Source of the DNA: Nitrospirota bacterium
GTDB lineage: Bacteria > Nitrospirota > UBA9217
Assembly: GCA_963740085.1 (NCBI GenBank)
Contig: CAVUCU010000005.1
Span: 416,001-480,000 of the forward strand
DNA length: 64,000 nucleotides
Direction of reading: 5' to 3'
How positions within the stretch are numbered: position 1 is the stretch's first letter; each line of letters opens with the position of its first letter. The translations under genes and the position numbers were made by a program. Below, piece by piece: positions 1-64,000 of this stretch. The notes below the pieces were generated by a model. It ran no database searches and was not told where the DNA came from. It saw only the letters and a list, made by a program, of their open reading frames with translations.

Positions 1-1390
1 TGAACGCGTCATCAAAACCCTCGGTCAGGGACAGAATGAAGTCCTTCTTCACGAGGCCTTCTTTTATGATCACGTGCATCATGCCGTTCAGAAGCGCCAC
101 GTCCGTACCGGGTTTGTGCTGAATCCAGATGTCCGCAAACCGGACGAGCGGCACCCGCCGCGGGTCGGCGATGATGATCTTTGCGCCTTTCCGCTTGGCC
201 TTGATCATCCTGAGCGCAATGATGGGGTGGTTCTCCTTGGTGTTCGAACCGATGACGAACAGCACCTCGTTGTTCTCGATCTCCTGCATGGAGTTCGTCA
301 TTGCCCCGGAACCGAATACCGTAGCCAGACCGGCCACCGTCGAGCTATGTCAGAGACGCGCGCAGTGATCAACATTGTTCGTGCCGATGACCGCGCGGAT
401 GAATTTCTGGAACAGGTAGTTCTCTTCATTGGTACAGCGTGCCGAGGCAAGGCCGCCGATAGCATCGGGACCGTGCTTCTGCTTTATGGCGATGAGTTTT
501 TCTGCGATGTAATCGAACGCCTCGTCCCAGGAGGCGGGAACGAATGTTCCGTCTTTTTTGATAAGCGGCGTCGTGAGGCGGTCGGGACTATTGATAAAAC
601 TTTGTCCATACCGACCCTTGACGCAGAGCCATCCTTCGTTGATGGTATCCGGCCTCGAGGTGACGCGCACGACTTCGTTCCTGCTCACGTGCAAGGTGAG
701 GTTGCAGCCGCAGCCGCAGTAGCCGCATACGGTCTCAACCTCCTTCACATCCTTCTGTCTGCCCTTGCCAAGAGACTGTTTGCCGATCAGCGCGCCGGTG
801 GGACAGAGGCTCACGCACTGGCCGCAGAACTCGCAATCCAGGTCCTTTTCAAAGGGCGGCGCTACTTTGGCGGTGAATCCGCGGCCGGCCACATCGATGG
901 CACCGAGGCCCTGGATCTCTTCGCACACGCGCACACACTTGCCGCAAAGAATGCATTTTTCCATGTCCCGTTCAATGAACGGGTTCATGTCCTTCTTGGT
1001 GTACTGCCGCCGTTCACCGTAGAACCGGTTCGACCGGAGGTCGTAGAAATAGGCCAGTTCCTGCAGTGTGCAGTCGCCGGCCCGCTCGCAGACCATGCAG
1101 TCATTCGGATGGTCGGACAGGAGGAGTTCGACGATGGTCCGTCGCTGTCGCTCGATCTGCTCGTTCGAGGTCTCCACCTCTATTCCTTCGGTTGCGGGCG
1201 TGGTACATGCGGAAACCAGCCGCGGCATGCCTTTTACCTGGACCAGGCAAAGTCTGCATCCGCCATGGGGCTCGAGCCGCGGATCATCGCAGAGTGTGGG
1301 GATGTAAATATCGTTCCGACGCGCCGCATCAAGGATGGTGACATTGTCGGGAACGGATATTTGCCTGCCATTTATGGTGAGCTTAATCAT
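1..1390 (-). CDS. fdhA: Selenocysteine-containing formate dehydrogenase alpha subunit with N-terminal NuoG-like Fe-S domain (runs off the window start)
   Basis: ORF 350..1390 ends at [12 protein letters not shown]. The same frame continues open as [20 protein letters not shown]...[10 protein letters not shown]...DPRR...[11 protein letters not shown] to base 1. N-terminal Fe-S motifs and CGYCGCGC of the molybdopterin domain are present. Confidence 0.95.
321..352 (-). promoter_or_regulatory. Sec codon (TGA 350-352) and bacterial SECIS hairpin
   Basis: Minus strand reads UGA CAU AGC UCG ACG GUGGCC-GGUCU-GGCUAC. The stem and apical GGUCU closely resemble the E. coli fdhF SECIS (GCAGGUCUGC) at the same spacing. 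Confidence 0.9.
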
Positions 1391-1393
1391 ATG

Positions 1394-3172
1394 CTACCCT
1401 TTTTTTATTGACTTGAACTTGCACTTGTCGTAACAGGCGCCGCACTTGATGCAGAGGTCCTGATTGATCACGTGCGGTTTCTTTTTCTCTCCCGTAATGG
1501 CTCCCGAAGGACATACCCGAGCGCATGCGGTACAGCCCGTGCAGGTCGCCTCGATTATGCTGTACGTCAGGAGGTCCTTGCACACGCCGGCAGGACAGCG
1601 CTTCTCGTTGATATGCGCCTCGTACTCGTCCCGGAAATATTTGATCGTGCTCAGGATGGGGTTCGGCGCTGTCTGGCCCAGTCCGCAGAGGGACGACGTC
1701 TTGACGTCGCTGCTCAGGGTTTCGAGCAGATCGATGTCGCCCTTCCGGCCCTTGCCTTCGGTGATCCTCGTCAGGATTTCCAGCAGCCGCTTGGTGCCGA
1801 CCCTGCAGGGCACGCACTTGCCGCAGGACTCGGACTTGGTGAACTCGAGAAAGTACTTGGCCATGTTCACCATGCAGTCGGTCTCGTCCAGGACCACCAT
1901 GCCGCCGGAGCCCATGATGGACCCGACCTTGCCGAGCGATTCATAATCGACAGGCGTGTCAACCATGCTGGCCGGGATGCAGCCTCCGGAAGGACCGCCG
2001 GTCTGGACCGCCTTGAGTTTCCTGCCTCCCTCGATGCCGCCGCCGATGTCGTAGATGATCTCTTTGAGCGGGATGCCCATGGGCACTTCGATAAGGCCCG
2101 AGTTCAGGATCTTGCCGGTGAGCGCAAAGACCTTGGTCCCCTTGCTCTTCTCCGTGCCCATGTCTGCATACCACGCGGCGCCATTGCGCATGATGTATGG
2201 CACGTTCGCGAGTGTTTCCACATTATTAATGATGGTAGGATAGCCCCAGAGTCCCTTCTGGACCGGAAAGGGCGGCTTGGCACGCGGCTGGCCGCGTTTG
2301 CCTTCGATGGACGCGATGAGCGCCGTCTCTTCGCCGCAGACGAAAGCGCCCGCGCCGAGCTTTACCTTGATCGTAAAATCGAACCCTTTTCCCAGGATGT
2401 TCTTGCCGAGGAATCCCCGCTCCTTTGCCCGTTTGATCGCAAGGTGGAGGCGTTCCACCGCAAGCGGGTACTCCGCCCTGATATAAACGTAGCCGTACGG
2501 CGCGCCGATGGCATAGGCGCCGATGATCATCCCCTCGATCACGGCGTGAGGATTTCCTTCGACAACGGAGCGATCCATGAACGCCCCGGGGTCTCCTTCG
2601 TCGGCGTTGCAGATAAGGTACTTGATGGGGCCGGGGGCCTTGATCGCCATGTCCCACTTCACCGCGGTCGGGAAGCCGGCCCCGCCGCGGCCGCGGAGCC
2701 CTGACGCCTTGATCACGTCGATCGTCTCCTGAGGGGTCATGGTAGTGAGGACCTTCTTCGTTGCCTCGTATCCGTTCCGGCTGATGTAGGAGTCGATATC
2801 TTCGGGGTCCACCTCTCCGCAATCCAAGAGCACGACCTTCACCTGCTTGTCGTGGAACGTGTGGTAATCGTCCGACACGAGCCAGTCCGCGACCGGGGCT
2901 CCTCCCACGATGTGCTCGTTCACGATCCGCTCGACCATGTCCGGTTTGATGTACTGATACGTGGATTTGCTTCCGTTGATGGACACGTCCACGAGAACAT
3001 CACGGGCGCAGAATCCCCGGCAGCCGACCTTGTGCATCGAGCAGTTCTTCGCGACAGTCGCCTGGAGGCCGGCATCCGCAAGCGCTTTTTCGAAGGTGGA
3101 CATCACCTCCACGCCGCCGGCCGCGATCCCGCCCGTGCCCATGCAAACCTTTATCGATATGTCTTTCTTCAT
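1394..3172 (-). CDS. nuoF: NADH/FMN-binding subunit, NuoF/HydB/HylB family
   Basis: SGLRGRGGAGFPT, CNADEGDPGAFMDR, GAGAFVCGEETAL and ESCGKCVPCRVG motifs. It has an N-terminal thioredoxin-like 2Fe-2S domain and a C-terminal 2x[4Fe-4S] domain, as in HydB-type bifurcating subunits. Confidence 0.93.
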   Translation of the reverse strand: MKKDISIKVCMGTGGIAAGGVEVMSTFEKALADAGLQATVAKNCSMHKVGCRGFCARDVLVDVSINGSKSTYQYIKPDMVERIVNEHIVGGAPVADWLVSDDYHTFHDKQVKVVLLDCGEVDPEDIDSYISRNGYEATKKVLTTMTPQETIDVIKASGLRGRGGAGFPTAVKWDMAIKAPGPIKYLICNADEGDPGAFMDRSVVEGNPHAVIEGMIIGAYAIGAPYGYVYIRAEYPLAVERLHLAIKRAKERGFLGKNILGKGFDFTIKVKLGAGAFVCGEETALIASIEGKRGQPRAKPPFPVQKGLWGYPTIINNVETLANVPYIMRNGAAWYADMGTEKSKGTKVFALTGKILNSGLIEVPMGIPLKEIIYDIGGGIEGGRKLKAVQTGGPSGGCIPASMVDTPVDYESLGKVGSIMGSGGMVVLDETDCMVNMAKYFLEFTKSESCGKCVPCRVGTKRLLEILTRITEGKGRKGDIDLLETLSSDVKTSSLCGLGQTAPNPILSTIKYFRDEYEAHINEKRCPAGVCKDLLTYSIIEATCTGCTACARVCPSGAITGEKKKPHVINQDLCIKCGACYDKCKFKSIKKG

Positions 3173-3273
3173 GAATGCTCCAGCACCGATCTAAAATAAA
3201 GGCAAAATGAATAACTCAAAATGCAAAGTGCGAAATTAAGGACCTCGCCTCGCTCAAAAAACTTTTGCATTTT

Positions 3274-3762
3274 TCATTTTGAATTTTGCACTTGCGGTTG
3301 CTCTCCTGCCTTCAATGTTTTCATTTCTTTTACGAGCTTGTCCGGCGTCATCTTGCCGTGTACTGTCTTATTAACGATGATAACCGGAGCGATGCTGCAC
3401 GCGCCGACACAGTTTACCTTTTCAACCGTGAACTTGAGATCTTCCGACGTGTCTTCGCCCGCGGGGATGGCCAGTTCTTTTACCAGGCTGTTGATCAGCC
3501 GATCGGAGCCCTTGACGTGACACGCGGTGCCGCAGCATGCCGTGATCACGTTCCTGCCCCTCGGTTTCAGATGAAACTGCGCATAGAACGTCGCGACGCC
3601 GTAGAACCTCGCAAGCGGTATGTCGAGCTGCTCGGAGATCCAGGTGACCGCGTCTTCACGCAGATAACCGAATTCGCTTTCAAGGTCCTGCAGGATCGAG
3701 ATCAGGTTCCCTTCGTTCTCGCGGTACCGCGAAAGTACGCCTTCCAGTTTTTCTTCCATCAT
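3274..3762 (-). CDS. nuoE: 2Fe-2S subunit, NuoE/HydC/HylC family
   Basis: GVATFYAQF, CCGTACHVKG and NCVGACSIAP motifs. Confidence 0.92.
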   Translation of the reverse strand: MMEEKLEGVLSRYRENEGNLISILQDLESEFGYLREDAVTWISEQLDIPLARFYGVATFYAQFHLKPRGRNVITACCGTACHVKGSDRLINSLVKELAIPAGEDTSEDLKFTVEKVNCVGACSIAPVIIVNKTVHGKMTPDKLVKEMKTLKAGEQPQVQNSK

Positions 3763-3779
3763 TCTCTTCCTCGTGAGAC

Positions 3780-3812
3780 AAAAAGGGCCGCCTCAATTAT
3801 CCCGGCAGCCCT
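3780..3812 (-). terminator. Intrinsic terminator-like hairpin between acsB and the nuoE-like gene
   Basis: Minus strand AGGGCTGCC-N11-GGCGGCCCT followed by a T run. Confidence 0.6.
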
Positions 3813-3930
3813 GTGAAAACGCAGGTCGTGAGGCGAAGGTCATGAAACCCGAAGAGCGAGCGAAGAAGGTGAACGCTATATTATACACCCCCGCGGCCTC
3901 CGGTCGCCACACGCTCACACCTCAGTCCTC

Positions 3931-6132
3931 TTAGAACATCGGGTCCATGGTAAGCGCCGGATGGCCTTTGGCGGTCAGGAACTCCATCATCTTGTCCGAA
4001 TCCTCCGCCACGGTCTCATCGGCGATCCTGTCCATCAGATCAGGGATCCCCTCTTCTTCGGCGCGTTGCTTGAATTGTTCGGCAAAGGACTCTTTCAGGT
4101 TCTTGGTCATCCAGACGATGCGTTTGAATCCGCCGTCTGCCGAAAGGAACTTCTTGCTCGTGAGAAAGAATCTTCCGATGCCCATAAAGCCCGGGGTCTG
4201 GGCCCCGCCGCCCACGGTGCCGGCAAGGGTCGAGAACTTCATCCCGATGGGGGTCATGCCTGTATAGCCGCGGTTCACGATCATCACGCCGTTTGCCTCG
4301 GGCACGATGGCCATGATGCATTCAAAGCAGCCACAGGAGGTCATGGGTGCGTCCATGATCGTGTAGGCATTGAAATACTCGAGCGCCTGGTGCGAGTTCG
4401 TATACACAAACTCGTCCACGCCCTTCCAGCGCCCCTTGACCGCATCGAGGACTTCGCCTTTCAGCACCGGCTGGTTCGCTCCATTCGGGTCGATCTCATA
4501 GGCGGCCTTGGCATCGAGCCAGTTGTAGGCGCCGCACAGGCCGAGCCGCTCGGGAGACACCACGCATACGTGGTTCGGCGCGAAGCTCTGGCAGAGAAGG
4601 CAGGAATAGAAGGTGTCAACGGACTCGTCGGTCATCGTGGCAAGACGTACATCGCGTTCGAGGTAGGCCTTTCGCGCTTCCTCAACCTTAGCCTTCACGT
4701 CGGCTTCGTCCACATAGAGGGTCACCTGGACCTTGTCCACGATATTGTTGAACTTGTGCTTGAGCTGGGTCGTGAGGATGTCACCGAAGTGTCTGAGAAC
4801 GTATCCTTCAGCGAGCGCGGCCTTACTCACGCGGAACCAATCCTGGTCGCGCTGGCCCATGTGCCAGATACCCTGTGCCTCGTTGATGAAGTGATGGATC
4901 TTGCGCTCAAGCACGGGTTCAAAGTCCTTCTGCATCTTGCGGCCTGCCACTTCGATTATAACGGCGAGCGGCATCTGGCCGCCCTTCTTGTATCGTTCAT
5001 CGGCATCCTTGCCAACGATTGTAACTTTTCCGTCCTCGACCTTGTCCAGGTCCGTCATGTGCAGCCATTCGAACGCCGGCGTGCGCTGTCCGCCCATCTC
5101 GATGTGCATGTCTTCCTTCCGGATGCGCTCTCCTTCGAACGCCGGGCCAAAGGCAACCGGAATCGGCGGCTTCGATACCGTAATCTTGAGACCGCGCACC
5201 TCGATGCACTTTTGTACGAGCTTGGCGGGATCGAGCTCCTTGGCCACTTCTTCGTAGATCGTTACGCCGGTGACCTCGATGGTCGGGATGTCCGTATTCG
5301 CGATCGCCGGGAAGCCCATGTCGATCGCGCCGGCGCCCGTTGTCCATATGCGGTCGTTCAGGGGGCCAAGCACCATGACGAAGGCGAACACCTTGTCCTT
5401 GGAATATTTGAGTATCTTCTTGTAGTCGCCGCCCTTCATGCCGCCGAACGTGATGCCCGCCCGTGCGGCCCAGTTCACCGCATAGATCGCATGCTCCACT
5501 TCGGGTCCAAGCGGGACAAGACGAGTGTCCCAGCCGAGCTGTACGCCCTTCCGGAGGAGTTGTTTGGTCATGCTGTCCCCGTTCACGTTGCCGCACAGGA
5601 GCGTAAGAATGTTCTTCTGCTGAAGGTCCCGGGCGATCTCGAATGCCTGTTCATCGCTGTCCGCCGCTCCGACGATCACCACGTAGCCCGGCATGGAACC
5701 GTCCACCAGCTGCACGCCGAGGTTCCGGAGAATGGTGTCCGAGATGAACCCGTTGTAGGTAAGGCCGATGGCGTCGTCCTTCACGGGCTCCTCTCCGTAG
5801 ATGTACCGGACGGCCATGATCATTTCCTGGGCAAACAGCGTCACCATGCCTGCGTCGAGCGCCTCTCCCAGATACGGTCTGTAAAGATGGTCGTCAGGCG
5901 CGTTCGAAACCAGCGGTTTCACCTTCTGCTCAAGCGCGGTCTTCATGTCGCCCAGGGTGCGGACCTCAAAACCCGTCATGGCGAACATCTGCGGCAGAAA
6001 GTACGCCGTATCAGGGAACTCGAACTTGAAATCCGCTCCTTTTTCGGTAATGGCCTTTTCGACAAGCGCCTCGGCCTGCTTTACGTAGTAGTGGGATCCC
6101 AAAATAGCCCCGGTGGCAATGACTTTTGACAT
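3931..6132 (-). CDS. acsB: Acetyl-CoA synthase (CODH/ACS beta subunit), bacterial type
   Basis: A-cluster motifs FYSCLLCQSFAPNHVC..PERLGLCGA and PMTSCGCFEC; 733 aa. Confidence 0.97.
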   Translation of the reverse strand: MSKVIATGAILGSHYYVKQAEALVEKAITEKGADFKFEFPDTAYFLPQMFAMTGFEVRTLGDMKTALEQKVKPLVSNAPDDHLYRPYLGEALDAGMVTLFAQEMIMAVRYIYGEEPVKDDAIGLTYNGFISDTILRNLGVQLVDGSMPGYVVIVGAADSDEQAFEIARDLQQKNILTLLCGNVNGDSMTKQLLRKGVQLGWDTRLVPLGPEVEHAIYAVNWAARAGITFGGMKGGDYKKILKYSKDKVFAFVMVLGPLNDRIWTTGAGAIDMGFPAIANTDIPTIEVTGVTIYEEVAKELDPAKLVQKCIEVRGLKITVSKPPIPVAFGPAFEGERIRKEDMHIEMGGQRTPAFEWLHMTDLDKVEDGKVTIVGKDADERYKKGGQMPLAVIIEVAGRKMQKDFEPVLERKIHHFINEAQGIWHMGQRDQDWFRVSKAALAEGYVLRHFGDILTTQLKHKFNNIVDKVQVTLYVDEADVKAKVEEARKAYLERDVRLATMTDESVDTFYSCLLCQSFAPNHVCVVSPERLGLCGAYNWLDAKAAYEIDPNGANQPVLKGEVLDAVKGRWKGVDEFVYTNSHQALEYFNAYTIMDAPMTSCGCFECIMAIVPEANGVMIVNRGYTGMTPIGMKFSTLAGTVGGGAQTPGFMGIGRFFLTSKKFLSADGGFKRIVWMTKNLKESFAEQFKQRAEEEGIPDLMDRIADETVAEDSDKMMEFLTAKGHPALTMDPMF

Positions 6133-6146
6133 GGCAAACTCCTTCT

Positions 6147-6240
6147 TGAGAAATCCTAAATTATAATCTCTAAATCCGAAATAGTCTCAAAATCCAAAAT
6201 ACCATTGGTTAGAGTTTAGGGGTTCGGATTTCGTGCTTGC
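6147..6240. repeat. Heptamer-based imperfect inverted repeat element (AAATCCT/AAATCCG family)
   Basis: aaatcctaaatt...aaatccgaaata...ttag...atttcgtgctt; shares its arms with 17986-18100. Confidence 0.65.
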
Positions 6241-6246
6241 TTCTCC

Positions 6247-7587
6247 CTACGCTCTCGCCTTCAGAAAGGTCGGGAGCTGGTTGGCCTCTCGCGGCCCCAC
6301 GGTAATCTTCCAGCCCGGCAGTTTCTCTTCCAGAGATCCGGAAAGCACAGCCACATAACCGGGGATGATGAGCTCCTTATGGTTGATGTTCTTCTCTACG
6401 CCGCTCTCGGTAACGAACTGGGCGATCTTGCTGGCGGTAAACTTGCCTGCGGCCCAGGCCGTGAGAACGGAAAGGCCTTCGTTGTCCATGACCGCGAGCC
6501 ACGCCGGCACCTTGCTGTTTTCCACCTCGCCGCGTACGATAAAGTACGATAACGAGAAGTTCGTCGTGATCATGAGCGGCGAGCCCTCTTTTGCATCGCC
6601 GACCTTGTAAACGTTCTGGGCAACCTGCATAGGCACCTGCGGGTCGGTGTAGATGTTCTGGCGAAGCGACAGCAGAGCGAGCATCTTCCATTTTTCGACG
6701 TTGTTCAAAATGATGATGGAAGCGTACTTCATCGTACCGACGGCGGCGGTCATGGCCTCGGCGACGGTATCGTCGCGGTTCGCAAAAGCGATCACCGGGT
6801 ATCCAAGGGGTTTGAAGTTCTTCTTGATCGCTGCCCGGCGGATGATAGTGTAATGCTCGATCATGTCCTTGGCCTTGCGCGCGCCGGAGTCGAGCACGAG
6901 GTCGTCAACACCGAGGGCCTTGACCTTCTCGGACAGCGAGGTGAGCGCATCGAGTCCTTCTGCTGAGACCGCAAGAGAGGCCTTCTTCTCTTTCGCTATC
7001 TTGGCCATTGCCTCCGCGTTCTCGGCAGTCGCAGCGTAGATCAGCGGCTTCTTGTCCGCGCAGTGTGCAATGCCCGCTTCAATGATCGCGGGGTTCTTGC
7101 TCACCAGGATCAGCGGCACACCCGGCGCTCCGTCCACGACCTGTTTCACAACCGAGGCGAACTTCGCCGCATCGCCGCCCTCGTCGGTCACGGCAATGGC
7201 GTCAACCCGGAGCTTCTGTCCGACCCGGTCGATCTCGGAGGTCTTGACCATCTCTATCTTCTTTGCCGCAGCGTCGCCGGCCTCGGAGGCCTTTATCGCG
7301 ACCGCGAAAAGGTTGGGGTTGAAGAATTTCTTTTCATGACGGAACAGGCAGATCTCGCCGCCCACCTTCACAGCCTTGTCTCCGACGCCGAGCGTGATGT
7401 CCCGGATCGGCGGTGCAGCCGACTCGCCCAGGATCTTTTTGGCGTCGTCAGACGCATCCGGGCAGGCATCGAGGCTCGCCTGCTTTGCCGCGAGCTTCAT
7501 GGCAAAGGCCAGGCAGGTCGGGTGGCCGCACTTCTTGCAGTTTGTCTTTGGAAGATGTTTGAATATTTCAACTCCGGAGAGTGCCAT
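6247..7587 (-). CDS. acsC: Corrinoid iron-sulfur protein large (gamma) subunit
   Basis: LPKTNCKKCGHPTCLAFAMKL Fe-S motif; TTNFSLSYF and GLSVLTAWAAGKF. Confidence 0.97.
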   Translation of the reverse strand: MALSGVEIFKHLPKTNCKKCGHPTCLAFAMKLAAKQASLDACPDASDDAKKILGESAAPPIRDITLGVGDKAVKVGGEICLFRHEKKFFNPNLFAVAIKASEAGDAAAKKIEMVKTSEIDRVGQKLRVDAIAVTDEGGDAAKFASVVKQVVDGAPGVPLILVSKNPAIIEAGIAHCADKKPLIYAATAENAEAMAKIAKEKKASLAVSAEGLDALTSLSEKVKALGVDDLVLDSGARKAKDMIEHYTIIRRAAIKKNFKPLGYPVIAFANRDDTVAEAMTAAVGTMKYASIIILNNVEKWKMLALLSLRQNIYTDPQVPMQVAQNVYKVGDAKEGSPLMITTNFSLSYFIVRGEVENSKVPAWLAVMDNEGLSVLTAWAAGKFTASKIAQFVTESGVEKNINHKELIIPGYVAVLSGSLEEKLPGWKITVGPREANQLPTFLKARA

Positions 7588-7606
7588 TAGTGACTCCTTT
7601 CAGGTC

Positions 7607-7680
7607 TTAACCATGGAGAGCACAGAGCAAATCTTGAATCTCAACCGCATGAATATCTTCTCTGTGACCTCTGTGGTGAA
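7607..7680. repeat. CACAGAG...CTCTGTG inverted repeat element
   Basis: Its reverse complement begins ttcaccacagaggtcacaga, identical to the start of the copy at 11405. Confidence 0.7.
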
Positions 7681-7688
7681 ATTATTGA

Positions 7689-8627
7689 TTACATCAACTC
7701 GGCTATGAATTCCTTTGCCCTTGCCACAGCTCCGGGATGGCGCATGATCAGCATATCCGCGCCTGCCGTGATCATGGCCGAGGCAGTGACGGCTTCCCAT
7801 GCAAGCGCCCGATCTTCCAGCTTGCCCCACTCCGGCACCTCGGAATCGGGCGCCATGGTCTCCTTGACCTTCCAGACATTAGCGCCGATATCACAGATGA
7901 TCGGGGTCTGCATCATGGGATCATTCTGCAGGAGTGCGGCCAGACGGATCCGCTCCATCACACTATAGGTATATTCAAGGCCGTATCCCAAGGCTGAGGA
8001 CATGGGGTCCATGATGATCTTCTCTTTGTCGAAACCCATCTGGGAAAGCAGGATGTTGAGCTGCTTGGCAAGGTTCACGTCCAGCTGGCTCATGGCGATG
8101 AGCTTGTGTTCGTTCGCCATTGCGGCCGCCGCGACGGTCTTGTAGTTCTCCTCCACGGCCTTGCCGATCGCGCAGTTCTTCCCGCGCGTGGCCGCCGCCG
8201 CTGCCTGGAGCACCTGGGTGTCTTTCTCAGCAGCGCCGCTTCCGAGAATGATAAGCGGGATGTCGATCGCCGCCGCGACCTCCGCCGCGACCTTGCCCGC
8301 CTCTTCAGGGCTCTTGTTCTGCTGGTCCGGGTGCGTTCCCATGAGCCGGAGCGCAATAATGTCCGCGCCGTTCTGCTGGCAGAATTTCGCCCAGGCAACG
8401 GGGCTGGCTCCCGCACCGCCGATGGCCTTCTTCAGGGTCTCAGGCCAATCATCCGGAGCAATGTCCATAACCTCCATCGCGACAGCCGGCCTGTTCGGGA
8501 ACGTTCCCTCGAATCCCAGAAAGGGCAGGGCGCTCGCCCCTCCGATCGTCACCGCTTTTGCGCCGGAACCGATCTTTACGTTGTAGATCTTGCCGCTATA
8601 CGTCTCTTTCGGTATTACGAGTGCCAT
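7689..8627 (-). CDS. acsD: Corrinoid iron-sulfur protein small (delta) subunit
   Basis: DVNLAKQLN and ALGYGLEYTYSVMERIRLAAL motifs. Confidence 0.96.
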   Translation of the reverse strand: MALVIPKETYSGKIYNVKIGSGAKAVTIGGASALPFLGFEGTFPNRPAVAMEVMDIAPDDWPETLKKAIGGAGASPVAWAKFCQQNGADIIALRLMGTHPDQQNKSPEEAGKVAAEVAAAIDIPLIILGSGAAEKDTQVLQAAAAATRGKNCAIGKAVEENYKTVAAAAMANEHKLIAMSQLDVNLAKQLNILLSQMGFDKEKIIMDPMSSALGYGLEYTYSVMERIRLAALLQNDPMMQTPIICDIGANVWKVKETMAPDSEVPEWGKLEDRALAWEAVTASAMITAGADMLIMRHPGAVARAKEFIAELM

Positions 8628-8753
8628 AAAAGCCTCCTCGAAAAAATATTACGTATATTATCAGATTTATTTTCTTCGGACAACAAAAAACATAACAAAT
8701 TGTAACAAAAAACCGGGTGGTAAATAAGTATCACGCTGAAAATCAAGGAATAC

Positions 8754-9542
8754 TTACATATCGAGATATGAATGGGCATACATCTTTTTGCCCATGATCA
8801 TCTCCGTGGTCTTGACCGTGTCCATCATGTCCTTGTCGAGCGGATCGATGATGGCAGCCGTCAACCCCTCGTAGATGAGCATGGTGAGAAAGTTCCGGTT
8901 GATGATCGGGCGAACATGCTTCGGGGCACCGTTCGAAATGTTCGAAAGCCCGACCACGGTCTGCATCGGGGGATCGTTCAACTGCTGGAACATCTTAACG
9001 GCACGGATGGCCTGTAGACCCTGGTCCTGCATCGTTGCGAGCTGGAGAATGAGCGGATCAAGGAAGAGATTCTCTAAAGGCACGTCATGCTCCATGGCCC
9101 GGGCCATGATCTCGGCCGCGATTCCGCAGCGGTCCTCGGCATCCGCCGGGATGCTGCCCTTGCCCAGGGTAAGCGCGATGATCTTCGCGTTGTACTTGCC
9201 GGCCAGCTCCATCATCGGAAAACGCTCCGGTTCATTGGACGTGGAGTTGATGATGGGCGCTCCCCACGCGTTGTTGTGCGCCTTGAGTCCTGCTTCCATG
9301 GCCTTTATGTTCGTCGTGTCGAGGCAAAGCGGCTTTTCCACGACTTCCTGCAGGACCTTCACCGCCCAATCCATGAGTTTGGGGCCGTTATCTTCGGCCG
9401 GACCGATGGAAATGTCGATGAAATGCGCGCCCGCCTTGTCCTGTGCCACGGCGAGGTCCTGGAGAGGCTTCGGATCGAACTTCGTGAGGGCCTCACGCAC
9501 CTTCTTGGCGATTACACTGATCTTTTCTCCGATTATTATCAT
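8754..9542 (-). CDS. acsE: Methyltetrahydrofolate:corrinoid methyltransferase
   Basis: Pterin-binding fold motifs MIIIGEKI, PLCLDTTN, IINST and GLSNISNG; adjacent to acsD. Confidence 0.93.
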   Translation of the reverse strand: MIIIGEKISVIAKKVREALTKFDPKPLQDLAVAQDKAGAHFIDISIGPAEDNGPKLMDWAVKVLQEVVEKPLCLDTTNIKAMEAGLKAHNNAWGAPIINSTSNEPERFPMMELAGKYNAKIIALTLGKGSIPADAEDRCGIAAEIMARAMEHDVPLENLFLDPLILQLATMQDQGLQAIRAVKMFQQLNDPPMQTVVGLSNISNGAPKHVRPIINRNFLTMLIYEGLTAAIIDPLDKDMMDTVKTTEMIMGKKMYAHSYLDM

Positions 9543-9655
9543 CGTCAGAAATTTCTCCTTTCAAAATAAGCAAATAGCCATTAAGACACGAGCTGTTTAA
9601 AAACGATCCTAACCACTGGGGTATTTTATTCAGCAACGCAATCTCTTTTTTCTAT

Positions 9656-10546
9656 TTATGTACCGGCAACAAGTCTCAGGAGTTCCTCGGCGGTTTCCTG
9701 ATTGATGCTGCCCTGGTCTCTTGCCACCGAAACTGTTTGTCTGGCCAGTTCTCTATAGAGGCTCGCCAGCTCCGGCGTCCTCTTTTGCATGGCATGCAGG
9801 TGATCACGCACGGTCTGCGCGTCTCCCCGCATGATCGGCCCGGTGAGCGCATCCGGTATCCCGAGGGTCTCAATATTATGAAGCGTCCCCCGGATGAGCG
9901 GCAGCACGGCCTTGAGCGCCTCATTTTTTTCAGCTCCCAGTGCCTGATAGAACTTCAGTCCGTAGTCAACAAGCGCCACAAAGTAGTTCGAGACCGCTAC
10001 CGCGCCCGCGTGGTAGAGTGCCGCTGAATCTTTATCCGGGCTCCACTTCGGCATCACGAGCTCGATACCGCCCAATGCTGCTACGACCTCTCTGGCAAGG
10101 ACCTGCGCTTCAGGGTCCGTTTCGATCCGGAAGTATGAACCGGGTAAGGTTTTAATGCCCTGCTCCCTGCTTGCGAGCGACTGGAGCGGATGGAGCACTG
10201 CCCGATGCGCCCCGGCAAGGCGTGCCGCATCCAGGAGATCAAGCGAATGGGCTCCGGACATATGTACGGCGAGCGAACCGGGCTTTAGACCGCCTCCTGA
10301 TGAGATCTTGTCGCAGGCATTCTTTATCGCCCCATCCGGTGTTGTGATGAAAACGATATCGGCCTTTGACGCTGCCTTCACCACATCCGTTGCCGGCTCT
10401 CCCGCCCCGATAAAGGTTGAGGCCTTTTCCGCCGATACCAGGGAACGCGCTGCGACCGCGGTCACCGTATACCCCGCCCGTTTGAGCAGAAAGCCCACAG
10501 CACTGCCGACACGACCGGCGCCTATGATGGCGATGGATCTTTTCAT
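9656..10546 (-). CDS. panG: Rossmann + DUF2520 protein, probable alternative ketopantoate reductase
   Basis: IIGAGRVG, HMSGA, HPLQS, LYHAGAV and LTGPIMRGD motifs; panB is nearby. Start moved to ATG 10546. Confidence 0.8.
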   Translation of the reverse strand: MKRSIAIIGAGRVGSAVGFLLKRAGYTVTAVAARSLVSAEKASTFIGAGEPATDVVKAASKADIVFITTPDGAIKNACDKISSGGGLKPGSLAVHMSGAHSLDLLDAARLAGAHRAVLHPLQSLASREQGIKTLPGSYFRIETDPEAQVLAREVVAALGGIELVMPKWSPDKDSAALYHAGAVAVSNYFVALVDYGLKFYQALGAEKNEALKAVLPLIRGTLHNIETLGIPDALTGPIMRGDAQTVRDHLHAMQKRTPELASLYRELARQTVSVARDQGSINQETAEELLRLVAGT

Positions 10547-10551
10547 CCGAA

Positions 10552-10626
10552 CCCCCTCGCCCCGGCCCTCTTCCACTCAGGGCGGAGGTTTCCCCCCTCC
10601 CAGCGGGAAGGGATTCAGTGAGTGGG
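10552..10626. repeat. REP-like CCCTC..CCCGGCCCTC / GGGAAGGG palindromic element
   Basis: Same family as 13262-13346. Confidence 0.6.
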
Positions 10627-10628
10627 CC

Positions 10629-11396
10629 TTACGGTATCAGCTTGTCCAGCACGGCAAAAAAGCTGGTAAGCGCCTTTGAATCAGACGGAAGCTGGATCAG
10701 CGGTTTGCCGTTCAGATCATATTGAAAGATCAGATCATCGGCCGGGACAAATCCCGCAAACTCCACACCCTGTTCGTCAATGACCTGCTGAAGCGTGTTG
10801 TCCTGATCACGCTCCTGGGTGCGGTTCACGATCAGGACCGAGCGTTTGACATTCAGGTTCAGCTCTTTTACCAGCTCGCCGATCCTGCCCGCGGTCATGA
10901 TGCCGCGCACAGAGGAGTCGCTGATGATGAGCAGCAGGTCCGTGTCCTGCGTCGTGCGGCGGGACAGATGCTCGAGACCGGCCTCATTGTCCATGACGGT
11001 AAAGGGATACGAATCGGCCAGCTTGTCCATGTACTTGCGGATGATGTTGTTCGCAGCGCAGTAGCAGCCGGAACCCTCGGGCCTTCCCATTACGAGCAGG
11101 TCGAAGCCCTTCGCCTCGATCAAGGCCTGCTGGATCTGGTAATCGAAGAGCTGCTCCATGCTCATTCCGCCCGGACGGGGCGCCGTGGACTTGATCGCTT
11201 CGAGAGAGGTCTCGCGAAGTTTGCCGACCGTGGCGTGGACCTTCACGCCGAGCACATCGTTCAGGTTCGCGTTTGCATCAGCGTCGACAGCCAGGATCGC
11301 GCCGCGCTTTTTTTCTTTCAAATATCGTATCGTCAAACCGCAGAGGCTTGTCTTGCCAGTGCCGCCCTTGCCTGCAACTGCTATGGTAAAACCCAT
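10629..11396 (-). CDS. cooC: CooC/AcsF-type nickel insertion ATPase
   Basis: AGKGGTGKT, GCYC and DNEAGLEHLSRRT motifs. Confidence 0.92.
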   Translation of the reverse strand: MGFTIAVAGKGGTGKTSLCGLTIRYLKEKKRGAILAVDADANANLNDVLGVKVHATVGKLRETSLEAIKSTAPRPGGMSMEQLFDYQIQQALIEAKGFDLLVMGRPEGSGCYCAANNIIRKYMDKLADSYPFTVMDNEAGLEHLSRRTTQDTDLLLIISDSSVRGIMTAGRIGELVKELNLNVKRSVLIVNRTQERDQDNTLQQVIDEQGVEFAGFVPADDLIFQYDLNGKPLIQLPSDSKALTSFFAVLDKLIP

Positions 11397-11404
11397 AAAA
11401 CACC

Positions 11405-11481
11405 TTCACCACAGAGGTCACAGAAAAAACTTGATAGAAAAATAGGTGCCGGCGACGTTACTCTGTGTTCTCTCTGGTTAA
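11405..11481. repeat. CACAGAG...CTCTGTG inverted repeat element
   Basis: ttcaccacagaggtcacaga...ctctgtgttctctctggttaa; the terminal TTAA overlaps the thyX stop codon. Confidence 0.7.
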
Positions 11482-12212
11482 TTATTCTTTTTCACTCCAA
11501 ACTTCTTCCTGACCTCTTCGATCTTGCCGCAGGACATCTTACCCTCGGGGCACGGCGCGTACAGACAGCCGGGACCGGATTTCCCGAAGATCGTCGGCGC
11601 CGCTTTTTTTACGTGGGCCAGCATGCGGTCCGCCATTTCCCGGATCTCCCACTGCGCCCGGTTGCAGCACCTGACGCGGAAGAAGTGCAGCAGCTCCCGC
11701 GCGTTCATCGTGACCACGATCTTCGTCTCAGCCGCGTTCGGCAGCAGATACCGCGCATCCTGCTGTCCGGCCTCACCCTTGTACCCGAGTTCCTCAAGCC
11801 GCGTGAGGACTTTCGTATAGTTCTCCTGGGCCTCGGCCATGCATTTTTTAAACTCTTGAACGAGCGCCGGATCCTGTTTGATGCTTGGCGGGATGAGGTA
11901 ATCGAACTGCTCTGCCTTCACATAGCGCTGGCTCTGCTGTGAGTATGAGGCCACGCGGTGGCGAACAAGCTGGTGAGAGCACGCCCGGGAGATGCCTTCG
12001 ATCCCGAAGGTAAACGAAACGTGCTCAATGGGAGAGAGGTGCCCGATTGACGCCAGCTTCTCCACAAAGGCCGCCTGGTCCCTGGCCTCGATCTTGTCTT
12101 TGAGCTCTTCAACACCTGACGGGCTATAGCACAACTTCGCTGCCATGGCCACGACTTCTTCGGGTCCCGGTGTATGCCGAAGGAGAACAACGTTCAATGA
12201 TGCTTCTGGCAT
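11478..12212 (-). CDS. thyX: FAD-dependent thymidylate synthase
   Basis: HQLVRHRVASYSQQSQRYV ThyX motif, DARYLLP and RAQWEIR. Start ATG 12212 follows AAGGAGGGG. Confidence 0.96.
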   Translation of the reverse strand: MPEASLNVVLLRHTPGPEEVVAMAAKLCYSPSGVEELKDKIEARDQAAFVEKLASIGHLSPIEHVSFTFGIEGISRACSHQLVRHRVASYSQQSQRYVKAEQFDYLIPPSIKQDPALVQEFKKCMAEAQENYTKVLTRLEELGYKGEAGQQDARYLLPNAAETKIVVTMNARELLHFFRVRCCNRAQWEIREMADRMLAHVKKAAPTIFGKSGPGCLYAPCPEGKMSCGKIEEVRKKFGVKKNN

Positions 12213-12292
12213 GCTGTCCCCTCCTTTCAGGAGCACCCTCGGGCACCCCATGCAATGAAAAAAAAGGGGGGACCGGATGCCAAGGGATGGTT

Positions 12293-12322
12293 ATTATAAC
12301 GAACAGCTATCTCACGAGTCAA
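12293..12322 (-). promoter_or_regulatory. sigma70-type promoter for thyX and downstream genes
   Basis: TTGACT-N18-TATAAT on the minus strand. Confidence 0.6.
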
Positions 12323-12377
12323 GAAAAATGGAGTGGTTACGAGAAATATTTTTTATTAACTTATAATATTCATTGAT

Positions 12378-12405
12378 AAAAAAACTGCCTCAATCAACAA
12401 GGCAG
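12378..12405 (-). terminator. Intrinsic terminator after panB
   Basis: CTGCCT-loop-AGGCAG followed by TTTTTTT. Confidence 0.7.
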
Positions 12406-12451
12406 CCGGACCTCTCCGCACAAAAGGTCTATTGGCAATTTCTTTGTTCTA

Positions 12452-13252
12452 TTATTTAAAACTATGTTCTTCTGAAGGGAATTTTCCGCTTTCAACATCC
12501 TGTTTATACTCTGTAACCGCTTTCAGCGCCAGGTCCTTCAGATTAGCGTACTTTTTGACGAACTTGGGCGTGAACCGGTCGAAGAGTCCTAAAAGATCAT
12601 GGAGAACAAGCACTTGACCATCGCAATCCACACCCGCGCCTATCCCAATGGTAGAAATATGGAGCATCTCATGGATTTCCTTTGCCAGGGAGGCAGGCAA
12701 GGCCTCAAGTACGATGGCGAAGGCGCCGGCGTCCTGCACTGCCCAGGCATCAGCAAGCACCTTTAACCGGGCAGCCTCATCCTTGCCTTGGACCTTAAAA
12801 CCGCCGAGGGCGTGCATGTATTGCGGGGTCAGGCCGATATGCGCCACGACCGGGATGCCCGCGGATACGATCGCCCTGATCACATCGGCCATCTGTGACC
12901 CGCCTTCCAGCTTCACGGCCTCCGCACCCGCCTCCTTCAAGAACCTGCCGGCATTCCTGACCGCCTCTTCACGGCTTGTTTGATAGGAAAGGAACGGCAT
13001 ATCACCGACGACCATTGCGGAAACGGTCCCCCGGCTGACCATCTTCGTATGATAGATCATCTCGTCCATGGTGACCGGCAGCGTGCTCGACACGCCCTGC
13101 ACCACCATGCCGAGAGAGTCCCCAACGAGGATCATGTCAATCCCCGCCTGGTCCACGATCTGGGCCGTGGGATAGTCATAGGCCGTAAGCATGGTGATCT
13201 TCTTTCCTTCGGCCTTTTTCTTATAGATGTCGAGAACGGTTGTTTTTGGCAT
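12452..13252 (-). CDS. panB: 3-methyl-2-oxobutanoate hydroxymethyltransferase
   Basis: [21 protein letters not shown] and TIGIGAG..CDGQVLV motifs. Confidence 0.97.
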
Positions 13253-13261
13253 AGTTTTAGC

Positions 13262-13346
13262 TCCCCCTCACCTTCATCCTCTCCCCTTGGGAGAGGAAAA
13301 TTAAATAATCACCCTCTACCCTCCGGGAGAGGCCGGGGTGAGGGGC
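13262..13346. repeat. REP-like palindromic pair (CCCCTCACC...CTCTCCC / GGGAGAGG..GGGGTGAGGGG)
   Basis: Two inverted GC-rich units, followed by ccgcact heptamer repeats. Confidence 0.65.
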
Positions 13347-13380
13347 AATTCCGCACTCCGCACTCGCCAATCCGCACTTG

Positions 13381-14352
13381 CTACACTGCCGGCCTGGGAT
13401 ACAGCCCGGCTGCCTTCACGATCCCTTCGATAGCGCTTTCCCATTCGATAGCCTGGATATGTACGCCCCTGACACCCGGTGTTTCGAGGGCCTGGTGAAT
13501 AAGTTCGATCGTGATCTTGATGCCCTCCTGCTCCTGAAGTTCCCGGGCCTTCTTTTTATCCTCGCCGGCGGCTTCCTTGGCCTTGTTCATCCGGTCGATC
13601 AGGGCCTTCGGCACGGACACCCCGGCAACCGAGGCATCCATGTACTTCAGCATCATGGCGCTCTTCGGCACGATGATCCCGGCAAGGATCGCCGTGCGCT
13701 CGTGGAGACCCATGTTCCGGATCTTTGCCATCTGCCCGCGGAAAAGCTCCATATCATAAATGCCCTGGGTCTGGATGAAATCCGCGCCGGCATTCACTTT
13801 TTTCATGAGATTGATCGGCCTGAAGTCGATGGGGTCGGCCATCGGCGTCCAGGAAGCCCCGATAAAGAACTTCGGCGCCACTTCTATGGGATCGCCGCCA
13901 TCCTGCTTGCTCTCGTCGCGCATCTTCTTCATAATGCCGACAAGCTGGCACGTATCCACGTCGTAGACGTTCTTTGCGCCCGGGTGGCCCTTGAGCCTGC
14001 CTGCGGCGCTGAACTTCTGGTGATCGCCGGCGATGCAAAGACAGTTCTTAAGCCCGAGCGCAGCGCCCCCGAGAAGGTCGGCCTGAATGGCAATGCGGTT
14101 CCGGTCCCTGCAGGTCATCTGCATGACCGGCTCCAGACCTTGCTGGAAAGCGATGGCCGCTGCAGCGATGCTCGAGATGCGGACGACCGCGGTCTGGCAA
14201 TCCGTGATGTTCGCTGCGTCGCAGAAGCCCTTCAGCTGCTGCGCTTTTTTGATGACTTCATGGGGATCGGCGCTCATCGGAGGGCCAAGTTCCGCCGTCA
14301 CCGCAGGGTTGCCGCTGGCAAGTACTTTTTCAAGTGTGCTTCCGCTTTTCAT
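13381..14352 (-). CDS. metF: Methylenetetrahydrofolate reductase catalytic subunit
   Basis: TAELGPP, QMTCRDRNRIAIQ and KKVNAGADFIQTQ motifs. Confidence 0.95.
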   Translation of the reverse strand: MKSGSTLEKVLASGNPAVTAELGPPMSADPHEVIKKAQQLKGFCDAANITDCQTAVVRISSIAAAAIAFQQGLEPVMQMTCRDRNRIAIQADLLGGAALGLKNCLCIAGDHQKFSAAGRLKGHPGAKNVYDVDTCQLVGIMKKMRDESKQDGGDPIEVAPKFFIGASWTPMADPIDFRPINLMKKVNAGADFIQTQGIYDMELFRGQMAKIRNMGLHERTAILAGIIVPKSAMMLKYMDASVAGVSVPKALIDRMNKAKEAAGEDKKKARELQEQEGIKITIELIHQALETPGVRGVHIQAIEWESAIEGIVKAAGLYPRPAV

Positions 14353-14387
14353 TCTCCATGCCTCCTAAAGACAAAGGTCAAAATTTT

Positions 14388-14470
14388 TTTACCACAGAAT
14401 CGCGGAGGTCGCGGAGAACTGCTTAAAGCCTTGGAGCTTCTCTCCGTGTCTCTGTGTCTCCGTGGCGAAT
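14388..14470. repeat. CACAGA/CGCGGAG...CTCCGTG inverted repeat element
   Basis: ttaccacagaatcgcggaggtcgcggaga...tctccgtgtctctgtgtctccgtggcgaa; related to the 7607 and 11405 elements. Confidence 0.6.
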
Positions 14471-14471
14471 A

Positions 14472-15173
14472 TTACTTCCCTGCCTTCGCCTCTTCCTTTT
14501 CCTCGTACGCCCGTATGTGCTCCATTGATATCCTGCGCGGTCCGCCGTCTCGCGACGTGGACCAGTTGCGCGGAGGTATGACCGCAGAAAGTTTCTCAAG
14601 GGTGCCAAGCATCTTCATCCGTTCAACGATCAGGTACCAGGCGCAGTCCACGTCCTTGCTGATCTCGCACTTGCCTTTGTTCGTGCCGCCGCAGGGTCCG
14701 TTCATAAGCGTCTTGGCGCAGCGTGCGACAGGACAGATGCCGCCGGTCATGTGTACAATGCAGTCTCCGCATCCCGCACAAAGTTCCTTGAAAACGCCCG
14801 GCGCTTCGACAGCACCGTAGAAGGAGGTGTTGATGCCGGGATATACGGGGATCGTTCCGGTCCGGTCGGACAGGAAGTTCACGCCCACACCGCAGGCAGT
14901 GGAGAGCACGAGGTCGTACTTCTTCACCTCGTCCATCACCGGGTCAAAATACTCCGGCTCGCAGTGGCGCATCACGCCGAGGTGATTCACCGTCATCTGC
15001 TTTCCCTCCTGTGATGCCTTCATCCTGATGAGGGAAGCGATGGTCTCGGCCTCCTTCTCGCCGCCCGCATGGCAGATGGCCACGCAGGTGTTGCAGCCGA
15101 ACACCAGGACCTTTTTGAAGTCCTTCACCATGTCCCATATTTCTTCGATTGGTTTTTGCGATCCAACGATCAT
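14472..15173 (-). CDS. metV: MetV zinc-finger/Fe-S subunit of MTHFR
   Basis: GCNTC..CHAGG and CAGCGDC..TGGICPVARCAKTLMNGPCGG..GKCE...CAW motifs; directly upstream of metF. Confidence 0.92.
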   Translation of the reverse strand: MIVGSQKPIEEIWDMVKDFKKVLVFGCNTCVAICHAGGEKEAETIASLIRMKASQEGKQMTVNHLGVMRHCEPEYFDPVMDEVKKYDLVLSTACGVGVNFLSDRTGTIPVYPGINTSFYGAVEAPGVFKELCAGCGDCIVHMTGGICPVARCAKTLMNGPCGGTNKGKCEISKDVDCAWYLIVERMKMLGTLEKLSAVIPPRNWSTSRDGGPRRISMEHIRAYEEKEEAKAGK

Positions 15174-15213
15174 AGGTAATACTCCTTTATGAAAAGCTCA
15201 TTTGCATAAGCCG

Positions 15214-17310
15214 TTATTTACCGGCCCTCATGCCTATCTTCTTCACCCTCTCCGAAAACTCCGCGCACACCGCCCGGTAAGGATTACCTCCGTTGGTCAA
15301 GACCGCGGAGAGGATCTCCACCCGGCCGGGCTCGATCTTGAGCATGCCGAGCAGGTCCTGAACGCGCTTCACCCGAGCGTTCACGCGCGGAGCGATGTCC
15401 TTATACTTGCAGGTCCCGTCGTTGCAGCGCACTACCGCAACGCCGTCGGCACCGGACTCAAATGCCTTCAGCATGTCCAGGATATCGATCCTGCTCGTGC
15501 AGTGCACCGGTATGGTGCGCACGTTCTTTGGAAGATCGAGGCCGAGAATGCCTGCATGGTGCGTACACATAAGGGCGACAACAACCGGTTCCTGTCGTCC
15601 GGGGTCGACCGTGCCGATGAGAGCGGGCATCGTGTTTCTGATCTCCCGGACATCGTAGCTCACCATGCTGATGGCCTGGGCAGGACATTCCGGCGCGCAG
15701 AGGCCGCAGGCCTGGCAGTACTCGGGCCTGATCTCGGACACCGACGTCACGACCGGCGCGTCGTAGGGACAGATGCGCAGACAGGTGAGGCAAGCCATAC
15801 ATTTCTTCTGGTCCACCACCGCGCCGCCGCCGCAACTACGGCACCTGCCAGCTTCCTCGAGCGCCTCTTTCTCGGTAAAACCCTCTTCGAAATGCTCCAT
15901 GGTCTTGACGCGGACCTCGGGGGCAAGATGCCTGATCTTCATGCGCGGCTGTTTGGCGATCTTATCAACGACCTCCGACGGCATCTGCGCGATCTTTTCC
16001 TTTTCCTGCACGGGCAGCCTGCCCTCGATGGTCTCCCCTTGAATGAAGAGATGCATTGCCAGGGCGGCCCGGCGTCCATTCGCGACAGCGGCGATCGCCG
16101 AGCCGGGGCCGGTCACGACCTCGCCTGCGACGAAGATGTTTCTGCCCGTGCTCATCTGGGTCGCCTGGTTCCAGGTGACACGGCCTTTGTCCATCTTCAC
16201 CGAACTGTCATTGAACAGATCGTTCTTAGACATCTGACCGATCGTTATGATGATCGTCTCAGCCTTCAGCACGGTAGTCACGCTGTTGTCGAATGTCGGT
16301 GCAAAGCGCTTGTTCGAGTCGAAAACGGACAGGACCTTCGTGACTTCGAGGCCCACGACCTTGCCGTTCTCGCGGACAACTGCCTTTGGTCCCCAGCGGT
16401 AATTGATCTTGATCGCCTCTTCAACAGCCTCGTCAACTTCCCATTTCCAGGCAGGGATCTCCTCTTCATTCTCAAGACAGACCATCTCGACGTTCTGAAC
16501 GCCAAGCCTGCGGGCCGAGCGGGCAACGTCCATGGCTACATTGCCGCCGCCGATCACCAGCACTTTTTTGCCGAGCGCCGGCTTGCGGCCGAATGCGACA
16601 TCTTCCAAATAAGGAATAGCAAGCAGCACGCCGGGTCCTTCCACGCCGGGAATATTCAGCGAGCGGCTGAGGGAAAGGCCGATGGCCACGAGCACGGCAT
16701 CGTGCTTCTTGGCGAGATCATCGAGCCTCGCGTCTTTGCCGACTTCGAAGTTCGTCTTGACCTCAACGCCTTTGGAAATAACGTCATCGATATCTTCTTT
16801 CAGCACTTCTCTGGGCAAACGGTAGGGAGGGATCGCGGCCGCGAGCATGCCTCCGAGGACCGGATGCTTCTCATAAAGCGTGACGTTGTAGCCGAGGTCC
16901 GCGAGGTCCCGTGCCGCGGTCAGGCCCGAAGGGCCGGAGCCGATAATGCCGATGCTCTTGCCCCTGGTCTTCTGGACAAGTTTTCGCCTGGCGCGCCGAT
17001 AGTCCTTGGACTTCTCAATGGCAAACCGCTTCAAATGCCGGACCGCCAGCGGCTCGTCCACCCCGCAGCGCCTGCACGACTGCTCGCAGGGATGATGACA
17101 GATCATGGAGCAGACCGACGCGATCGGGTTCACCGACGTGATGACCTCGAAGGCCTCGGTATATTTGCCCTGGGCGATCAGACCCACATAGGCCTGAACG
17201 TCAGTATGCGCCGGGCATGCGGCACGGCACGGAGAATAGGGCCTTGTTTCCTTGATCGCAGCGCCGTAGGGCTGGTACGCTGTCGGTGCGCAGTTCGTTT
17301 CCGTTGCCAT
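15214..17310 (-). CDS. GltD/NfnB-like FAD/NAD(P) oxidoreductase fused to 2x[4Fe-4S] ferredoxin and MvhD/FlpD-like domains
   Basis: PCRAACPAH..CSMICHHPCEQSCRR, IGSGPSGL, IGGGNVAMD, EAGRCRSC, CMACLTCLRICP and CQACGLCAPECP; C-terminal LMC..VHCTSRID..AFESGADGV.VVRCNDGTCKY. Confidence 0.85.
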   Translation of the reverse strand: MATETNCAPTAYQPYGAAIKETRPYSPCRAACPAHTDVQAYVGLIAQGKYTEAFEVITSVNPIASVCSMICHHPCEQSCRRCGVDEPLAVRHLKRFAIEKSKDYRRARRKLVQKTRGKSIGIIGSGPSGLTAARDLADLGYNVTLYEKHPVLGGMLAAAIPPYRLPREVLKEDIDDVISKGVEVKTNFEVGKDARLDDLAKKHDAVLVAIGLSLSRSLNIPGVEGPGVLLAIPYLEDVAFGRKPALGKKVLVIGGGNVAMDVARSARRLGVQNVEMVCLENEEEIPAWKWEVDEAVEEAIKINYRWGPKAVVRENGKVVGLEVTKVLSVFDSNKRFAPTFDNSVTTVLKAETIIITIGQMSKNDLFNDSSVKMDKGRVTWNQATQMSTGRNIFVAGEVVTGPGSAIAAVANGRRAALAMHLFIQGETIEGRLPVQEKEKIAQMPSEVVDKIAKQPRMKIRHLAPEVRVKTMEHFEEGFTEKEALEEAGRCRSCGGGAVVDQKKCMACLTCLRICPYDAPVVTSVSEIRPEYCQACGLCAPECPAQAISMVSYDVREIRNTMPALIGTVDPGRQEPVVVALMCTHHAGILGLDLPKNVRTIPVHCTSRIDILDMLKAFESGADGVAVVRCNDGTCKYKDIAPRVNARVKRVQDLLGMLKIEPGRVEILSAVLTNGGNPYRAVCAEFSERVKKIGMRAGK

Positions 17311-17410
17311 TGGTCACTCCTAATAAAACGGATATGAGTCGATGCGTGAAAGCGTCGCTGCGAAACACCTCCCTGCGTGCACGCATACACGCATTTTCGC
17401 ATTCACGCGC

Positions 17411-17974
17411 TCACTCTTTCTTCGTCAACAGCTCGAGCATCTCCATGCGGGTGGATTCCTTGGTCCGGAAGGTGCCCCGCACCGCGGACGTGACCACCCT
17501 GGAGCCGGGCTTCTTCACTCCGCGCATGCTCATGCAGAGGTGCTCGGCATCGATAACCACCATCGCGCCCTTGGGCTTCAGGTGGCTCACGATCAGATCG
17601 ATGAACTGGGCCGTGAGCCGCTCCTGCACCTGGGGCCGTTTGGCAAAGACCTCCAGCGCCTTGGCAAGCGCGCTTATTCCCACGATCTTTCCAGCGCCCG
17701 GGATGTATGCGATGTGGGCCCTGCCGAAGAACGGCAGGAGATGATGCTCACAGACGGAATAAAAGGGGATATCGCGGATCATCACCATCTCATCATGGTT
17801 CTCGCCGGCCATGGGAGTAAGGAGTTTCTCGGTGTCCATGGAGATGCCCGTGAAGATCTCCCCATACATCTCAGCTACCCGCTTGGGTGTATCCTTGAGT
17901 CCCGGCCGGTCGGGGTTCTCGCCGATACCCTCGATGATGAGGCGAACGCCTTTTTCTATTTTTTTAGTATCCAT
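17411..17974 (-). CDS. folE: GTP cyclohydrolase I
   Basis: [23 protein letters not shown] and HLCMSMRGV motifs. Start moved to ATG 17974. Confidence 0.96.
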
Positions 17975-17985
17975 GCGTTTTAGAC

Positions 17986-18100
17986 AAATCCTAAATTCGA
18001 ATATCGAAATCCGAAATAAATCCAAGGCAGCGATATCTCAGGCTTTGAATTTTGGTCATTTGATATTGTTTAGAATTTCGTGCTTCGAATTCAGGATTTC
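17986..18100. repeat. Heptamer-based inverted repeat element (AAATCCT/AAATCCG family)
   Basis: caaatcctaaattcgaatatcgaaatccgaaa...tttagaatttcgtgcttcgaattcaggattt; contains the ygfA stop codon. Confidence 0.7.
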
Positions 18101-18645
18101 GCGTCTATGACCCTTTTCTCCGTCACGATCTTTATCACCGGCACGTCATGCGGATCCGTCGGGACCAGCGGAACGATCTGTGTGTCGAATGCCAGCGCCA
18201 CGGTCGTCTTCGTAAAAGAGCTCAGCAGCTTGTCGTAAAATCCGGCGCCATATCCCAACCGGTTGCCCCGCCCGTCAAAAGCCGCACCGGGCACAAGGAT
18301 GAGATCGATCTCGTCAAGTTCGACCGGGCTGTTCTCATGGGGCTCGGGAATGCCCCACGCTCCGGGAGCAACGTCATTGTCCCAGTCCGCGATCTCGTAC
18401 AGTGCAAGTTTGGCGCCGGTTACCTTCGGAAGGGCGACTCTCTTGCCAAAGGTCAATGCGCGCCGGATCATGGAACCCGTGTCCACTTCGCTCCGGAATG
18501 ATGCAAAGAACAGAACAATGCGCGCTGCCTTGAATTCAGGAAGAGAAAAGAGCCTTTCTTCGATCTCCAGGCTTTTCGCCGTTCGTTGTGCCGGCAGGAG
18601 GCTGTCCCTTGCGGCGAGCACCTTTTTTCTGATCTCTTTTTTCAA
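18091..18645 (-). CDS. ygfA: 5-formyltetrahydrofolate cyclo-ligase
   Basis: SEVDT, WGIPEP and LVPGAAFDGRGNRLGYGAGFYD motifs. Confidence 0.95.
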   Translation of the reverse strand: MKKEIRKKVLAARDSLLPAQRTAKSLEIEERLFSLPEFKAARIVLFFASFRSEVDTGSMIRRALTFGKRVALPKVTGAKLALYEIADWDNDVAPGAWGIPEPHENSPVELDEIDLILVPGAAFDGRGNRLGYGAGFYDKLLSSFTKTTVALAFDTQIVPLVPTDPHDVPVIKIVTEKRVIDAKS

Positions 18646-18654
18646 GTGAAGGAA

Positions 18655-19440
18655 TTACTTCTTCATCAACTGGTCGAGCGCGGTCTTGATGACCTTCGCT
18701 TCATCCACGGCGCGAGGTGAGGCATCGTATGGCGATCTGCCGTCAAGGTCCGCCTTGACCGTGTCGTCGGCGTAGCTCATGAACCCGAGTACCTTCATGC
18801 CGGAGAGGTGCTTCGCGATGAATTCCTTGTCCGACTCCTGTTTGATCTTGTTGCCGACGATGAAGACATCTTTGATGCCGAGTCCCATTGCCAGGCTCTC
18901 CACGTGCCGCGCGGTCTGAAGGCTCCGCTGACCGGGTTCCACGACAACAATGAAGGCATTTACGCCGCTTGCCGTGCCGCGGGTCAGGTGCTCGATGCCC
19001 GCCTCCATATCAAGGATGACCACCTCGTCCCGGCGCAGGATGAGGTGACTGATAAGACGGCGCAGCAGTACGTGTTCCGGACAATAACAGCCTGCCGCAG
19101 CTTCTTTCGATTTTCCCATGACCAGAAGCCGTACGCCCTCATGCTGGATCCCGTACGCCTCCGGGATATCGTCCACCCTGGGATTGATGCTGAACATGCC
19201 GCCAGGGGTGCCGGGCCGGGATCCGGTTCGCTCCTCGATCATGTCCGACTGCTCGGCGAGCGGCAGGGCCTTTGATGCGATCTCAGGCGAGATCCCGAGC
19301 GCAGAGGCCAGATTCGCGTCCGGATCAGCGTCTACAGCCAGCACCTTTTTGCCGTCGGCTGCATAGAGCCGCGCCAAAAGACCTGCCAGCGTGGTTTTCC
19401 CTACACCGCCCTTGCCGGTAATAGCTATTTTCAAACGCAT
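18655..19440 (-). CDS. cooC: CO dehydrogenase maturation ATPase CooC
   Basis: KIAITGKGGVGKTT, GCYCPE and LDMEAGIEHLTRGT motifs; ATG 19440 follows GAGGAG. Confidence 0.93.
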   Translation of the reverse strand: MRLKIAITGKGGVGKTTLAGLLARLYAADGKKVLAVDADPDANLASALGISPEIASKALPLAEQSDMIEERTGSRPGTPGGMFSINPRVDDIPEAYGIQHEGVRLLVMGKSKEAAAGCYCPEHVLLRRLISHLILRRDEVVILDMEAGIEHLTRGTASGVNAFIVVVEPGQRSLQTARHVESLAMGLGIKDVFIVGNKIKQESDKEFIAKHLSGMKVLGFMSYADDTVKADLDGRSPYDASPRAVDEAKVIKTALDQLMKK

Positions 19441-19460
19441 CTCCTCTGGGTTAGAGAGAC

Positions 19461-19490
19461 AAAATAACATCTATGATGCTGAAGTGTCAA
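19461..19490 (-). promoter_or_regulatory. Putative sigma70 promoter of the cooC-led operon
   Basis: TTGACA-N18-TATTTT with an upstream TG. Confidence 0.45.
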
Positions 19491-19730
19491 GGCTTTTTTG
19501 ATGCGCCCGACAGGCCTTTTTCAGCTGCAGCGTGATTAAATACCTTTTAAAAATAGGGAGAATACGCTTGTCCTTGTTGACGAGGGAACACCGGGTATCG
19601 AGTAAGAAGCAGGGGATAAGAAGGCATCTCGCTCGGCGGCCTCACCGGGCCATGGGTCAATTTGAGCTCTCCCAAGCTTGCTTTTAAAAAACAAAGATGT
19701 TACATTCCCTGCAGTTGAGGACGCTCTTGC

Positions 19731-20813
19731 ATGAACATTCCAAAGATCAACATTAAATCCATGGGCCGGGACGAGCTCCAGGCCGACCTCGTCAACAGGG
19801 GGCTTAAAAAATTTCGCGCCGGCCAGATCCTTACCTGGGTATACACGCATTGCGTCCGCTCCTTTGAGGAGATGACAAATATTCCGAAAATGGAGCGCGC
19901 CCTCCTTTCGTCAATCTTCTTTATCTCGACGCCAAACATCGTCAGGACAGAGATCTCCAAGGATGGAACGAGAAAATTTCTTTTTGCGCTTGAGGATACG
20001 CACACCGTCGAGAGCGTCCTGATCCCTGACGAAGACCGGCAGACGCTCTGCATCTCTTCGCAGGTAGGATGTCAACAGGCGTGTCGTTTCTGTCTTACCG
20101 GGAGCAGGGGCTTTACAAGAGATCTCAGGGCCTTCGAGATCGTTGATCAGGTGCTGGAAATATCGTGCATCCTGCGCCGGGAGGAAAAACGCGGTATTAC
20201 GAACATCGTGCTCATGGGCATGGGCGAGCCGCTGTCGAACTTCGATGAAGTGTTGAAAGCGCTGCAGGTGATCGCCTCGGACAAGGGATTGGGATTTGCC
20301 ACGCGACGCGTGACCGTATCAACGAACGGCCTCGTGCCGGAGATCGAAAAACTGGGAAGGTCGGGAGTGAAGGTAAATCTCGCGATCTCGCTCAATGCCA
20401 CGACCGACGAGGTGCGGGACAGGATCATGCCCGTGAACCGGCGCTACCCTATCAAGGACCTCCTTGCAGCCTGCCGGCGCTATCCGCTTGAACCGCGGCG
20501 AAGGATCACTTTTGAATATGTGATGTTACAGGGGGTGAATGACTCGGCGGAAGACGCCCGACGGCTTGCCAGACTGCTCAGAGGGATCAAGTGCAAGGTG
20601 AACCTTATTCCCTTTAATCCTTTTCCCGGGAGCGTGTTTAACAGGCCTGGCGACACGACCGTGCTTAGCTTTCAAAAGGTCCTTCTGGACAACCGCTATA
20701 TAACACCGGTGCGCGAGTCGCGCGGCAGGGACATCTCGGCGGCATGCGGACAGTTACGGGAAAGAGTGGATCTCACGAAGGAAATGATGGACGATGAACG
20801 ATCGCTTCGCTAG
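19731..20813 (+). CDS. rlmN: 23S rRNA m2A2503/tRNA m2A37 radical SAM methyltransferase
   Basis: CISSQVGCQQACRFC, MGMGEP, KVNLIPFN and DISAACGQL motifs. Confidence 0.97.
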   Translation: MNIPKINIKSMGRDELQADLVNRGLKKFRAGQILTWVYTHCVRSFEEMTNIPKMERALLSSIFFISTPNIVRTEISKDGTRKFLFALEDTHTVESVLIPDEDRQTLCISSQVGCQQACRFCLTGSRGFTRDLRAFEIVDQVLEISCILRREEKRGITNIVLMGMGEPLSNFDEVLKALQVIASDKGLGFATRRVTVSTNGLVPEIEKLGRSGVKVNLAISLNATTDEVRDRIMPVNRRYPIKDLLAACRRYPLEPRRRITFEYVMLQGVNDSAEDARRLARLLRGIKCKVNLIPFNPFPGSVFNRPGDTTVLSFQKVLLDNRYITPVRESRGRDISAACGQLRERVDLTKEMMDDERSLR

Positions 20814-20885
20814 GACGAGAGAGGATATTGACTTATTCGTCCCTCGTCCGACGTCTTTCGTCCCTCACACTTCATGGTGCCTCCG

Positions 20886-21266
20886 TCAGCTTTTGCCCCC
20901 CAGGATCCCGTTGACAACGCTCAGGAGTTCCGCCGTCTGGATAGGCTTGGGGATGTAAGCATTGGCGCCCAGGGCGAGTCCGCGTTTGCGGTCCTCATCC
21001 GCGCCTTCTGTGGTAATAATGATGATGGGAATGACCTTGTGCGACGGATCGTTCCGCACCATGGAGACAAGCTTGAGTCCGTCCATGATCGGCATGTTGA
21101 TGTCAGTCAGGATAATATCGAACTTATGGGTCGAAAGCTTCTTGAGCGCGTCAATGCCGTCGTTGGCTTCGACGATCTTGCTGCCCGGGATGCGCTTCAG
21201 GGCAAAGGAGATCAATTGCCGCATTGTCGGAGAATCTTCCACCACCAAAAAATTATACTCGGGCAT
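20886..21266 (-). CDS. cheY: CheY-like single-domain response regulator
   Basis: LVVEDS, TDINMPIMDG and YIPKP motifs. Confidence 0.9.
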   Translation of the reverse strand: MPEYNFLVVEDSPTMRQLISFALKRIPGSKIVEANDGIDALKKLSTHKFDIILTDINMPIMDGLKLVSMVRNDPSHKVIPIIIITTEGADEDRKRGLALGANAYIPKPIQTAELLSVVNGILGGKS

Positions 21267-21280
21267 TTTCTAACCTCCGT

Positions 21281-22108
21281 TTATTTTTCCTTAAGCAGAT
21301 CGAGAAAGCTCTGGATCGTCGTGAGCTTGCGTTCTGACTGCGAATAGAGCTTTGATGAAAAGAGCGCTGTGGCCGCGTGGCCCGCAAGCATGGTGAACAG
21401 CTCGTAGTCAACCGGCGTGAACGCTTCCTTCTGGACCAGGAGTTTGTAGATGACGATCACGCCGATCACATGCTCCTTGATCTTGAGCGGGATAACGACC
21501 AGGGGGTTGAGATAGTCGACGCTCTTCAGGTCCTTGGGATCTCCTTCGCGGTAGAACGATTCGCCCGCTTTCGCCGCCCCGCCGATGGTCCCGTCGCCCA
21601 GCTTGACGCTTGCCCGTGCTTCCGGCCCCATGCCTTCCTGTGCCACGATCGTCATTTCGTTCGTCTTTTCGTCGAGCATCATGATCGAGAACTCCTCTGC
21701 GCCGATCAGGTTCATGACGATCTCGAGGATGATCTTGAGGCATTCGCTGAAATCAAGGGTGGAATGAAGCTGATAGCTTGCCACGTACAGGTTTGCCAGG
21801 TTGTTGTTCTCCGCCTCCACCTCGATGTAGCGGTTCGCGAAGTCCTTGTTCTCCTCTTCCACCACGCGGTAGCGGTCGATCAGTTGTTTATTTTCTTCCT
21901 CAAGGAACTTGATCCTCTCTTCCATGCTATGCGTCAGGAAACTGCCTTCCCTGCCCGAGAATTTGGTCACTTCTTCAAACTGGGCGACCCGGTATCTGAG
22001 CTTCTCGTTCTCCTTCAAGAGCGCCTGGGTAAACTCCTCGCCCTTTTTGAATACCTGGAGAAACTCTTCAACCTTTTTCGTGATCGATGCAGAGTCCTTT
22101 TCCATCAT
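21281..22108 (-). CDS. Coiled-coil + GAF domain protein of the chemosensory cluster
   Basis: N-terminal heptad coiled coil; GAF signature LVVIPLKIKEHVIGVI...FTPVDYELFTMLAGHAATAL. Confidence 0.85.
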   Translation of the reverse strand: MMEKDSASITKKVEEFLQVFKKGEEFTQALLKENEKLRYRVAQFEEVTKFSGREGSFLTHSMEERIKFLEEENKQLIDRYRVVEEENKDFANRYIEVEAENNNLANLYVASYQLHSTLDFSECLKIILEIVMNLIGAEEFSIMMLDEKTNEMTIVAQEGMGPEARASVKLGDGTIGGAAKAGESFYREGDPKDLKSVDYLNPLVVIPLKIKEHVIGVIVIYKLLVQKEAFTPVDYELFTMLAGHAATALFSSKLYSQSERKLTTIQSFLDLLKEK

Positions 22109-22170
22109 GCCCTCCTGTTATGGCCGCTCAGGAACCGAAGCTGCTGAAGCAAACAACGCGCAGCACCGTA

Positions 22171-22199
22171 ATTATAGTTGAGTCTTGAAAAATTATCAA
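22171..22199 (-). promoter_or_regulatory. Internal sigma70 promoter for the GAF gene and cheY
   Basis: TTGATA-N17-TATAAT. Confidence 0.65.
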
Positions 22200-22236
22200 G
22201 AAGGAATTGCAGCAAGAATTATCGCGACACGCATCA

Positions 22237-23316
22237 CTATGACGCCGCCCGTTTAGGGTTGCACCTCGCCTCAATCTCCGTTGCCATCTTGCCCAGCGTC
22301 AGCACCTTGTCCACGAGTCCCGTGCGGATGGCCTCCTGCGGCATGCCGAAGACAACGGCGCTCTCTTCGCTCTCAGCGAGGCACTGGCCCTGCTTGCCCT
22401 TGATGGCGATCACTCCTTCGACGCCGTCGTTACCCATCCCGGTAAGAACGACGCCGAGGGCGGCCGGGCCGCAGGCCTCGGCAACGGACACCATCATGCG
22501 GTCGGCGGAGGGAATGTACTTGTCCGACGGGTTCCGCGGAGCAAGCTCGATCACCAGCCCGCTGCGGGTCTTCTTGACGATGAGGTGATGCCCGCCGGGG
22601 GCAATGTGCACCGTCCCCGCCTTCACCCGGTCTCCGGCAGCGGCCTCGCTCACGATAAGCGGCGAGAGCTTGTTCAGCCGCTGGGCGAAGCTCCGGGTGA
22701 ATCCGGCCGGCATGTGCTGGGAGATCACGATGCCGGCGTTGAATTCGGCGGGAAGTGTGGTCAGGATAGCCTGGATCGCCGGCGGCCCGCCGGTGGACGA
22801 AGCGATCGCCACCACGTCGACCGGCCCGTGCTCCCGCGGCATCTCATCCTCTTTCCTCGCCGGGAGCGGAACGTGCTCACGGGCGAGAAGGTCGATCGTG
22901 GACTTCACCTTGGTCATCTCAAGGTTCAATACCGAATGGACCTTGGACACAAGGCTGTCCCTGACGCTTTCGATGCTCTTCGAGATGCGGGCCTCGGGCT
23001 TGGGCAGAAAATCGATGGCACCCAGTTCCAGTGCGCGAAAAACGCTGTGGCTGTCGGAAAGTGACGAGATGACGAGCACGGGCGTCGGTCGCTCTTTCAT
23101 GAGCCACCGCAGGAAGGAAAATCCGTCCATGTTCGGCATCTCAAGGTCAAGGGTTATCACATCGGGCTTGAAGCGCAGTGTCTTGGCGATGGCGTCCACG
23201 CCGTCCGTGGCGCTCCCCGCCACCTCGATCCCCGGGTCGCTCGCGAGCATCTCCCCGATCACCGTGCGATTATACGCCGAATCGTCGACAACAAGGGCCC
23301 TGATCTTCTTGGTCAT
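22237..23316 (-). CDS. cheB: Chemotaxis methylesterase (REC + CheB domain)
   Basis: LDLEMPNMDG, ASSTGGP, QHMPAGFT and LTGMGNDG motifs. Confidence 0.96.
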   Translation of the reverse strand: MTKKIRALVVDDSAYNRTVIGEMLASDPGIEVAGSATDGVDAIAKTLRFKPDVITLDLEMPNMDGFSFLRWLMKERPTPVLVISSLSDSHSVFRALELGAIDFLPKPEARISKSIESVRDSLVSKVHSVLNLEMTKVKSTIDLLAREHVPLPARKEDEMPREHGPVDVVAIASSTGGPPAIQAILTTLPAEFNAGIVISQHMPAGFTRSFAQRLNKLSPLIVSEAAAGDRVKAGTVHIAPGGHHLIVKKTRSGLVIELAPRNPSDKYIPSADRMMVSVAEACGPAALGVVLTGMGNDGVEGVIAIKGKQGQCLAESEESAVVFGMPQEAIRTGLVDKVLTLGKMATEIEARCNPKRAAS

Positions 23317-23347
23317 AGCGATCTTCCTTTTCCGGTCTGCGCGCTCC

Positions 23348-24214
23348 TCACGACCCCGACCTTGTCCGGAGCGGCTTCTGGTAAACCATATCGTTTTTAA
23401 GCGTGCGAAGCACGAACGCGTTCGAGATGTTGATCAGCGATTCAGAGTGTCCGAGAAGCAGGTAGCCGCCTTCGCGGAGCTTGCCCGAGAAGCTCTCGAT
23501 CACTTTTTTCTTGGCTTCTTTGTCGAAATAGATGATCACGTTCCGGCAGAATATGATGTCCATGTTGCTGATCAAGTTGGCCTTGAGCGGATCCAGCAGG
23601 TTCAGGGAGCTGAACGAAACGAGTTCTTTGACCTTATCAACGATCCGGTAATTGCCCTTGTCCTCTTCGATGAAATACTTCGCGAGCATTTCGGGGCTCG
23701 TCACGCGGTGAGCGCTCGTCTTGTACACCCCCTTGCGCGCCGTGTGCAGGACCCGCTGATTGATGTCGCTGCCGAGGATCTCCACCTGCCAGTTGCGCCA
23801 CCAGTCCCCGGATTCGAACAGCAGCATGGCGATGGTGTAGGGTTCCTCTCCCGTGGAGCAGCCGGCGCTCCAGATCCGAAGGGCCTTCCGGTCGGAAAGT
23901 CGTTCGCGCAGTTCAGGGAGGATCTCCTCTGAAAATGCACGGAGTTGCGGACTTTCCCGGAAAAAGTAGGTCTCATTCGTGGTGAGATTGTCCACGAGAA
24001 TGGTGAGCTCTTCCTCCCGCTTCCGGTCATAGCGGAGGAAGTGGTAGTACTCCTCAAAGGTCTTGAGATGATGCTGCTCAAGCCTGCGCGAAAGCCGGCG
24101 TTCAAGAAGGAACTTGGACGCATCGTCAAAAAATATCCCGCAGTAGCCGTGGATAAAATCCCGAAGGAGCCTGAACACATCGTCCGGCAGCGGAATGGTC
24201 TGCTCTTCAAACAT
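23348..24214 (-). CDS. cheR: Chemotaxis methyltransferase
   Basis: TTNETYFFRE, IWSAGCSTGEEPYT, IFCRNVIIYF and LGHSESL motifs. Confidence 0.97.
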   Translation of the reverse strand: MFEEQTIPLPDDVFRLLRDFIHGYCGIFFDDASKFLLERRLSRRLEQHHLKTFEEYYHFLRYDRKREEELTILVDNLTTNETYFFRESPQLRAFSEEILPELRERLSDRKALRIWSAGCSTGEEPYTIAMLLFESGDWWRNWQVEILGSDINQRVLHTARKGVYKTSAHRVTSPEMLAKYFIEEDKGNYRIVDKVKELVSFSSLNLLDPLKANLISNMDIIFCRNVIIYFDKEAKKKVIESFSGKLREGGYLLLGHSESLINISNAFVLRTLKNDMVYQKPLRTRSGS

Positions 24215-26209
24215 TTATCTCCCCAACGCCTCGTTCGCAGCCTGCCGTACCGCCGTATCCGGATCTCCGTCGGCAATCTTCGCGAGAAGCGCTTCGACCG
24301 CCGCATCGCGCCGGTGTTTGAGCACCTCGACCGCTGTCTTCCTTACACTCCAGTGCGGGTCCGACAATCTTGCAAGTACGGCCCACAGCACATCGTTCCC
24401 CTCGTATCCGTCCAGGGCGGCCAGCACTGTTTTACGCACCTCCGGGTCCTTGTGGTCCGCCAGTCTCAGGAGAGGATCGCATGCCGGCGCGTAGCGAAGC
24501 CTGCCCAATACCTCCACGAGCGCAAGAAGAAAAATATCGGTCGCCGTGCCAAGGCAAGCGGTGAGCACCTCGCCGGCCTTTGCGCCGCCGGTCCTGCCCA
24601 GACCCCGCGCAGCGGTTGCCCGGACCCAGAGGTCGGTGTCCGCCAGCAGGGCAATCAGGGCCTCACGCGCCTCAGGCGCGTCCATGGCACCAAGCGCCTC
24701 CGCGGCGGGCATTCGGACCTCGGGATCATCATCGGTGACCGCCAGCAGAAGAGGCCGGAGCGCCTTGCCGGCGGGCGCGTTGGCGAGCGCATTGACCACG
24801 GCCTTCCGGACGGCCGGTTCCTCGTCCTTGAGCGCGAAGGCAAGGGCATCAACAGCCTTTTCCGTAGAAAATTTTCCGAGCAGCAGCACGATATTCCTGC
24901 GCATAAACGCGTCGCGGGAAGAGAAGTCCTTCGTGAGTCCGTCGAGCACGGACTCATCGCCGATCGCGGCCAGGGCATGGATCGCCTCTTCCTGCACGTT
25001 CTCGTAGTCATCGTCGAGGAGGTCAAGAAGCGGCGTCATCGCCTGCCTGCTCCGCAGGCGTCCGAGCGCGGTCGCGGCGGCGCTCCGCACGTGACCGTTC
25101 TCATCCTGCAGGAGCAGTATCAGGCGCCCCTCGGCCTCCGCACAGGCGACCTCCCCCAGCACCTCAGCTATCGTACGCCGGACCAGGGCATTGTCACTGG
25201 CGAGGTAGGGAAGCAGAAAAACTGCCTTGTCCTTGTCAATGTGCGAGAGTGAGTGCGCCACGGGCTCTCGGAGTTCTTCTTCGTTCAAAAGAGAGAGCAG
25301 CTTCCGGATCGAGCTTTCCCGCCCGATCCAGCCGAGGAGGGCAATGGTCGCCATTTGAAGATCGCCGGCACTCGAGACAAGGGTCTCTTCCAGAAGATCC
25401 ACGGCCCGCTCGATCACCCGTGCGCGCACCGACTCGATGACCTTAAGCCGTTCCGTCGCGGTGCTCTTGCGGTAGATCGCAGCCATCGCTACGATCGAAA
25501 CTTCTCGCACGATCCTGAGTTCATCAGCAAGGCTTACAATGAGCGGATCGATGGTGTTCGCATTGCCTATCTTGCCGAGCGATTCGAGGACCGGCTCGCG
25601 AAGACTGCTCCGGTCGAGTGCCGCGAGAAGCGGTCCGAGCGCCCGCTGGTCGCCGATCTCGCCGAGCGCTTCGGCTGCGGCGTAGTCAAGCCAGCCCAGA
25701 TTGGGGCGGTTCAGGCATGTCAACAGGGCATCTACGGCCCGGACGTCGCGGATCTTTCCCAGGGCCTCGGCAGCGGCCACGCGGATATTCTCGTCATCGT
25801 CCTCGAGAAGCCTGGTGATCATCGCGGGCACGGCCCGGGAATCCTTGGTGTCGCCAAGTATATCGATGGCGAACTTCCGGACATCCGGGTCCGGTGTTGT
25901 GAGAAGAGGAAGCAGGTATTCCAGCGCAGGTCCTCCGATCTGAACAAGGGCCTCGATGGCCGAGTTCCTGGCTCCGGCGTTATCCTCGGCCTTCAGCGCC
26001 TCGATCAGACCGGTGATAACATCCTCCCCTTCGATCGCCACCAGCGCCTCGACCGCTGTTTTCCGGACCCGCCAGTCCTTGTCCGCCATGGCGCGCAAGA
26101 GGAAGGGAACGGCCTGACCGCCCGCACGACCGAGATCAACTACGGCCTCCCGTCGTTCTTCCGCGTCAGCGCTCTGGAGCTTATTGCCTAAGGCCTCAAT
26201 ATCCTGCAT
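24215..26209 (-). CDS. HEAT-repeat (PBS lyase-like) protein
   Basis: Many D..x.VR..A..ALG repeats across 664 aa. Confidence 0.92.
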   Translation of the reverse strand: MQDIEALGNKLQSADAEERREAVVDLGRAGGQAVPFLLRAMADKDWRVRKTAVEALVAIEGEDVITGLIEALKAEDNAGARNSAIEALVQIGGPALEYLLPLLTTPDPDVRKFAIDILGDTKDSRAVPAMITRLLEDDDENIRVAAAEALGKIRDVRAVDALLTCLNRPNLGWLDYAAAEALGEIGDQRALGPLLAALDRSSLREPVLESLGKIGNANTIDPLIVSLADELRIVREVSIVAMAAIYRKSTATERLKVIESVRARVIERAVDLLEETLVSSAGDLQMATIALLGWIGRESSIRKLLSLLNEEELREPVAHSLSHIDKDKAVFLLPYLASDNALVRRTIAEVLGEVACAEAEGRLILLLQDENGHVRSAAATALGRLRSRQAMTPLLDLLDDDYENVQEEAIHALAAIGDESVLDGLTKDFSSRDAFMRRNIVLLLGKFSTEKAVDALAFALKDEEPAVRKAVVNALANAPAGKALRPLLLAVTDDDPEVRMPAAEALGAMDAPEAREALIALLADTDLWVRATAARGLGRTGGAKAGEVLTACLGTATDIFLLALVEVLGRLRYAPACDPLLRLADHKDPEVRKTVLAALDGYEGNDVLWAVLARLSDPHWSVRKTAVEVLKHRRDAAVEALLAKIADGDPDTAVRQAANEALGR

Positions 26210-26732
26210 GACCCGCCTCCGCCAACGCTGAGCGCTCCTGCTGGCTCAGGATCTTCGTGATGTCGATGAGGATGATGAGCCGGTCTCCCACCTTGCCCAT
26301 GCCGGTTATAAACCCGGCAGACTGACCCTTCGCGGCCTCCGGCGCCGGCTCAATGTCTTTCCCGGGAACATGGAGCACTTCCTGCACACCGTCCACCACC
26401 AGCCCGAGCAGCGCCCCCGGCGTTTTTCCCGATGCCCCAGGAATGGCTCCCTTCGTGATCAGCATGCGCATTTTCCTCGGATCATCGACTATCTGGGAAA
26501 GGGCAAAACGCTTACGCAGGTCTACGATCGGGATGATAACGCCGCGAAGATTGACTACGCCCTCTATAAACTCCGGCATTCGAGGAAGCGGAGTGATCTT
26601 GAGCGGACGGACCGCCTCGGTGATGAACCTGATTCCCACGCCATACTCCTCACTGCCGACCCTGAACGTGACGAGCTGGACCGTGTCGTCGACCAAGGCT
26701 ATCTTTTTCTCTTTTGACCACATGCTTTTCAC
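26196..26732 (-). CDS. cheW: CheW coupling protein
   Basis: QLVTFRVGSEEYG, GVVNLRGVIIPIVDLR and GLVVDGV motifs; start uncertain (GTG 26732 or ATG 26723). Confidence 0.93.
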   Translation of the reverse strand: MKSMWSKEKKIALVDDTVQLVTFRVGSEEYGVGIRFITEAVRPLKITPLPRMPEFIEGVVNLRGVIIPIVDLRKRFALSQIVDDPRKMRMLITKGAIPGASGKTPGALLGLVVDGVQEVLHVPGKDIEPAPEAAKGQSAGFITGMGKVGDRLIILIDITKILSQQERSALAEAGHAGY

Positions 26733-26867
26733 AACCCTTGCCCCCTGACCATGATGAGCCGGGACCCCTGTGAGAGATAACACCCACAGCCATAGAGGTA
26801 CGTGCTCACAGACCCGTCAACCGATTGCTCAGCCATCCCGAACGACCACCCGTACCCCTCGCTCCCC

Positions 26868-29003
26868 TCACACATGCTCAGTCCTGAACTTCGATATTTC
26901 CTTATTGAGCGATTCCGACTGTTTGGCCATCACATCCATGGCCACGTTCAGGCTCGCCGCCAGGTCTGCGTTCGATCTTGCGATTTCCTTGATGCGCTCG
27001 ATCGACTTTACAATGAGGTCGCTTCCGGCCTGTACTTCGCCGGCGGCCCTGTTCACCATGCCGATCTTCGCGCTCATGTTCTCGACCGCAGCGGAAATAT
27101 CCTTGCTTCCCCTTGCCTGTTCATCCGTTGAGGTCCTGATAAAGCGCGTGAGCTCGCGCATTTTTTCCGATGACCTCGTGATCTGCTCGCTGCCGACCTT
27201 CTGCTCATTCACGGCCTGGCTTATCTGATGCGTCATCTCATTTATCTTGTCGACAGCATCGCTTACCTGCCTGACGCCCCGGACCTGCTCTGTCGCTGCC
27301 TTGTTGATGCTCCTGCTCATGTCCCGAGACTGGTCAGCGCGTTCAACGATCTTCTCAAGAGCGCCGCTGGCATCTCGGGCAAGCCGCACCCCCTCCTCCA
27401 CCAGCGAAACCTCTTCCCGCATAGCCCCGACCGACTCGCGGGACTCCTCCTGCACCGAGGTGATCAGCATTCCGATCTCCTTCGTCGAAGCGGCGGTACG
27501 ATTCGCCAGTTCGCGGATCTCGGCCGCAACCACCGCGAACCCCTTGCCATGCTCGCCTGCCTGTGCCGCGAGGATGGCCGCATTCAGCGCAAGAAGCCCG
27601 GTCTGGTCGGTAATGTCCTCGATGACGGTCAGGATGCTGCCGATGTTCTCCGCGCGCTCTCCAAGGCGGTTCACCACATCCGCGGTTCGGCGCGCCGTGG
27701 ATTCGATCCTGCTCATGCCTTCAATGGTCTTCTCGATGGAACGCATTCCAAGCAGTTTGGCGTCCGAAGCAACGGCTTCGGCCAGCGAGGTGGACTCCTT
27801 CGCATTAGATTCCACCTCTTTCACGGATGCGCTGATCTCGGTCGCCGTGGCCGCCGTATCTTCCGCGGCCGATGAAAGCACTTCAAGGTTCTCCGCGATC
27901 TGGCGGACCGCGGCGGACATCTGAATGATGGCGGTGGACGTGTCTTCAATGGCGGTGGACAGTTGCACGATGGTTTTTGCGACCTCATCGCTCGATGCCG
28001 CCATCTCGATCACCGATGAGGAGGTCGTCTCCGAGTGCGCGTACAGGTCTTTGACATTGTTTGCCATCTCTTTAAGCGAGAAGTGCATTTCATTCACCGA
28101 GGACGCCACCTCTTCCACTGCCTCAGCCTGGCCTTTGCTCCCGCCGGTGATCTCCTGGGAGGTCCCCTTCACCTCTCCCCATATTGCGGCTGTTTTGTGG
28201 GCCGCCTCCCGCACGCTCTCGATCATGCCCTTGAGCCCAATGATCATGCGGTTAAGGCCGCGCCCGAGCATCCCGAGCTCGTCGATCGACCGCACGTGCA
28301 CTCTCTGCGAGAGGTCCCCTGCAGCGATGTTCGAGGCCACATCCATCGCCTCCTTTGTAGGCAGAACGATCATCCTCCGTATCATAAGGTAGACCATCAA
28401 GGCGAGGGCGCTTACGATCAGCGCGCTGGTTCCGAGAAGCAGCCAAACCACATCCCTTGCTTCCTTCCGGACCGCTGCACGTGAAAATCCAATCCTGACC
28501 ATGCCGATGCGAGCGTCGCCGTTCTTGACATCAACCTGCACCTCAACGGGATCGAGCTTCTCTTTCGCCTTCGCCGCGAGCGTTGCCGCGTCTTCGATTT
28601 TTCCCGGCGCGAGGAGTTCCTTCATTTCGGGATGGCCGAGGTTGAAGCTGACGGGGACAGTATTCAGGATCACATTCGACGAGTCCGCCATATAGGCGTA
28701 AAGGATGTCCGGGGCCTTCGCTGTTTCCGCGACAAGACCGTCGAGCGCTGGGATGTCCCGGTGCAGAAGTGCATCGGCGCCGGCCCTGCCGAGAAGCTGA
28801 CCCACTTCACGGCCCCGCGTTTCCAACGCCCGATACTGCTCGTCCATCAGCGTGCGCGCGACAAAAAAAGTACCCGCCACCATGAGCACGATAACAGCGA
28901 CCATCAGCGCGAACATGATCTTAAGCCCAATCTGGGTGTCAATACGGTCCTTAAGCGCCTTTCCCTTCCCTTCCTGAAAGAACCTTCTTATCATGCTTAG
29001 CAT
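26868..29003 (-). CDS. Methyl-accepting chemotaxis protein (2 TM, small periplasmic domain, HAMP, long signalling domain)
   Basis: [34 protein letters not shown] hairpin; start ATG 29003 follows GAGGTG. Confidence 0.95.
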
Positions 29004-29010
29004 ATTTTCA

Positions 29011-31041
29011 TCACCTCGCCCCCTCAATTCCGGCGCTCTCCTTCGCCTCGGACGTATTCATCGCGCCAATCTCCCGGTCGAGTAGTTCCGCCTGCTCTCC
29101 AAGGGTCTTGAGCGCGACGGACATACCATCGACGCGAGTCACGTTCTGGCGCGGAAGGTCCTGGATCCGCGCCATGGACTCCAGAATCTGACCGATGGCC
29201 TGCCGCTGCTCACGGCCGCCCGCAGCGATCTTGCCGGCCCTCATGGTGACGTTATCGGCTGCCACCGCGATCTGCTTGCCACCCCGGCCCTGCTCAGCCA
29301 TGGCGGTCCGCACCTGACGCGCGATGGTGCGCATTTCCTCGGCAGCGCTCAGGATATTCTCCGTACCCCTGGTCTGGGCCTGGGTCGCCCCGGCTATCTG
29401 TTCCATCATCTGCTTGACGTTCATGACGGCCTCGCTTACCTGTTTGATGCCCCGGTGCTGCTCGTTCATGGCCCGTTCTATCATGGTGGCCATCTCCGCC
29501 GAGCGGTTCGAGCTCGCAAGGATCTTGTCCAGCGCAGCGCCGGCCTCCTGAGAACGCCGCACGCCTTCTTCCACGGCGGTGAGACTGCCCGACGTGGCGG
29601 TCACGGCCTCTTTGGCCTCGCGCTGCACCGAGGCGATGAGCTTCCCGATATCCTGGGCTGAGCCGGCGGTGCGGTCGGCCAGCGCCTTGATCTGCTCGGC
29701 CACGACGGCGAATCCCTTGCCGTGCTCGCCTGCCTGGGCCGCGAGGATGGATGCATTCAACGCAAGCAGGTTCGTGCGCTCCGTCACCTCGACGATCACG
29801 CCGAGGATCTTGCCGATCTCTTCCGAGCGCTTCCCGAGACTCGTGACCGTGTCGGCATACTTCCCGACCGTTTCTTTGATCGCATCAATGGCGCTGATGG
29901 TCGCATGAATGGACTTCACGCCGATGTCCTGCGCCTCCCGGGACACCTGCTGCGACAATCCGGTCGACTCCTTGGCAGCCCGCTCCACCTCCCGCACCGT
30001 GGCCTCGATCTGGACCGCCGAAGCCGAGGTCTCCTCGGCCGCCGAGGAAAGGCTCTCGACATGGCCGGCCACTTCGCGGATCGAAGCGATCATCTCGGCG
30101 ACCGACGTGGTCACGTCCTCGACCGACGAGGCGAGTTCGGACGTGTGGCTGGCGACCTCTTGATTGGAGGCGTTCATTTCGAGAATAGCTGATGACGTTT
30201 CTTCCGCCGAAACCGACAGGCTCTCAGCGCTTTCAGCAATGGACTGGATGGATGAAGACATCTCCGTAACCGATGAAGATACGCTCATCGTGGCCACGGA
30301 CTCAATTTCGGCATTTTTTTTGATCTCCAGCGCGTCCGACGTGATCGTCGGGCTCAACTCGCTGATCCGCGTGGAAATGGCGCTCATTGCAACGACGAAC
30401 TGCTCGAGATGCGCCATCAGGTCGTTTACGCTGTTCGCCAGGCCTCCAATCTCATCACGTCCCTGCATATCCACACGAAGGGTAAAGTCCTTTCGGTCGA
30501 TCACCTCTTTCAGCGCTTTGCTGAGTTCTCTGGCCGGCGTTGTAATGGTACGGGACACGGAGACGAACAGGATCCCCGCAAGAAAAACGAAGATAAAGAG
30601 ATATTCGTAGAGCGTTCCCGGGATAACGGCGCCGAGCCTGCCTTCCGGTGCCACTGGATATACGGCAAGGCGGACCTCGCCGAGCTTCATGGTGTCCTTG
30701 AGGACCGGCTGTGACCTTATGACGATCCGGTCCTTCTCCAAAACCGGCCTGGCGATGTGGATGAGCTCTCGTCCCTCGCCGTCGACAATGGTTATTTCCT
30801 GAGCAGTGGGCGCGTGGATGAAAGGTTCAGCCATGGTCTGGAGTCCGCTGAGATCCGACCTCAGCAGATAGGGCGCAGCCAGCTCAGCCATAAGCTTGCC
30901 GGACTGCTCGCCCTGGACGCGGACATCGGCAATGATGTCGCGCTTCTCAATAAAATACCGGGTCGTCCCTATCAACCCCATGATCACGAATAACCCCGAA
31001 AATACCAGAAAGATAAGTCTCTGTCTTATGCCACTACCCAC
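29011..31041 (-). CDS. Methyl-accepting chemotaxis protein
   Basis: [34 protein letters not shown]; 2 TM + HAMP. Confidence 0.95.
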
Positions 31042-31209
31042 AATTCCTCCTCTGTTCGATCAGAGCTCCGCGACAAACGAACGGAGATGATGCCGAGTCA
31101 CAATTTTTTGTCTGTTGTCTGCCTCTCGGATGCCCTGCCTGTTTGATCGCCTGCTCTTTGACCGTCTGTTGTCCTGAAGGCCTGAAGTCTGATCGGCAGT
31201 CATCAGCCC

Positions 31210-31372
31210 TCAGAGCTTAAAGCCATCCAGTTCCGGATGGAGCCTCTGCGTGCTGCTTGAATGTCTTCACGGCCTTCTCCTTTTCGATGGGTACATCCAC
31301 CGTGTCCCCGGTGATCCTCTGAATGCGGGTCATGGCATCGCTGAGATTCTTTACGGACTCTCGCAGATTCAT
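31210..31372 (-). pseudogene. Internally deleted MCP remnant (start + C-terminal tail only)
   Basis: ATG overlaps the SBP stop (ATGA). It reads MNLRESVKNLSDAMTRIQRITGDTVDVPIEKEKAVKTFKQHAE, then after a frameshift LHPELDGFKL*, matching the end of MCP 32412-34508 (RDAMSRIQKITKETVDVSSEMDVAVKELKQKADTLQSELKGFKF). Confidence 0.8.
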
Positions 31373-32295
31373 TTGATGACCTTCGTTGCATCTGTGATCA
31401 GATCAAACGGCACCTTGATTCCGAGCGCTCCCGCCTCCCTGAGGTTCAGCACCAGTTCCACCTGTTTCGGGAACTCCACCGGCATGCCCTTGGGGTTCTC
31501 ACCCCTCAGTATCCGCGCGGCGATCTGCGCCGCCGCCGCCCCCTGCTCCGTCGCGCTCGGCGCAAGGCTGAGGATCACCCCGTGTTCTGCCGTGCCGCCG
31601 GTCTGGCTGATCGTAAGGACCTTTGCGTCGTGCGCGGTTTTCACCATAACGTCAATCGCCTCATTCACCACCGCGCTTACCGAGATAAACACCGCGTCCA
31701 CCTTTCCCGTGAACACCAGCTTCCTGGCATCTTCCGCCCTCTTGACCGGCATTTTGACCGTCTGGAACCCGTACTGGCCCTCAAGCCGCGTCAGTTCGTT
31801 CGCCTGCAGCACCGAACCGGGCTCCGGCTCACTGTAAACGACGGCAAGCCTGGTAAAGGGCGTGATCTTCCTTGCATACTTCAGCAGGCTTGCCATCGGC
31901 ACAGCGGAGCTGATACCGGTGACATTCTTGGCCGAGACGCCCACTGCGTTCGGATCGTAGACTCCGGCGAAGACGATCGGAATGCCTTTCGCCTCCCTGA
32001 TCGCAGCCAATGCGGCGGGCGCGCCGTAGGTCACCAGCACGTTCACCTCGGCAACCGCCATCTTGTGTGCCGCATTCGTCCAGGACAGTGGGTCAGGGGA
32101 CGGCATCTGCAGGAAGGTGTCGACCTTGGTCTGATCGAACCCCTCCTTTACCAGTGCCATCACGAAGGCCTTATGCATTTCCTGATACTGTCCGATATTC
32201 CCCGACATAATTACACCCACGGTCCTCTCAGCCGCCGCGACCGGGGCAGCGAAGCAGAGGAGCACTGCAAATACTATCCAACTCCGTTGTCTCAT
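31369..32295 (-). CDS. Periplasmic substrate-binding protein (ABC_sub_bind-like), copy 2
   Basis: Signal peptide (..APVAAA); IPIVFAGVYDP, NVTGISS, QG..AAQIAARILRGENPKGMPV and LVLNLREA..LGIKVP motifs. Confidence 0.85.
   Translation of the reverse strand: MRQRSWIVFAVLLCFAAPVAAAERTVGVIMSGNIGQYQEMHKAFVMALVKEGFDQTKVDTFLQMPSPDPLSWTNAAHKMAVAEVNVLVTYGAPAALAAIREAKGIPIVFAGVYDPNAVGVSAKNVTGISSAVPMASLLKYARKITPFTRLAVVYSEPEPGSVLQANELTRLEGQYGFQTVKMPVKRAEDARKLVFTGKVDAVFISVSAVVNEAIDVMVKTAHDAKVLTISQTGGTAEHGVILSLAPSATEQGAAAAQIAARILRGENPKGMPVEFPKQVELVLNLREAGALGIKVPFDLITDATKVIK
31428..31807. repeat. ~380 bp exact direct repeat, copy 2
   Basis: Identical by eye to 34564-34943 (offset 3136). Confidence 0.85.
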
Positions 32296-32411
32296 AATCC
32301 CTCAAGCTATCATTTCACATAATAGTGGTTGGAAAAGGCTTACACCTCGACATTCGGATCTTTCACTGTCCCTCGAGGTCGATACTGGTCACTTTCACGA
32401 ATCCCGGGTGT

Positions 32412-34508
32412 TTAGAACTTGAAACCTTTCAGCTCCGACTGGAGCGTGTCAGCTTTCTGCTTGAGCTCCTTCACAGCCACGTCCATCTCACTTGACACAT
32501 CCACGGTTTCCTTGGTGATCTTCTGAATGCGGCTCATGGCATCTCTGATCAACTGCGCTCCCAGACTCTGCTCCGAGGTGGAGCGGGCGACCTGAGACGC
32601 CTGCGCAGTAACGGATTCAAGGGCATTCGCGATCTGCCTGCTGCCCGTGGTCTGCTCCCGGGTAGCGGACCTCACCTGCCGGGTGATGTCACGCATCCGC
32701 TCCGCCGCCTGTACGATCCGTTCGCTCCCTTTGCGCTGTTCCTGTAACGCGCTGGCGATCTGCTCCAGCTGTTCCGAAATACTGAGGGAGGTCTCGGTGA
32801 TCTGCGCTACACCCTTGGCCTGTTCCGCCGTGGTCTTTTCGATGGCCCGCGCCATGCTCGCGGACTGCCGCGAGCTGTCCGCTACCTGTTCGAGCACGTT
32901 ACTGGTCTCATTCACCAGATCAACGCCGCGCTCGACTGCCTTGAGCCCTCTGCCCATTGCCTGCACGCTCTCGGCGGTCTCTTCCTGAACCGATGCGATG
33001 AGGCCGGCGATCTCCTGAGTGGATGCGGCAGTACGCTCCGCAAGGTCCTTGATCTCCTCGGCAACGACCGCGAACCCCTTGCCGTGCTCACCGGCCTGCG
33101 ACGCGAGAATGGCTGCGTTCAGGGCCAGCAGGCTGGTCTGGTCCGTCACTTCATCGATGACCTTCAATATCTGTCCGATCTCGTGCGACCGCTTCCCAAG
33201 ACGGTTCACCACCGTAGCGGTCGCCTCGACGGTCTCCTTGATGTTCTGCATGCCTTTGATCGCTTCCTTGGCGGCGGTTATTCCGCGCTCCGAGGCGTCA
33301 AGAGCGACTTTTTCCGCCAGGCTGGCCGATTCGACGGCGCGTTGTTCGACCTCCTTTACCGTTGAGCTCATCTCGGTAATGGATGATGAGGTCTGCTCCG
33401 CTGATGCGGAAAGCGCGTCGGTATTCTCCGACACTTGCTTGATCGAGGCGATCATCTCCTCGATCGATAACGCCGTATCTTCAGCGGCTGCTGCAAGCGC
33501 CCCCGAATTACTGGATACCTCTTCGATCGACGATGCCATCTCTGTTGCCGAGGACGACGCGTCCGTGGCGGACCTGGACATCTCCCCGGCGTTCTCGGCA
33601 ATGCCCTTGTTCGACGCGACCAGCTCATTCACGGTCGTCGCGGTCTGCTCGGTCCCTTCCTGCTGCACCCTGGCGCCCTCACTCATCTTGACCGTGGCGC
33701 CGCTCATGAGTTTCATGGCGTCGGCCAGCCCCGTACCCGTCGATATGATCTTGCCGAGCATCTCCCGGAGGTTCGACGACATCGTATTAATGGCGCGGCC
33801 AAGTTGGGCGATCTCGGTCTCCCCCTTGACGGCAAGCTCCCTTGAGAGGTCCCCCGCCGCCATCAGGCGTGCGGTCTGCAACATCTCGATGATGGGCCTC
33901 GTGATCCCCCGATCAATGAAAAAAGACACCAGGACAACAGCGGCCAGATAACTGATGAACCCCACGACAAGGGACCAGAGAAGCAGGCTCCTGACCTGAC
34001 TGTTCACGGCCTTCTCGGCGAGCGCTATCCGGAAGACGCCGATCTTTTTTCCGTCCGGCGCCTCGAGGGGAATGACCTTTTCATAATGTCCCCCTCTCTT
34101 ATTGGAATAGTACTGCACCATAGGCTCGTTCGCGGCAAGGGCCTTCTTTCCCGACTCATCGCCCGGAACGGTGTTCTCAAGGCTCCGGTCGGCGGCGTAA
34201 AGCACCTTGCCATCGGCGTCCATGATCATCACGCTTGAGAGATCGCGGTCTGTTCCCATCATCGCCCGCAGCTTGTCACCCATCCCGTCGAGCGCGCTCA
34301 ACGGGATACCGAATCCGATTGCCTTTGCGATGTCCTTCCGGGTCCCCTCCGCGAGAGCGGCGGTCCGCGCAATGAGCGCGTCACGATATTTGCTCGTGGC
34401 CACGGAGATATTGACGAACGTATTTACGGCTATAACCAGAAAGAGGATGACGGCGGTGGCCACCATGGCCCGCGTTTTGAGGTTCATGGATGATAATCGT
34501 ATTTTCAT
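32412..34508 (-). CDS. Methyl-accepting chemotaxis protein (single-Cache-like sensor, ~64-heptad signalling domain)
   Basis: [34 protein letters not shown]; about 448 aa follow the HAMP domain. Confidence 0.95.
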   Translation of the reverse strand: MKIRLSSMNLKTRAMVATAVILFLVIAVNTFVNISVATSKYRDALIARTAALAEGTRKDIAKAIGFGIPLSALDGMGDKLRAMMGTDRDLSSVMIMDADGKVLYAADRSLENTVPGDESGKKALAANEPMVQYYSNKRGGHYEKVIPLEAPDGKKIGVFRIALAEKAVNSQVRSLLLWSLVVGFISYLAAVVLVSFFIDRGITRPIIEMLQTARLMAAGDLSRELAVKGETEIAQLGRAINTMSSNLREMLGKIISTGTGLADAMKLMSGATVKMSEGARVQQEGTEQTATTVNELVASNKGIAENAGEMSRSATDASSSATEMASSIEEVSSNSGALAAAAEDTALSIEEMIASIKQVSENTDALSASAEQTSSSITEMSSTVKEVEQRAVESASLAEKVALDASERGITAAKEAIKGMQNIKETVEATATVVNRLGKRSHEIGQILKVIDEVTDQTSLLALNAAILASQAGEHGKGFAVVAEEIKDLAERTAASTQEIAGLIASVQEETAESVQAMGRGLKAVERGVDLVNETSNVLEQVADSSRQSASMARAIEKTTAEQAKGVAQITETSLSISEQLEQIASALQEQRKGSERIVQAAERMRDITRQVRSATREQTTGSRQIANALESVTAQASQVARSTSEQSLGAQLIRDAMSRIQKITKETVDVSSEMDVAVKELKQKADTLQSELKGFKF

Positions 34509-35437
34509 TTGAGCACCCTCGTTGCATCCGTGATCAGATCAAACGGCACCTTGATTCCGAGCTCTCCCGCCTCCCTGAGGTTCAGCACCAGTTCCACCTG
34601 TTTCGGGAACTCCACCGGCATGCCCTTGGGGTTCTCACCCCTCAGTATCCGCGCGGCGATCTGCGCCGCCGCCGCCCCCTGCTCCGTCGCGCTCGGCGCA
34701 AGGCTGAGGATCACCCCGTGTTCTGCCGTGCCGCCGGTCTGGCTGATCGTAAGGACCTTTGCGTCGTGCGCGGTTTTCACCATAACGTCAATCGCCTCAT
34801 TCACCACCGCGCTTACCGAGATAAACACCGCGTCCACCTTTCCCGTGAACACCAGCTTCCTGGCATCTTCCGCCCTCTTGACCGGCATTTTGACCGTCTG
34901 GAACCCGTACTGGCCCTCAAGCCGCGTCAGTTCGTTCGCCTGCCGAACCGAATCGGGCTCCTGCTCACTGTAAACGACGGCAAGCCTGGTAAAGGGCGTG
35001 ATCTTTTTTGCATACTTCAACAGGCTCGCTATGGGCACGGCGGAGCTGATACCGGTGACATTCTTGGCCGAGACGCCCACTGCGCTCGGATCATAGACTC
35101 CGGCGAAGACGATCGGAATGCCTTTCGTATCCCTGATCGCAGCCAGGGCTGCGGGCGCGCCGTAGGTCACCAGCACGTTCACCTCGGCAACCGCCAGCCT
35201 GCGCGCCGCATTCGTCCATGACATCGGGTCAGGGGAAGGCATCTGCAGCAACGTGTCGACCGTACGATGGTCAAATCCCTCTTTTACGAGGGCGGCCTCA
35301 AATGCCTTGTGTATTTCCTGATAGTATCCGATGTTGCCCGACATGACCACACCCAGGGTCTTATCCGCTGCGGGGACCGGGGTCGCCACTAAGAGCAACA
35401 CGGCGATCAGTATCCCTTGCATTCGTCTCATGGCCAT
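34505..35437 (-). CDS. Periplasmic substrate-binding protein (ABC_sub_bind-like), copy 1
   Basis: Signal peptide; paralog of 31369-32295; stop overlaps the MCP start (ATGA). Confidence 0.85.
   Translation of the reverse strand: MAMRRMQGILIAVLLLVATPVPAADKTLGVVMSGNIGYYQEIHKAFEAALVKEGFDHRTVDTLLQMPSPDPMSWTNAARRLAVAEVNVLVTYGAPAALAAIRDTKGIPIVFAGVYDPSAVGVSAKNVTGISSAVPIASLLKYAKKITPFTRLAVVYSEQEPDSVRQANELTRLEGQYGFQTVKMPVKRAEDARKLVFTGKVDAVFISVSAVVNEAIDVMVKTAHDAKVLTISQTGGTAEHGVILSLAPSATEQGAAAAQIAARILRGENPKGMPVEFPKQVELVLNLREAGELGIKVPFDLITDATRVLK
34564..34943. repeat. ~380 bp exact direct repeat, copy 1
   Basis: Identical by eye to 31428-31807. Confidence 0.85.
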
Positions 35438-35442
35438 TCCCT

Positions 35443-37371
35443 CTACCATTTAAAGGCCATGGTGGCCAGTAAGATATTGACCCTGCCGTCCTGAGTATTA
35501 TCGATCTTGTCGTCATAGCGACGCTGTTGATATCGGAGATCGCCGCTCATGCGTTTTCCGAACTGCATTTCCAAACCCACGGTATAAATGTCCTCGACGA
35601 CATTCAGATCGGAAATGGTGTCGATGTCCGTGGTGTTGGGAACAGAACCATCAATTCTGAAGTTGCCCTTGGAGTAGATTTTATTTGCATCTGCGCTCAA
35701 CGTTATGCCCTCTCCGAATGCCTGGCTCACGGACAGCGAGAAGACCTCCGCTTTATCCCCGTAGGGCACGCCGTTCTCCAGGTTGAACATTCCTGCCGCA
35801 TCCGTGAAGCTGAGGGTTTCCGTTGTTTTATTTTTCAAGTATAAGAAGCTCCCCGTAATAGAGGTGCCGTCGCCCACCAGAAAAGTGACGCTGCTGAGCG
35901 CCTGGTCGCGGTCGGACTTTCGACTGCCTCCGGCAAGCGGCGCCGCCAGATCGTCACGTTTTTCCCGGACCCCGCCATAGCTCGCCAGCGCGATGATATG
36001 CGCGGTAGGCGTCCAGGTTGCTGTGGCCTTTGCTTGATTGACCCTGTCCGGATCATCCGCATATGCCGGATTCGTGATCTGCATGGCGCTGTAGTCGGCC
36101 CTCAGGAAAAGCTTGCTCATGACCCGGTAGGTAATGCCGATCTTCTCGGCACTTTTCAGGGTGTGGTGGGCGACTTCCCAGTTATTCGGCCCGGTCCCTG
36201 TCGACACAGGAAACAACTCGATTGGCATTAAATCCGCGCCATGCCACACATCGCGCTCGACTGTATCAACCGTATATTCAGCCTTGGCCGTCATCCTCTC
36301 GCTCAGTCGGTACCGAATAACGCCGGACATGACATCTCTCTGCGATGAAATGGAATCGCGTACGCTATAGGTAGCCCCAAGACCCGTGAGCGTAACCGTG
36401 TCCGGGTTATTGACGCTAAGATCATAATGACGAAACTTGAGGGCGAGCACCAACCCCGCAACAGGTGTAAGCGTCAGATCGGCTGCCGCGTTATGAAAAT
36501 TGGCTTTTGTACCGCTGTCCTCATTCTTCTTCTCCCCGGATGAATAGGTGGCTCCGGCGACTAACCGGCCGGTGAGCGAAGTGTGGACCTTCACGGTGTC
36601 GGATGAGGATTTGAGGTCGGGGACCAGGTTGTGCGGAACGGTGAAGAGGGCGTAGTCGTCGTAGAGAACCCGGTCAACGCCGCGGGATTCAAATTTCTTT
36701 TCCGCATGGCTGTAATCGAACTCAACGGGTCCCAAGTGGCTGTTGACGCCCATACGGACCTCCCGCGTGCCCCAGTCGATGTCCCGCGACTGCGAAACCA
36801 GGTCAAGACCGCCGGTAAAACCGCGCATGAATCGCTGCTGGATGGTCCCCTCTCGCTCAAGGGTCGTCACGTCTGCGTACAAGTGGAAGGGGAAGTCGGG
36901 TGTCTTGAAGCGGATGAACGCCCTTTTTAACTCGTTCTCGACCGCATACTGATCATCCGGGTTCAGGTCAACAAAGCTCGGCGACGGCGTCGTCAAATTA
37001 TCCGGCCCGAACGTGTAGTGTTCAAGGTTATGGTACATCCCGCGCGTGTACATGTTGAACAGCACGACGTCCCGAAAAGCGTAATTCATTTCGCCGAAAT
37101 AATCCTTTCGATTTAGATAATAGGATTCCAGAGAGAGACGTTGCGGGAGGGGAGTCCATTCGAGGTCGAGTGCGCCGCCGGCCGACGACTTGAGATACTC
37201 GTATTCTCCTGCACGAGGATTGCGGTCAGGTGACACGTTGCTGTAGCCTGCACTGATCCGTGCGTTGAATTCCTCCAGCGATTCCGGGGTCTGCTCGTCC
37301 GCCGCCTGCTGTGCCGCGGCCGGGAAGGCCCAGAGCATAAGAAACAACAGAATGATCATGTTCTTTTTCAT
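35443..37371 (-). CDS. MtrB/PioB-like outer-membrane beta-barrel of a porin-cytochrome complex
   Basis: Sec signal (AFPAAA), RAGEYEYL near the N-terminus, alternating amphipathic strands and C-terminal ..MAFKW; immediately follows a decaheme cytochrome gene. Confidence 0.8.
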   Translation of the reverse strand: MKKNMIILLFLMLWAFPAAAQQAADEQTPESLEEFNARISAGYSNVSPDRNPRAGEYEYLKSSAGGALDLEWTPLPQRLSLESYYLNRKDYFGEMNYAFRDVVLFNMYTRGMYHNLEHYTFGPDNLTTPSPSFVDLNPDDQYAVENELKRAFIRFKTPDFPFHLYADVTTLEREGTIQQRFMRGFTGGLDLVSQSRDIDWGTREVRMGVNSHLGPVEFDYSHAEKKFESRGVDRVLYDDYALFTVPHNLVPDLKSSSDTVKVHTSLTGRLVAGATYSSGEKKNEDSGTKANFHNAAADLTLTPVAGLVLALKFRHYDLSVNNPDTVTLTGLGATYSVRDSISSQRDVMSGVIRYRLSERMTAKAEYTVDTVERDVWHGADLMPIELFPVSTGTGPNNWEVAHHTLKSAEKIGITYRVMSKLFLRADYSAMQITNPAYADDPDRVNQAKATATWTPTAHIIALASYGGVREKRDDLAAPLAGGSRKSDRDQALSSVTFLVGDGTSITGSFLYLKNKTTETLSFTDAAGMFNLENGVPYGDKAEVFSLSVSQAFGEGITLSADANKIYSKGNFRIDGSVPNTTDIDTISDLNVVEDIYTVGLEMQFGKRMSGDLRYQQRRYDDKIDNTQDGRVNILLATMAFKW

Positions 37372-37383
37372 GTTCGAGCCTCC

Positions 37384-38391
37384 TTATTGTGTGAACCTGC
37401 CCTTGCCGCTCGGCGAAGGCAGGTCCGTACCGTGTATCTGTGAATGACAGTCCGAGCACCGGGTATAGTACGCCTGCTTGGTCTCTGCGGTCGTCGCGCC
37501 GCTGATCCGGTGAGAAGGGTGACACTGCAGGCAGAGAAACGGCTCGCGCAGAATGAGCAGGTTATTATTCACCGAGCCGTGCGGGGCATGACACGCGCGA
37601 CAGTCCTCATTGATGTCCGCATGGTCATACACGAATGGGCCTTCCTTTTCCGGATGGCACTGCGTGCAGGTGGCTTTCACCGTGTCCTTCTTCAGGTTTT
37701 TTTCGGCGCTGCCCCCATGCGGGTCATGGCAGTCAGTGCAGAATATCTTCTTCTCCGGCACCGGATGATGGTTCGGCAGCAGGAAAGCGGCTTTAATATC
37801 CTCGTGGCACTTCTCGCACATTGCAGCCGTGTCCCTGAGCTTCACCTTCAGGTTGTGGCTCCCGTGGATCTTATGACAATCGGAACAAGACACCTCGGCC
37901 AATGAGTGCGTGCTTGCGTTCCAGTTGTGCAGGTTAAAGGTTGCGTTTGCTGAGTGGCATTTAAGGCAGATGAGCGACTTGGCCTGCGCCGGCAGCGTAT
38001 TCAAGTCAAGGAATGTCTTGAAGTCGCACGCGGTCTTCTTGCCGGCCGCCGCATCGGCTGCGATCCTCTCGGGCGTCAGCGGCTGTACGGCGAGGCTCCC
38101 CGGGCCGTGACAGCTCTCGCAATTCACGAGCGGCAGGCCGGACTCTCTCGACAGCTGCGCACCCATGGTCGAGAGATCGAAATCCCGCCTGATCTTGTCG
38201 TGGACATGGCAGGCCTTGAGGCAGTTGTCCGTGCCGATATAGTCCGCGTCCAGCCGCCCGGCTATCATCTTTTCGTACTCTTTCATCGGCAGGATCGGCC
38301 TCGATTCCTTGAGCGCCGCACACCCCACTGCAAAGAAGGCCCCGAGCATTCCAATTGCCAGCCATTTTTTCCATTTCTCGAATTGTTCCAT
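37384..38391 (-). CDS. MtrA/DmsE-like decaheme c-type cytochrome, probable lipoprotein
   Basis: 9 CxxCH + 1 CxxxCH (CLKACH); MtrA-like CESCHGPGS, HHPV.E, CTDCHDPHG, EKEGPFVYDH and CSDCHSQIHG; FAVGC lipobox. Confidence 0.9.
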   Translation of the reverse strand: MEQFEKWKKWLAIGMLGAFFAVGCAALKESRPILPMKEYEKMIAGRLDADYIGTDNCLKACHVHDKIRRDFDLSTMGAQLSRESGLPLVNCESCHGPGSLAVQPLTPERIAADAAAGKKTACDFKTFLDLNTLPAQAKSLICLKCHSANATFNLHNWNASTHSLAEVSCSDCHKIHGSHNLKVKLRDTAAMCEKCHEDIKAAFLLPNHHPVPEKKIFCTDCHDPHGGSAEKNLKKDTVKATCTQCHPEKEGPFVYDHADINEDCRACHAPHGSVNNNLLILREPFLCLQCHPSHRISGATTAETKQAYYTRCSDCHSQIHGTDLPSPSGKGRFTQ

Positions 38392-38421
38392 GTATCTTAA
38401 CCTCCATCGCTTCAGTGTGAG

Positions 38422-40350
38422 TTAGGGTCGTTCCGCGGACGTGCCCGGGGCGCCGTACAATAAATAGCTTTTCGCACCTGTGCACCATGACGGGGGTGAA
38501 CTGTTGCAAAGGTTGGCGAGAGTACTGCCGACCGAATAGTTCATCTGCCCATCATCAAGCCAGTCAAGGGAATCATAGATGACCCTCTTCGCGTACCTGC
38601 TGTTATGGACATAGGCACCCGGCTCATGATGGAGGAGACTGAAGTTGAAGGTCGCGCCCATGGTGTGCTTGCCGCCCGAATTGCCCGATATGTCCATATC
38701 ATTGAATATCAGCCAGTTATTGCTGGTGAAATAAGGGTATGCGGCCGTAAAGGAATAACTGGGACTGCTCACGAGCAATTGGTTCTCGAGCGCCGCCATA
38801 GCAAAATCAAAATTATCCTTCTCATCCTGAACAACAAGACCGAAATCGATGCTTGAGCCCGCATGGCATTTAAAGCAGACCTCGCTGGTTACTACGATGG
38901 TGCCCGTTAGATTGCTGATCGGCTGGAAAAGGTGATTGCCGGGCATGCCGGACCGGTCCATGTGGCATCCGATGCAGGGGCCCGTCGTGCCTGTCCCCGG
39001 TTGAACAGGCGTGCCGATTTGGCTGTGCATATAGGTAGCTGGGTCCGCGTAGTTCCTGCCGGCATATTCATAAGCCGTCCCCTGGAACATGGTTCCAGCC
39101 GCGGTCAAGTAATGGCCGTCAACATTGCTGTACTCGTAACTGCTGAAATTCACGGTCGCGGTCTGCCCGGTGTTCAATTGACCGATCGCTTTGCCACTGA
39201 CGCGGCCGGTATGGCAGGTCATGCAGACATTAGAAGCCCCGACGTCGGGATATTGAAAAGTTGCGACTGTATTTGGAGCGTTCCCGATTGTGTATGTCGC
39301 TTTGTATGCCCCGGGGTTCCTCAGCGTGCCGTGATTGTCACTATGGCATCCTTTGCATTCCAACATCTCGGGTTTAAAATTCAGATTGGGCGAGAGCGGC
39401 GGTGCGCTGCCGGTACTGATTGCCTCGGCCAGCGTCGCGTTCCCGGACTGCAGGGCATCGGCATAAGCCGCAAAGCCAGTAGTGGTGTGGCACCGCTGGC
39501 ATGCGGTTCTTGAGCCTGAGGCACCATAGCAAGTCGTATCACATGACCAGTTATAATGAGCCCAGGCATTTTCGGCGGCAAGATCTGCATGTTTCGAATT
39601 TGCCCATTCTTTATTGATATCAGCCTTCTTGTGCGGATTATGGCAGTCCGTACAAACCGTTGCGTCCTCGAAATTCATGGCGTAGCCGGTTATCTTTCGC
39701 GCATTGGCAGAAAAGTCGCTCCCCCAAATGCCTGGCGTGGCAAAGTGGGTATCCGTTATCGTGTACTCGTTGCCCGTCGGCGTTACGCTACTCGCCGGAT
39801 CATGGAGTGTCGCGACAGTTCCCGTTCCCGACGAATCAAGCAACTGATGACAATTCGTGCACAGGATAAACTGGCCGGAAACTGTCGTCGAACCGATTGA
39901 AGCCGACGTGTACGTACCGGAAAGCAGCGATATCGCTCCTGCCCCGCCGCCATTTGCGTGCAGGCTGCCGCCCCCGTGACAGGCTTCACACCCGATCACG
40001 GGACGGGGAACATTGCCGGTATAACCCGCGGTGAGGTTCATGCTATCCCCGTTCGGGTCATGACAGCCCGCGCATTCGGACGTAACCTGTGCGCTCGTCG
40101 GATACCCGGGACTGTACAGCGTCCCGCCGGGGCCGAGATTCGCGTGTTTGCTCGTAAGCCAATCGGCCGTCACCGCGGTATGACAGCCCGCACAGACATT
40201 GATGCCTGCCATGGTTGCCGAACTAAGCGGGACGGTTTCTGCCGGGGCTGTCGATTTTTTTTTCGAGTTGCCGCATCCGGCGAGCAGGGCAACCGCGAGG
40301 AACAGAACCGGCAGTGCCAATATGTTGTGGTGTCTTTTGTGATCCATCAT
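38422..40350 (-). CDS. Decaheme lipoprotein cytochrome c, OmcB/OmcC-like
   Basis: LLAGC lipobox; 10 CxxCH; C-terminal EPGAYVHNSRYAKRVIYDSLDWLDDG recalls the Geobacter OmcB family. Confidence 0.85.
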   Translation of the reverse strand: MMDHKRHHNILALPVLFLAVALLAGCGNSKKKSTAPAETVPLSSATMAGINVCAGCHTAVTADWLTSKHANLGPGGTLYSPGYPTSAQVTSECAGCHDPNGDSMNLTAGYTGNVPRPVIGCEACHGGGSLHANGGGAGAISLLSGTYTSASIGSTTVSGQFILCTNCHQLLDSSGTGTVATLHDPASSVTPTGNEYTITDTHFATPGIWGSDFSANARKITGYAMNFEDATVCTDCHNPHKKADINKEWANSKHADLAAENAWAHYNWSCDTTCYGASGSRTACQRCHTTTGFAAYADALQSGNATLAEAISTGSAPPLSPNLNFKPEMLECKGCHSDNHGTLRNPGAYKATYTIGNAPNTVATFQYPDVGASNVCMTCHTGRVSGKAIGQLNTGQTATVNFSSYEYSNVDGHYLTAAGTMFQGTAYEYAGRNYADPATYMHSQIGTPVQPGTGTTGPCIGCHMDRSGMPGNHLFQPISNLTGTIVVTSEVCFKCHAGSSIDFGLVVQDEKDNFDFAMAALENQLLVSSPSYSFTAAYPYFTSNNWLIFNDMDISGNSGGKHTMGATFNFSLLHHEPGAYVHNSRYAKRVIYDSLDWLDDGQMNYSVGSTLANLCNSSPPSWCTGAKSYLLYGAPGTSAERP

Positions 40351-40437
40351 CGTTTACACCTCCACTATTTAAATGCGGATATTGAATGTTCGGGAAAATA
40401 CAGCCCGGTCCACAACCCGCATTCCGAAATCCGAAAA

Positions 40438-41115
40438 TCACACGCCCAGGACCTTTTCCAGGTCCAGCAGGATATACAACCTGTCAGCTGTCCTCACGAT
40501 GCCGCGCAGGAACTCCGCCCCCTGCTCGATGTTTTCCGGCACCGGCTTGATCTCTTCGGAAAGAACCCTGAACACCCCCGTAACCCGGTCCACCAGGAGT
40601 CCCGCCTCTTCGTCAGCGGAACTGGCCACAACGATCCTCGCTTTTTCGTCCTTCGTGGCCTGCGCAAGACCGAGCCGCTTGCAAAGGTCGATGACGGGCA
40701 GCACTGTTCCCCTGAGCGTCATGACACCGAGGATATAGTCAGGCGAATTAGGCACGATCGTCAAACGATAGTTCTTCAGGACCTCCCGCACATCCGCTAC
40801 CAGAACGGCATATTCTTCGCCGCCAAGGCGGAACGAGAGCAGTTCGATCTCCTGCTGCGGCGTTTCTTCCCGATCGCGAGTGGAGGATGCGGGAACCTCC
40901 TCGGTCGCGTCGGGAGGCGCCTCACTCGCCGGGGCAGCGACTGCTGCAACCGGAGACCCGACGACTTCCACCGGCGCGCTGCCCGACTCGGGGGGAATTG
41001 GCGGCAATGTCTGTTCCGGCGCCGGCGGTGCTGCTGGCGTTTCTACTTCCTGTGCCGGCTTGACCGCTGCACCCGCCTGTTCGGCGGCCTTCTTTCGCGC
41101 TGCAAGAATATCCAT
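40438..41115 (-). CDS. cheW: CheW with Pro/Ala-rich N-terminal extension
   Basis: ELLSFRLGGEEYA, GVMTLRGTVLPVIDL and GLLVDRV motifs; start ATG 41115. Confidence 0.92.
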   Translation of the reverse strand: MDILAARKKAAEQAGAAVKPAQEVETPAAPPAPEQTLPPIPPESGSAPVEVVGSPVAAVAAPASEAPPDATEEVPASSTRDREETPQQEIELLSFRLGGEEYAVLVADVREVLKNYRLTIVPNSPDYILGVMTLRGTVLPVIDLCKRLGLAQATKDEKARIVVASSADEEAGLLVDRVTGVFRVLSEEIKPVPENIEQGAEFLRGIVRTADRLYILLDLEKVLGV

Positions 41116-41235
41116 GTCGCGTTCGCTCCTACTTAGTATCCACGACAGACGACGAAGGACCGTTCGTCCTGCTCGCCGAGACAATGGACGCCTTTTCGTC
41201 TGCCGTCCGTCGTCCCTCGCCTGTCGTACCTTCCA

Positions 41236-42033
41236 TTAAACCCCATCGTGAACCACGCTCTCTATGATCTCCGGACCGATGATCTCGGCCGACCGCCCGA
41301 ATCCTTCTACCAGTGCGTTGCCCGCGATGGTATTGATTCGGCGGGGAATGCCTTCTGAGTGTTCGAACAGGAGCGCCAGCGCCTCATCATCGAACAGCGG
41401 CTCCGACCTGCCGGCAACCTCGAGCCGGTGCCGGACATAGGCCTGAACCTCTTCGGCGTTCAACGGACCCAGATGATACTGCATCCCGATGCGCTGGCGG
41501 AGCGCCCGGTACGGCTTCCTGCTGAGACGCTCCCGGAGTTCGGTCTGGCCGATCAGCACAAGGGCCAGGAGATTGCGATCGTCGAGCTGAAAGTTCGTCA
41601 GGAGCCTCAGCTCCTCGAACGTGGTCGTTCCCGGGATGAGCTGCGCCTCGTCTATGATGATCACCGGCTGTCTTCCCGCCTCGTACAGTTCATAGAGCTT
41701 CGCATTAATTCCCTCGAGAATGTCGTGCCGGTACCGGCCCGCTTCATCCATGCCGAGGCGCAATGCCACTGTGCGCAGGAGCTGCGACGGGGACAGCCGG
41801 GGGTTGATAATGAGTAGCGGGTGATAGCTCTCATCCAGCGAATCGATGAAGGCGCGGGAGAGCGTGGTCTTGCCCGATCCGATCTCGCCGGTGAGCATGA
41901 CAAAGTCCTGCTCCTCCACGGCGTGCAGAAGCCGAGCGAGTGCCTCCGCGTGCTTTGGACTGTGATAGAGGAACCGCGGGTCCGGCGTTTTATTAAAAGG
42001 TCTCTCCCTCAGTTTATAAAATTCTTTATACAT
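41236..42033 (-). CDS. ExeA/GspA-family AAA ATPase (no C-terminal membrane/peptidoglycan-binding part)
   Basis: MYKEFYKLRERPFNKTPDPRF, GEIGSGKTT, IIDEAQ, LIGQTEL and SEGIPRRIN motifs. Confidence 0.9.
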   Translation of the reverse strand: MYKEFYKLRERPFNKTPDPRFLYHSPKHAEALARLLHAVEEQDFVMLTGEIGSGKTTLSRAFIDSLDESYHPLLIINPRLSPSQLLRTVALRLGMDEAGRYRHDILEGINAKLYELYEAGRQPVIIIDEAQLIPGTTTFEELRLLTNFQLDDRNLLALVLIGQTELRERLSRKPYRALRQRIGMQYHLGPLNAEEVQAYVRHRLEVAGRSEPLFDDEALALLFEHSEGIPRRINTIAGNALVEGFGRSAEIIGPEIIESVVHDGV

Positions 42034-42122
42034 GCATTTTCAGAAGACCGCGGTCAGATGACCGGTTAAGGCCAACATGACCGATCTGGCCTGTCTCCTG
42101 ATTCCCGTCTCCTGTCTTCCGA

Positions 42123-44135
42123 CTATTGCTTACCGACGACTACTCTTTTCAACGCCCCGTCAACGAGGGATTCCACATCAATAACGAGCACGACACCCCG
42201 TCGGTCCCCCAGTTCGGTGGCCCCGGCTATGCCCAGCGTCTCCGAGAACCTCTTCCCGAGCGGCTTGATAACGATCTCCTGCTGGTCCTTGAGACGATCA
42301 ACGATGATGCCGAGCCTCCGTTCGGCGATGCCTACGAGAATGACATAGAAAGCATCGCTCCCGTGCTTCGCGTCGAGGTTGAATGCCCGGCTAAGACGCA
42401 AAAGAGGAATCGTGTCCTCTCGCACAGCCATAACCTCTCTTCCCTCGATGGTCTCCACCTGGTCTTCGGTTGCCTGCAGGATCTCGAGCACCGAGCTGAG
42501 CGGGACAGCGAAAACCTCCCCACCCGTTTCGATGACGAGCGCCTTGATGATTGCGAGCGTGATGGGAAGCGTCAGAGCAAAGACACTGCCCACTCCAGGC
42601 TCTGTATGGATATCGATCATGCCGGAGAGCCTGGAAACATTCCGCTTCACGACATCCATTCCCACGCCGCGGCCCGAAATCTCGGTCACCGTCTTGTTGG
42701 TGGTGAAACCGGGAAGAAAGATGAGATCGAGGATCTCCTTGCGGTCGCGCTCGAGGTCAAGACCGTGATCGGAGGGGAGTACGCCTTTTTCAACGGCCGT
42801 GTTCAGTATCTGCGACGGGTCCATCCCTGCTCCATCGTCCTCGATCGTGATGACCACATGATTGCCCCGGGGGAATGCCGTCAGGTTCACTCTTCCCTGT
42901 TCCGGCTTGCCGAGCTGCCTCCGGATGTCAGGGGCTTCAATGCCATGATCGATCGCATTCCTGATAAGGTGCAGGAGCGGGTCCGCAAGGTCTTCGATCA
43001 TGATCTTGTCAAGTTCTGTTTCTTCGCCCTGAAGCTTCAAGTCGATCTCTTTCCCTGCGTCCCGCGCATATTTTCTGACCACCTGCGCCAGCCGCGTAAA
43101 GATCTGGCCGATCGGGACCATCCTGACCTCAAGGATGCCCTCCTGGAGTTCGTTCAGCTTCCGTTCAAGGCTGCGCTGCGCCTTGTGCAGGTCCGCGGAA
43201 ATACCGGCGAAGCCTTGCATGGCGCGAAGTTCCTTCGTGATCCGGCCGATGATGTTCTTGACCAGATGCATCTCTCCCACGACATTCATAAGGCTGTCGA
43301 GCCTGTAGATGTCCACTCTGACGGTGTTACTTACGGACTTGAGCCCCGCCGTGTCTGTCTTACGCTCCTCGGTCCTTCGCTCTTCTATATAGGCAATCTT
43401 CTCGATAGTCACATTCGGCAGAGAGACTACCGATGCGAGCGACCCCGCATCCTCGGTCGTACCGACAACAATGCTGAAACCTATCCCGTTCCCTCCGCCC
43501 GCCGTCGGCAGGGTGCAAATGATTTCGCCGTATTTCTTGAGTGTGGTATTGAGATCTTTGATCGCCGTCTCAAAAGTGGCGAAGTCGAACTGGGCCTTTA
43601 AGATGAACAGGTTCTTCCGCTCCCTGATGCATTCCTTGAGCCGGTGCTCTTCATACTCGGTGAGGACCTGCAGAATACCCTTATCGAGACCGATCTGCTC
43701 GCCAATCGGTCGTCCGGACCCGGCGGACGGCTTTGCGTTCAGTATGCCGTCAATACCGGCAAGGGCGGCCGCAATGTCCTCAAAGGGATGATCGGTCCCG
43801 GCCTGCTGCACCAGCCTGCCGAGCAGAGCTACGGTCTCGAGCACAACGTCAAGGACCTGCCGGCTGAGACCAACCTTGCCGAGCCGAAGCCCGTCGAGGA
43901 GAAATTCCAGCTTATGAGAGAGCTCCGACGGTTCCTTGAGACCGAACATGCCAGCGAGCCCCTTGAAGGAATGGATTGCCCGGAACAGGGCATTCACCTG
44001 ATCAGGATCGATGCGGCCCGAGGCCTGTCCGGTTTCAAGCGACAGCAGCGTCTGGTTCGCCGACTCCAGGATGTCCTCTGCCTCCGCGAGAAAGTCTTTT
44101 ATGGGCCTGTCTGTCTTCATGTCGCTGCGCTCCAT
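42123..44135 (-). CDS. cheA: Chemotaxis histidine kinase
   Basis: HPt LFRAIHSFKG, HLIRNAIDHGIE, DDGAG, SGRGVGMDVV and C-terminal CheW domain. Confidence 0.97.
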   Translation of the reverse strand: MERSDMKTDRPIKDFLAEAEDILESANQTLLSLETGQASGRIDPDQVNALFRAIHSFKGLAGMFGLKEPSELSHKLEFLLDGLRLGKVGLSRQVLDVVLETVALLGRLVQQAGTDHPFEDIAAALAGIDGILNAKPSAGSGRPIGEQIGLDKGILQVLTEYEEHRLKECIRERKNLFILKAQFDFATFETAIKDLNTTLKKYGEIICTLPTAGGGNGIGFSIVVGTTEDAGSLASVVSLPNVTIEKIAYIEERRTEERKTDTAGLKSVSNTVRVDIYRLDSLMNVVGEMHLVKNIIGRITKELRAMQGFAGISADLHKAQRSLERKLNELQEGILEVRMVPIGQIFTRLAQVVRKYARDAGKEIDLKLQGEETELDKIMIEDLADPLLHLIRNAIDHGIEAPDIRRQLGKPEQGRVNLTAFPRGNHVVITIEDDGAGMDPSQILNTAVEKGVLPSDHGLDLERDRKEILDLIFLPGFTTNKTVTEISGRGVGMDVVKRNVSRLSGMIDIHTEPGVGSVFALTLPITLAIIKALVIETGGEVFAVPLSSVLEILQATEDQVETIEGREVMAVREDTIPLLRLSRAFNLDAKHGSDAFYVILVGIAERRLGIIVDRLKDQQEIVIKPLGKRFSETLGIAGATELGDRRGVVLVIDVESLVDGALKRVVVGKQ

Positions 44136-44236
44136 TGAAAATTGGAAATTGGAAAAGGTAAATTGAACATTATAAAACTGCAGCAGTCCAAACGGATTTT
44201 CAATTTATCTCTTCGCAATCTTCAATTCATTCCAAT
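44136..44236. repeat. Heptamer (AAATTGG/CCAATTT-type) inverted repeat element
   Basis: aaattggaaattggaaaaggtaaattg ... caatttatctcttcgcaatcttcaattcattccaatt. Confidence 0.6.
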
Positions 44237-44623
44237 TCAGCGCGCACCACGCGCCGCTGCCTCAAGTACCTTTGTGACCATGGCCATCAGCTCTTCTTTT
44301 CTGAATGGCTTCACTACATAGCCCGAGGCGCCGAGGGTGATCCCGCGCTTTTTGTCCTCTTCGCTCTTTTCAGTGCTCACGATGATAAGCGGAATATCCT
44401 GGTAGGCGGGGTTGGACTTCACGTAGCCGATAAGCTCCAGGCCATTGATGTCCGGCATATTGATGTCGGTGATGATGAGGTCGAACCGCCGCGTGGGAAG
44501 CGTCTTGAGCGCCTCAAAGCCGTTGCCGGCTTCCACTGCGAAAAAACCGCCCGCTTCCTCGAGCGAGACCCGAATCATCGAGCGAATGGCCCTGGAATCC
44601 TCGACAACAAGGACGTTCTTCAT
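44237..44623 (-). CDS. cheY: CheY-like response regulator
   Basis: LVVEDS, TDINMPDING and YVVKPF motifs. Confidence 0.9.
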   Translation of the reverse strand: MKNVLVVEDSRAIRSMIRVSLEEAGGFFAVEAGNGFEALKTLPTRRFDLIITDINMPDINGLELIGYVKSNPAYQDIPLIIVSTEKSEEDKKRGITLGASGYVVKPFRKEELMAMVTKVLEAAARGAR

Positions 44624-45822
44624 CTTTGCCCCTTTTGAAGTTCGGCTATTCTCTTTTCAAGCAGCGCTTTTTCCAGCGCCATGCCCGCCTGGTTCATGAA
44701 AATTTCGAGCGTATCCATCCCCCTGACGGGCCTCCGCTCGGGCAGGTTGTCGCCATAGACGACCAGCGCCACCTTGCCGTCCACGACCAGCGGGATGGCA
44801 ATGACCGCATCGGGCATCGCGCCGCCGAGTTCGTTCACGAGATAGGTGTGGCTCGGGTTCGATTCGAGGGCGCCAAGATAGCTGCGCCGGCTTTCTATCA
44901 CGCTAAGAAACACAGAGGGTTGGTTCAGCGGGATCTTGATATTGCGGACAACCTGATCCGCGGATTTCCCCTTGAGCTCGATGCCGAACTGACCGAGACC
45001 GCGAACTTCTTCCTTTTTTACCATGAACAGGACCGCGCGGTTCACCACTTCGCTTGCGTACCGCAAGATCAGAAGCGTCACCTCGGCCGTAGCGGTCGGG
45101 AACCTGAGTTCGTCGAACATGGACTTGAGCGCGGTGATATCCTTGCGAGGCCCCTCTTTTTCTATTCGAGCCCGGAACTCCTCTTTGGCAGGTTCATAGC
45201 TGGCATGGGATGGAGCGGCTTTCGGTGCAGCAGTGGGCGCGGCAGGTGAAGGTGAAGCAGGCTCGGGGGCAGAGGCGGGGACGGGATGGGCGGCTGCCGG
45301 TCTTTTCTCATCCTTCCGACGCTCGTCGAGGATCCGCGTGCCCTCCATGAGAAGGTATTCGGCGTTGATACCGGATTTGAGAAGGAATTCCTGGGTGTCG
45401 ATCTCGATCGTATCCTTGGGAACGATCTCACCGAGTTCGAAGTTGAAGAACCCCCCTTCCCAGTCGAGCAGGTCGTAAACGATCTCTTCGATCTGTTTGC
45501 GGATGACGCTCTGAAGCGTCTGCGCAGCCACCGCCCCCATGTCCGTGAGGATCATGCCGAGCGGTTTGTCGGGCTCCCGCTTCTGGAACGCCAGGGCCTT
45601 GGACAGCGCTGCTTCGTCCAGCATGCCCTGGGAAACCAGGATATTGCCGAGCGAGTCGCGAATGCTGTCGCTCGCGGCCTGGATCACCTGGCCGTCCTTA
45701 AAGACAACCATTCCCGTACCCCTGCGGCTTCGTACGACGAGGGTTCCGGTTTTCTTGCTCAGACTGATGATCTGGAAGATGTCGGGTAGTGCAAGGTCTT
45801 CCAGCCTGCCGACAAGACTCAT
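44620..45822 (-). CDS. DUF4388 (PatA_N-like) domain + Pro-rich linker + GAF-like protein
   Basis: MSLVGRLEDLALPDIFQIISLSKKTGTL and LLDWEGGFFNF; C-terminal AIPLVVDGKVALVVYGDN...QAGMALE. Confidence 0.82.
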   Translation of the reverse strand: MSLVGRLEDLALPDIFQIISLSKKTGTLVVRSRRGTGMVVFKDGQVIQAASDSIRDSLGNILVSQGMLDEAALSKALAFQKREPDKPLGMILTDMGAVAAQTLQSVIRKQIEEIVYDLLDWEGGFFNFELGEIVPKDTIEIDTQEFLLKSGINAEYLLMEGTRILDERRKDEKRPAAAHPVPASAPEPASPSPAAPTAAPKAAPSHASYEPAKEEFRARIEKEGPRKDITALKSMFDELRFPTATAEVTLLILRYASEVVNRAVLFMVKKEEVRGLGQFGIELKGKSADQVVRNIKIPLNQPSVFLSVIESRRSYLGALESNPSHTYLVNELGGAMPDAVIAIPLVVDGKVALVVYGDNLPERRPVRGMDTLEIFMNQAGMALEKALLEKRIAELQKGQR

Positions 45823-45851
45823 GAATTCTCCCGAAAAAATAAAACTTCGAA

Positions 45852-45879
45852 ATTATATCAGTTTAAGCGAATAATGCAA
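45852..45879 (-). promoter_or_regulatory. sigma70 promoter of the chemosensory operon
   Basis: TTGCAT-N16-TATAAT with extended -10 TGn. Confidence 0.6.
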
Positions 45880-46187
45880 GATTAATTCATCAGTTAGGAC
45901 GAATGCATGCGATGTGAATAGATGCTTTGATGGAAACAAACAACACGCAGTTTGTAACGCGATCGTGACCCGTTTACGAAAAATAGTTACCGCCAAGACC
46001 GGAAGATGTACGCAGAAAAAGCCTGACGGAAGCACGTGGGGATATTAGGATAGATGCTTAAGACTCACGCAAAACTGTCGTCCTTTTTTCTTCATCCCTC
46101 ATCGTTATCATCCGCTGCCATTTATTCGGCACCTGTATGGAAACGCCGCTTGATCGGGCCTTCCACGCATGTGCTTCGCTTCGGGGG

Positions 46188-46685
46188 TTACGTGCTTCGG
46201 TAGTTTTCGAACTGGAGCTCGACGCCAAAGTCTTTTCCCTTCAGGAGCTGGATGACCGTTTGGAGATTGTCCCTGTCCTTGCCTGAAACGCGCACCTGGT
46301 CAGACTGGATTGACGCCTGCACTTTGATCTTGGAGTCCTTGATCGCCTTCACAATCTCCTTGGCCTTGTCCGTGGGAATTCCCTGCTGCAGCGTCAGCCG
46401 CTGGCGCACCGTGCCCGAGAGGGCTGCCTCCACCTTGCCGTAGGACAGGTTTTTAACGGGCACTCCGCGCTTGACGAGTTTGCCTTGCAGGATATCGATC
46501 ACGCTTTTGAGCTTAAACTCGTCATCGGACACGATCACGAGTGCGTCCTTTTCCTGCGTTATGTTGGACTTGCTCCCCTTAAAGTCGAACCGCTGTGCGA
46601 TCTCCTTCAGTGCCTGGGTTACCGCGTTCGTCACCTCGGCCATGTCGATCTTCGAAACCACATCAAATGAGTTTTCTGCGGCCAT
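46188..46685 (-). CDS. yajQ: YajQ family nucleotide/c-di-GMP-binding protein
   Basis: SFDVVS, RFDFKGS, VRVSGK.RD.LQ and LQFENYR motifs. Confidence 0.95.
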
Positions 46686-46703
46686 GGCAAACCTCCTGTG
46701 AAT

Positions 46704-46780
46704 AAGGAGTCAGGGGACAGAAGCCAGAAGAAAAACCAGCATGGCGTTCTCCTGACTCCCGACTCCTGGCTTCTGACTAC
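46704..46780. repeat. Heptamer (GAGTCAG/CTGACTC) inverted repeat element
   Basis: ggagtcaggggacagaagccagaa...ctcctgactcccgactcctggcttctgactac; abuts the lolA stop. Confidence 0.65.
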
Positions 46781-47439
46781 TGTTCTATAATCTCCGTCCC
46801 CTTCGGGGCATTAAAAACAAAGCGCTGATCGTCGACACCCGCGCCTTCCCGGATGTCCGAAAAGGTTATCGTGGTCATGTTCCCCGATTTGTCGAATATC
46901 GTAATCTCCATGATCCGGCCGGCGTCATCGACACGGAGGCGCATCTTCTTCATGGCCGCCCCCGGTTTCCTGGGCAAAAGCTCAAGGTCGCGCGGCTTCT
47001 TCGGGTCCGCCTCCAGCACGTCGAAGTCGTCACGGATGCGGGCAGCGCCGAGCAGGAAAGCCACGGGGATGTTCATGTGCTCGAAATCCGTGAAGGTCTT
47101 CTTGATCACCTGCTCGCTCTTCTTTGAATAGAACAGCGCGGCCTTTCCGTCGATGAGAATAAGCTGTCCGTTTGAAAACTCGAGCCGGAGCTTGCCCGGC
47201 TTCTTGATGAACAGCTTCCCCTCGTACTTCTGCGTTTTGCCGATGGACTTGAGATCGTTTTTCTGAATGACCTTCGCCGTGAGGTCGTTAAGATCCCGGT
47301 AATGGTTCTCGACAGAGGCGATCGTGTCCTGCAGGGTCTGGGCGTATGCAGGCTTGACCACAACGGATGCAGTGAACAGCAGAAAAAGAGCAGCCGACAC
47401 GAGACAGGATCTTCTGCAATGCAGGTAAAAATTTATCAT
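46777..47439 (-). CDS. lolA: Outer-membrane lipoprotein carrier protein
   Basis: Signal peptide; G.LFIKKPGKLR, IDGK and FVFNAPKGTEII motifs; downstream of ftsK. Confidence 0.88.
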   Translation of the reverse strand: MINFYLHCRRSCLVSAALFLLFTASVVVKPAYAQTLQDTIASVENHYRDLNDLTAKVIQKNDLKSIGKTQKYEGKLFIKKPGKLRLEFSNGQLILIDGKAALFYSKKSEQVIKKTFTDFEHMNIPVAFLLGAARIRDDFDVLEADPKKPRDLELLPRKPGAAMKKMRLRVDDAGRIMEITIFDKSGNMTTITFSDIREGAGVDDQRFVFNAPKGTEIIEQ

Positions 47440-47516
47440 ATCGTCCTCCCGACTGAAGCATCATACCATAAATGATACGGGCTGAGAAGATGGAAAATGG
47501 TCTTCATCTTCAAATC

Positions 47517-47545
47517 TTGACAACGCTGTTTTCCAGGATTATCAT
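47517..47545 (+). promoter_or_regulatory. sigma70 promoter of recQ
   Basis: TTGACA-N17-TATCAT, ending 8 nt before the ATG. Confidence 0.6.
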
Positions 47546-47553
47546 GGGACTCC

Positions 47554-49377
47554 ATGAGCCCTCGCATACGGACTGATATTTCCCCGGTTCACAATACACT
47601 CCGCACAGTCTTCGGTTTTGAGTCCTTCCGTCCGAATCAGGAGACGCTCATCAGCAACATCCTGGATCGACGAGACGTCTTCGCAGTCATGCCGACGGGC
47701 GGCGGAAAGTCCCTGTGCTATCAGCTCCCCGCGCTCTTGCTGGAGGGAACCGCGGTCGTTATCAGCCCCCTCATCTCTCTCATGAAGGACCAGGTGGATG
47801 CGGCGCGGGAAAATGGAATTGCGGCCGCGTTCATGAACAGCTCGCTTGACCAGCGGGAGATGGCGAATATCGAGCGCATGCTCAAGGCCGGTCAGGTCAA
47901 GCTCCTCTACATCGCGCCGGAACGCTTCGCCATGCCGCGGTTCATCGAGACGCTCAAGGGCATCCCTCTCTCGCTCTTCGCCATCGACGAGGCACACTGC
48001 ATCTCCGAGTGGGGCCACGATTTCCGGCCCGACTACCTCGCCCTTTCCGCTGTTCCGGAAATCTTTCCCAACGTCCCCGTTGCCGCCTTCACTGCCACGG
48101 CGACCCCGAAGGTCCAGCAGGACATAATTCACAAGATCGGGCTCAGGACACCCTATACCGTTCGCGCATCGTTCAACCGGCCCAACCTCTTTTACCAGGT
48201 CAAGCCCAAGGTCAGGATTGAACAACAGCTTTTGGACTTTTTGAGAAGCCACGCTGGTGAATCGGGGATCATCTACCGGACGACCCGGGACTCGGTCGAG
48301 GCAACAGCGGATTTCCTTGCCTCCCACGGCATTAAGGCGCTCCCCTACCATGCCGGCCTGTCCGCCGAAGAACGCGAGAAGAACCAGGAGGCGTTCAACA
48401 GGGATGAGGTCCCGGTGATCGTGGCGACCGTTGCCTTCGGCATGGGCATCGACAAGTCGAATGTCCGGTTCGTGGTCCATGCTGATCTCCCGAGACATAT
48501 CGAGGCCTATTACCAGGAAACGGGCCGCGCCGGGCGCGATAATGAACCGGCTCATTGCCTGCTCTATTTCAGCCGGGGCGACATCCCGAAGATACGATAT
48601 TTCATCGACAAGATTCAAGACGAAACGGAACGCGTGATCGCCGTGGAGAAGTTGAACCAGACGGTGCGGTTCGCCTCGCATAATGTATGCAGGAGAAAAC
48701 AGCTCCTCTCTTTTTTCGGCGAGATGTATGCTGCGGATAATTGCGGAACCTGCGACATCTGCACCGGCTCGGTGAGCCGGACCGATATCTCAACCGATGC
48801 CCGGATACTTATGTCTGCCATGGCGAGGGTGAACGAGCGGTTCGGTATCGTCCACATCATCGACATCGTTATTGGCGCGGACACCAGGCGCATCAGGGAA
48901 CTCCGGCATCACGAGCTTAAGACCTTCGGCGCAGGAAGGCTTCAGGACAAAAACCACTGGCGCAACATTGTGAACGAACTCCTTGCCCAGGAATTGATCA
49001 GACAGGACGGGGATCGTTACCCGGTCTTAAAGATCACGCCCAGGGGCTTGGAAGTACTCGCTGGAAAACAAGAGGTGTTCGGTCTCAAGCGGGAAGAGGC
49101 GAAAACAAAGGAGCGCCGCAGGAAAACAGATGAAGGCGGCTGGTATGACGAGACCCTCTTTGATCGGCTGCGCGTGATCAGAAAAAAGATTGCCGGAGGG
49201 AACCAGGTGCCTCCCTACGTTATATTTTCGGACAAGACACTCCATGAGATGTGCAGGCAGTTCCCGAAGACTTCTTCTGAGATGCGGAGAATATCCGGCG
49301 TGGGAGAGGTGAAGCTTCAGCGGTATGGAGAGGACTTCCTGGAAGAAATACGGAGCTATGGCGGTAACGGCAGATGA
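47554..49377 (+). CDS. recQ: ATP-dependent DNA helicase RecQ
   Basis: MPTGGGKSLCYQ, DEAHCISEWGHDFRP and QETGRAGRD motifs; Zn, RQC and HRDC domains. Confidence 0.97.
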   Translation: MSPRIRTDISPVHNTLRTVFGFESFRPNQETLISNILDRRDVFAVMPTGGGKSLCYQLPALLLEGTAVVISPLISLMKDQVDAARENGIAAAFMNSSLDQREMANIERMLKAGQVKLLYIAPERFAMPRFIETLKGIPLSLFAIDEAHCISEWGHDFRPDYLALSAVPEIFPNVPVAAFTATATPKVQQDIIHKIGLRTPYTVRASFNRPNLFYQVKPKVRIEQQLLDFLRSHAGESGIIYRTTRDSVEATADFLASHGIKALPYHAGLSAEEREKNQEAFNRDEVPVIVATVAFGMGIDKSNVRFVVHADLPRHIEAYYQETGRAGRDNEPAHCLLYFSRGDIPKIRYFIDKIQDETERVIAVEKLNQTVRFASHNVCRRKQLLSFFGEMYAADNCGTCDICTGSVSRTDISTDARILMSAMARVNERFGIVHIIDIVIGADTRRIRELRHHELKTFGAGRLQDKNHWRNIVNELLAQELIRQDGDRYPVLKITPRGLEVLAGKQEVFGLKREEAKTKERRRKTDEGGWYDETLFDRLRVIRKKIAGGNQVPPYVIFSDKTLHEMCRQFPKTSSEMRRISGVGEVKLQRYGEDFLEEIRSYGGNGR

Positions 49378-50237
49378 CCTCCATCCTGCAATGTCCGGTC
49401 TGCCGAAATCTCCTGCTTCTCTCCGCAGACGGCTACCAATGCCCCAAAAACCACACTTTTGATGCCGCCCGCCAGGGGTATGTCAATTTTCTGCTTGCGC
49501 ACAAGAAACATTCAAAAGAGCCCGGAGACAGCCCGGAAATGATCCGGAGCCGTCGGAGGTTTCTGGACCTGGGGCATTACCACAGGGTATCCGATGGCAT
49601 CAATGAAGCGGTGGCCGGCAATCTCCATGGCTCCGAACGCGAAGGCGCATTCAGCATTCTTGACGCCGGCTGCGGGGAGGGCTTTTATCTCAAACGCCTC
49701 AAGGAGTCCCTGGCGCACGGCCCCGGGAAGCCGGTCCCCGTCGACTACTACGGAGTCGACATTTCAAAATATGCGGTACGCATGGCCACTCAACGCGATA
49801 AGACAATGGACTGGTTTGTTGCCAGCATCATTGATCTGCCGTTTGCGTCCGCATCACTTGATTGCGTTCTGAACGTCTTTTCGCCTGCGGACGTGGCCGA
49901 GTTCTCAAGGATTCTCAAGCAAACCGGCAAGCTCGTGATCGTAAGCCCCGGTCCCAGACACCTCAACGGGCTGAGAGAGATCATTTATCCAATTGCCAGA
50001 GAACATGCACAATCGACAATGACCGAACAGGCGAGGGGACTTTTCTCTCCGGTCACAGAAACGAGGATCAATTATCAGATCGAGCTGAAGAGCTCCGGGG
50101 AAATCATGGATCTGCTGGCAATGACCCCCTATTTCTGGAACATCGACCTGAGCACCAAGTCCAGAGTGGAGGCGCTTGCCCGGCTGACGTTAGATGTTGA
50201 TGTGGAGGTGCGGGTGTTCGGGAAAACAGTGAAATAA
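49374..50237 (+). CDS. rlmA: 23S rRNA m1G745 methyltransferase RlmA-like
   Basis: CPVC..CPKNHTFDAARQGYVN, PGDS.EM, LDAGCGEGFY and LLAMTPY motifs. Confidence 0.9.
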   Translation: MTSILQCPVCRNLLLLSADGYQCPKNHTFDAARQGYVNFLLAHKKHSKEPGDSPEMIRSRRRFLDLGHYHRVSDGINEAVAGNLHGSEREGAFSILDAGCGEGFYLKRLKESLAHGPGKPVPVDYYGVDISKYAVRMATQRDKTMDWFVASIIDLPFASASLDCVLNVFSPADVAEFSRILKQTGKLVIVSPGPRHLNGLREIIYPIAREHAQSTMTEQARGLFSPVTETRINYQIELKSSGEIMDLLAMTPYFWNIDLSTKSRVEALARLTLDVDVEVRVFGKTVK

Positions 50238-50337
50238 AATGGCGCGGACCTGCTGTTTTCTTCTGTCCTCGTTGACAGCGCCGAGAGGATCGTCAAGAGC
50301 AGGAAAAAATCCGCCTCACCGGTATTCCTGAAATACT

Positions 50338-50368
50338 CCAGGTCCGCTCGTTTCAGGAGCGGGCCTGG
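50338..50368. terminator. Strong hairpin between convergent rlmA and HU genes
   Basis: CCAGGTCCGCTC-N7-GAGCGGGCCTGG. Confidence 0.55.
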
Positions 50369-50390
50369 TTATGTGAGGGGTTGATGGCTG

Positions 50391-50672
50391 TTAACCGAGG
50401 ATGGCATCTTTGGCGGCTTTTGCAACCCGGAACTTGACGACCTTCTTTGCCTTTATCTTGATGGTTTCACCGGTTGCCGGGTTTCTGCCCATGCGTGCTT
50501 TGCGCTGGACAAGCACGAGCTTGCCGAGCCCGGGCAGGGTGAAGGTGTTCTTTGCTTCTTTATAGGCCACCTGTGCGATGAAATCCAATATCTCTCCGGC
50601 TGCTTTCTTGGTCAGTGATGCCTTTTCTGCGAGCTTCGATACCAACTGTGACTTCGTCATTGCCTTTGCCAT
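50391..50672 (-). CDS. hup: HU family DNA-binding protein
   Basis: RKARMGRNPATGETIKIKAKKVVKF; upstream TTGTCA-N17-TATAGT (50715-50743). Confidence 0.95.
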   Translation of the reverse strand: MAKAMTKSQLVSKLAEKASLTKKAAGEILDFIAQVAYKEAKNTFTLPGLGKLVLVQRKARMGRNPATGETIKIKAKKVVKFRVAKAAKDAILG

Positions 50673-50821
50673 GTCTTTCCCTCCTGTATAATAGAATAGT
50701 GCTGCATTGGTGAAACTATAGCCTATTAAGGGCGAATTGACAAGAGCTGTTTTTTTTTAATAGCGCGAACGGCGACCAAGCGACCGCGTGGCTTCGGCCT
50801 ATGGTTGGAGTTTGCATCATG

Positions 50822-53026
50822 CTACAGCTCGTCCAGATCATTCATAGTCCCGTCCATATTCTTGCGCACCAGCACCTCGCGCGGTTTGGACCCGTCAGCA
50901 GCCCCGACAATTCCATCCTCCTGCATCATTTCGATCATGCGCGCGGCCCGGTTGTAACCCACGCGGAGCCTGCGCTGGATAAAGGAGGTGGAGGCCTGGC
51001 CGTTCAACTGGACCAGCTCCACGGCCCGCTGATAGAGTTCGTCCCGCTCACTTTCCTCGACCTCCGCGACCTGCGCCTCTACGATCTCTTTTGCCCGTTG
51101 CTGAAGCAACTCGTAGTTCGGCTTGCCCTGCTTCTTGACGAACTCCACCACACGCTTAATCTCCGCCTCGGATACGAAGCAGCCATGGGCCCGGATGATG
51201 TGGGACGAACCGGGCGGCTGGAAGAGCATGTCGCCCATGCCGAGCAGGTTCTCGGCGCCGTTTGCGTCGAGGATGGTGCGAGAGTCGGTTTTGGATGAAA
51301 CCTGAAAGGATATCCTTGCCGGCAGGTTCGCCTTGATAAGTCCGGTGATCACGTCCACGCTCGGCCGCTGGGTCGCCACGATCAGGTGGATGCCCGCGGC
51401 CCGCGCCATCTGTGCGAGGCGCATGACGGAATCCTCGACCTCGCGTGCCACCGTCATCATGAGGTCTGCCAGCTCATCGATGATCACGACAATGTAGGGG
51501 AGACGCTCTGCCTCGGGGACGGCCTTGTTATAAGAATCGATATTCTTATTCCCCTTCTCGGAGAGTGTTCGGTACCGCCGGTCCATCTCGGCCACGATGG
51601 CCCGGAGCGTTTCAGCTGCTTTCTTGGACTGGGTGACGACCGGCGAAAGCAGGTGAGGGATCCCTTCGTACACCGAGAGCTCGAGCATCTTGGGGTCGAT
51701 AAGGGCGAGTTTGACCTCGCTCGGCCGTGCATTGTACAGGATCGCCAGAATGATCGAGTTGATCGCAACGCTTTTACCCGAGCCGGTTGCGCCTGCCACG
51801 AGCATGTGCGGCATTTTGTCGATGCTGCCGATCACCGACGCGCCGAAGATGTCCTTGCCCAGGGGGATCTTGAGCTTCGATTTGTTCGACTGGTACTCCG
51901 GGGTCTCGAGGATCTGGCGGAAGTAGACCGTCTCTCGCGTGTTGTTCGGCACTTCGATGCCGACCGCCGCCTTGCCCGGAAGGGGCGCAACGATGCGCAC
52001 GCTCCCGGCCTTCATGGCGAGCGCCAGGTCGTCCGACAGGTTCACGATCCTGCTGACCTTCACGCCCGGAGCCGGCTCAAACTCGAACATGGTTACTACG
52101 GGACCGGGATAGACCTGCGTGATGCGTCCCTGGATGTCGAAATCCTGAAGCTTATGCTGCAGCAGCTCGGACTGGGCGAGCATGTCTTCTTTCGAGACCT
52201 TCTTCGCGATCGCAGGGACGGGATCGAGCAGGTCCGGCGACGGGAGCTGGTACGTGTCCCTGCCCTCTTTGCTTCCCATGAATTCAAAGCTTGCCTGAAC
52301 GGCCTTGGGCGGCTTGTCCGATTTTACGACGCGTGGCGGGGACTGCGGCTCGGCCTGCTTCTGGATGTCCATGATCTTCGGCGGTTCCTTGGGCGTCGCC
52401 GGCCGCTTTTTTGCCTCACGCGCCTTTTCTTTGCGGCCGCGGTACACGGTTATCAGAATATCGAGCTGCTCCATCATCCGTCCGTTCAGGGCGCGCAGCC
52501 ATGCGAGCGCCTTGAGCGGAGAAAAGGGCGTGAGCAGCATGAGGGCGCTGATCATGGCTGTAAGCGTAATGATATAGGCGCCGATGCCGGAAAATCCGGA
52601 AACAAGTAAGCGCGCGATGAAACCGCCAAGCATACCCCCTGAGGGTACAGTCTCCCCGAACAGCCGTGTCGTTTCGCTTCCGAGTCCAAAGAATGCCCCT
52701 GCGGAGACAAAGAATATGATGCCGCCGATTTTCTTGAGAAGCGGGTGCGTCGCTTCCCCTCCGATAGTGAAGTACACGGCATACCCGAACATGAGAAGCG
52801 GGATCACATACGCGGAGAGGCCGAAAAGATGGAGCAGCGCGTCGGAGAGATAGGAACCGATGATCCCGATGGTGTTCCTGGTCCCCGCGCCCGTGCCGGA
52901 GACGCTGAAGCAGGGGTCGCTCGCGTTGTACGAGATCAGGCTGAGCGTGATCAGCAGGCCGATGGCGAAGAGCAGCAAACCGATCATCTCGTTCCAATGC
53001 TTATGCTTCGCTGCAGTGACGACCAT
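50822..53026 (-). CDS. ftsK: DNA translocase FtsK
   Basis: N-terminal TM helices; AGATGSGKS, IDELADLMM, LAQMARAAGIH and gamma domain QRRLRVGYNRAAR. Confidence 0.97.
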   Translation of the reverse strand: MVVTAAKHKHWNEMIGLLLFAIGLLITLSLISYNASDPCFSVSGTGAGTRNTIGIIGSYLSDALLHLFGLSAYVIPLLMFGYAVYFTIGGEATHPLLKKIGGIIFFVSAGAFFGLGSETTRLFGETVPSGGMLGGFIARLLVSGFSGIGAYIITLTAMISALMLLTPFSPLKALAWLRALNGRMMEQLDILITVYRGRKEKAREAKKRPATPKEPPKIMDIQKQAEPQSPPRVVKSDKPPKAVQASFEFMGSKEGRDTYQLPSPDLLDPVPAIAKKVSKEDMLAQSELLQHKLQDFDIQGRITQVYPGPVVTMFEFEPAPGVKVSRIVNLSDDLALAMKAGSVRIVAPLPGKAAVGIEVPNNTRETVYFRQILETPEYQSNKSKLKIPLGKDIFGASVIGSIDKMPHMLVAGATGSGKSVAINSIILAILYNARPSEVKLALIDPKMLELSVYEGIPHLLSPVVTQSKKAAETLRAIVAEMDRRYRTLSEKGNKNIDSYNKAVPEAERLPYIVVIIDELADLMMTVAREVEDSVMRLAQMARAAGIHLIVATQRPSVDVITGLIKANLPARISFQVSSKTDSRTILDANGAENLLGMGDMLFQPPGSSHIIRAHGCFVSEAEIKRVVEFVKKQGKPNYELLQQRAKEIVEAQVAEVEESERDELYQRAVELVQLNGQASTSFIQRRLRVGYNRAARMIEMMQEDGIVGAADGSKPREVLVRKNMDGTMNDLDEL

Positions 53027-53104
53027 AGACTCCTTTGTGTATGATTGATCAACTATTTGTTGGTGTTCAGATCGCCTAAACGGACCAACCTGATTTTAAT
53101 CGCC

Positions 53105-53911
53105 TTACCGCGCCAGCCACAGCGCCACGATTACCGCAGCCAATGCCAGCCGATACCATACAAAGAGATTCAGTGAATGCCGGTTCAGATACTGGAGCAG
53201 GAATTTTATGCACAGATAACCGACGATCGCCGAGAACAGCGTCCCCAGCGCGAAGGGCAGCGCTTCGCCTGCAGCAAGGCGAAGCTTGTGAAGTTTCAGA
53301 ATAGCCGCTCCTGCAATGACCGGTGTCGACAGGAGAAAGGAGAACCGTGCCGCATCTTCCCGCCTGTAGCCGCTCAAAAGCCCGGCAGAGATCGTGATAC
53401 CCGAGCGCGACACACCCGGGACCAGGGCAAGGGCCTGGGCGAATCCGATGAAGATTGCATGGCCAAGCGACATGTGCCCGAGACCCGCGGTCTTTGCAGA
53501 ATATCGGTCCGCTGCCCACATCACGAAACCGATAACCGCAAGCGCCCCGGCGATCAGGAGAGGGTTCCGAAAGCTCTCTTCCACCATGTGTTCGTATTTA
53601 AGGCCCAGGATGCCCGCAGGGATCGTCGCCAGTGCAATGAACCACACAAGCCTGCCTTCGTTGGTTTTCCACGTGCCGTCCTTGATGCCGGTGAAGAATT
53701 TCCCGAACAGATCAAACCAGTCCCGCCAGAAGAACGCCAGGATCGCGACCAGCGTCCCGGCGTGCAACGCCACGTCGAAATTCAGGCTGTCGATCAACGT
53801 GCCTTGCCAACCGAACATCCAGGGGAGCAGGATCAGGTGGGCCGAGGAGCTGATCGGGAGAAACTCAGTGATCCCCTGGACAATGCCGAGAATGATCGCT
53901 TCAAAAATCAC
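53105..53911 (-). CDS. uppP: Undecaprenyl-diphosphate phosphatase
   Basis: QGITEFLPISSSAHL, PGVSRSG and AARFSFLL motifs. Confidence 0.97.
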   Translation of the reverse strand: MIFEAIILGIVQGITEFLPISSSAHLILLPWMFGWQGTLIDSLNFDVALHAGTLVAILAFFWRDWFDLFGKFFTGIKDGTWKTNEGRLVWFIALATIPAGILGLKYEHMVEESFRNPLLIAGALAVIGFVMWAADRYSAKTAGLGHMSLGHAIFIGFAQALALVPGVSRSGITISAGLLSGYRREDAARFSFLLSTPVIAGAAILKLHKLRLAAGEALPFALGTLFSAIVGYLCIKFLLQYLNRHSLNLFVWYRLALAAVIVALWLAR

Positions 53912-54426
53912 TTTTCACCTCTTCAACTGAATGATATGGCTTCTTACTATAATCAATGCCGCATCATCTCGGTCCTTGCTGCTCAAGACGATGCCATTAT
54001 TTCACAAAGCCGTCAGGATTTCAAGATGTTTTGATTTTGCGAAAAAAAGAGAGCATGCGGGCCGACAGCACCTTCTCCCCTGTGGCTCACGTCGGAGGGT
54101 GCTTCAACTCATCTTTTCGATCGAACGGCTCGACTGAGCTTGTCGAATGCTTACTGCGAAGCACGACCCTTCCTTCTCGGGATGCAATTAAACGGGGAAC
54201 CCTGAGCAATTTTACGGCACCGCTTCTCCCTTTCCTAAAAATGATTGATCTATCCGAGTTCCTCGTTCTTCACGCATCAAGCGTCACTTCGACACATAAT
54301 ATTGTTTTATGCTTTGCTTATTGGTCGGAATAAACATAAATTAAGAACTTCGCATAATACTAAAGCTTTAATTAATGTGTCCAGATCCTTTTTTAAAAAA
54401 AAACTTCGATAGAATTCATTTATCCC

Positions 54427-54455
54427 TTTACAATAAAAGTTACTTAGACTAAAAT
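54427..54455 (+). promoter_or_regulatory. Putative sigma70 promoter of the methyltransferase gene
   Basis: TTTACA-N17-TAAAAT in an AT-rich spacer, ~290 nt upstream of the ATG. Confidence 0.5.
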
Positions 54456-54748
54456 TATCACAAATAAATTGGTTTCATTTTTGGTTTTTCTCATCTCGCA
54501 TCCCGCCGAATTTGCTGTCTCGCATTTGAAAGGTGGTGATCTGTATACCCGTCAAACTTCTTCAGAAGTGCCGTTGTGCAAATCAGAATCGCTACATGCG
54601 CTCACAACTTTGCACTTTACTCTTGTACATGCCTTATTCGTGATCAAAATCGTCATGTATGTTCATCTGGACACACGGCTGACCAATTTTCTCAACCCCG
54701 CTAGTCTCATTAAAGAAATAATACTGAAATTTAAAAAAGGAGAATATC

Positions 54749-55801
54749 ATGCAAGACTCATTAATGTACCAGGGTGAGGCAATTAAGAAGCATGCTGGAC
54801 TAATTCAGGAAAGACCGAGGACGTACGTCGAAGCGCTTGACGCCAAGATCGAGCGCTATATGGCAAGTCTCAGAGATTTTGAAGTGCGGTGTTCAATGCC
54901 GGACGCGAACAAGGAAACGCTTCTCGATGAAATAGCCGTACTGACCGACTCGATGCTTCAGGCTTGTGCGCAGTTTGAACAAGACGTGAACGATCCACTG
55001 CCCGTCAAGCAAGCTCAGGTCTACTTCCGCGAAAAAACACATCCTATTCTGTCCAAAAGCTATTTCGTCAATCGCGCCAGAACTTGGCCGCAGGGTCATC
55101 AGGGTGATTTCATGATGTTGGAACAGATTTACAAAAACTTTCCGATGTCGGAAGGCGTTGGATCGTATCTGGACAAATATGTACTTTCCACTCCTCTCAG
55201 CATTGGCGTGCAGGAACGAATAGTAAAGATGCGAGACTTGTTAAAAGAAGAACTGATCAACCGAAGCAATCTGAAAGTACTGGATGTTGCCTCCGGTTCC
55301 TGCCGGGAGGTTTTCGAATTGGCGCCGGAGATCAAGGCATCGGGAGCCAAATTCACTTGTGTTGATCTGGATTCTGCTGCGCTGGATTTCGCCCTTGATC
55401 GTTTTGCTTATGCCGGGCTCACTGAAAAGCATACAGAATTGGTCCAATACAATGCTCTCAGAATGTTCGACCTTGAGACGGCGAAGACGGAATTCGGTAT
55501 GCAAGACATTATCTACAGCATCGGATTTTTCGACTATCTCCCCGATGATTTCCTCGTGAAGTTACTGAGCTCTTTCTATCTGATGCTGAATCCCGGAGGA
55601 AAACTGATTGCATCCTTTAAAGACGCAGAACGTTATCCTTCGCAACATTGCCACTGGTTTGTTGATTGGGATGGGTTCCTGCAGCGCACCGAGAAAGACT
55701 TCTTGAAAGTGTTCCAGGACGCCAATATCCCAGACAGCGCAATTTCAATGTCCCGGGTCGATTCAGGATCCATAGTTTTCTATTCGATCACGAAGCGGTA
55801 A
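54749..55801 (+). CDS. Class I SAM-dependent methyltransferase, PhcB-like (3-hydroxy fatty acid methyl ester signal synthase family)
   Basis: VLDVASGSCRE, CVDLD..AL and DIIYSIGFFDYL..LNPGG motifs. S.FVNRARTWPQGHQGDFMMLEQIY recalls the KPxGYxGD segment of PhcB-type enzymes. SD GGAG. Confidence 0.75.
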   Translation: MQDSLMYQGEAIKKHAGLIQERPRTYVEALDAKIERYMASLRDFEVRCSMPDANKETLLDEIAVLTDSMLQACAQFEQDVNDPLPVKQAQVYFREKTHPILSKSYFVNRARTWPQGHQGDFMMLEQIYKNFPMSEGVGSYLDKYVLSTPLSIGVQERIVKMRDLLKEELINRSNLKVLDVASGSCREVFELAPEIKASGAKFTCVDLDSAALDFALDRFAYAGLTEKHTELVQYNALRMFDLETAKTEFGMQDIIYSIGFFDYLPDDFLVKLLSSFYLMLNPGGKLIASFKDAERYPSQHCHWFVDWDGFLQRTEKDFLKVFQDANIPDSAISMSRVDSGSIVFYSITKR

Positions 55802-55917
55802 TAAATACCGTACGGAACATATCCATAATAATACATTTATCTTAATGGGATGATTACTGAAGGGAGTCGGGAAAAAACAGTAAAGGGTTTCTTCTTTCTT
55901 CTCTCAGGGGTTTAGCC

Positions 55918-55946
55918 TTGTAAAGGAATCGGGAAAGTGCTATAAA
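55918..55946 (+). promoter_or_regulatory. sigma70 promoter of the fab-like operon
   Basis: TTGTAA-N17-TATAAA with extended -10 TGn. Confidence 0.55.
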
Positions 55947-56027
55947 TAGACTTCCGAATAAGGATATAACGGTTGTGCCCTTCAAGGCTGAAGACAACAA
56001 AACGGTCCCCTCAAGCGGGAGAAGAGC

Positions 56028-56780
56028 CTGAATAAGAATTCACTTTCCAATAAGATCGCGATTGTAACGGGAGGAACAAGGGGAATCGGCCGCGCCATCG
56101 TGCTCGCTGTTTGTCAAGAAGGTGCGGATTGCGCGTTCACGTATTCCAGCAATCGCGATGCAGCAGAATCACTTTCCGATGAAGTGCAACGTTTTGGCAG
56201 AAGAGCGTTGCCCGTTCAACTTGACGTGAGGGATTTTGAAGGAGCTAAAACGCTCGTCGATACAGTAAAAGCGGAATTCGGGCAACTCGATATTCTTGTT
56301 AACAATGCAGGAATTACAAGGGACAGGTCTCTCATGATGATGGGTCAGGAGGACTGGTCCGATGTCATAGATACAAACCTTACCGGTGTTTTCAATACTA
56401 CCCGCGCGTGCATCATCTCGTTTCTGAAGCAAAAAAGTGGGAACATCGTAAGTATTTCGTCAGTAAGCGGAATTCACCCTCTCGCTGGCCAGGTCAATTA
56501 CGCAGCGGCAAAGGCCGGTGTGATCGGTTTTACCAAATCGCTGGCCAAGGAAGTAGCGCCCTATAATATCAGGGTAAATGCGGTTGCTCCGGGGTTCATC
56601 AGTACCGAGATGACCGCGGAACTCAGCGAAAAAGCCAGAGATAAATTTTTAAAGATGATACCTCTCCAGAGATTCGGCACCCCCGATGAAGTGGCGAAGG
56701 TCGTACTATTTTTGCTCAGTGACGTTTCGCAATACATCACGGGACAGACAATACAGCTTGATGGCGGCTTGGGGATATAG
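56028..56780 (+). CDS. fabG: 3-oxoacyl-ACP reductase
   Basis: KIAIVTGGTRGIG lies upstream of the listed ORF start; NNAGITRD, YAAAK and NAVAPGFI motifs. Only CTG 56028 fits as a start. Confidence 0.92.
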   Translation: MNKNSLSNKIAIVTGGTRGIGRAIVLAVCQEGADCAFTYSSNRDAAESLSDEVQRFGRRALPVQLDVRDFEGAKTLVDTVKAEFGQLDILVNNAGITRDRSLMMMGQEDWSDVIDTNLTGVFNTTRACIISFLKQKSGNIVSISSVSGIHPLAGQVNYAAAKAGVIGFTKSLAKEVAPYNIRVNAVAPGFISTEMTAELSEKARDKFLKMIPLQRFGTPDEVAKVVLFLLSDVSQYITGQTIQLDGGLGI

Positions 56781-56788
56781 ATCACGCT

Positions 56789-58027
56789 ATGAGAGAAGGA
56801 ATTGTAATTACGGGCATCGGTGTTCTCTCACCTATCGGCATTGGCAGAGAGGCATACTGGGAAGGATTATTTGAGGGGAAAACGGGGTTTCGACCGGTAA
56901 CCCTTTTTGATACGTCTCCGTTTCATGTCCATGTTGCGGGAGAGATCGCGGATTTTGATGCCCTTTCGTTCCTAGGCAAAAAAGGGCTTCGGGATCTTGA
57001 CAGAAGCACAAGGCTGATCTGTTCGGCAGCTAAACTCGCTATCGAAGACTGCAAGATTGAGATAACCGAGGATAATACCCACTCGATGGGGGTCTCCATC
57101 GGCACGACATTCGGGAGTCTCCATAGCATTTCACAATTTGACCGATCAGGCCTCATTGATGGACCGAAGTTCGTCAATCCCTCGCACTTTCCGAATACGG
57201 TCATCAATTCGCCGGCTAGCCAAGTATCAATAAAATTCAAGATCAAAGGCTTCAACACTACTATATCTACAGGCTTCTGCGCCAGTCTCGATGCTGTCTC
57301 CTATGCCGCTGATTTCATCCGATTGAACCGGGCAGATATAGTGTTAGCGGGCGGAGTGGAAGAATTATGCGAAGAGACTTTTATGGGTTTTCATAACCTG
57401 GGATGCTTATCCGGGACGGACGGCTCGGAACCCCGTTGCTGCCCCTTTGACGCGCGGAGGAACGGTACTATTCTCTCGGAAGGTGCAGCGGTACTAGTCC
57501 TTGAAGATGAAGAGCACGCATTGAACAGAAATGCTGCGATTCTTGCGCATGTTCTCGGATACGCCAATGCCTTTGATCCCATGGCTGATGGTAACTTTCA
57601 TCATGCAGGTCAGGGATTGAAAAATGCCATCGTGCTTGCATTGCAGGATGCTGCGCTCAACCGCGAGGACATTGACTATGTCTGCGCCTGCGCCAATTCA
57701 TCAAAAGAGCTCGACCGGATGGAAACGAATGTAATCAAGGATGTTTTCGGGACACGCGCACTTTCCATGCCTGTCAGCGCGATAAAATCCATGGTAGGAG
57801 AATCATTTTCCGCGTCGGCGCCCTATCCCTGACCGCAGCGGTGGGAGCGCTCAGGAAGGGCTTTATCCCGGGCACGGTAAATTACCATGAAAAAGACCCG
57901 TGTGCGATCTTGACTATGTCCCCAATATTGCACGACAGGAGCAGATACAGAGCGTGCTCGTAACGTCGGCAGATCCCTTGAAAACACAGCTATTGTGCTG
58001 GGAAGATGGGTAACGTTTAATTCATAA
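56789..58027 (+). CDS. Ketosynthase-fold protein lacking the catalytic triad (chain-length-factor-like); frameshifted near the 3' end
   Basis: IVITGIG, PFDARRNG.ILSEGA; STGFCAS, CACANSS and KSMVGES replace STACAS, NAHGTS and KSMxGH. Homology continues in shifted frames (IPGTVNYHEKDP, CDLDYVPN). Confidence 0.8.
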
Positions 58028-58097
58028 GCGCGATATAAGGCACATATATCTACTCCCTGCTCTTTGCCTCATGCTATATGCAGAAATCCGGTGACCA

Positions 58098-58540
58098 ATG
58101 CAACTTAACTTTGAAGAGATAAAGAAACTTATTCCTCAGCGATTCCCCTTTATCATGCTCGATAAAGTGATGGAATCGGAACCGGGTAAACGCGTGGTCG
58201 CTGTAAAGAATGTGTCCGGGAAATGACATGATTTTTCTCGGCCATTTTCCCGAAAAGGCGATTATGCCCGGTGCGCTCATTATCGAGGCAATGGCGCAGG
58301 CATCCATCATTCTCTTCGCTACAAGCGAAAAAAAGAGAGAGCTCCGGCAAAAAGCCCTTTTATTATTTCGGTTCGGTCAAAGCGCGATTCCTTCATCCTG
58401 CGGTACCGGGTGACCAATTAAGAATTAGTGTTGAGAACGTCAAAACCCTTCCGACCGGTGCATACATAACGGGAGAGGTTTTTGTCGAAAATAAGAAAGT
58501 GGCAGAAGCAGACCTGGTTTTCAGCGTGAAAAATGAATAA
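58098..58540 (+). CDS. fabZ: 3-hydroxyacyl-ACP dehydratase (two frameshifts)
   Basis: [23 protein letters not shown] | [22 protein letters not shown] | [14 protein letters not shown]. Confidence 0.85.
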
Positions 58541-59740
58541 GAGAGTCGTCATAACGGGGCTGGGTGTTATATCTTCCATAGGTATTGGCTGGAAGGAATT
58601 CTGGGACAACTTGCTTAAGGGAAAGTCCGGCATCAGTCCCGTTACTGCCTTTGATACGACAAATCAGTTCACACATAACGGCGGTGAAGTAAAGAATTTC
58701 AGACCAGAGGCGTTCATCGAGCAGGACAAGCTCCGCACACTTAGCAGGGCATCACACATGGGGCTTGCTGCCGCTAAGCTGGCAATGGTCGACTCTAAAT
58801 TATCGTCGGGCCATCTCGAATTTGAAAAGTGGCACCTGCATCGGAATAACATCGGGACCATTCAGGTCGTCGAAAACATTGATGATTATCGTGATGTTTA
58901 GAAAAGATGAATTAAAAAACAATTTAATTACGCAACTTCCTGTTAATACTGTATCTGCATGTATCGCTAAGGAACTACATCTCGACGGGCCAAACTTCCT
59001 TTTTTCTACCGCGTGTGCAGCAGGGAATTATGCTATAGGTTACGGCTTTGATTTAATTCGTTTAAACAAGGCAGATATAATTCTTGCGGGCGCATCTGAT
59101 CCTTTTTCGAGAATATCATTCACAGGTTTCAATCAGTTTTCTGCCGTTGCCCCTGTAAAATGTCAACCCTTTGATAAGAATAGAAAAGGGATGATAGTGG
59201 CCGAAGGAGCTGGCGCACTTATTTTAGAATCTCTTGAGAATGCAATGAAACGGCATGCTCCTATCTATGCTGAAATTTTGGGTTACGGGCTCAGTTGCGA
59301 TGCTTTTCATATGACGACTTCTTCCGTTGCTGGTATAGCAGCTTGTATGAAGACCGCAATGCAAACAGCTAGTATCACGATTGAAGAAGTCGATTATATT
59401 AGTGCCCACGGAACGGGTACACCAACAAATGATAAAAATGAATGTGCCGCCATAGAAACATCTTCGGCCGCGTTACCAAAAAGTCCCTGCGAGTGCTATC
59501 AAATCCATGCTCGGCCATACAATGGGGGCGGCATCAACTATTGAAGCAATCGCATGTGCACTTACCGTCCAAAATGATATAATGCCACCAACTATCAATT
59601 ATGAAACGCCTGACCCGGAATGTGATATTGATTGTGTTCCTAATCAATCACGAAAACATACCGTAACAATAGCATTGAATAATTCCTACGCATTTGGCGG
59701 CAACAATGCCTGTCTGGTTTTAAAAAAGCACACCAGTTAA
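58533..59740 (+). CDS. fabF: Beta-ketoacyl-ACP synthase with intact Cys-His-His triad (several frameshifts)
   Basis: RVVITGLG | [23 protein letters not shown] | [25 protein letters not shown] and [10 protein letters not shown]. Confidence 0.85.
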
Positions 59741-59762
59741 GTAAGGAGATAAAGAGAAAACA

Positions 59763-60060
59763 ATGGCTGAAAAATGTGGAAAAAGCAATCGTTACGATTA
59801 TTGCTGAGGTCTCTGGATTTGAAGAAAATGAGATAACGCCAGAGAAGAACTTTTTTAAAGATTTGGAAGTGGATTCTATTAAAGCTATAGAAATTACAGT
59901 TGCAATTGAAAAAAAATTAAAGATATCGGTAAGAGATGAAGATGTTCCTAAAATTGCGACTGTGAAAGAAGCCGTGGAACTAGTACATAATTTATTAAAT
60001 CAAAATCGACAATCAAATCTATCAGAGACGTTGATTAAAATGGTTATGATGCGGCAATAA
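59763..60060 (+). CDS. acpP: Acyl carrier protein (extra A in a homopolymer after ATG 59763; GTG 59776 is in frame)
   Basis: DLEVDSIKAIEI phosphopantetheine motif; acidic sequence. Confidence 0.85.
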
Positions 60061-61422
60061 GGGTATGGTATGGTTGTTCCCTGCGAAACCTTGTAAAAAT
60101 ATTCTTATTGTCGAACAACATACAACCGGGAGGTTATTGTACGTCTTTTAAGAGAAGAGAATTTATTTTTGATGCGGCAGCTCATTCATTTGGGAGCTAT
60201 AGGATGGGAGGAAATATTATAAAGATATTAGCGTGAATTAGGTGTCGACCAACTAATTGGATAAGATGATATTAATCCTTTGATAATGTAGTTCCTGCTG
60301 AGTTTCTAATATAATTTTGTAATGATATACAAAAAACTATTAATAATTTAATAAATATTTTTCCAGAAGAAAAGCAGAACATTGAGCGGTTATATAATTT
60401 TATATTTTGACAAAGAATTAATCAACTTGAAAGAGTGAAATTGAGAAAAAAAACATTTGCGGATTTTTTGGGAAAGTTTTTTAAAGATATACGTTTAATC
60501 AATACCCTTGCTGTACCCGTTTTTGGATATGGAGGTTTACCCGCCATCGCTTTTGCAAGCATTTACTGGGGTAAAAATATTTAACGAATATATAATCGAT
60601 GGGGGTTATTATCCTGAAGATAGCATGCAAAGTATACCGAATGCTTTGGATAAAATTGTTAGAGCAACATGAAGGAACACTTATATATAAAAGGGTTGTT
60701 GAAAAAATCATCAGTAATGATGGCAAAGCTTCGGGGGTAATATAGATAATAATCGTGCTATTGTTTCTAATCTGGTCTCTTGCGATATTACTCGACCTAA
60801 GACTGTTTATTGAGGATAAAATAATCGACGGGCCCTCGAATGATAAGCTTACAATATGATGCCTTCAATATCCACTTTTACTCTTTACATGGGAATTGCC
60901 AGGCCATTTAAGGGGCTTCCCCAAGAGGGAACAAATACATGGTATCTTCCTTATTATGATCTAGATAAAATGTATACTTTTGTTGATAAGAGCGATTTTG
61001 ACAATGTGGGTGGCTTCATGCTCAGAGTATCTCCTGACAAAAAAACAATTTTGGCTTTTTCTCCTGCCCCATATAATACAAAATCGTTCTGGAGACAACA
61101 CAAAAAAGAAATCACCCAGCTTTTCTTAAAGAGAATCGAAAAGCATATCCCAGGTCTACAAGAACATATAGCTTATCTCGATTCCGCAACTCCTTATACC
61201 CACTACAGATATACTCTTAATCTCAAAGGTGCTAATTATGGTTGGGCTGCTATAAAGTCGCAACTGTTCGATCCAGATTTTTGTCATAAATCTTTCGTTG
61301 ATGGGCTATATGTGACTGGCCACTGGACCGCTCAGACTCATGGAATACCTGGAGTTGCATATTTGGGTTATAATACTGCAAAACTTATCCTTAAGCGTGA
61401 AAAAAATGACGTTTTACATTAG
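60030..61422 (+). pseudogene. CrtI/phytoene-desaturase-like FAD oxidoreductase, heavily frameshifted in its 5' half
   Basis: Fragments YDAAI, ILIVEQH, GGYCTSFKRREFIFDAAAH and DGGYYPE; intact C-terminal part PSISTFTLYMG, SATPYTHYRYT..GANYGW and GLYVTGHW...GIPGV. Confidence 0.75.
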
Positions 61423-61452
61423 GGTTGTTTTTTTCGATGAAGAGGCTAGAAT

Positions 61453-63614
61453 ATGATTATGTCTAAAGAACAGTATATTAACGATAAAATTAATAAATTA
61501 CCCCAATACTGGTCTAATTTGGCGGCTTTTTTTGGTGGTTTCTTTTTTGCGGGCTTATCACTTTTGGACTACATTGCTACTCCTGAAAACTTTTCCAATT
61601 TTTTAAAATATAGATTGATTGGAGTTTTTTTATTTGCGGTATATTCTTTATAATCGAATAAAGGTTGGCAAAAGGTATCAATTATCAATAATTTATTTCG
61701 GCGTTATTGTTTCGGCATGTATGATCGAGTACATGATTATGCACTTCGGCGAACATGCTTCGCCGTATTATGCAGGTCTATTTATTCTTATTATGGTCAT
61801 CGTCGGCTTTGTTCCAATTCCCTTATATCATTCCATATATCTTTCGATGATTACTTTTTTAATTTATCTAGTACCGATATTAATTTACGATGAATCGCTT
61901 AGTTTTAAAGCATTTTAGTTCCGCTATTTTTTTTAGTTTCCACTTTTGCGATAGCCAACGTGTGGAGATATCTTAGCCAAAAAAGTCTCGTAAACGAGCT
62001 CTCCCTTCAATACGACCTTGAACAGCAAAAGAAACAGCTCGAAAGTTATTCATACCAGCTTCAGATGCGGTCGAGGAACGGACCAAGGAACTCCATGAAT
62101 CTGATCAATGGCACCGGTCACTTTTTGAAAACGCGACGGACGGGATTATTGTCATGGACCGTCACGGCATCATCGTGAACGCTAATGACAGGGCCTGCGA
62201 AATGCACGGCTTTACGCGAGAGGCGCTTGTCGGCGCCCATATAAAACTGTTGGCGGCCGACGGTGACAAGAACAACATGTTGGAGAGAATGCGCCGGATA
62301 CTGGACGGTGAATCTCTTGTGTTTGAGGCCGCAAACAACAAAAAGGACGGCTCAACCGTCAATGTCGAAGTCAGTTCCAAGGCAATCAACATTGGGAACG
62401 AGCTTTTTGTACAGTCATTCTATCGTGATATCACCGAGAAGAAGAAATTTCAGGAACACCTTATGCAGTCGCAGAAGATGGAATCCGTCGGAGTCCTCGC
62501 CGGTGGGATCGCACACGACTTTAATAATATATTGACCGCCATCCTTGGCCACACAGACCTCATTCGCCGGTTTGCCGTGCTGGACGAAAAGGCGACGCGC
62601 AGTCTTAACGTTATCGAAGATGCGTCGCGAAGGGCAGGAAGAATGATCTCAAAACTTCTTGGCTTTGCGCGAAAAAGCAAGTATGAGCGAACACCGATCA
62701 ACCTGAACGATGTGGTGTATGAGACCATAAAACTGCTCGAGCAGGTCATCGACAAGAGCATAAACCTGAGCGTAGAACTTGACAACCGGCTTCCCCTGAT
62801 CCAGGGCGACGTGAATCAGATGGAGCAGGTCATCATGAATTTCATCGTCAATGCCCGTGATGCCATGCCGAAAACGGGCGGACGCATCGTCATCCACACG
62901 CAATCCCGGACGGTCGTGAAGAGCATGCCGGATGTCCCTCCCTATGTCCCTCCCGGGGAATATGTCCAGATCAGCGTCTCTGACACCGGCGCCGGGATTC
63001 CCGAGGATATCGTGAACAAGATCTTCGAGCCTTTCTTTACCACGAAGGAGCAGGGAAAAGGAACAGGGCTCGGCCTGTCCATGGTCTACGGAGCCGTCAA
63101 AGACCATGAGGGATATCTCTCTGTTCAGAGCACGCTTGGCGTCGGGAGCGTTTTTTCCGTTTTTCTGCCCGCAGCAGCCCCTGCATCCGTTGCCGGGGCA
63201 AAGGGAGCTTTAAAGCAGGCCAGTGGAAAGGAAACCCTCCTTATTGTTGATGACGAACAGGATGTTCTTGACATCATGCGGGACGCACTGGAGAGCAGTG
63301 GGTACAAGGTGTTTGCAACCAGCGATTCTACGGTAGCGATGGACCTCTACAGAAGGATTTTTCACGAAGTGGCGCTTGTCATATCCGACATCGTCATGCC
63401 CGGAATTGACGGAAAAGAGCTCATCCGGCAGATAAAAGCGATCAATCCCGATGTTAAAGTTCTCGCGGTTTCCGGGTATACGAGATATGTCGCGGAAAAG
63501 GACGAGATCAAAGAAATTGACGGTTTTCTTCAGAAACCCTTTGAATCGTATTATCTTCTTTCCGTGGTACGACGGATACTCGATACAAAGTCAAAAAAAT
63601 TCTTACCTGTCTGA
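61453..63614 (+). CDS. Hybrid sensor histidine kinase (multi-TM sensor + PAS + HisKA + HATPase + REC); 5' part split by frameshifts
   Basis: Consecutive hydrophobic ORF pieces at 61453, 61619 (ASPYYAGL) and 61960, then PAS, LAGGIAHDFNN, NFIVNARDAM, FEPFFTTK..GKGTGLGL and a REC domain. Confidence 0.88.
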
Positions 63615-64000
63615 GCAAACATCCTTCACAACAGCGCATTATTGTATAAATCCGACTGCCCACCTGAAAGCGGGGCACCAAGCCAGCTTCGTCATGAGCT
63701 TCCCAAGCTGACTCGAGCCGCTGGACTGAGCAGCCGCAGCATCGCGCTTTATGCATAGTCTCGCACGCTAAAACCCGACATCTTGTTAATTCAGTTCATC
63801 CTGTCATTCAATCAAAGGCCCGATCATTTCTACTCATTTTGCGACAAGAAATTTTAATCCCTAGCAAACCGATGGAACATCCAGGCATTACACCCGGGCG
63901 GGAGCCATTAAATTTGTTATAATGTAACTACTCAGGTGAATAGACTGAGGGTAGGAGTTTTTGTGTAATTCAAGTAGATACCCTTCAGCTTTCAGCCTGA

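Follow-up and report, generated by a model that had tools for sequence, protein, structure and literature searches.

A porin-cytochrome conduit linked to an orphan binding protein and a membrane sensor: a possible trans-envelope redox sensor in Nitrospirota

The established role of the DmsE/MtrA family of decahaem cytochromes is electron transport. Why, then, would such a cytochrome and its outer-membrane barrel be encoded in the middle of a chemosensory operon? This arrangement occurs in a 64,000-nt stretch of contig CAVUCU010000005.1 from a Nitrospirota bacterium (hereafter, the window), where a minus-strand run of 20 co-oriented genes (20886-45822) places a Che operon around a conduit, periplasmic binding proteins (SBPs) and MCPs. 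In order of transcription, the genes are:

44620-45822 (-): DUF4388 (PATAN) protein, first gene of the operon; Pfam PF14332, 114.9 bits
44237-44623 (-): cheY1, CheY-like receiver; Pfam Response_reg, 98.8 bits
42123-44135 (-): cheA, CheA histidine kinase; Pfam Hpt, H-kinase_dim, HATPase_c, CheW
41236-42033 (-): ExeA-like AAA_22 ATPase, between cheA and cheW; Pfam AAA_22, 83.3 bits
40438-41184 (-): cheW1; Pfam CheW, 125.1 bits
38422-40350 (-): Omc, surface multihaem lipoprotein; 10 CXXCH, lipobox LLAGC
37384-38391 (-): MtrA/DmsE-family decahaem cytochrome; TIGR03508, 238.3 bits
35443-37371 (-): MtrB-like outer-membrane beta-barrel, 642 aa, no CXXCH; AF2 model and Foldseek
34505-35449 (-): SBP1, orphan periplasmic binding protein; Pfam PF04392, 121.5 bits
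32412-34508 (-): MCP1; Pfam MCPsignal, 143.5 bits, and HAMP
31369-32295 (-): SBP2, recent duplicate of SBP1; protein and DNA identity to SBP1
31217-31372 (-): MCP remnant, 51 codons, from a duplicated MCP1; DNA match to the MCP1 3' end
29011-31041 (-): MCP3, periplasmic domain of no Pfam family, HAMP, MCP signalling domain; Pfam
26868-29027 (-): MCP4, periplasmic domain of no Pfam family, HAMP, MCP signalling domain; Pfam
26196-26783 (-): cheW2; Pfam CheW, 117.2 bits
24215-26209 (-): HEAT-repeat protein; Pfam HEAT_2, 326.3 bits, 9 stretches
23348-24214 (-): cheR, methyltransferase; Pfam CheR, CheR_N
22237-23316 (-): cheB, methylesterase with receiver domain; Pfam CheB_methylest, Response_reg
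21281-22108 (-): coiled-coil and GAF protein; Pfam GAF_3, GAF_2, GAF
20886-21266 (-): cheY2, CheY-like receiver, last in the run; Pfam Response_reg, 98.9 bits

The Che operon

A preliminary description of this DNA had named a co-oriented run of Che, conduit, SBP and MCP genes, and we found every gene that it named, on the minus strand and in the order that it gave. The run ends at cheY2, which is convergent with an RlmN-like gene (19731-20813, plus strand). At its other end, cheY1 overlaps the DUF4388 gene by 4 nt; the DUF4388 protein carries an MshEN-like c-di-GMP-binding motif (NCBIfam NF053729, 41.1 bits against a cut-off of 38) and a GAF_2 match that falls under its cut-off (23.5 against 28.6 bits). 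The described ATGA overlap of SBP1 and MCP1 lies at 34505-34508, and SBP2 and the remnant share an ATGA as well. The 5-nt gap reported between the barrel and SBP1 holds only if translation of SBP1 starts at the ATG at 35437, as the longest SBP1 reading frame instead overlaps the barrel gene by 7 nt. The absence of a quinol oxidase alongside was borne out, with no NapC, CymA or cytochrome b in Pfam scans of the other ORFs of the 64-kb window, and by motif count only two ORFs in it have at least two CXXCH, namely Omc and the MtrA-like protein.

The Che genes resemble those of Geobacter cluster 5/Esn and Myxococcus Che7 in comprising cheA, an ATPase, cheW, cheR, cheB, extra CheY-like proteins and a HEAT-repeat protein, a likeness of gene content. 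The ExeA-like ATPase, which scores 241.5 bits against TIGR03015 (cut-off 324.5), occupies the position that the 'ATPase' GSU2221 holds between GSU2222 (cheA) and GSU2220 (cheW), consecutive genes in Geobacter (excerpt of PMC5585712), and a HEAT-repeat protein is associated with Che7 (excerpt of PMC9040617, citing Darnell 2014). The preliminary description had called the Geobacter cluster alpha-group (Che5), which is wrong: Tran et al. 2008 count cluster 5 of G. sulfurreducens among the beta clusters, and an HD-domain gene is what marks their alpha group (excerpt of PMC2577667). That HD-domain gene is absent from the window's Che run, and the backbone fits the beta group, not the alpha group. 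Functions attached to the Geobacter and Myxococcus clusters are non-flagellar: matrix, electrode colonisation and development. Geobacter esnB and esnC (cheW and cheA, with the ATPase gene between them) are required for electrode colonisation (excerpt of PMC5585712), and cluster 5 is a reported regulator of extracellular matrix (excerpt of PMC2577667). Beta-group clusters have no mcp genes according to the same excerpt of Tran et al., whereas three MCPs, as well as two SBPs and a conduit, are encoded in the window's operon.

The conduit and the binding protein

The MtrA-like protein belongs to TIGR03508, well above the cut-off of 192.2 bits, and matches PDB 6r2q_A (E 1.5e-39). The earlier label of MtrA-like decahaem stood, with two corrections: the protein is a lipoprotein, with Cys24 as its lipobox cysteine, and the first of its haem sites is an N-terminal CX3CH (C57-H62), the other nine being CXXCH. 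Across 28 aligned sequences, G23-C24, which includes the lipobox cysteine, and C57/C61/H62 are invariant, and conservation is high throughout the first 30 residues. In 6r2q, this N-terminal end of MtrA is the one that faces the periplasm. The barrel had no Pfam match at E<=0.01, and PF11854, carried by 20 of the 120 relatives among the matches listed, does not recognise it. Its AF2 model is nearly all beta-strand (pLDDT 64.6), and the best Foldseek PDB match of that model is MtrB (6r2q_B, E 8.8e-11). Omc matches Cytochrome_C7, C554 and Paired_CXXCH in Pfam, and its look-alike clusters in the Atlas carry an MtrC/MtrF domain (0.98) or the OmcB family name (0.96).

These features invite comparison with MtrCAB, MtoAB and PioAB of Shewanella, Sideroxydans and Rhodopseudomonas. 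Shared are the decahaem MtrA/DmsE cytochrome (TIGR03508 and 6r2q_A), its gene 12 nt upstream of a large MtrB-like barrel gene, a spacing that agrees with the earlier count from stop to start, and a surface multihaem lipoprotein gene just upstream. In contrast to those systems, the window's cytochrome has the invariant Cys24, the CX3CH first site and a family-specific N-terminal segment, its barrel escapes PF11854, and genes for CymA, MtoD and a quinol dehydrogenase are absent in cis; across the related loci, the surface cytochrome is not always present, and an orphan SBP and a membrane sensor almost always follow directly downstream. The nearest named NCBIfam models are those of OmcK and OmcL (GSU2203/GSU2204; NF041028 and NF041027), found in Geobacter and syntrophic sulfate reducers, likewise a two-gene pair of a cytochrome and an MtrB/PioB-type barrel; by locus tags alone, that pair lies 16 tags from esnB. 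The window's proteins are not members, since both scores fall under the curated cut-offs (cytochrome, 231.3 against 325 bits; barrel, 125.2 against 350 bits), and the GSU2204 family takes its name from a CXXCH that is missing from the window's barrel. A linkage to SBP or sensor genes is not mentioned for OmcKL in the excerpt of PMC10553843.

SBP1 has a signal peptide and neither a cysteine nor a cofactor motif, which leaves it no means of carrying redox information itself. Its PDB relatives are 3lkv, 6hni and 3lft. The ligands of PF04392 proteins of known structure are L-Trp, L-Tyr or L-Phe (excerpt of PMC10443332), and SBP1 may therefore simply sense a solute. MCP1 has two TM segments, an sCache_3-like periplasmic domain, a HAMP and an MCP signalling domain; its sCache_3_2 match of 21.5 bits is under the cut-off, and orthologues from loci with a lone MCP reach 36.9-49.1 bits. 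SBP2 is 88% identical to SBP1 in protein and 91% in DNA over 912 nt. The MCP remnant noted earlier is genuine, its DNA being 73% identical to the MCP1 3' end over 135 nt. SBP and MCP were duplicated together, as a single unit, in the window's lineage.

Conservation of the linkage

The preliminary description had called for a survey of whether the MtrA/MtrB-like pair is linked to ABC_sub_bind and MCP or kinase genes elsewhere. Using a barrel profile, we collected 38 loci from species-representative genomes, one per species, a sample that covers barrels keeping two peptide patterns. In 33 of the 34 loci that extend far enough past the barrel, the next gene is a PF04392 SBP, and in 28 of 29 judgeable loci a membrane sensor comes after it on the same strand (24 MCPs and 4 histidine kinases). 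The junctions are tight: barrel and SBP genes overlap or lie within 20 nt in 25/30 measured loci, and a 4-nt overlap joins the SBP gene to the MCP gene in 14/19. The linkage holds down to about 30% barrel identity and 36% SBP identity and extends to two loci labelled Desulfobacteraceae and Thermodesulfobacteriota. Exceptions are L028, with mtrA and barrel but no SBP or sensor, and L020, whose SBP has no adjacent sensor.

The sensor partners vary: an sCache_3-HAMP-MCP; in L031, a kinase that carries a periplasmic domain like that of MCP1, with RR-GGDEF and RR-GAF-HD-GYP genes after it; and a PhnD-like SBP with a HAMP-GAF kinase, the PhnD-like second SBP lying between the PF04392 SBP and the kinase in L016, L024 and L033. 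The surroundings vary too. Stand-alone mtrA-barrel-SBP-sensor modules have housekeeping flanks (for example HflX, haem biosynthesis, DnaK, ScpA), whereas 17 species-level loci are embedded in Che operons, with intact genes and barrel identities of 38-92%; MCP3 and MCP4 are kept in these. Omc is present in 13/15 Che-embedded loci that cover its position and is missing from L010, L012 and most stand-alone loci. The Che-embedded loci form one clade on the MtrA tree (SH-aLRT 99), so nesting in the Che operon arose once and has since been kept, and the 17 occurrences are not independent. A motif scan of the 513 ORFs in the 38 loci found no ABC transporter beside the SBP; the single ORF with ABC-ATPase motifs adjoins no SBP. 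In cis, the 38 loci encode neither a quinol dehydrogenase nor a periplasmic carrier, and besides omc and mtrA homologues only one ORF has at least two CXXCH (L015:2-1210).

Judged by gene content, the conserved core has four parts: a lipid-anchored MtrA/DmsE-type decahaem, an MtrB-like barrel, an orphan PF04392 SBP and an inner-membrane sensor, in which a periplasmic domain and HAMP precede an output, either MCP or histidine kinase, that can be exchanged. The window's lineage has this module inside what is probably a non-flagellar, Che7/beta-group-like operon, together with a surface decahaem lipoprotein and two more MCPs.

A sensor, a wire or an accessory

We also folded MtrA-like residues 25-335 with SBP1 residues 28-314, a pairing that had been proposed beforehand. 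The pair scored 0.57, against 0.11 for the best of three controls, and passed the tool's mark, which 116/157 solved complexes and 2/215 mismatched pairs reach; 18/157 solved complexes and both passing mismatches do so at <=0.60, counts that hold only roughly here because the fold used our own alignments. Runs share at least 80% of contacts and partner pLDDT is 90, the prediction came without an interface, and the score lies in a weak band that the tool rates more often wrong than right unless the pair is likely beforehand. The fold thus lends weak support to a contact between the MtrA-like protein and SBP1. Because of the linkage in the survey and this weak-band fold, our data support the notion that conduit, SBP and sensor are one functional unit.

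How might such a unit work? The proposal that the conduit is the input of a redox-sensing pathway is upheld as far as the conserved conduit-SBP-sensor linkage goes; the direction of signal flow, the redox nature of the signal, the relay by the SBP and every other mechanistic step we infer. We favor a modular trans-envelope sensor running from conduit to binding protein to sensor, a reading to which we give roughly even chances. Extracellular redox-active matter, for example Fe/Mn minerals, humics or partner cells, would come to equilibrium with the surface cytochrome and with the haem chain of MtrA. The diffusible binding protein could then read the state of MtrA's periplasmic, outer-membrane-tethered end, either by docking or being sequestered in a redox-dependent way or with a small redox-active ligand as go-between, and would modulate the sCache-type MCP and hence CheA. 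Adaptation would be by CheR and CheB, and output via CheY, PATAN-GAF and HEAT proteins would probably concern c-di-GMP, matrix or surface behaviour, not flagella. Collectively, this suggests that an anaerobic Nitrospirota group uses the conduit to sense redox-active material outside the cell.

Precedents exist for parts of this scheme. As in the MBP-Tar, LuxP-LuxQ, TorT-TorS and YfiB-YfiR-YfiN systems, the window places the gene of a secreted binding protein, here one with no transporter of its own, beside that of a membrane sensor. YfiB, an outer-membrane lipoprotein, captures periplasmic YfiR, and an outer-membrane lipoprotein partner could likewise capture the window's periplasmic SBP. The outer-membrane partner here, in contrast to those relays, would be a haem wire inside a barrel, and we know of no relay of this kind that uses a cytochrome conduit. 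In Shewanella, the mtrBC/omcA and MCP genes are unlinked and their coupling is thought to be indirect, via metabolism, whereas in the window the conduit and MCP genes sit side by side, with an SBP gene as the link and translation that appears to be coupled. Both kinds of component, conduit and Cache-domain MCP, do meet in Shewanella congregation and energy taxis at insoluble acceptors, where congregation at minerals requires mtrBC/omcA and a Cache-domain MCP (excerpt of PMC5789149).

The main rival, which we consider possible but rather unlikely, is an ordinary OmcKL/MtoAB-type wire for respiration or electron uptake with independent, co-located sensors. The SBP-MCP pairs would then be detectors of a dissolved ligand, perhaps an aromatic amino acid, as the known PF04392 ligands suggest, and the Che system, like Geobacter Esn/cluster 5 with its roles in electrode colonisation and matrix, would control the matrix or the colonisation of surfaces, so that clustering reflects co-expression on surfaces. 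The family membership of the MtrA-like protein and its match to 6r2q_A speak for such a wire, as do the up-regulation of OmcK/OmcL on hematite and magnetite (excerpt of PMC4070692) and their proposed role as an EET/DIET conduit (excerpt of PMC10553843). Co-expression nevertheless leaves unexplained why the SBP-barrel bond persists while the sensor type and all flanks vary; stand-alone modules hold nothing else to co-regulate, a wire would have neither a quinol dehydrogenase nor a periplasmic carrier in cis in any locus, the SBP has no ABC transporter, and the MtrA-SBP fold, weakly, points the other way.

That fold and the barrel-SBP junction, the tightest and most conserved of all, are what one would expect if the SBP were a structural accessory without a part in signalling: a periplasmic docking, assembly or stabilising factor of the lipidated MtrA-barrel pair, or an adaptor to an electron carrier of the periplasm, with neighbouring sensors acting separately, for example on conduit expression. 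The three loci in which a PhnD-like SBP separates the PF04392 SBP from the kinase fit this as well. We nonetheless think it improbable, as the SBP gene is tied to the MCP gene by the 4-nt overlap and SBP and MCP were duplicated as one unit; to our knowledge, canonical Mtr, Mto and Pio conduits require no such SBP. Chance, in the form of a conduit cassette that inserted once into a Che operon or hitch-hiked there without functional meaning, is scarcely credible. The single origin of the Che-embedded form is what such an event would leave, but the survey contradicts it: intact genes are retained across the 17 Che-embedded loci, and beyond that clade, further lineages carry the smaller mtrA-barrel-SBP-sensor unit between different flanks.

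The gene run and its conduit proteins

The minus strand of the window carries a single unbroken run of 20 co-oriented genes, from 45822 to 20886, which we assigned using Pfam and NCBIfam.

Genes of the run, in order from 45822 to 20886

Gene 1, 44620-45822, minus: DUF4388/PATAN-GAF protein
Gene 2, minus: CheY
Gene 3, minus: CheA, with Hpt, dimerisation, ATPase and CheW domains (Pfam)
Gene 4, minus: AAA_22 'ExeA-like' ATPase
Gene 5, minus: CheW
Gene 6, minus: omc, a 642-aa lipoprotein with 10 CXXCH motifs
Gene 7, 37384-38391, minus: mtrA, an MtrA/DmsE-family cytochrome of 335 aa
Gene 8, minus: the barrel, 642 aa, without a Pfam family
Gene 9, minus: SBP1, a PF04392 binding protein
Gene 10, minus: MCP1
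Gene 11, within 31217-32295, minus: SBP2
Gene 12, within 31217-32295, minus: MCP remnant of 51 codons
Genes 13 and 14, minus: MCP3, then MCP4
Gene 15, minus: CheW
Gene 16, minus: HEAT-repeat protein
Genes 17 and 18, minus: CheR, then CheB (Pfam)
Gene 19, minus: GAF protein
Gene 20, minus: CheY

ORF calls and both family libraries confirmed the gene run given in the preliminary description, and the tight spacing claimed there was borne out. The gap from mtrA to the barrel gene is 12 nt, and an ATGA is common to SBP1 and MCP1, and likewise to SBP2 and the remnant. If the longest SBP1 ORF is taken, the barrel stop overlaps it by 7 nt; if SBP1 instead starts at the ATG at 35437, a gap of 5 nt separates the two genes. 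With CheA, CheW, MCP, CheR and CheB all matched by Pfam, the Che pathway set is complete. Only two ORFs in the whole 64 kb have at least two CXXCH motifs, and we found no NapC/CymA-type or cytochrome b protein in the 64-kb window; the earlier statement that no quinol oxidase is encoded alongside the conduit thus holds. A promoter and terminator scan of 26500-46300 gave no convincing minus-strand intergenic terminator within the run, as all pattern matches lay in coding sequence, a result that is compatible with a single transcript rather than evidence for one.

From DNA comparison, SBP2 and the in-frame remnant (31217-32295) are a recent, lineage-specific tandem duplicate of SBP1-MCP1 from which most of the MCP was deleted. 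The SBP part is 91% identical over 912 nt and the MCP 3' end 73% over 135 nt, a disparity that points to gene conversion acting on the two SBP genes or to relaxed selection acting on the remnant. The duplication occurs in none of the related loci surveyed below.

The MtrA-like cytochrome is a member of the DmsE family of decahaem cytochromes (TIGR03508, 238.3 bits; cut-off 192.2) and matches chain A of the solved Mtr complex (PDB 6r2q_A) over residues 52-326 with an E-value of 1.5e-39. When aligned with 27 orthologues (28 sequences), it has ten haem sites that are invariant in 28/28: a CX3CH (C57, C61, H62), which is a variation on the usual CXXCH, and then nine CXXCH. Canonical Shewanella-type MtrA is a soluble periplasmic protein with no lipid anchor, whereas here a lipobox (G23-C24) at the end of the signal peptide is invariant in all 28 sequences. 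The segment of 30 residues between the lipid anchor and haem 1 is highly conserved and, like the lipobox and the CX3CH first site, family-specific.

The barrel has no CXXCH motif and matches no Pfam family at E<=0.01, including PF11854 (MtrB_PioB), a family present in 20 of the 120 listed relatives of the barrel according to their precomputed annotation. Searching PDB sequences with its profile gave nothing meaningful (best E-value 0.71). Its AF2 model, which is moderate in quality (pLDDT 64.6, pTM 0.57), is nearly all beta-strand, and the model's top Foldseek match in the PDB is MtrB (6r2q_B; E 8.8e-11 over 633 columns), yet with a TM of only 0.38. Against the OmcK/OmcL families (GSU2203/GSU2204), both window proteins score under the curated cut-offs, the MtrA-like cytochrome with 231.3 bits on NF041028 (cut-off 325) and the barrel with 125.2 bits on NF041027 (cut-off 350), and the OmcL-type CXXCH is not found in the window barrel.

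The surface cytochrome encoded upstream contains 10 CXXCH motifs and carries a lipobox. Language-model comparison, which gives leads and not tests, likens it to Nitrospirota clusters with an MtrC/MtrF domain (0.98) and to a cluster named for the OmcB family (0.96). By sequence, its sole match in the PDB is a weak one to cytochrome c554, and an AF2 model built from 13 sequences (pLDDT 39.7) was unusable for fold search.

Occurrence of the module in related loci

Searching one-genome-per-species contigs with a barrel profile, whose reach is barrels that keep two peptide patterns, retrieved 38 loci (L001-L038). Nitrospirota-lineage names are attached to 35, while the remaining three bear the labels Betaproteobacteria, Desulfobacteraceae and Thermodesulfobacteriota. 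In all 38 loci we called ORFs and checked them against the 20 proteins of the window, and ran Pfam scans of sensors and unassigned neighbours on 15 proteins and on 53 plus-strand ORFs from 14 loci.

As the contig ends inside the barrel gene in L017, L021, L022 and L030, 34 loci were evaluable for the SBP. A PF04392 SBP lies directly 3' of the barrel in 33 of these, two of them detected by tblastn only; in L028, no SBP follows the barrel. A membrane sensor comes next on the same strand in 28 of the 29 loci with enough further DNA, L020 having no sensor adjacent to its SBP. The linkage of the conduit to ABC_sub_bind and MCP or kinase genes, which the preliminary description had proposed to survey, is therefore a recurrent one. 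The barrel-SBP junction is an overlap or a gap of at most 20 nt in 25 of 30 measured loci, and SBP and MCP genes overlap by 4 nt in 14 of 19. ABC-ATPase motifs were found in a single ORF among 513 across the 38 loci, and that ORF adjoins no SBP. Outside the omc and mtrA homologues, a single ORF in the whole set of 38 loci has at least two CXXCH motifs.

The sensors themselves are of two kinds: 24/28 are MCPs with an sCache_3-like periplasmic domain and HAMP, and 4/28 are histidine kinases. The L031 kinase has an MCP1-like periplasmic domain, and RR-GGDEF and RR-GAF-HD-GYP genes come after it; in L016, L024 and L033 a PhnD-like SBP is followed by a HAMP-GAF kinase. This PhnD-like protein (PF12974) is a second binding protein set between the PF04392 SBP and the kinase, an arrangement also seen in L025, and in L016 the PhnD-like SBP and kinase pair is duplicated. 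In three long-read MAG contigs (L003, L014, L037), cheA, MCP4, barrel and mtrA are split into 2-4 ORFs, which are probably assembly frameshift errors and not true pseudogenes.

The loci fall into two architectures. In 17 (L001-L014, L034, L037 and L038; barrel identity to the window 38-92%), the module is embedded among Che genes on every side for which there is DNA, and 13 of the 15 that cover the position between cheW and mtrA have a surface cytochrome there (L010 and L012 do not). In the other 21, with barrel identities of about 30-38%, the mtrA-barrel-SBP-sensor module stands alone, flanked by housekeeping genes that vary by locus (for example HflX, haem biosynthesis, HrcA-GrpE-DnaK, ScpA, Nuo); three of these have a 6-haem protein upstream of mtrA. 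An MtrA tree was built from the window and 31 loci, omitting those in which mtrA is broken, partial or absent (L014, L025, L031, L032, L034, L037, L038). Its 14 Che-embedded rows form one clade (SH-aLRT 99), so that Che nesting arose once and was then kept. The smaller mtrA-barrel-SBP-sensor unit is older and more general than the Che-embedded form. In the same tree, the Che-embedded module of L002, on the contig labelled Betaproteobacteria, nests in the Nitrospirota clade as sister to L006, which speaks less for gene transfer than for a MAG that was mis-binned or mislabelled.

A proposed sensory function and its alternatives

A constant MtrA-barrel-SBP trio with interchangeable transducers belongs to what is, taken together, the signature of a sensory input module and not of a respiratory operon. 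Part of the same signature are the overlapping or near-abutting junctions, the persistence across genomic contexts, and the lack in cis of both an SBP transporter and a respiratory partner. We tentatively propose, rating the idea at somewhat less than even, that the module may be a dedicated 'electroreceptor', a receptor for extracellular redox in which an outer-membrane haem wire acts through the SBP on interchangeable inner-membrane transducers. The redox state of external minerals, humics, electrodes or partner cells would be taken up by the haem wire, read by the SBP and passed on to MCP/Che, a histidine kinase or c-di-GMP enzymes. The lipid anchor would tie MtrA's periplasmic end to the outer membrane, and a diffusible binding protein would then be a plausible messenger to the inner-membrane sensor.

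Like the binding proteins of SBP-dependent sensors, SBP1 (PF04392, with a signal peptide) is secreted, its gene adjoins that of a membrane sensor, and it comes with no cognate ABC transporter. Because its sequence has neither a cysteine nor a cofactor motif, it would have to report redox-dependent docking, YfiB-YfiR-like sequestration or the redox form of a small ligand. The solved PF04392 proteins are described as binding aromatic amino acids (PMC10443332), so that their clefts accept aromatic rings. The comparison with the YfiBNR relay is one of working only, as the module proteins have no sequence relation to YfiB or YfiR. No SBP fused to a sensor or cytochrome domain was found, all 17 longer matches being tandem SBP repeats, though such a blank is weak evidence.

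Two-chain folds of the MtrA-like cytochrome (residues 25-335) with SBP1 (residues 28-314) scored 0.57, 0.56 and 0.58, whereas none of three controls scored above 0.11; contacts agreed at 80% or more among runs and the partner pLDDT was 90, and the output gave no interface. The mark for this score was passed by 116 of 157 solved complexes and by 2 of 215 mismatches, counts that are only a rough guide here because the MtrA-SBP1 folds used alignments of our own; only 18 of those 157, plus both passing mismatches, passed it at 0.60 or below. To our knowledge, there is no solved SBP-multihaem complex that the fold model could have memorised. The predicted MtrA-SBP contact thus receives weak support, and modestly raises the odds of the sensory reading.

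Several observations weigh against this reading. Electron transport is the established job of the MtrA family, and the nearest named pair, OmcK/OmcL, is reported to be induced on hematite and magnetite (PMC4070692); in syntrophic sulfate reducers, it has been proposed to serve as an EET/DIET conduit (PMC10553843). The SBP could also sense an ordinary solute. Within the survey, the Che-embedded loci do not count as independent events, L028 and L020 break the linkage, and the search reached only barrels keeping two peptide patterns. Conduit function and sensing are, however, not mutually exclusive.

The module bears on how bacteria detect redox-active substrates that are solid or extracellular. 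Both chemosensory genes and outer-membrane cytochromes are needed by Shewanella and Geobacter to locate or colonise minerals and electrodes, and we know of no physical link between the two in these organisms. The closest concept that we found is physiological, in that Shewanella congregation is reported to need mtrBC/omcA and a Cache-domain MCP (PMC5789149). In the literature searched, we found no Mtr-type conduit described as coupled with a binding protein and either a chemoreceptor or a kinase. Chemotaxis, sensors, substrate binding, histidine kinases and Nitrospirota are nowhere mentioned in two surveys on the evolution of Mtr/Pcc (PMC8805035, PMC12133095), and PMC8396549 contains none of the terms sought. 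We rate the module as a combination of known kinds, porin-cytochrome conduits and SBP-dependent sensors. By joining an MtrAB-type conduit, a binding protein and swappable sensors, it offers a concrete hypothesis with a small set of proteins. If the electroreceptor reading is true, then this would be the first molecularly defined mechanism for sensing insoluble electron acceptors or donors without respiring them, and a new use for porin-cytochrome complexes. MtrA/MtrB homologues of Nitrospirota and related anaerobes are routinely taken as markers of iron respiration or oxidation; were this subfamily sensory, such metagenome-based inferences would need revising.

Signalling backbone, output and surrounding genes

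Judged by gene content, the operon resembles non-flagellar chemosensory systems. The preliminary description had likened it to the Geobacter alpha group (Che5). Geobacter cluster 5 we take to be GSU2212-2224. The label is wrong, because the alpha group is defined by a stand-alone HD-domain gene and Pfam finds an HD domain in no gene of the run; moreover, G. sulfurreducens cluster 5 is placed in the beta group, which also occurs in myxobacteria (Tran et al., 2008, PMC2577667). Beta-group clusters are described there as having cheA, cheW, cheB and cheR and no mcp genes, whereas the window run has three intact MCP genes and one remnant. The likeness to these Geobacter and Myxococcus clusters is one of gene content. 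In Geobacter, GSU2220 is a CheW (esnB), GSU2221 an ATPase and GSU2222 a CheA (esnC), and electrode colonisation is reported to fail in esn mutants (Chan et al., 2017, PMC5585712). Evidence described as preliminary has cluster 5 controlling extracellular matrix (PMC2577667), and Myxococcus Che7 has been tied to a HEAT-repeat protein (PMC9040617, citing Darnell 2014).

Residues 58-110 of the DUF4388/PATAN-GAF protein match an MshEN-related c-di-GMP-binding motif (41.1 bits; NCBIfam cut-off 38), which hints that c-di-GMP feeds into or out of the Che pathway. Together with the GGDEF and HD-GYP genes present at L031 and L026, this motif points to c-di-GMP or surface behaviour as the probable output. 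MCP3 was also considered as a YfiN-type sensor and rejected, since its match to 'HK_near_YfiR_like' (43.8 bits; cut-off 194) spans TM2 and HAMP only.

Immediately upstream of the operon, and co-oriented with it, are a DUF520 (YajQ-family) gene and lolA (46188-47439). Binding of nucleotides or c-di-GMP has been reported for YajQ proteins, and LolA is the carrier for outer-membrane lipoproteins, the class to which both cytochromes here belong. The rest of the window holds Wood-Ljungdahl and housekeeping genes. The former (1394-17310) encode ACS/CODH subunits, corrinoid protein subunits and a pterin-binding methyltransferase, along with MTHFR and its C-terminal partner, an HdrA/MvhD-like protein and a NuoF-like protein, from which we infer that the organism is an acetyl-CoA-pathway anaerobe. 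At 54000-62000, GC falls from about 0.57 to 0.34-0.50 across genes for a ketoacyl synthase, an SDR reductase, an ACP and a methyltransferase, some apparently truncated, and this stretch is a possible lipid or polyketide island gained by horizontal transfer.
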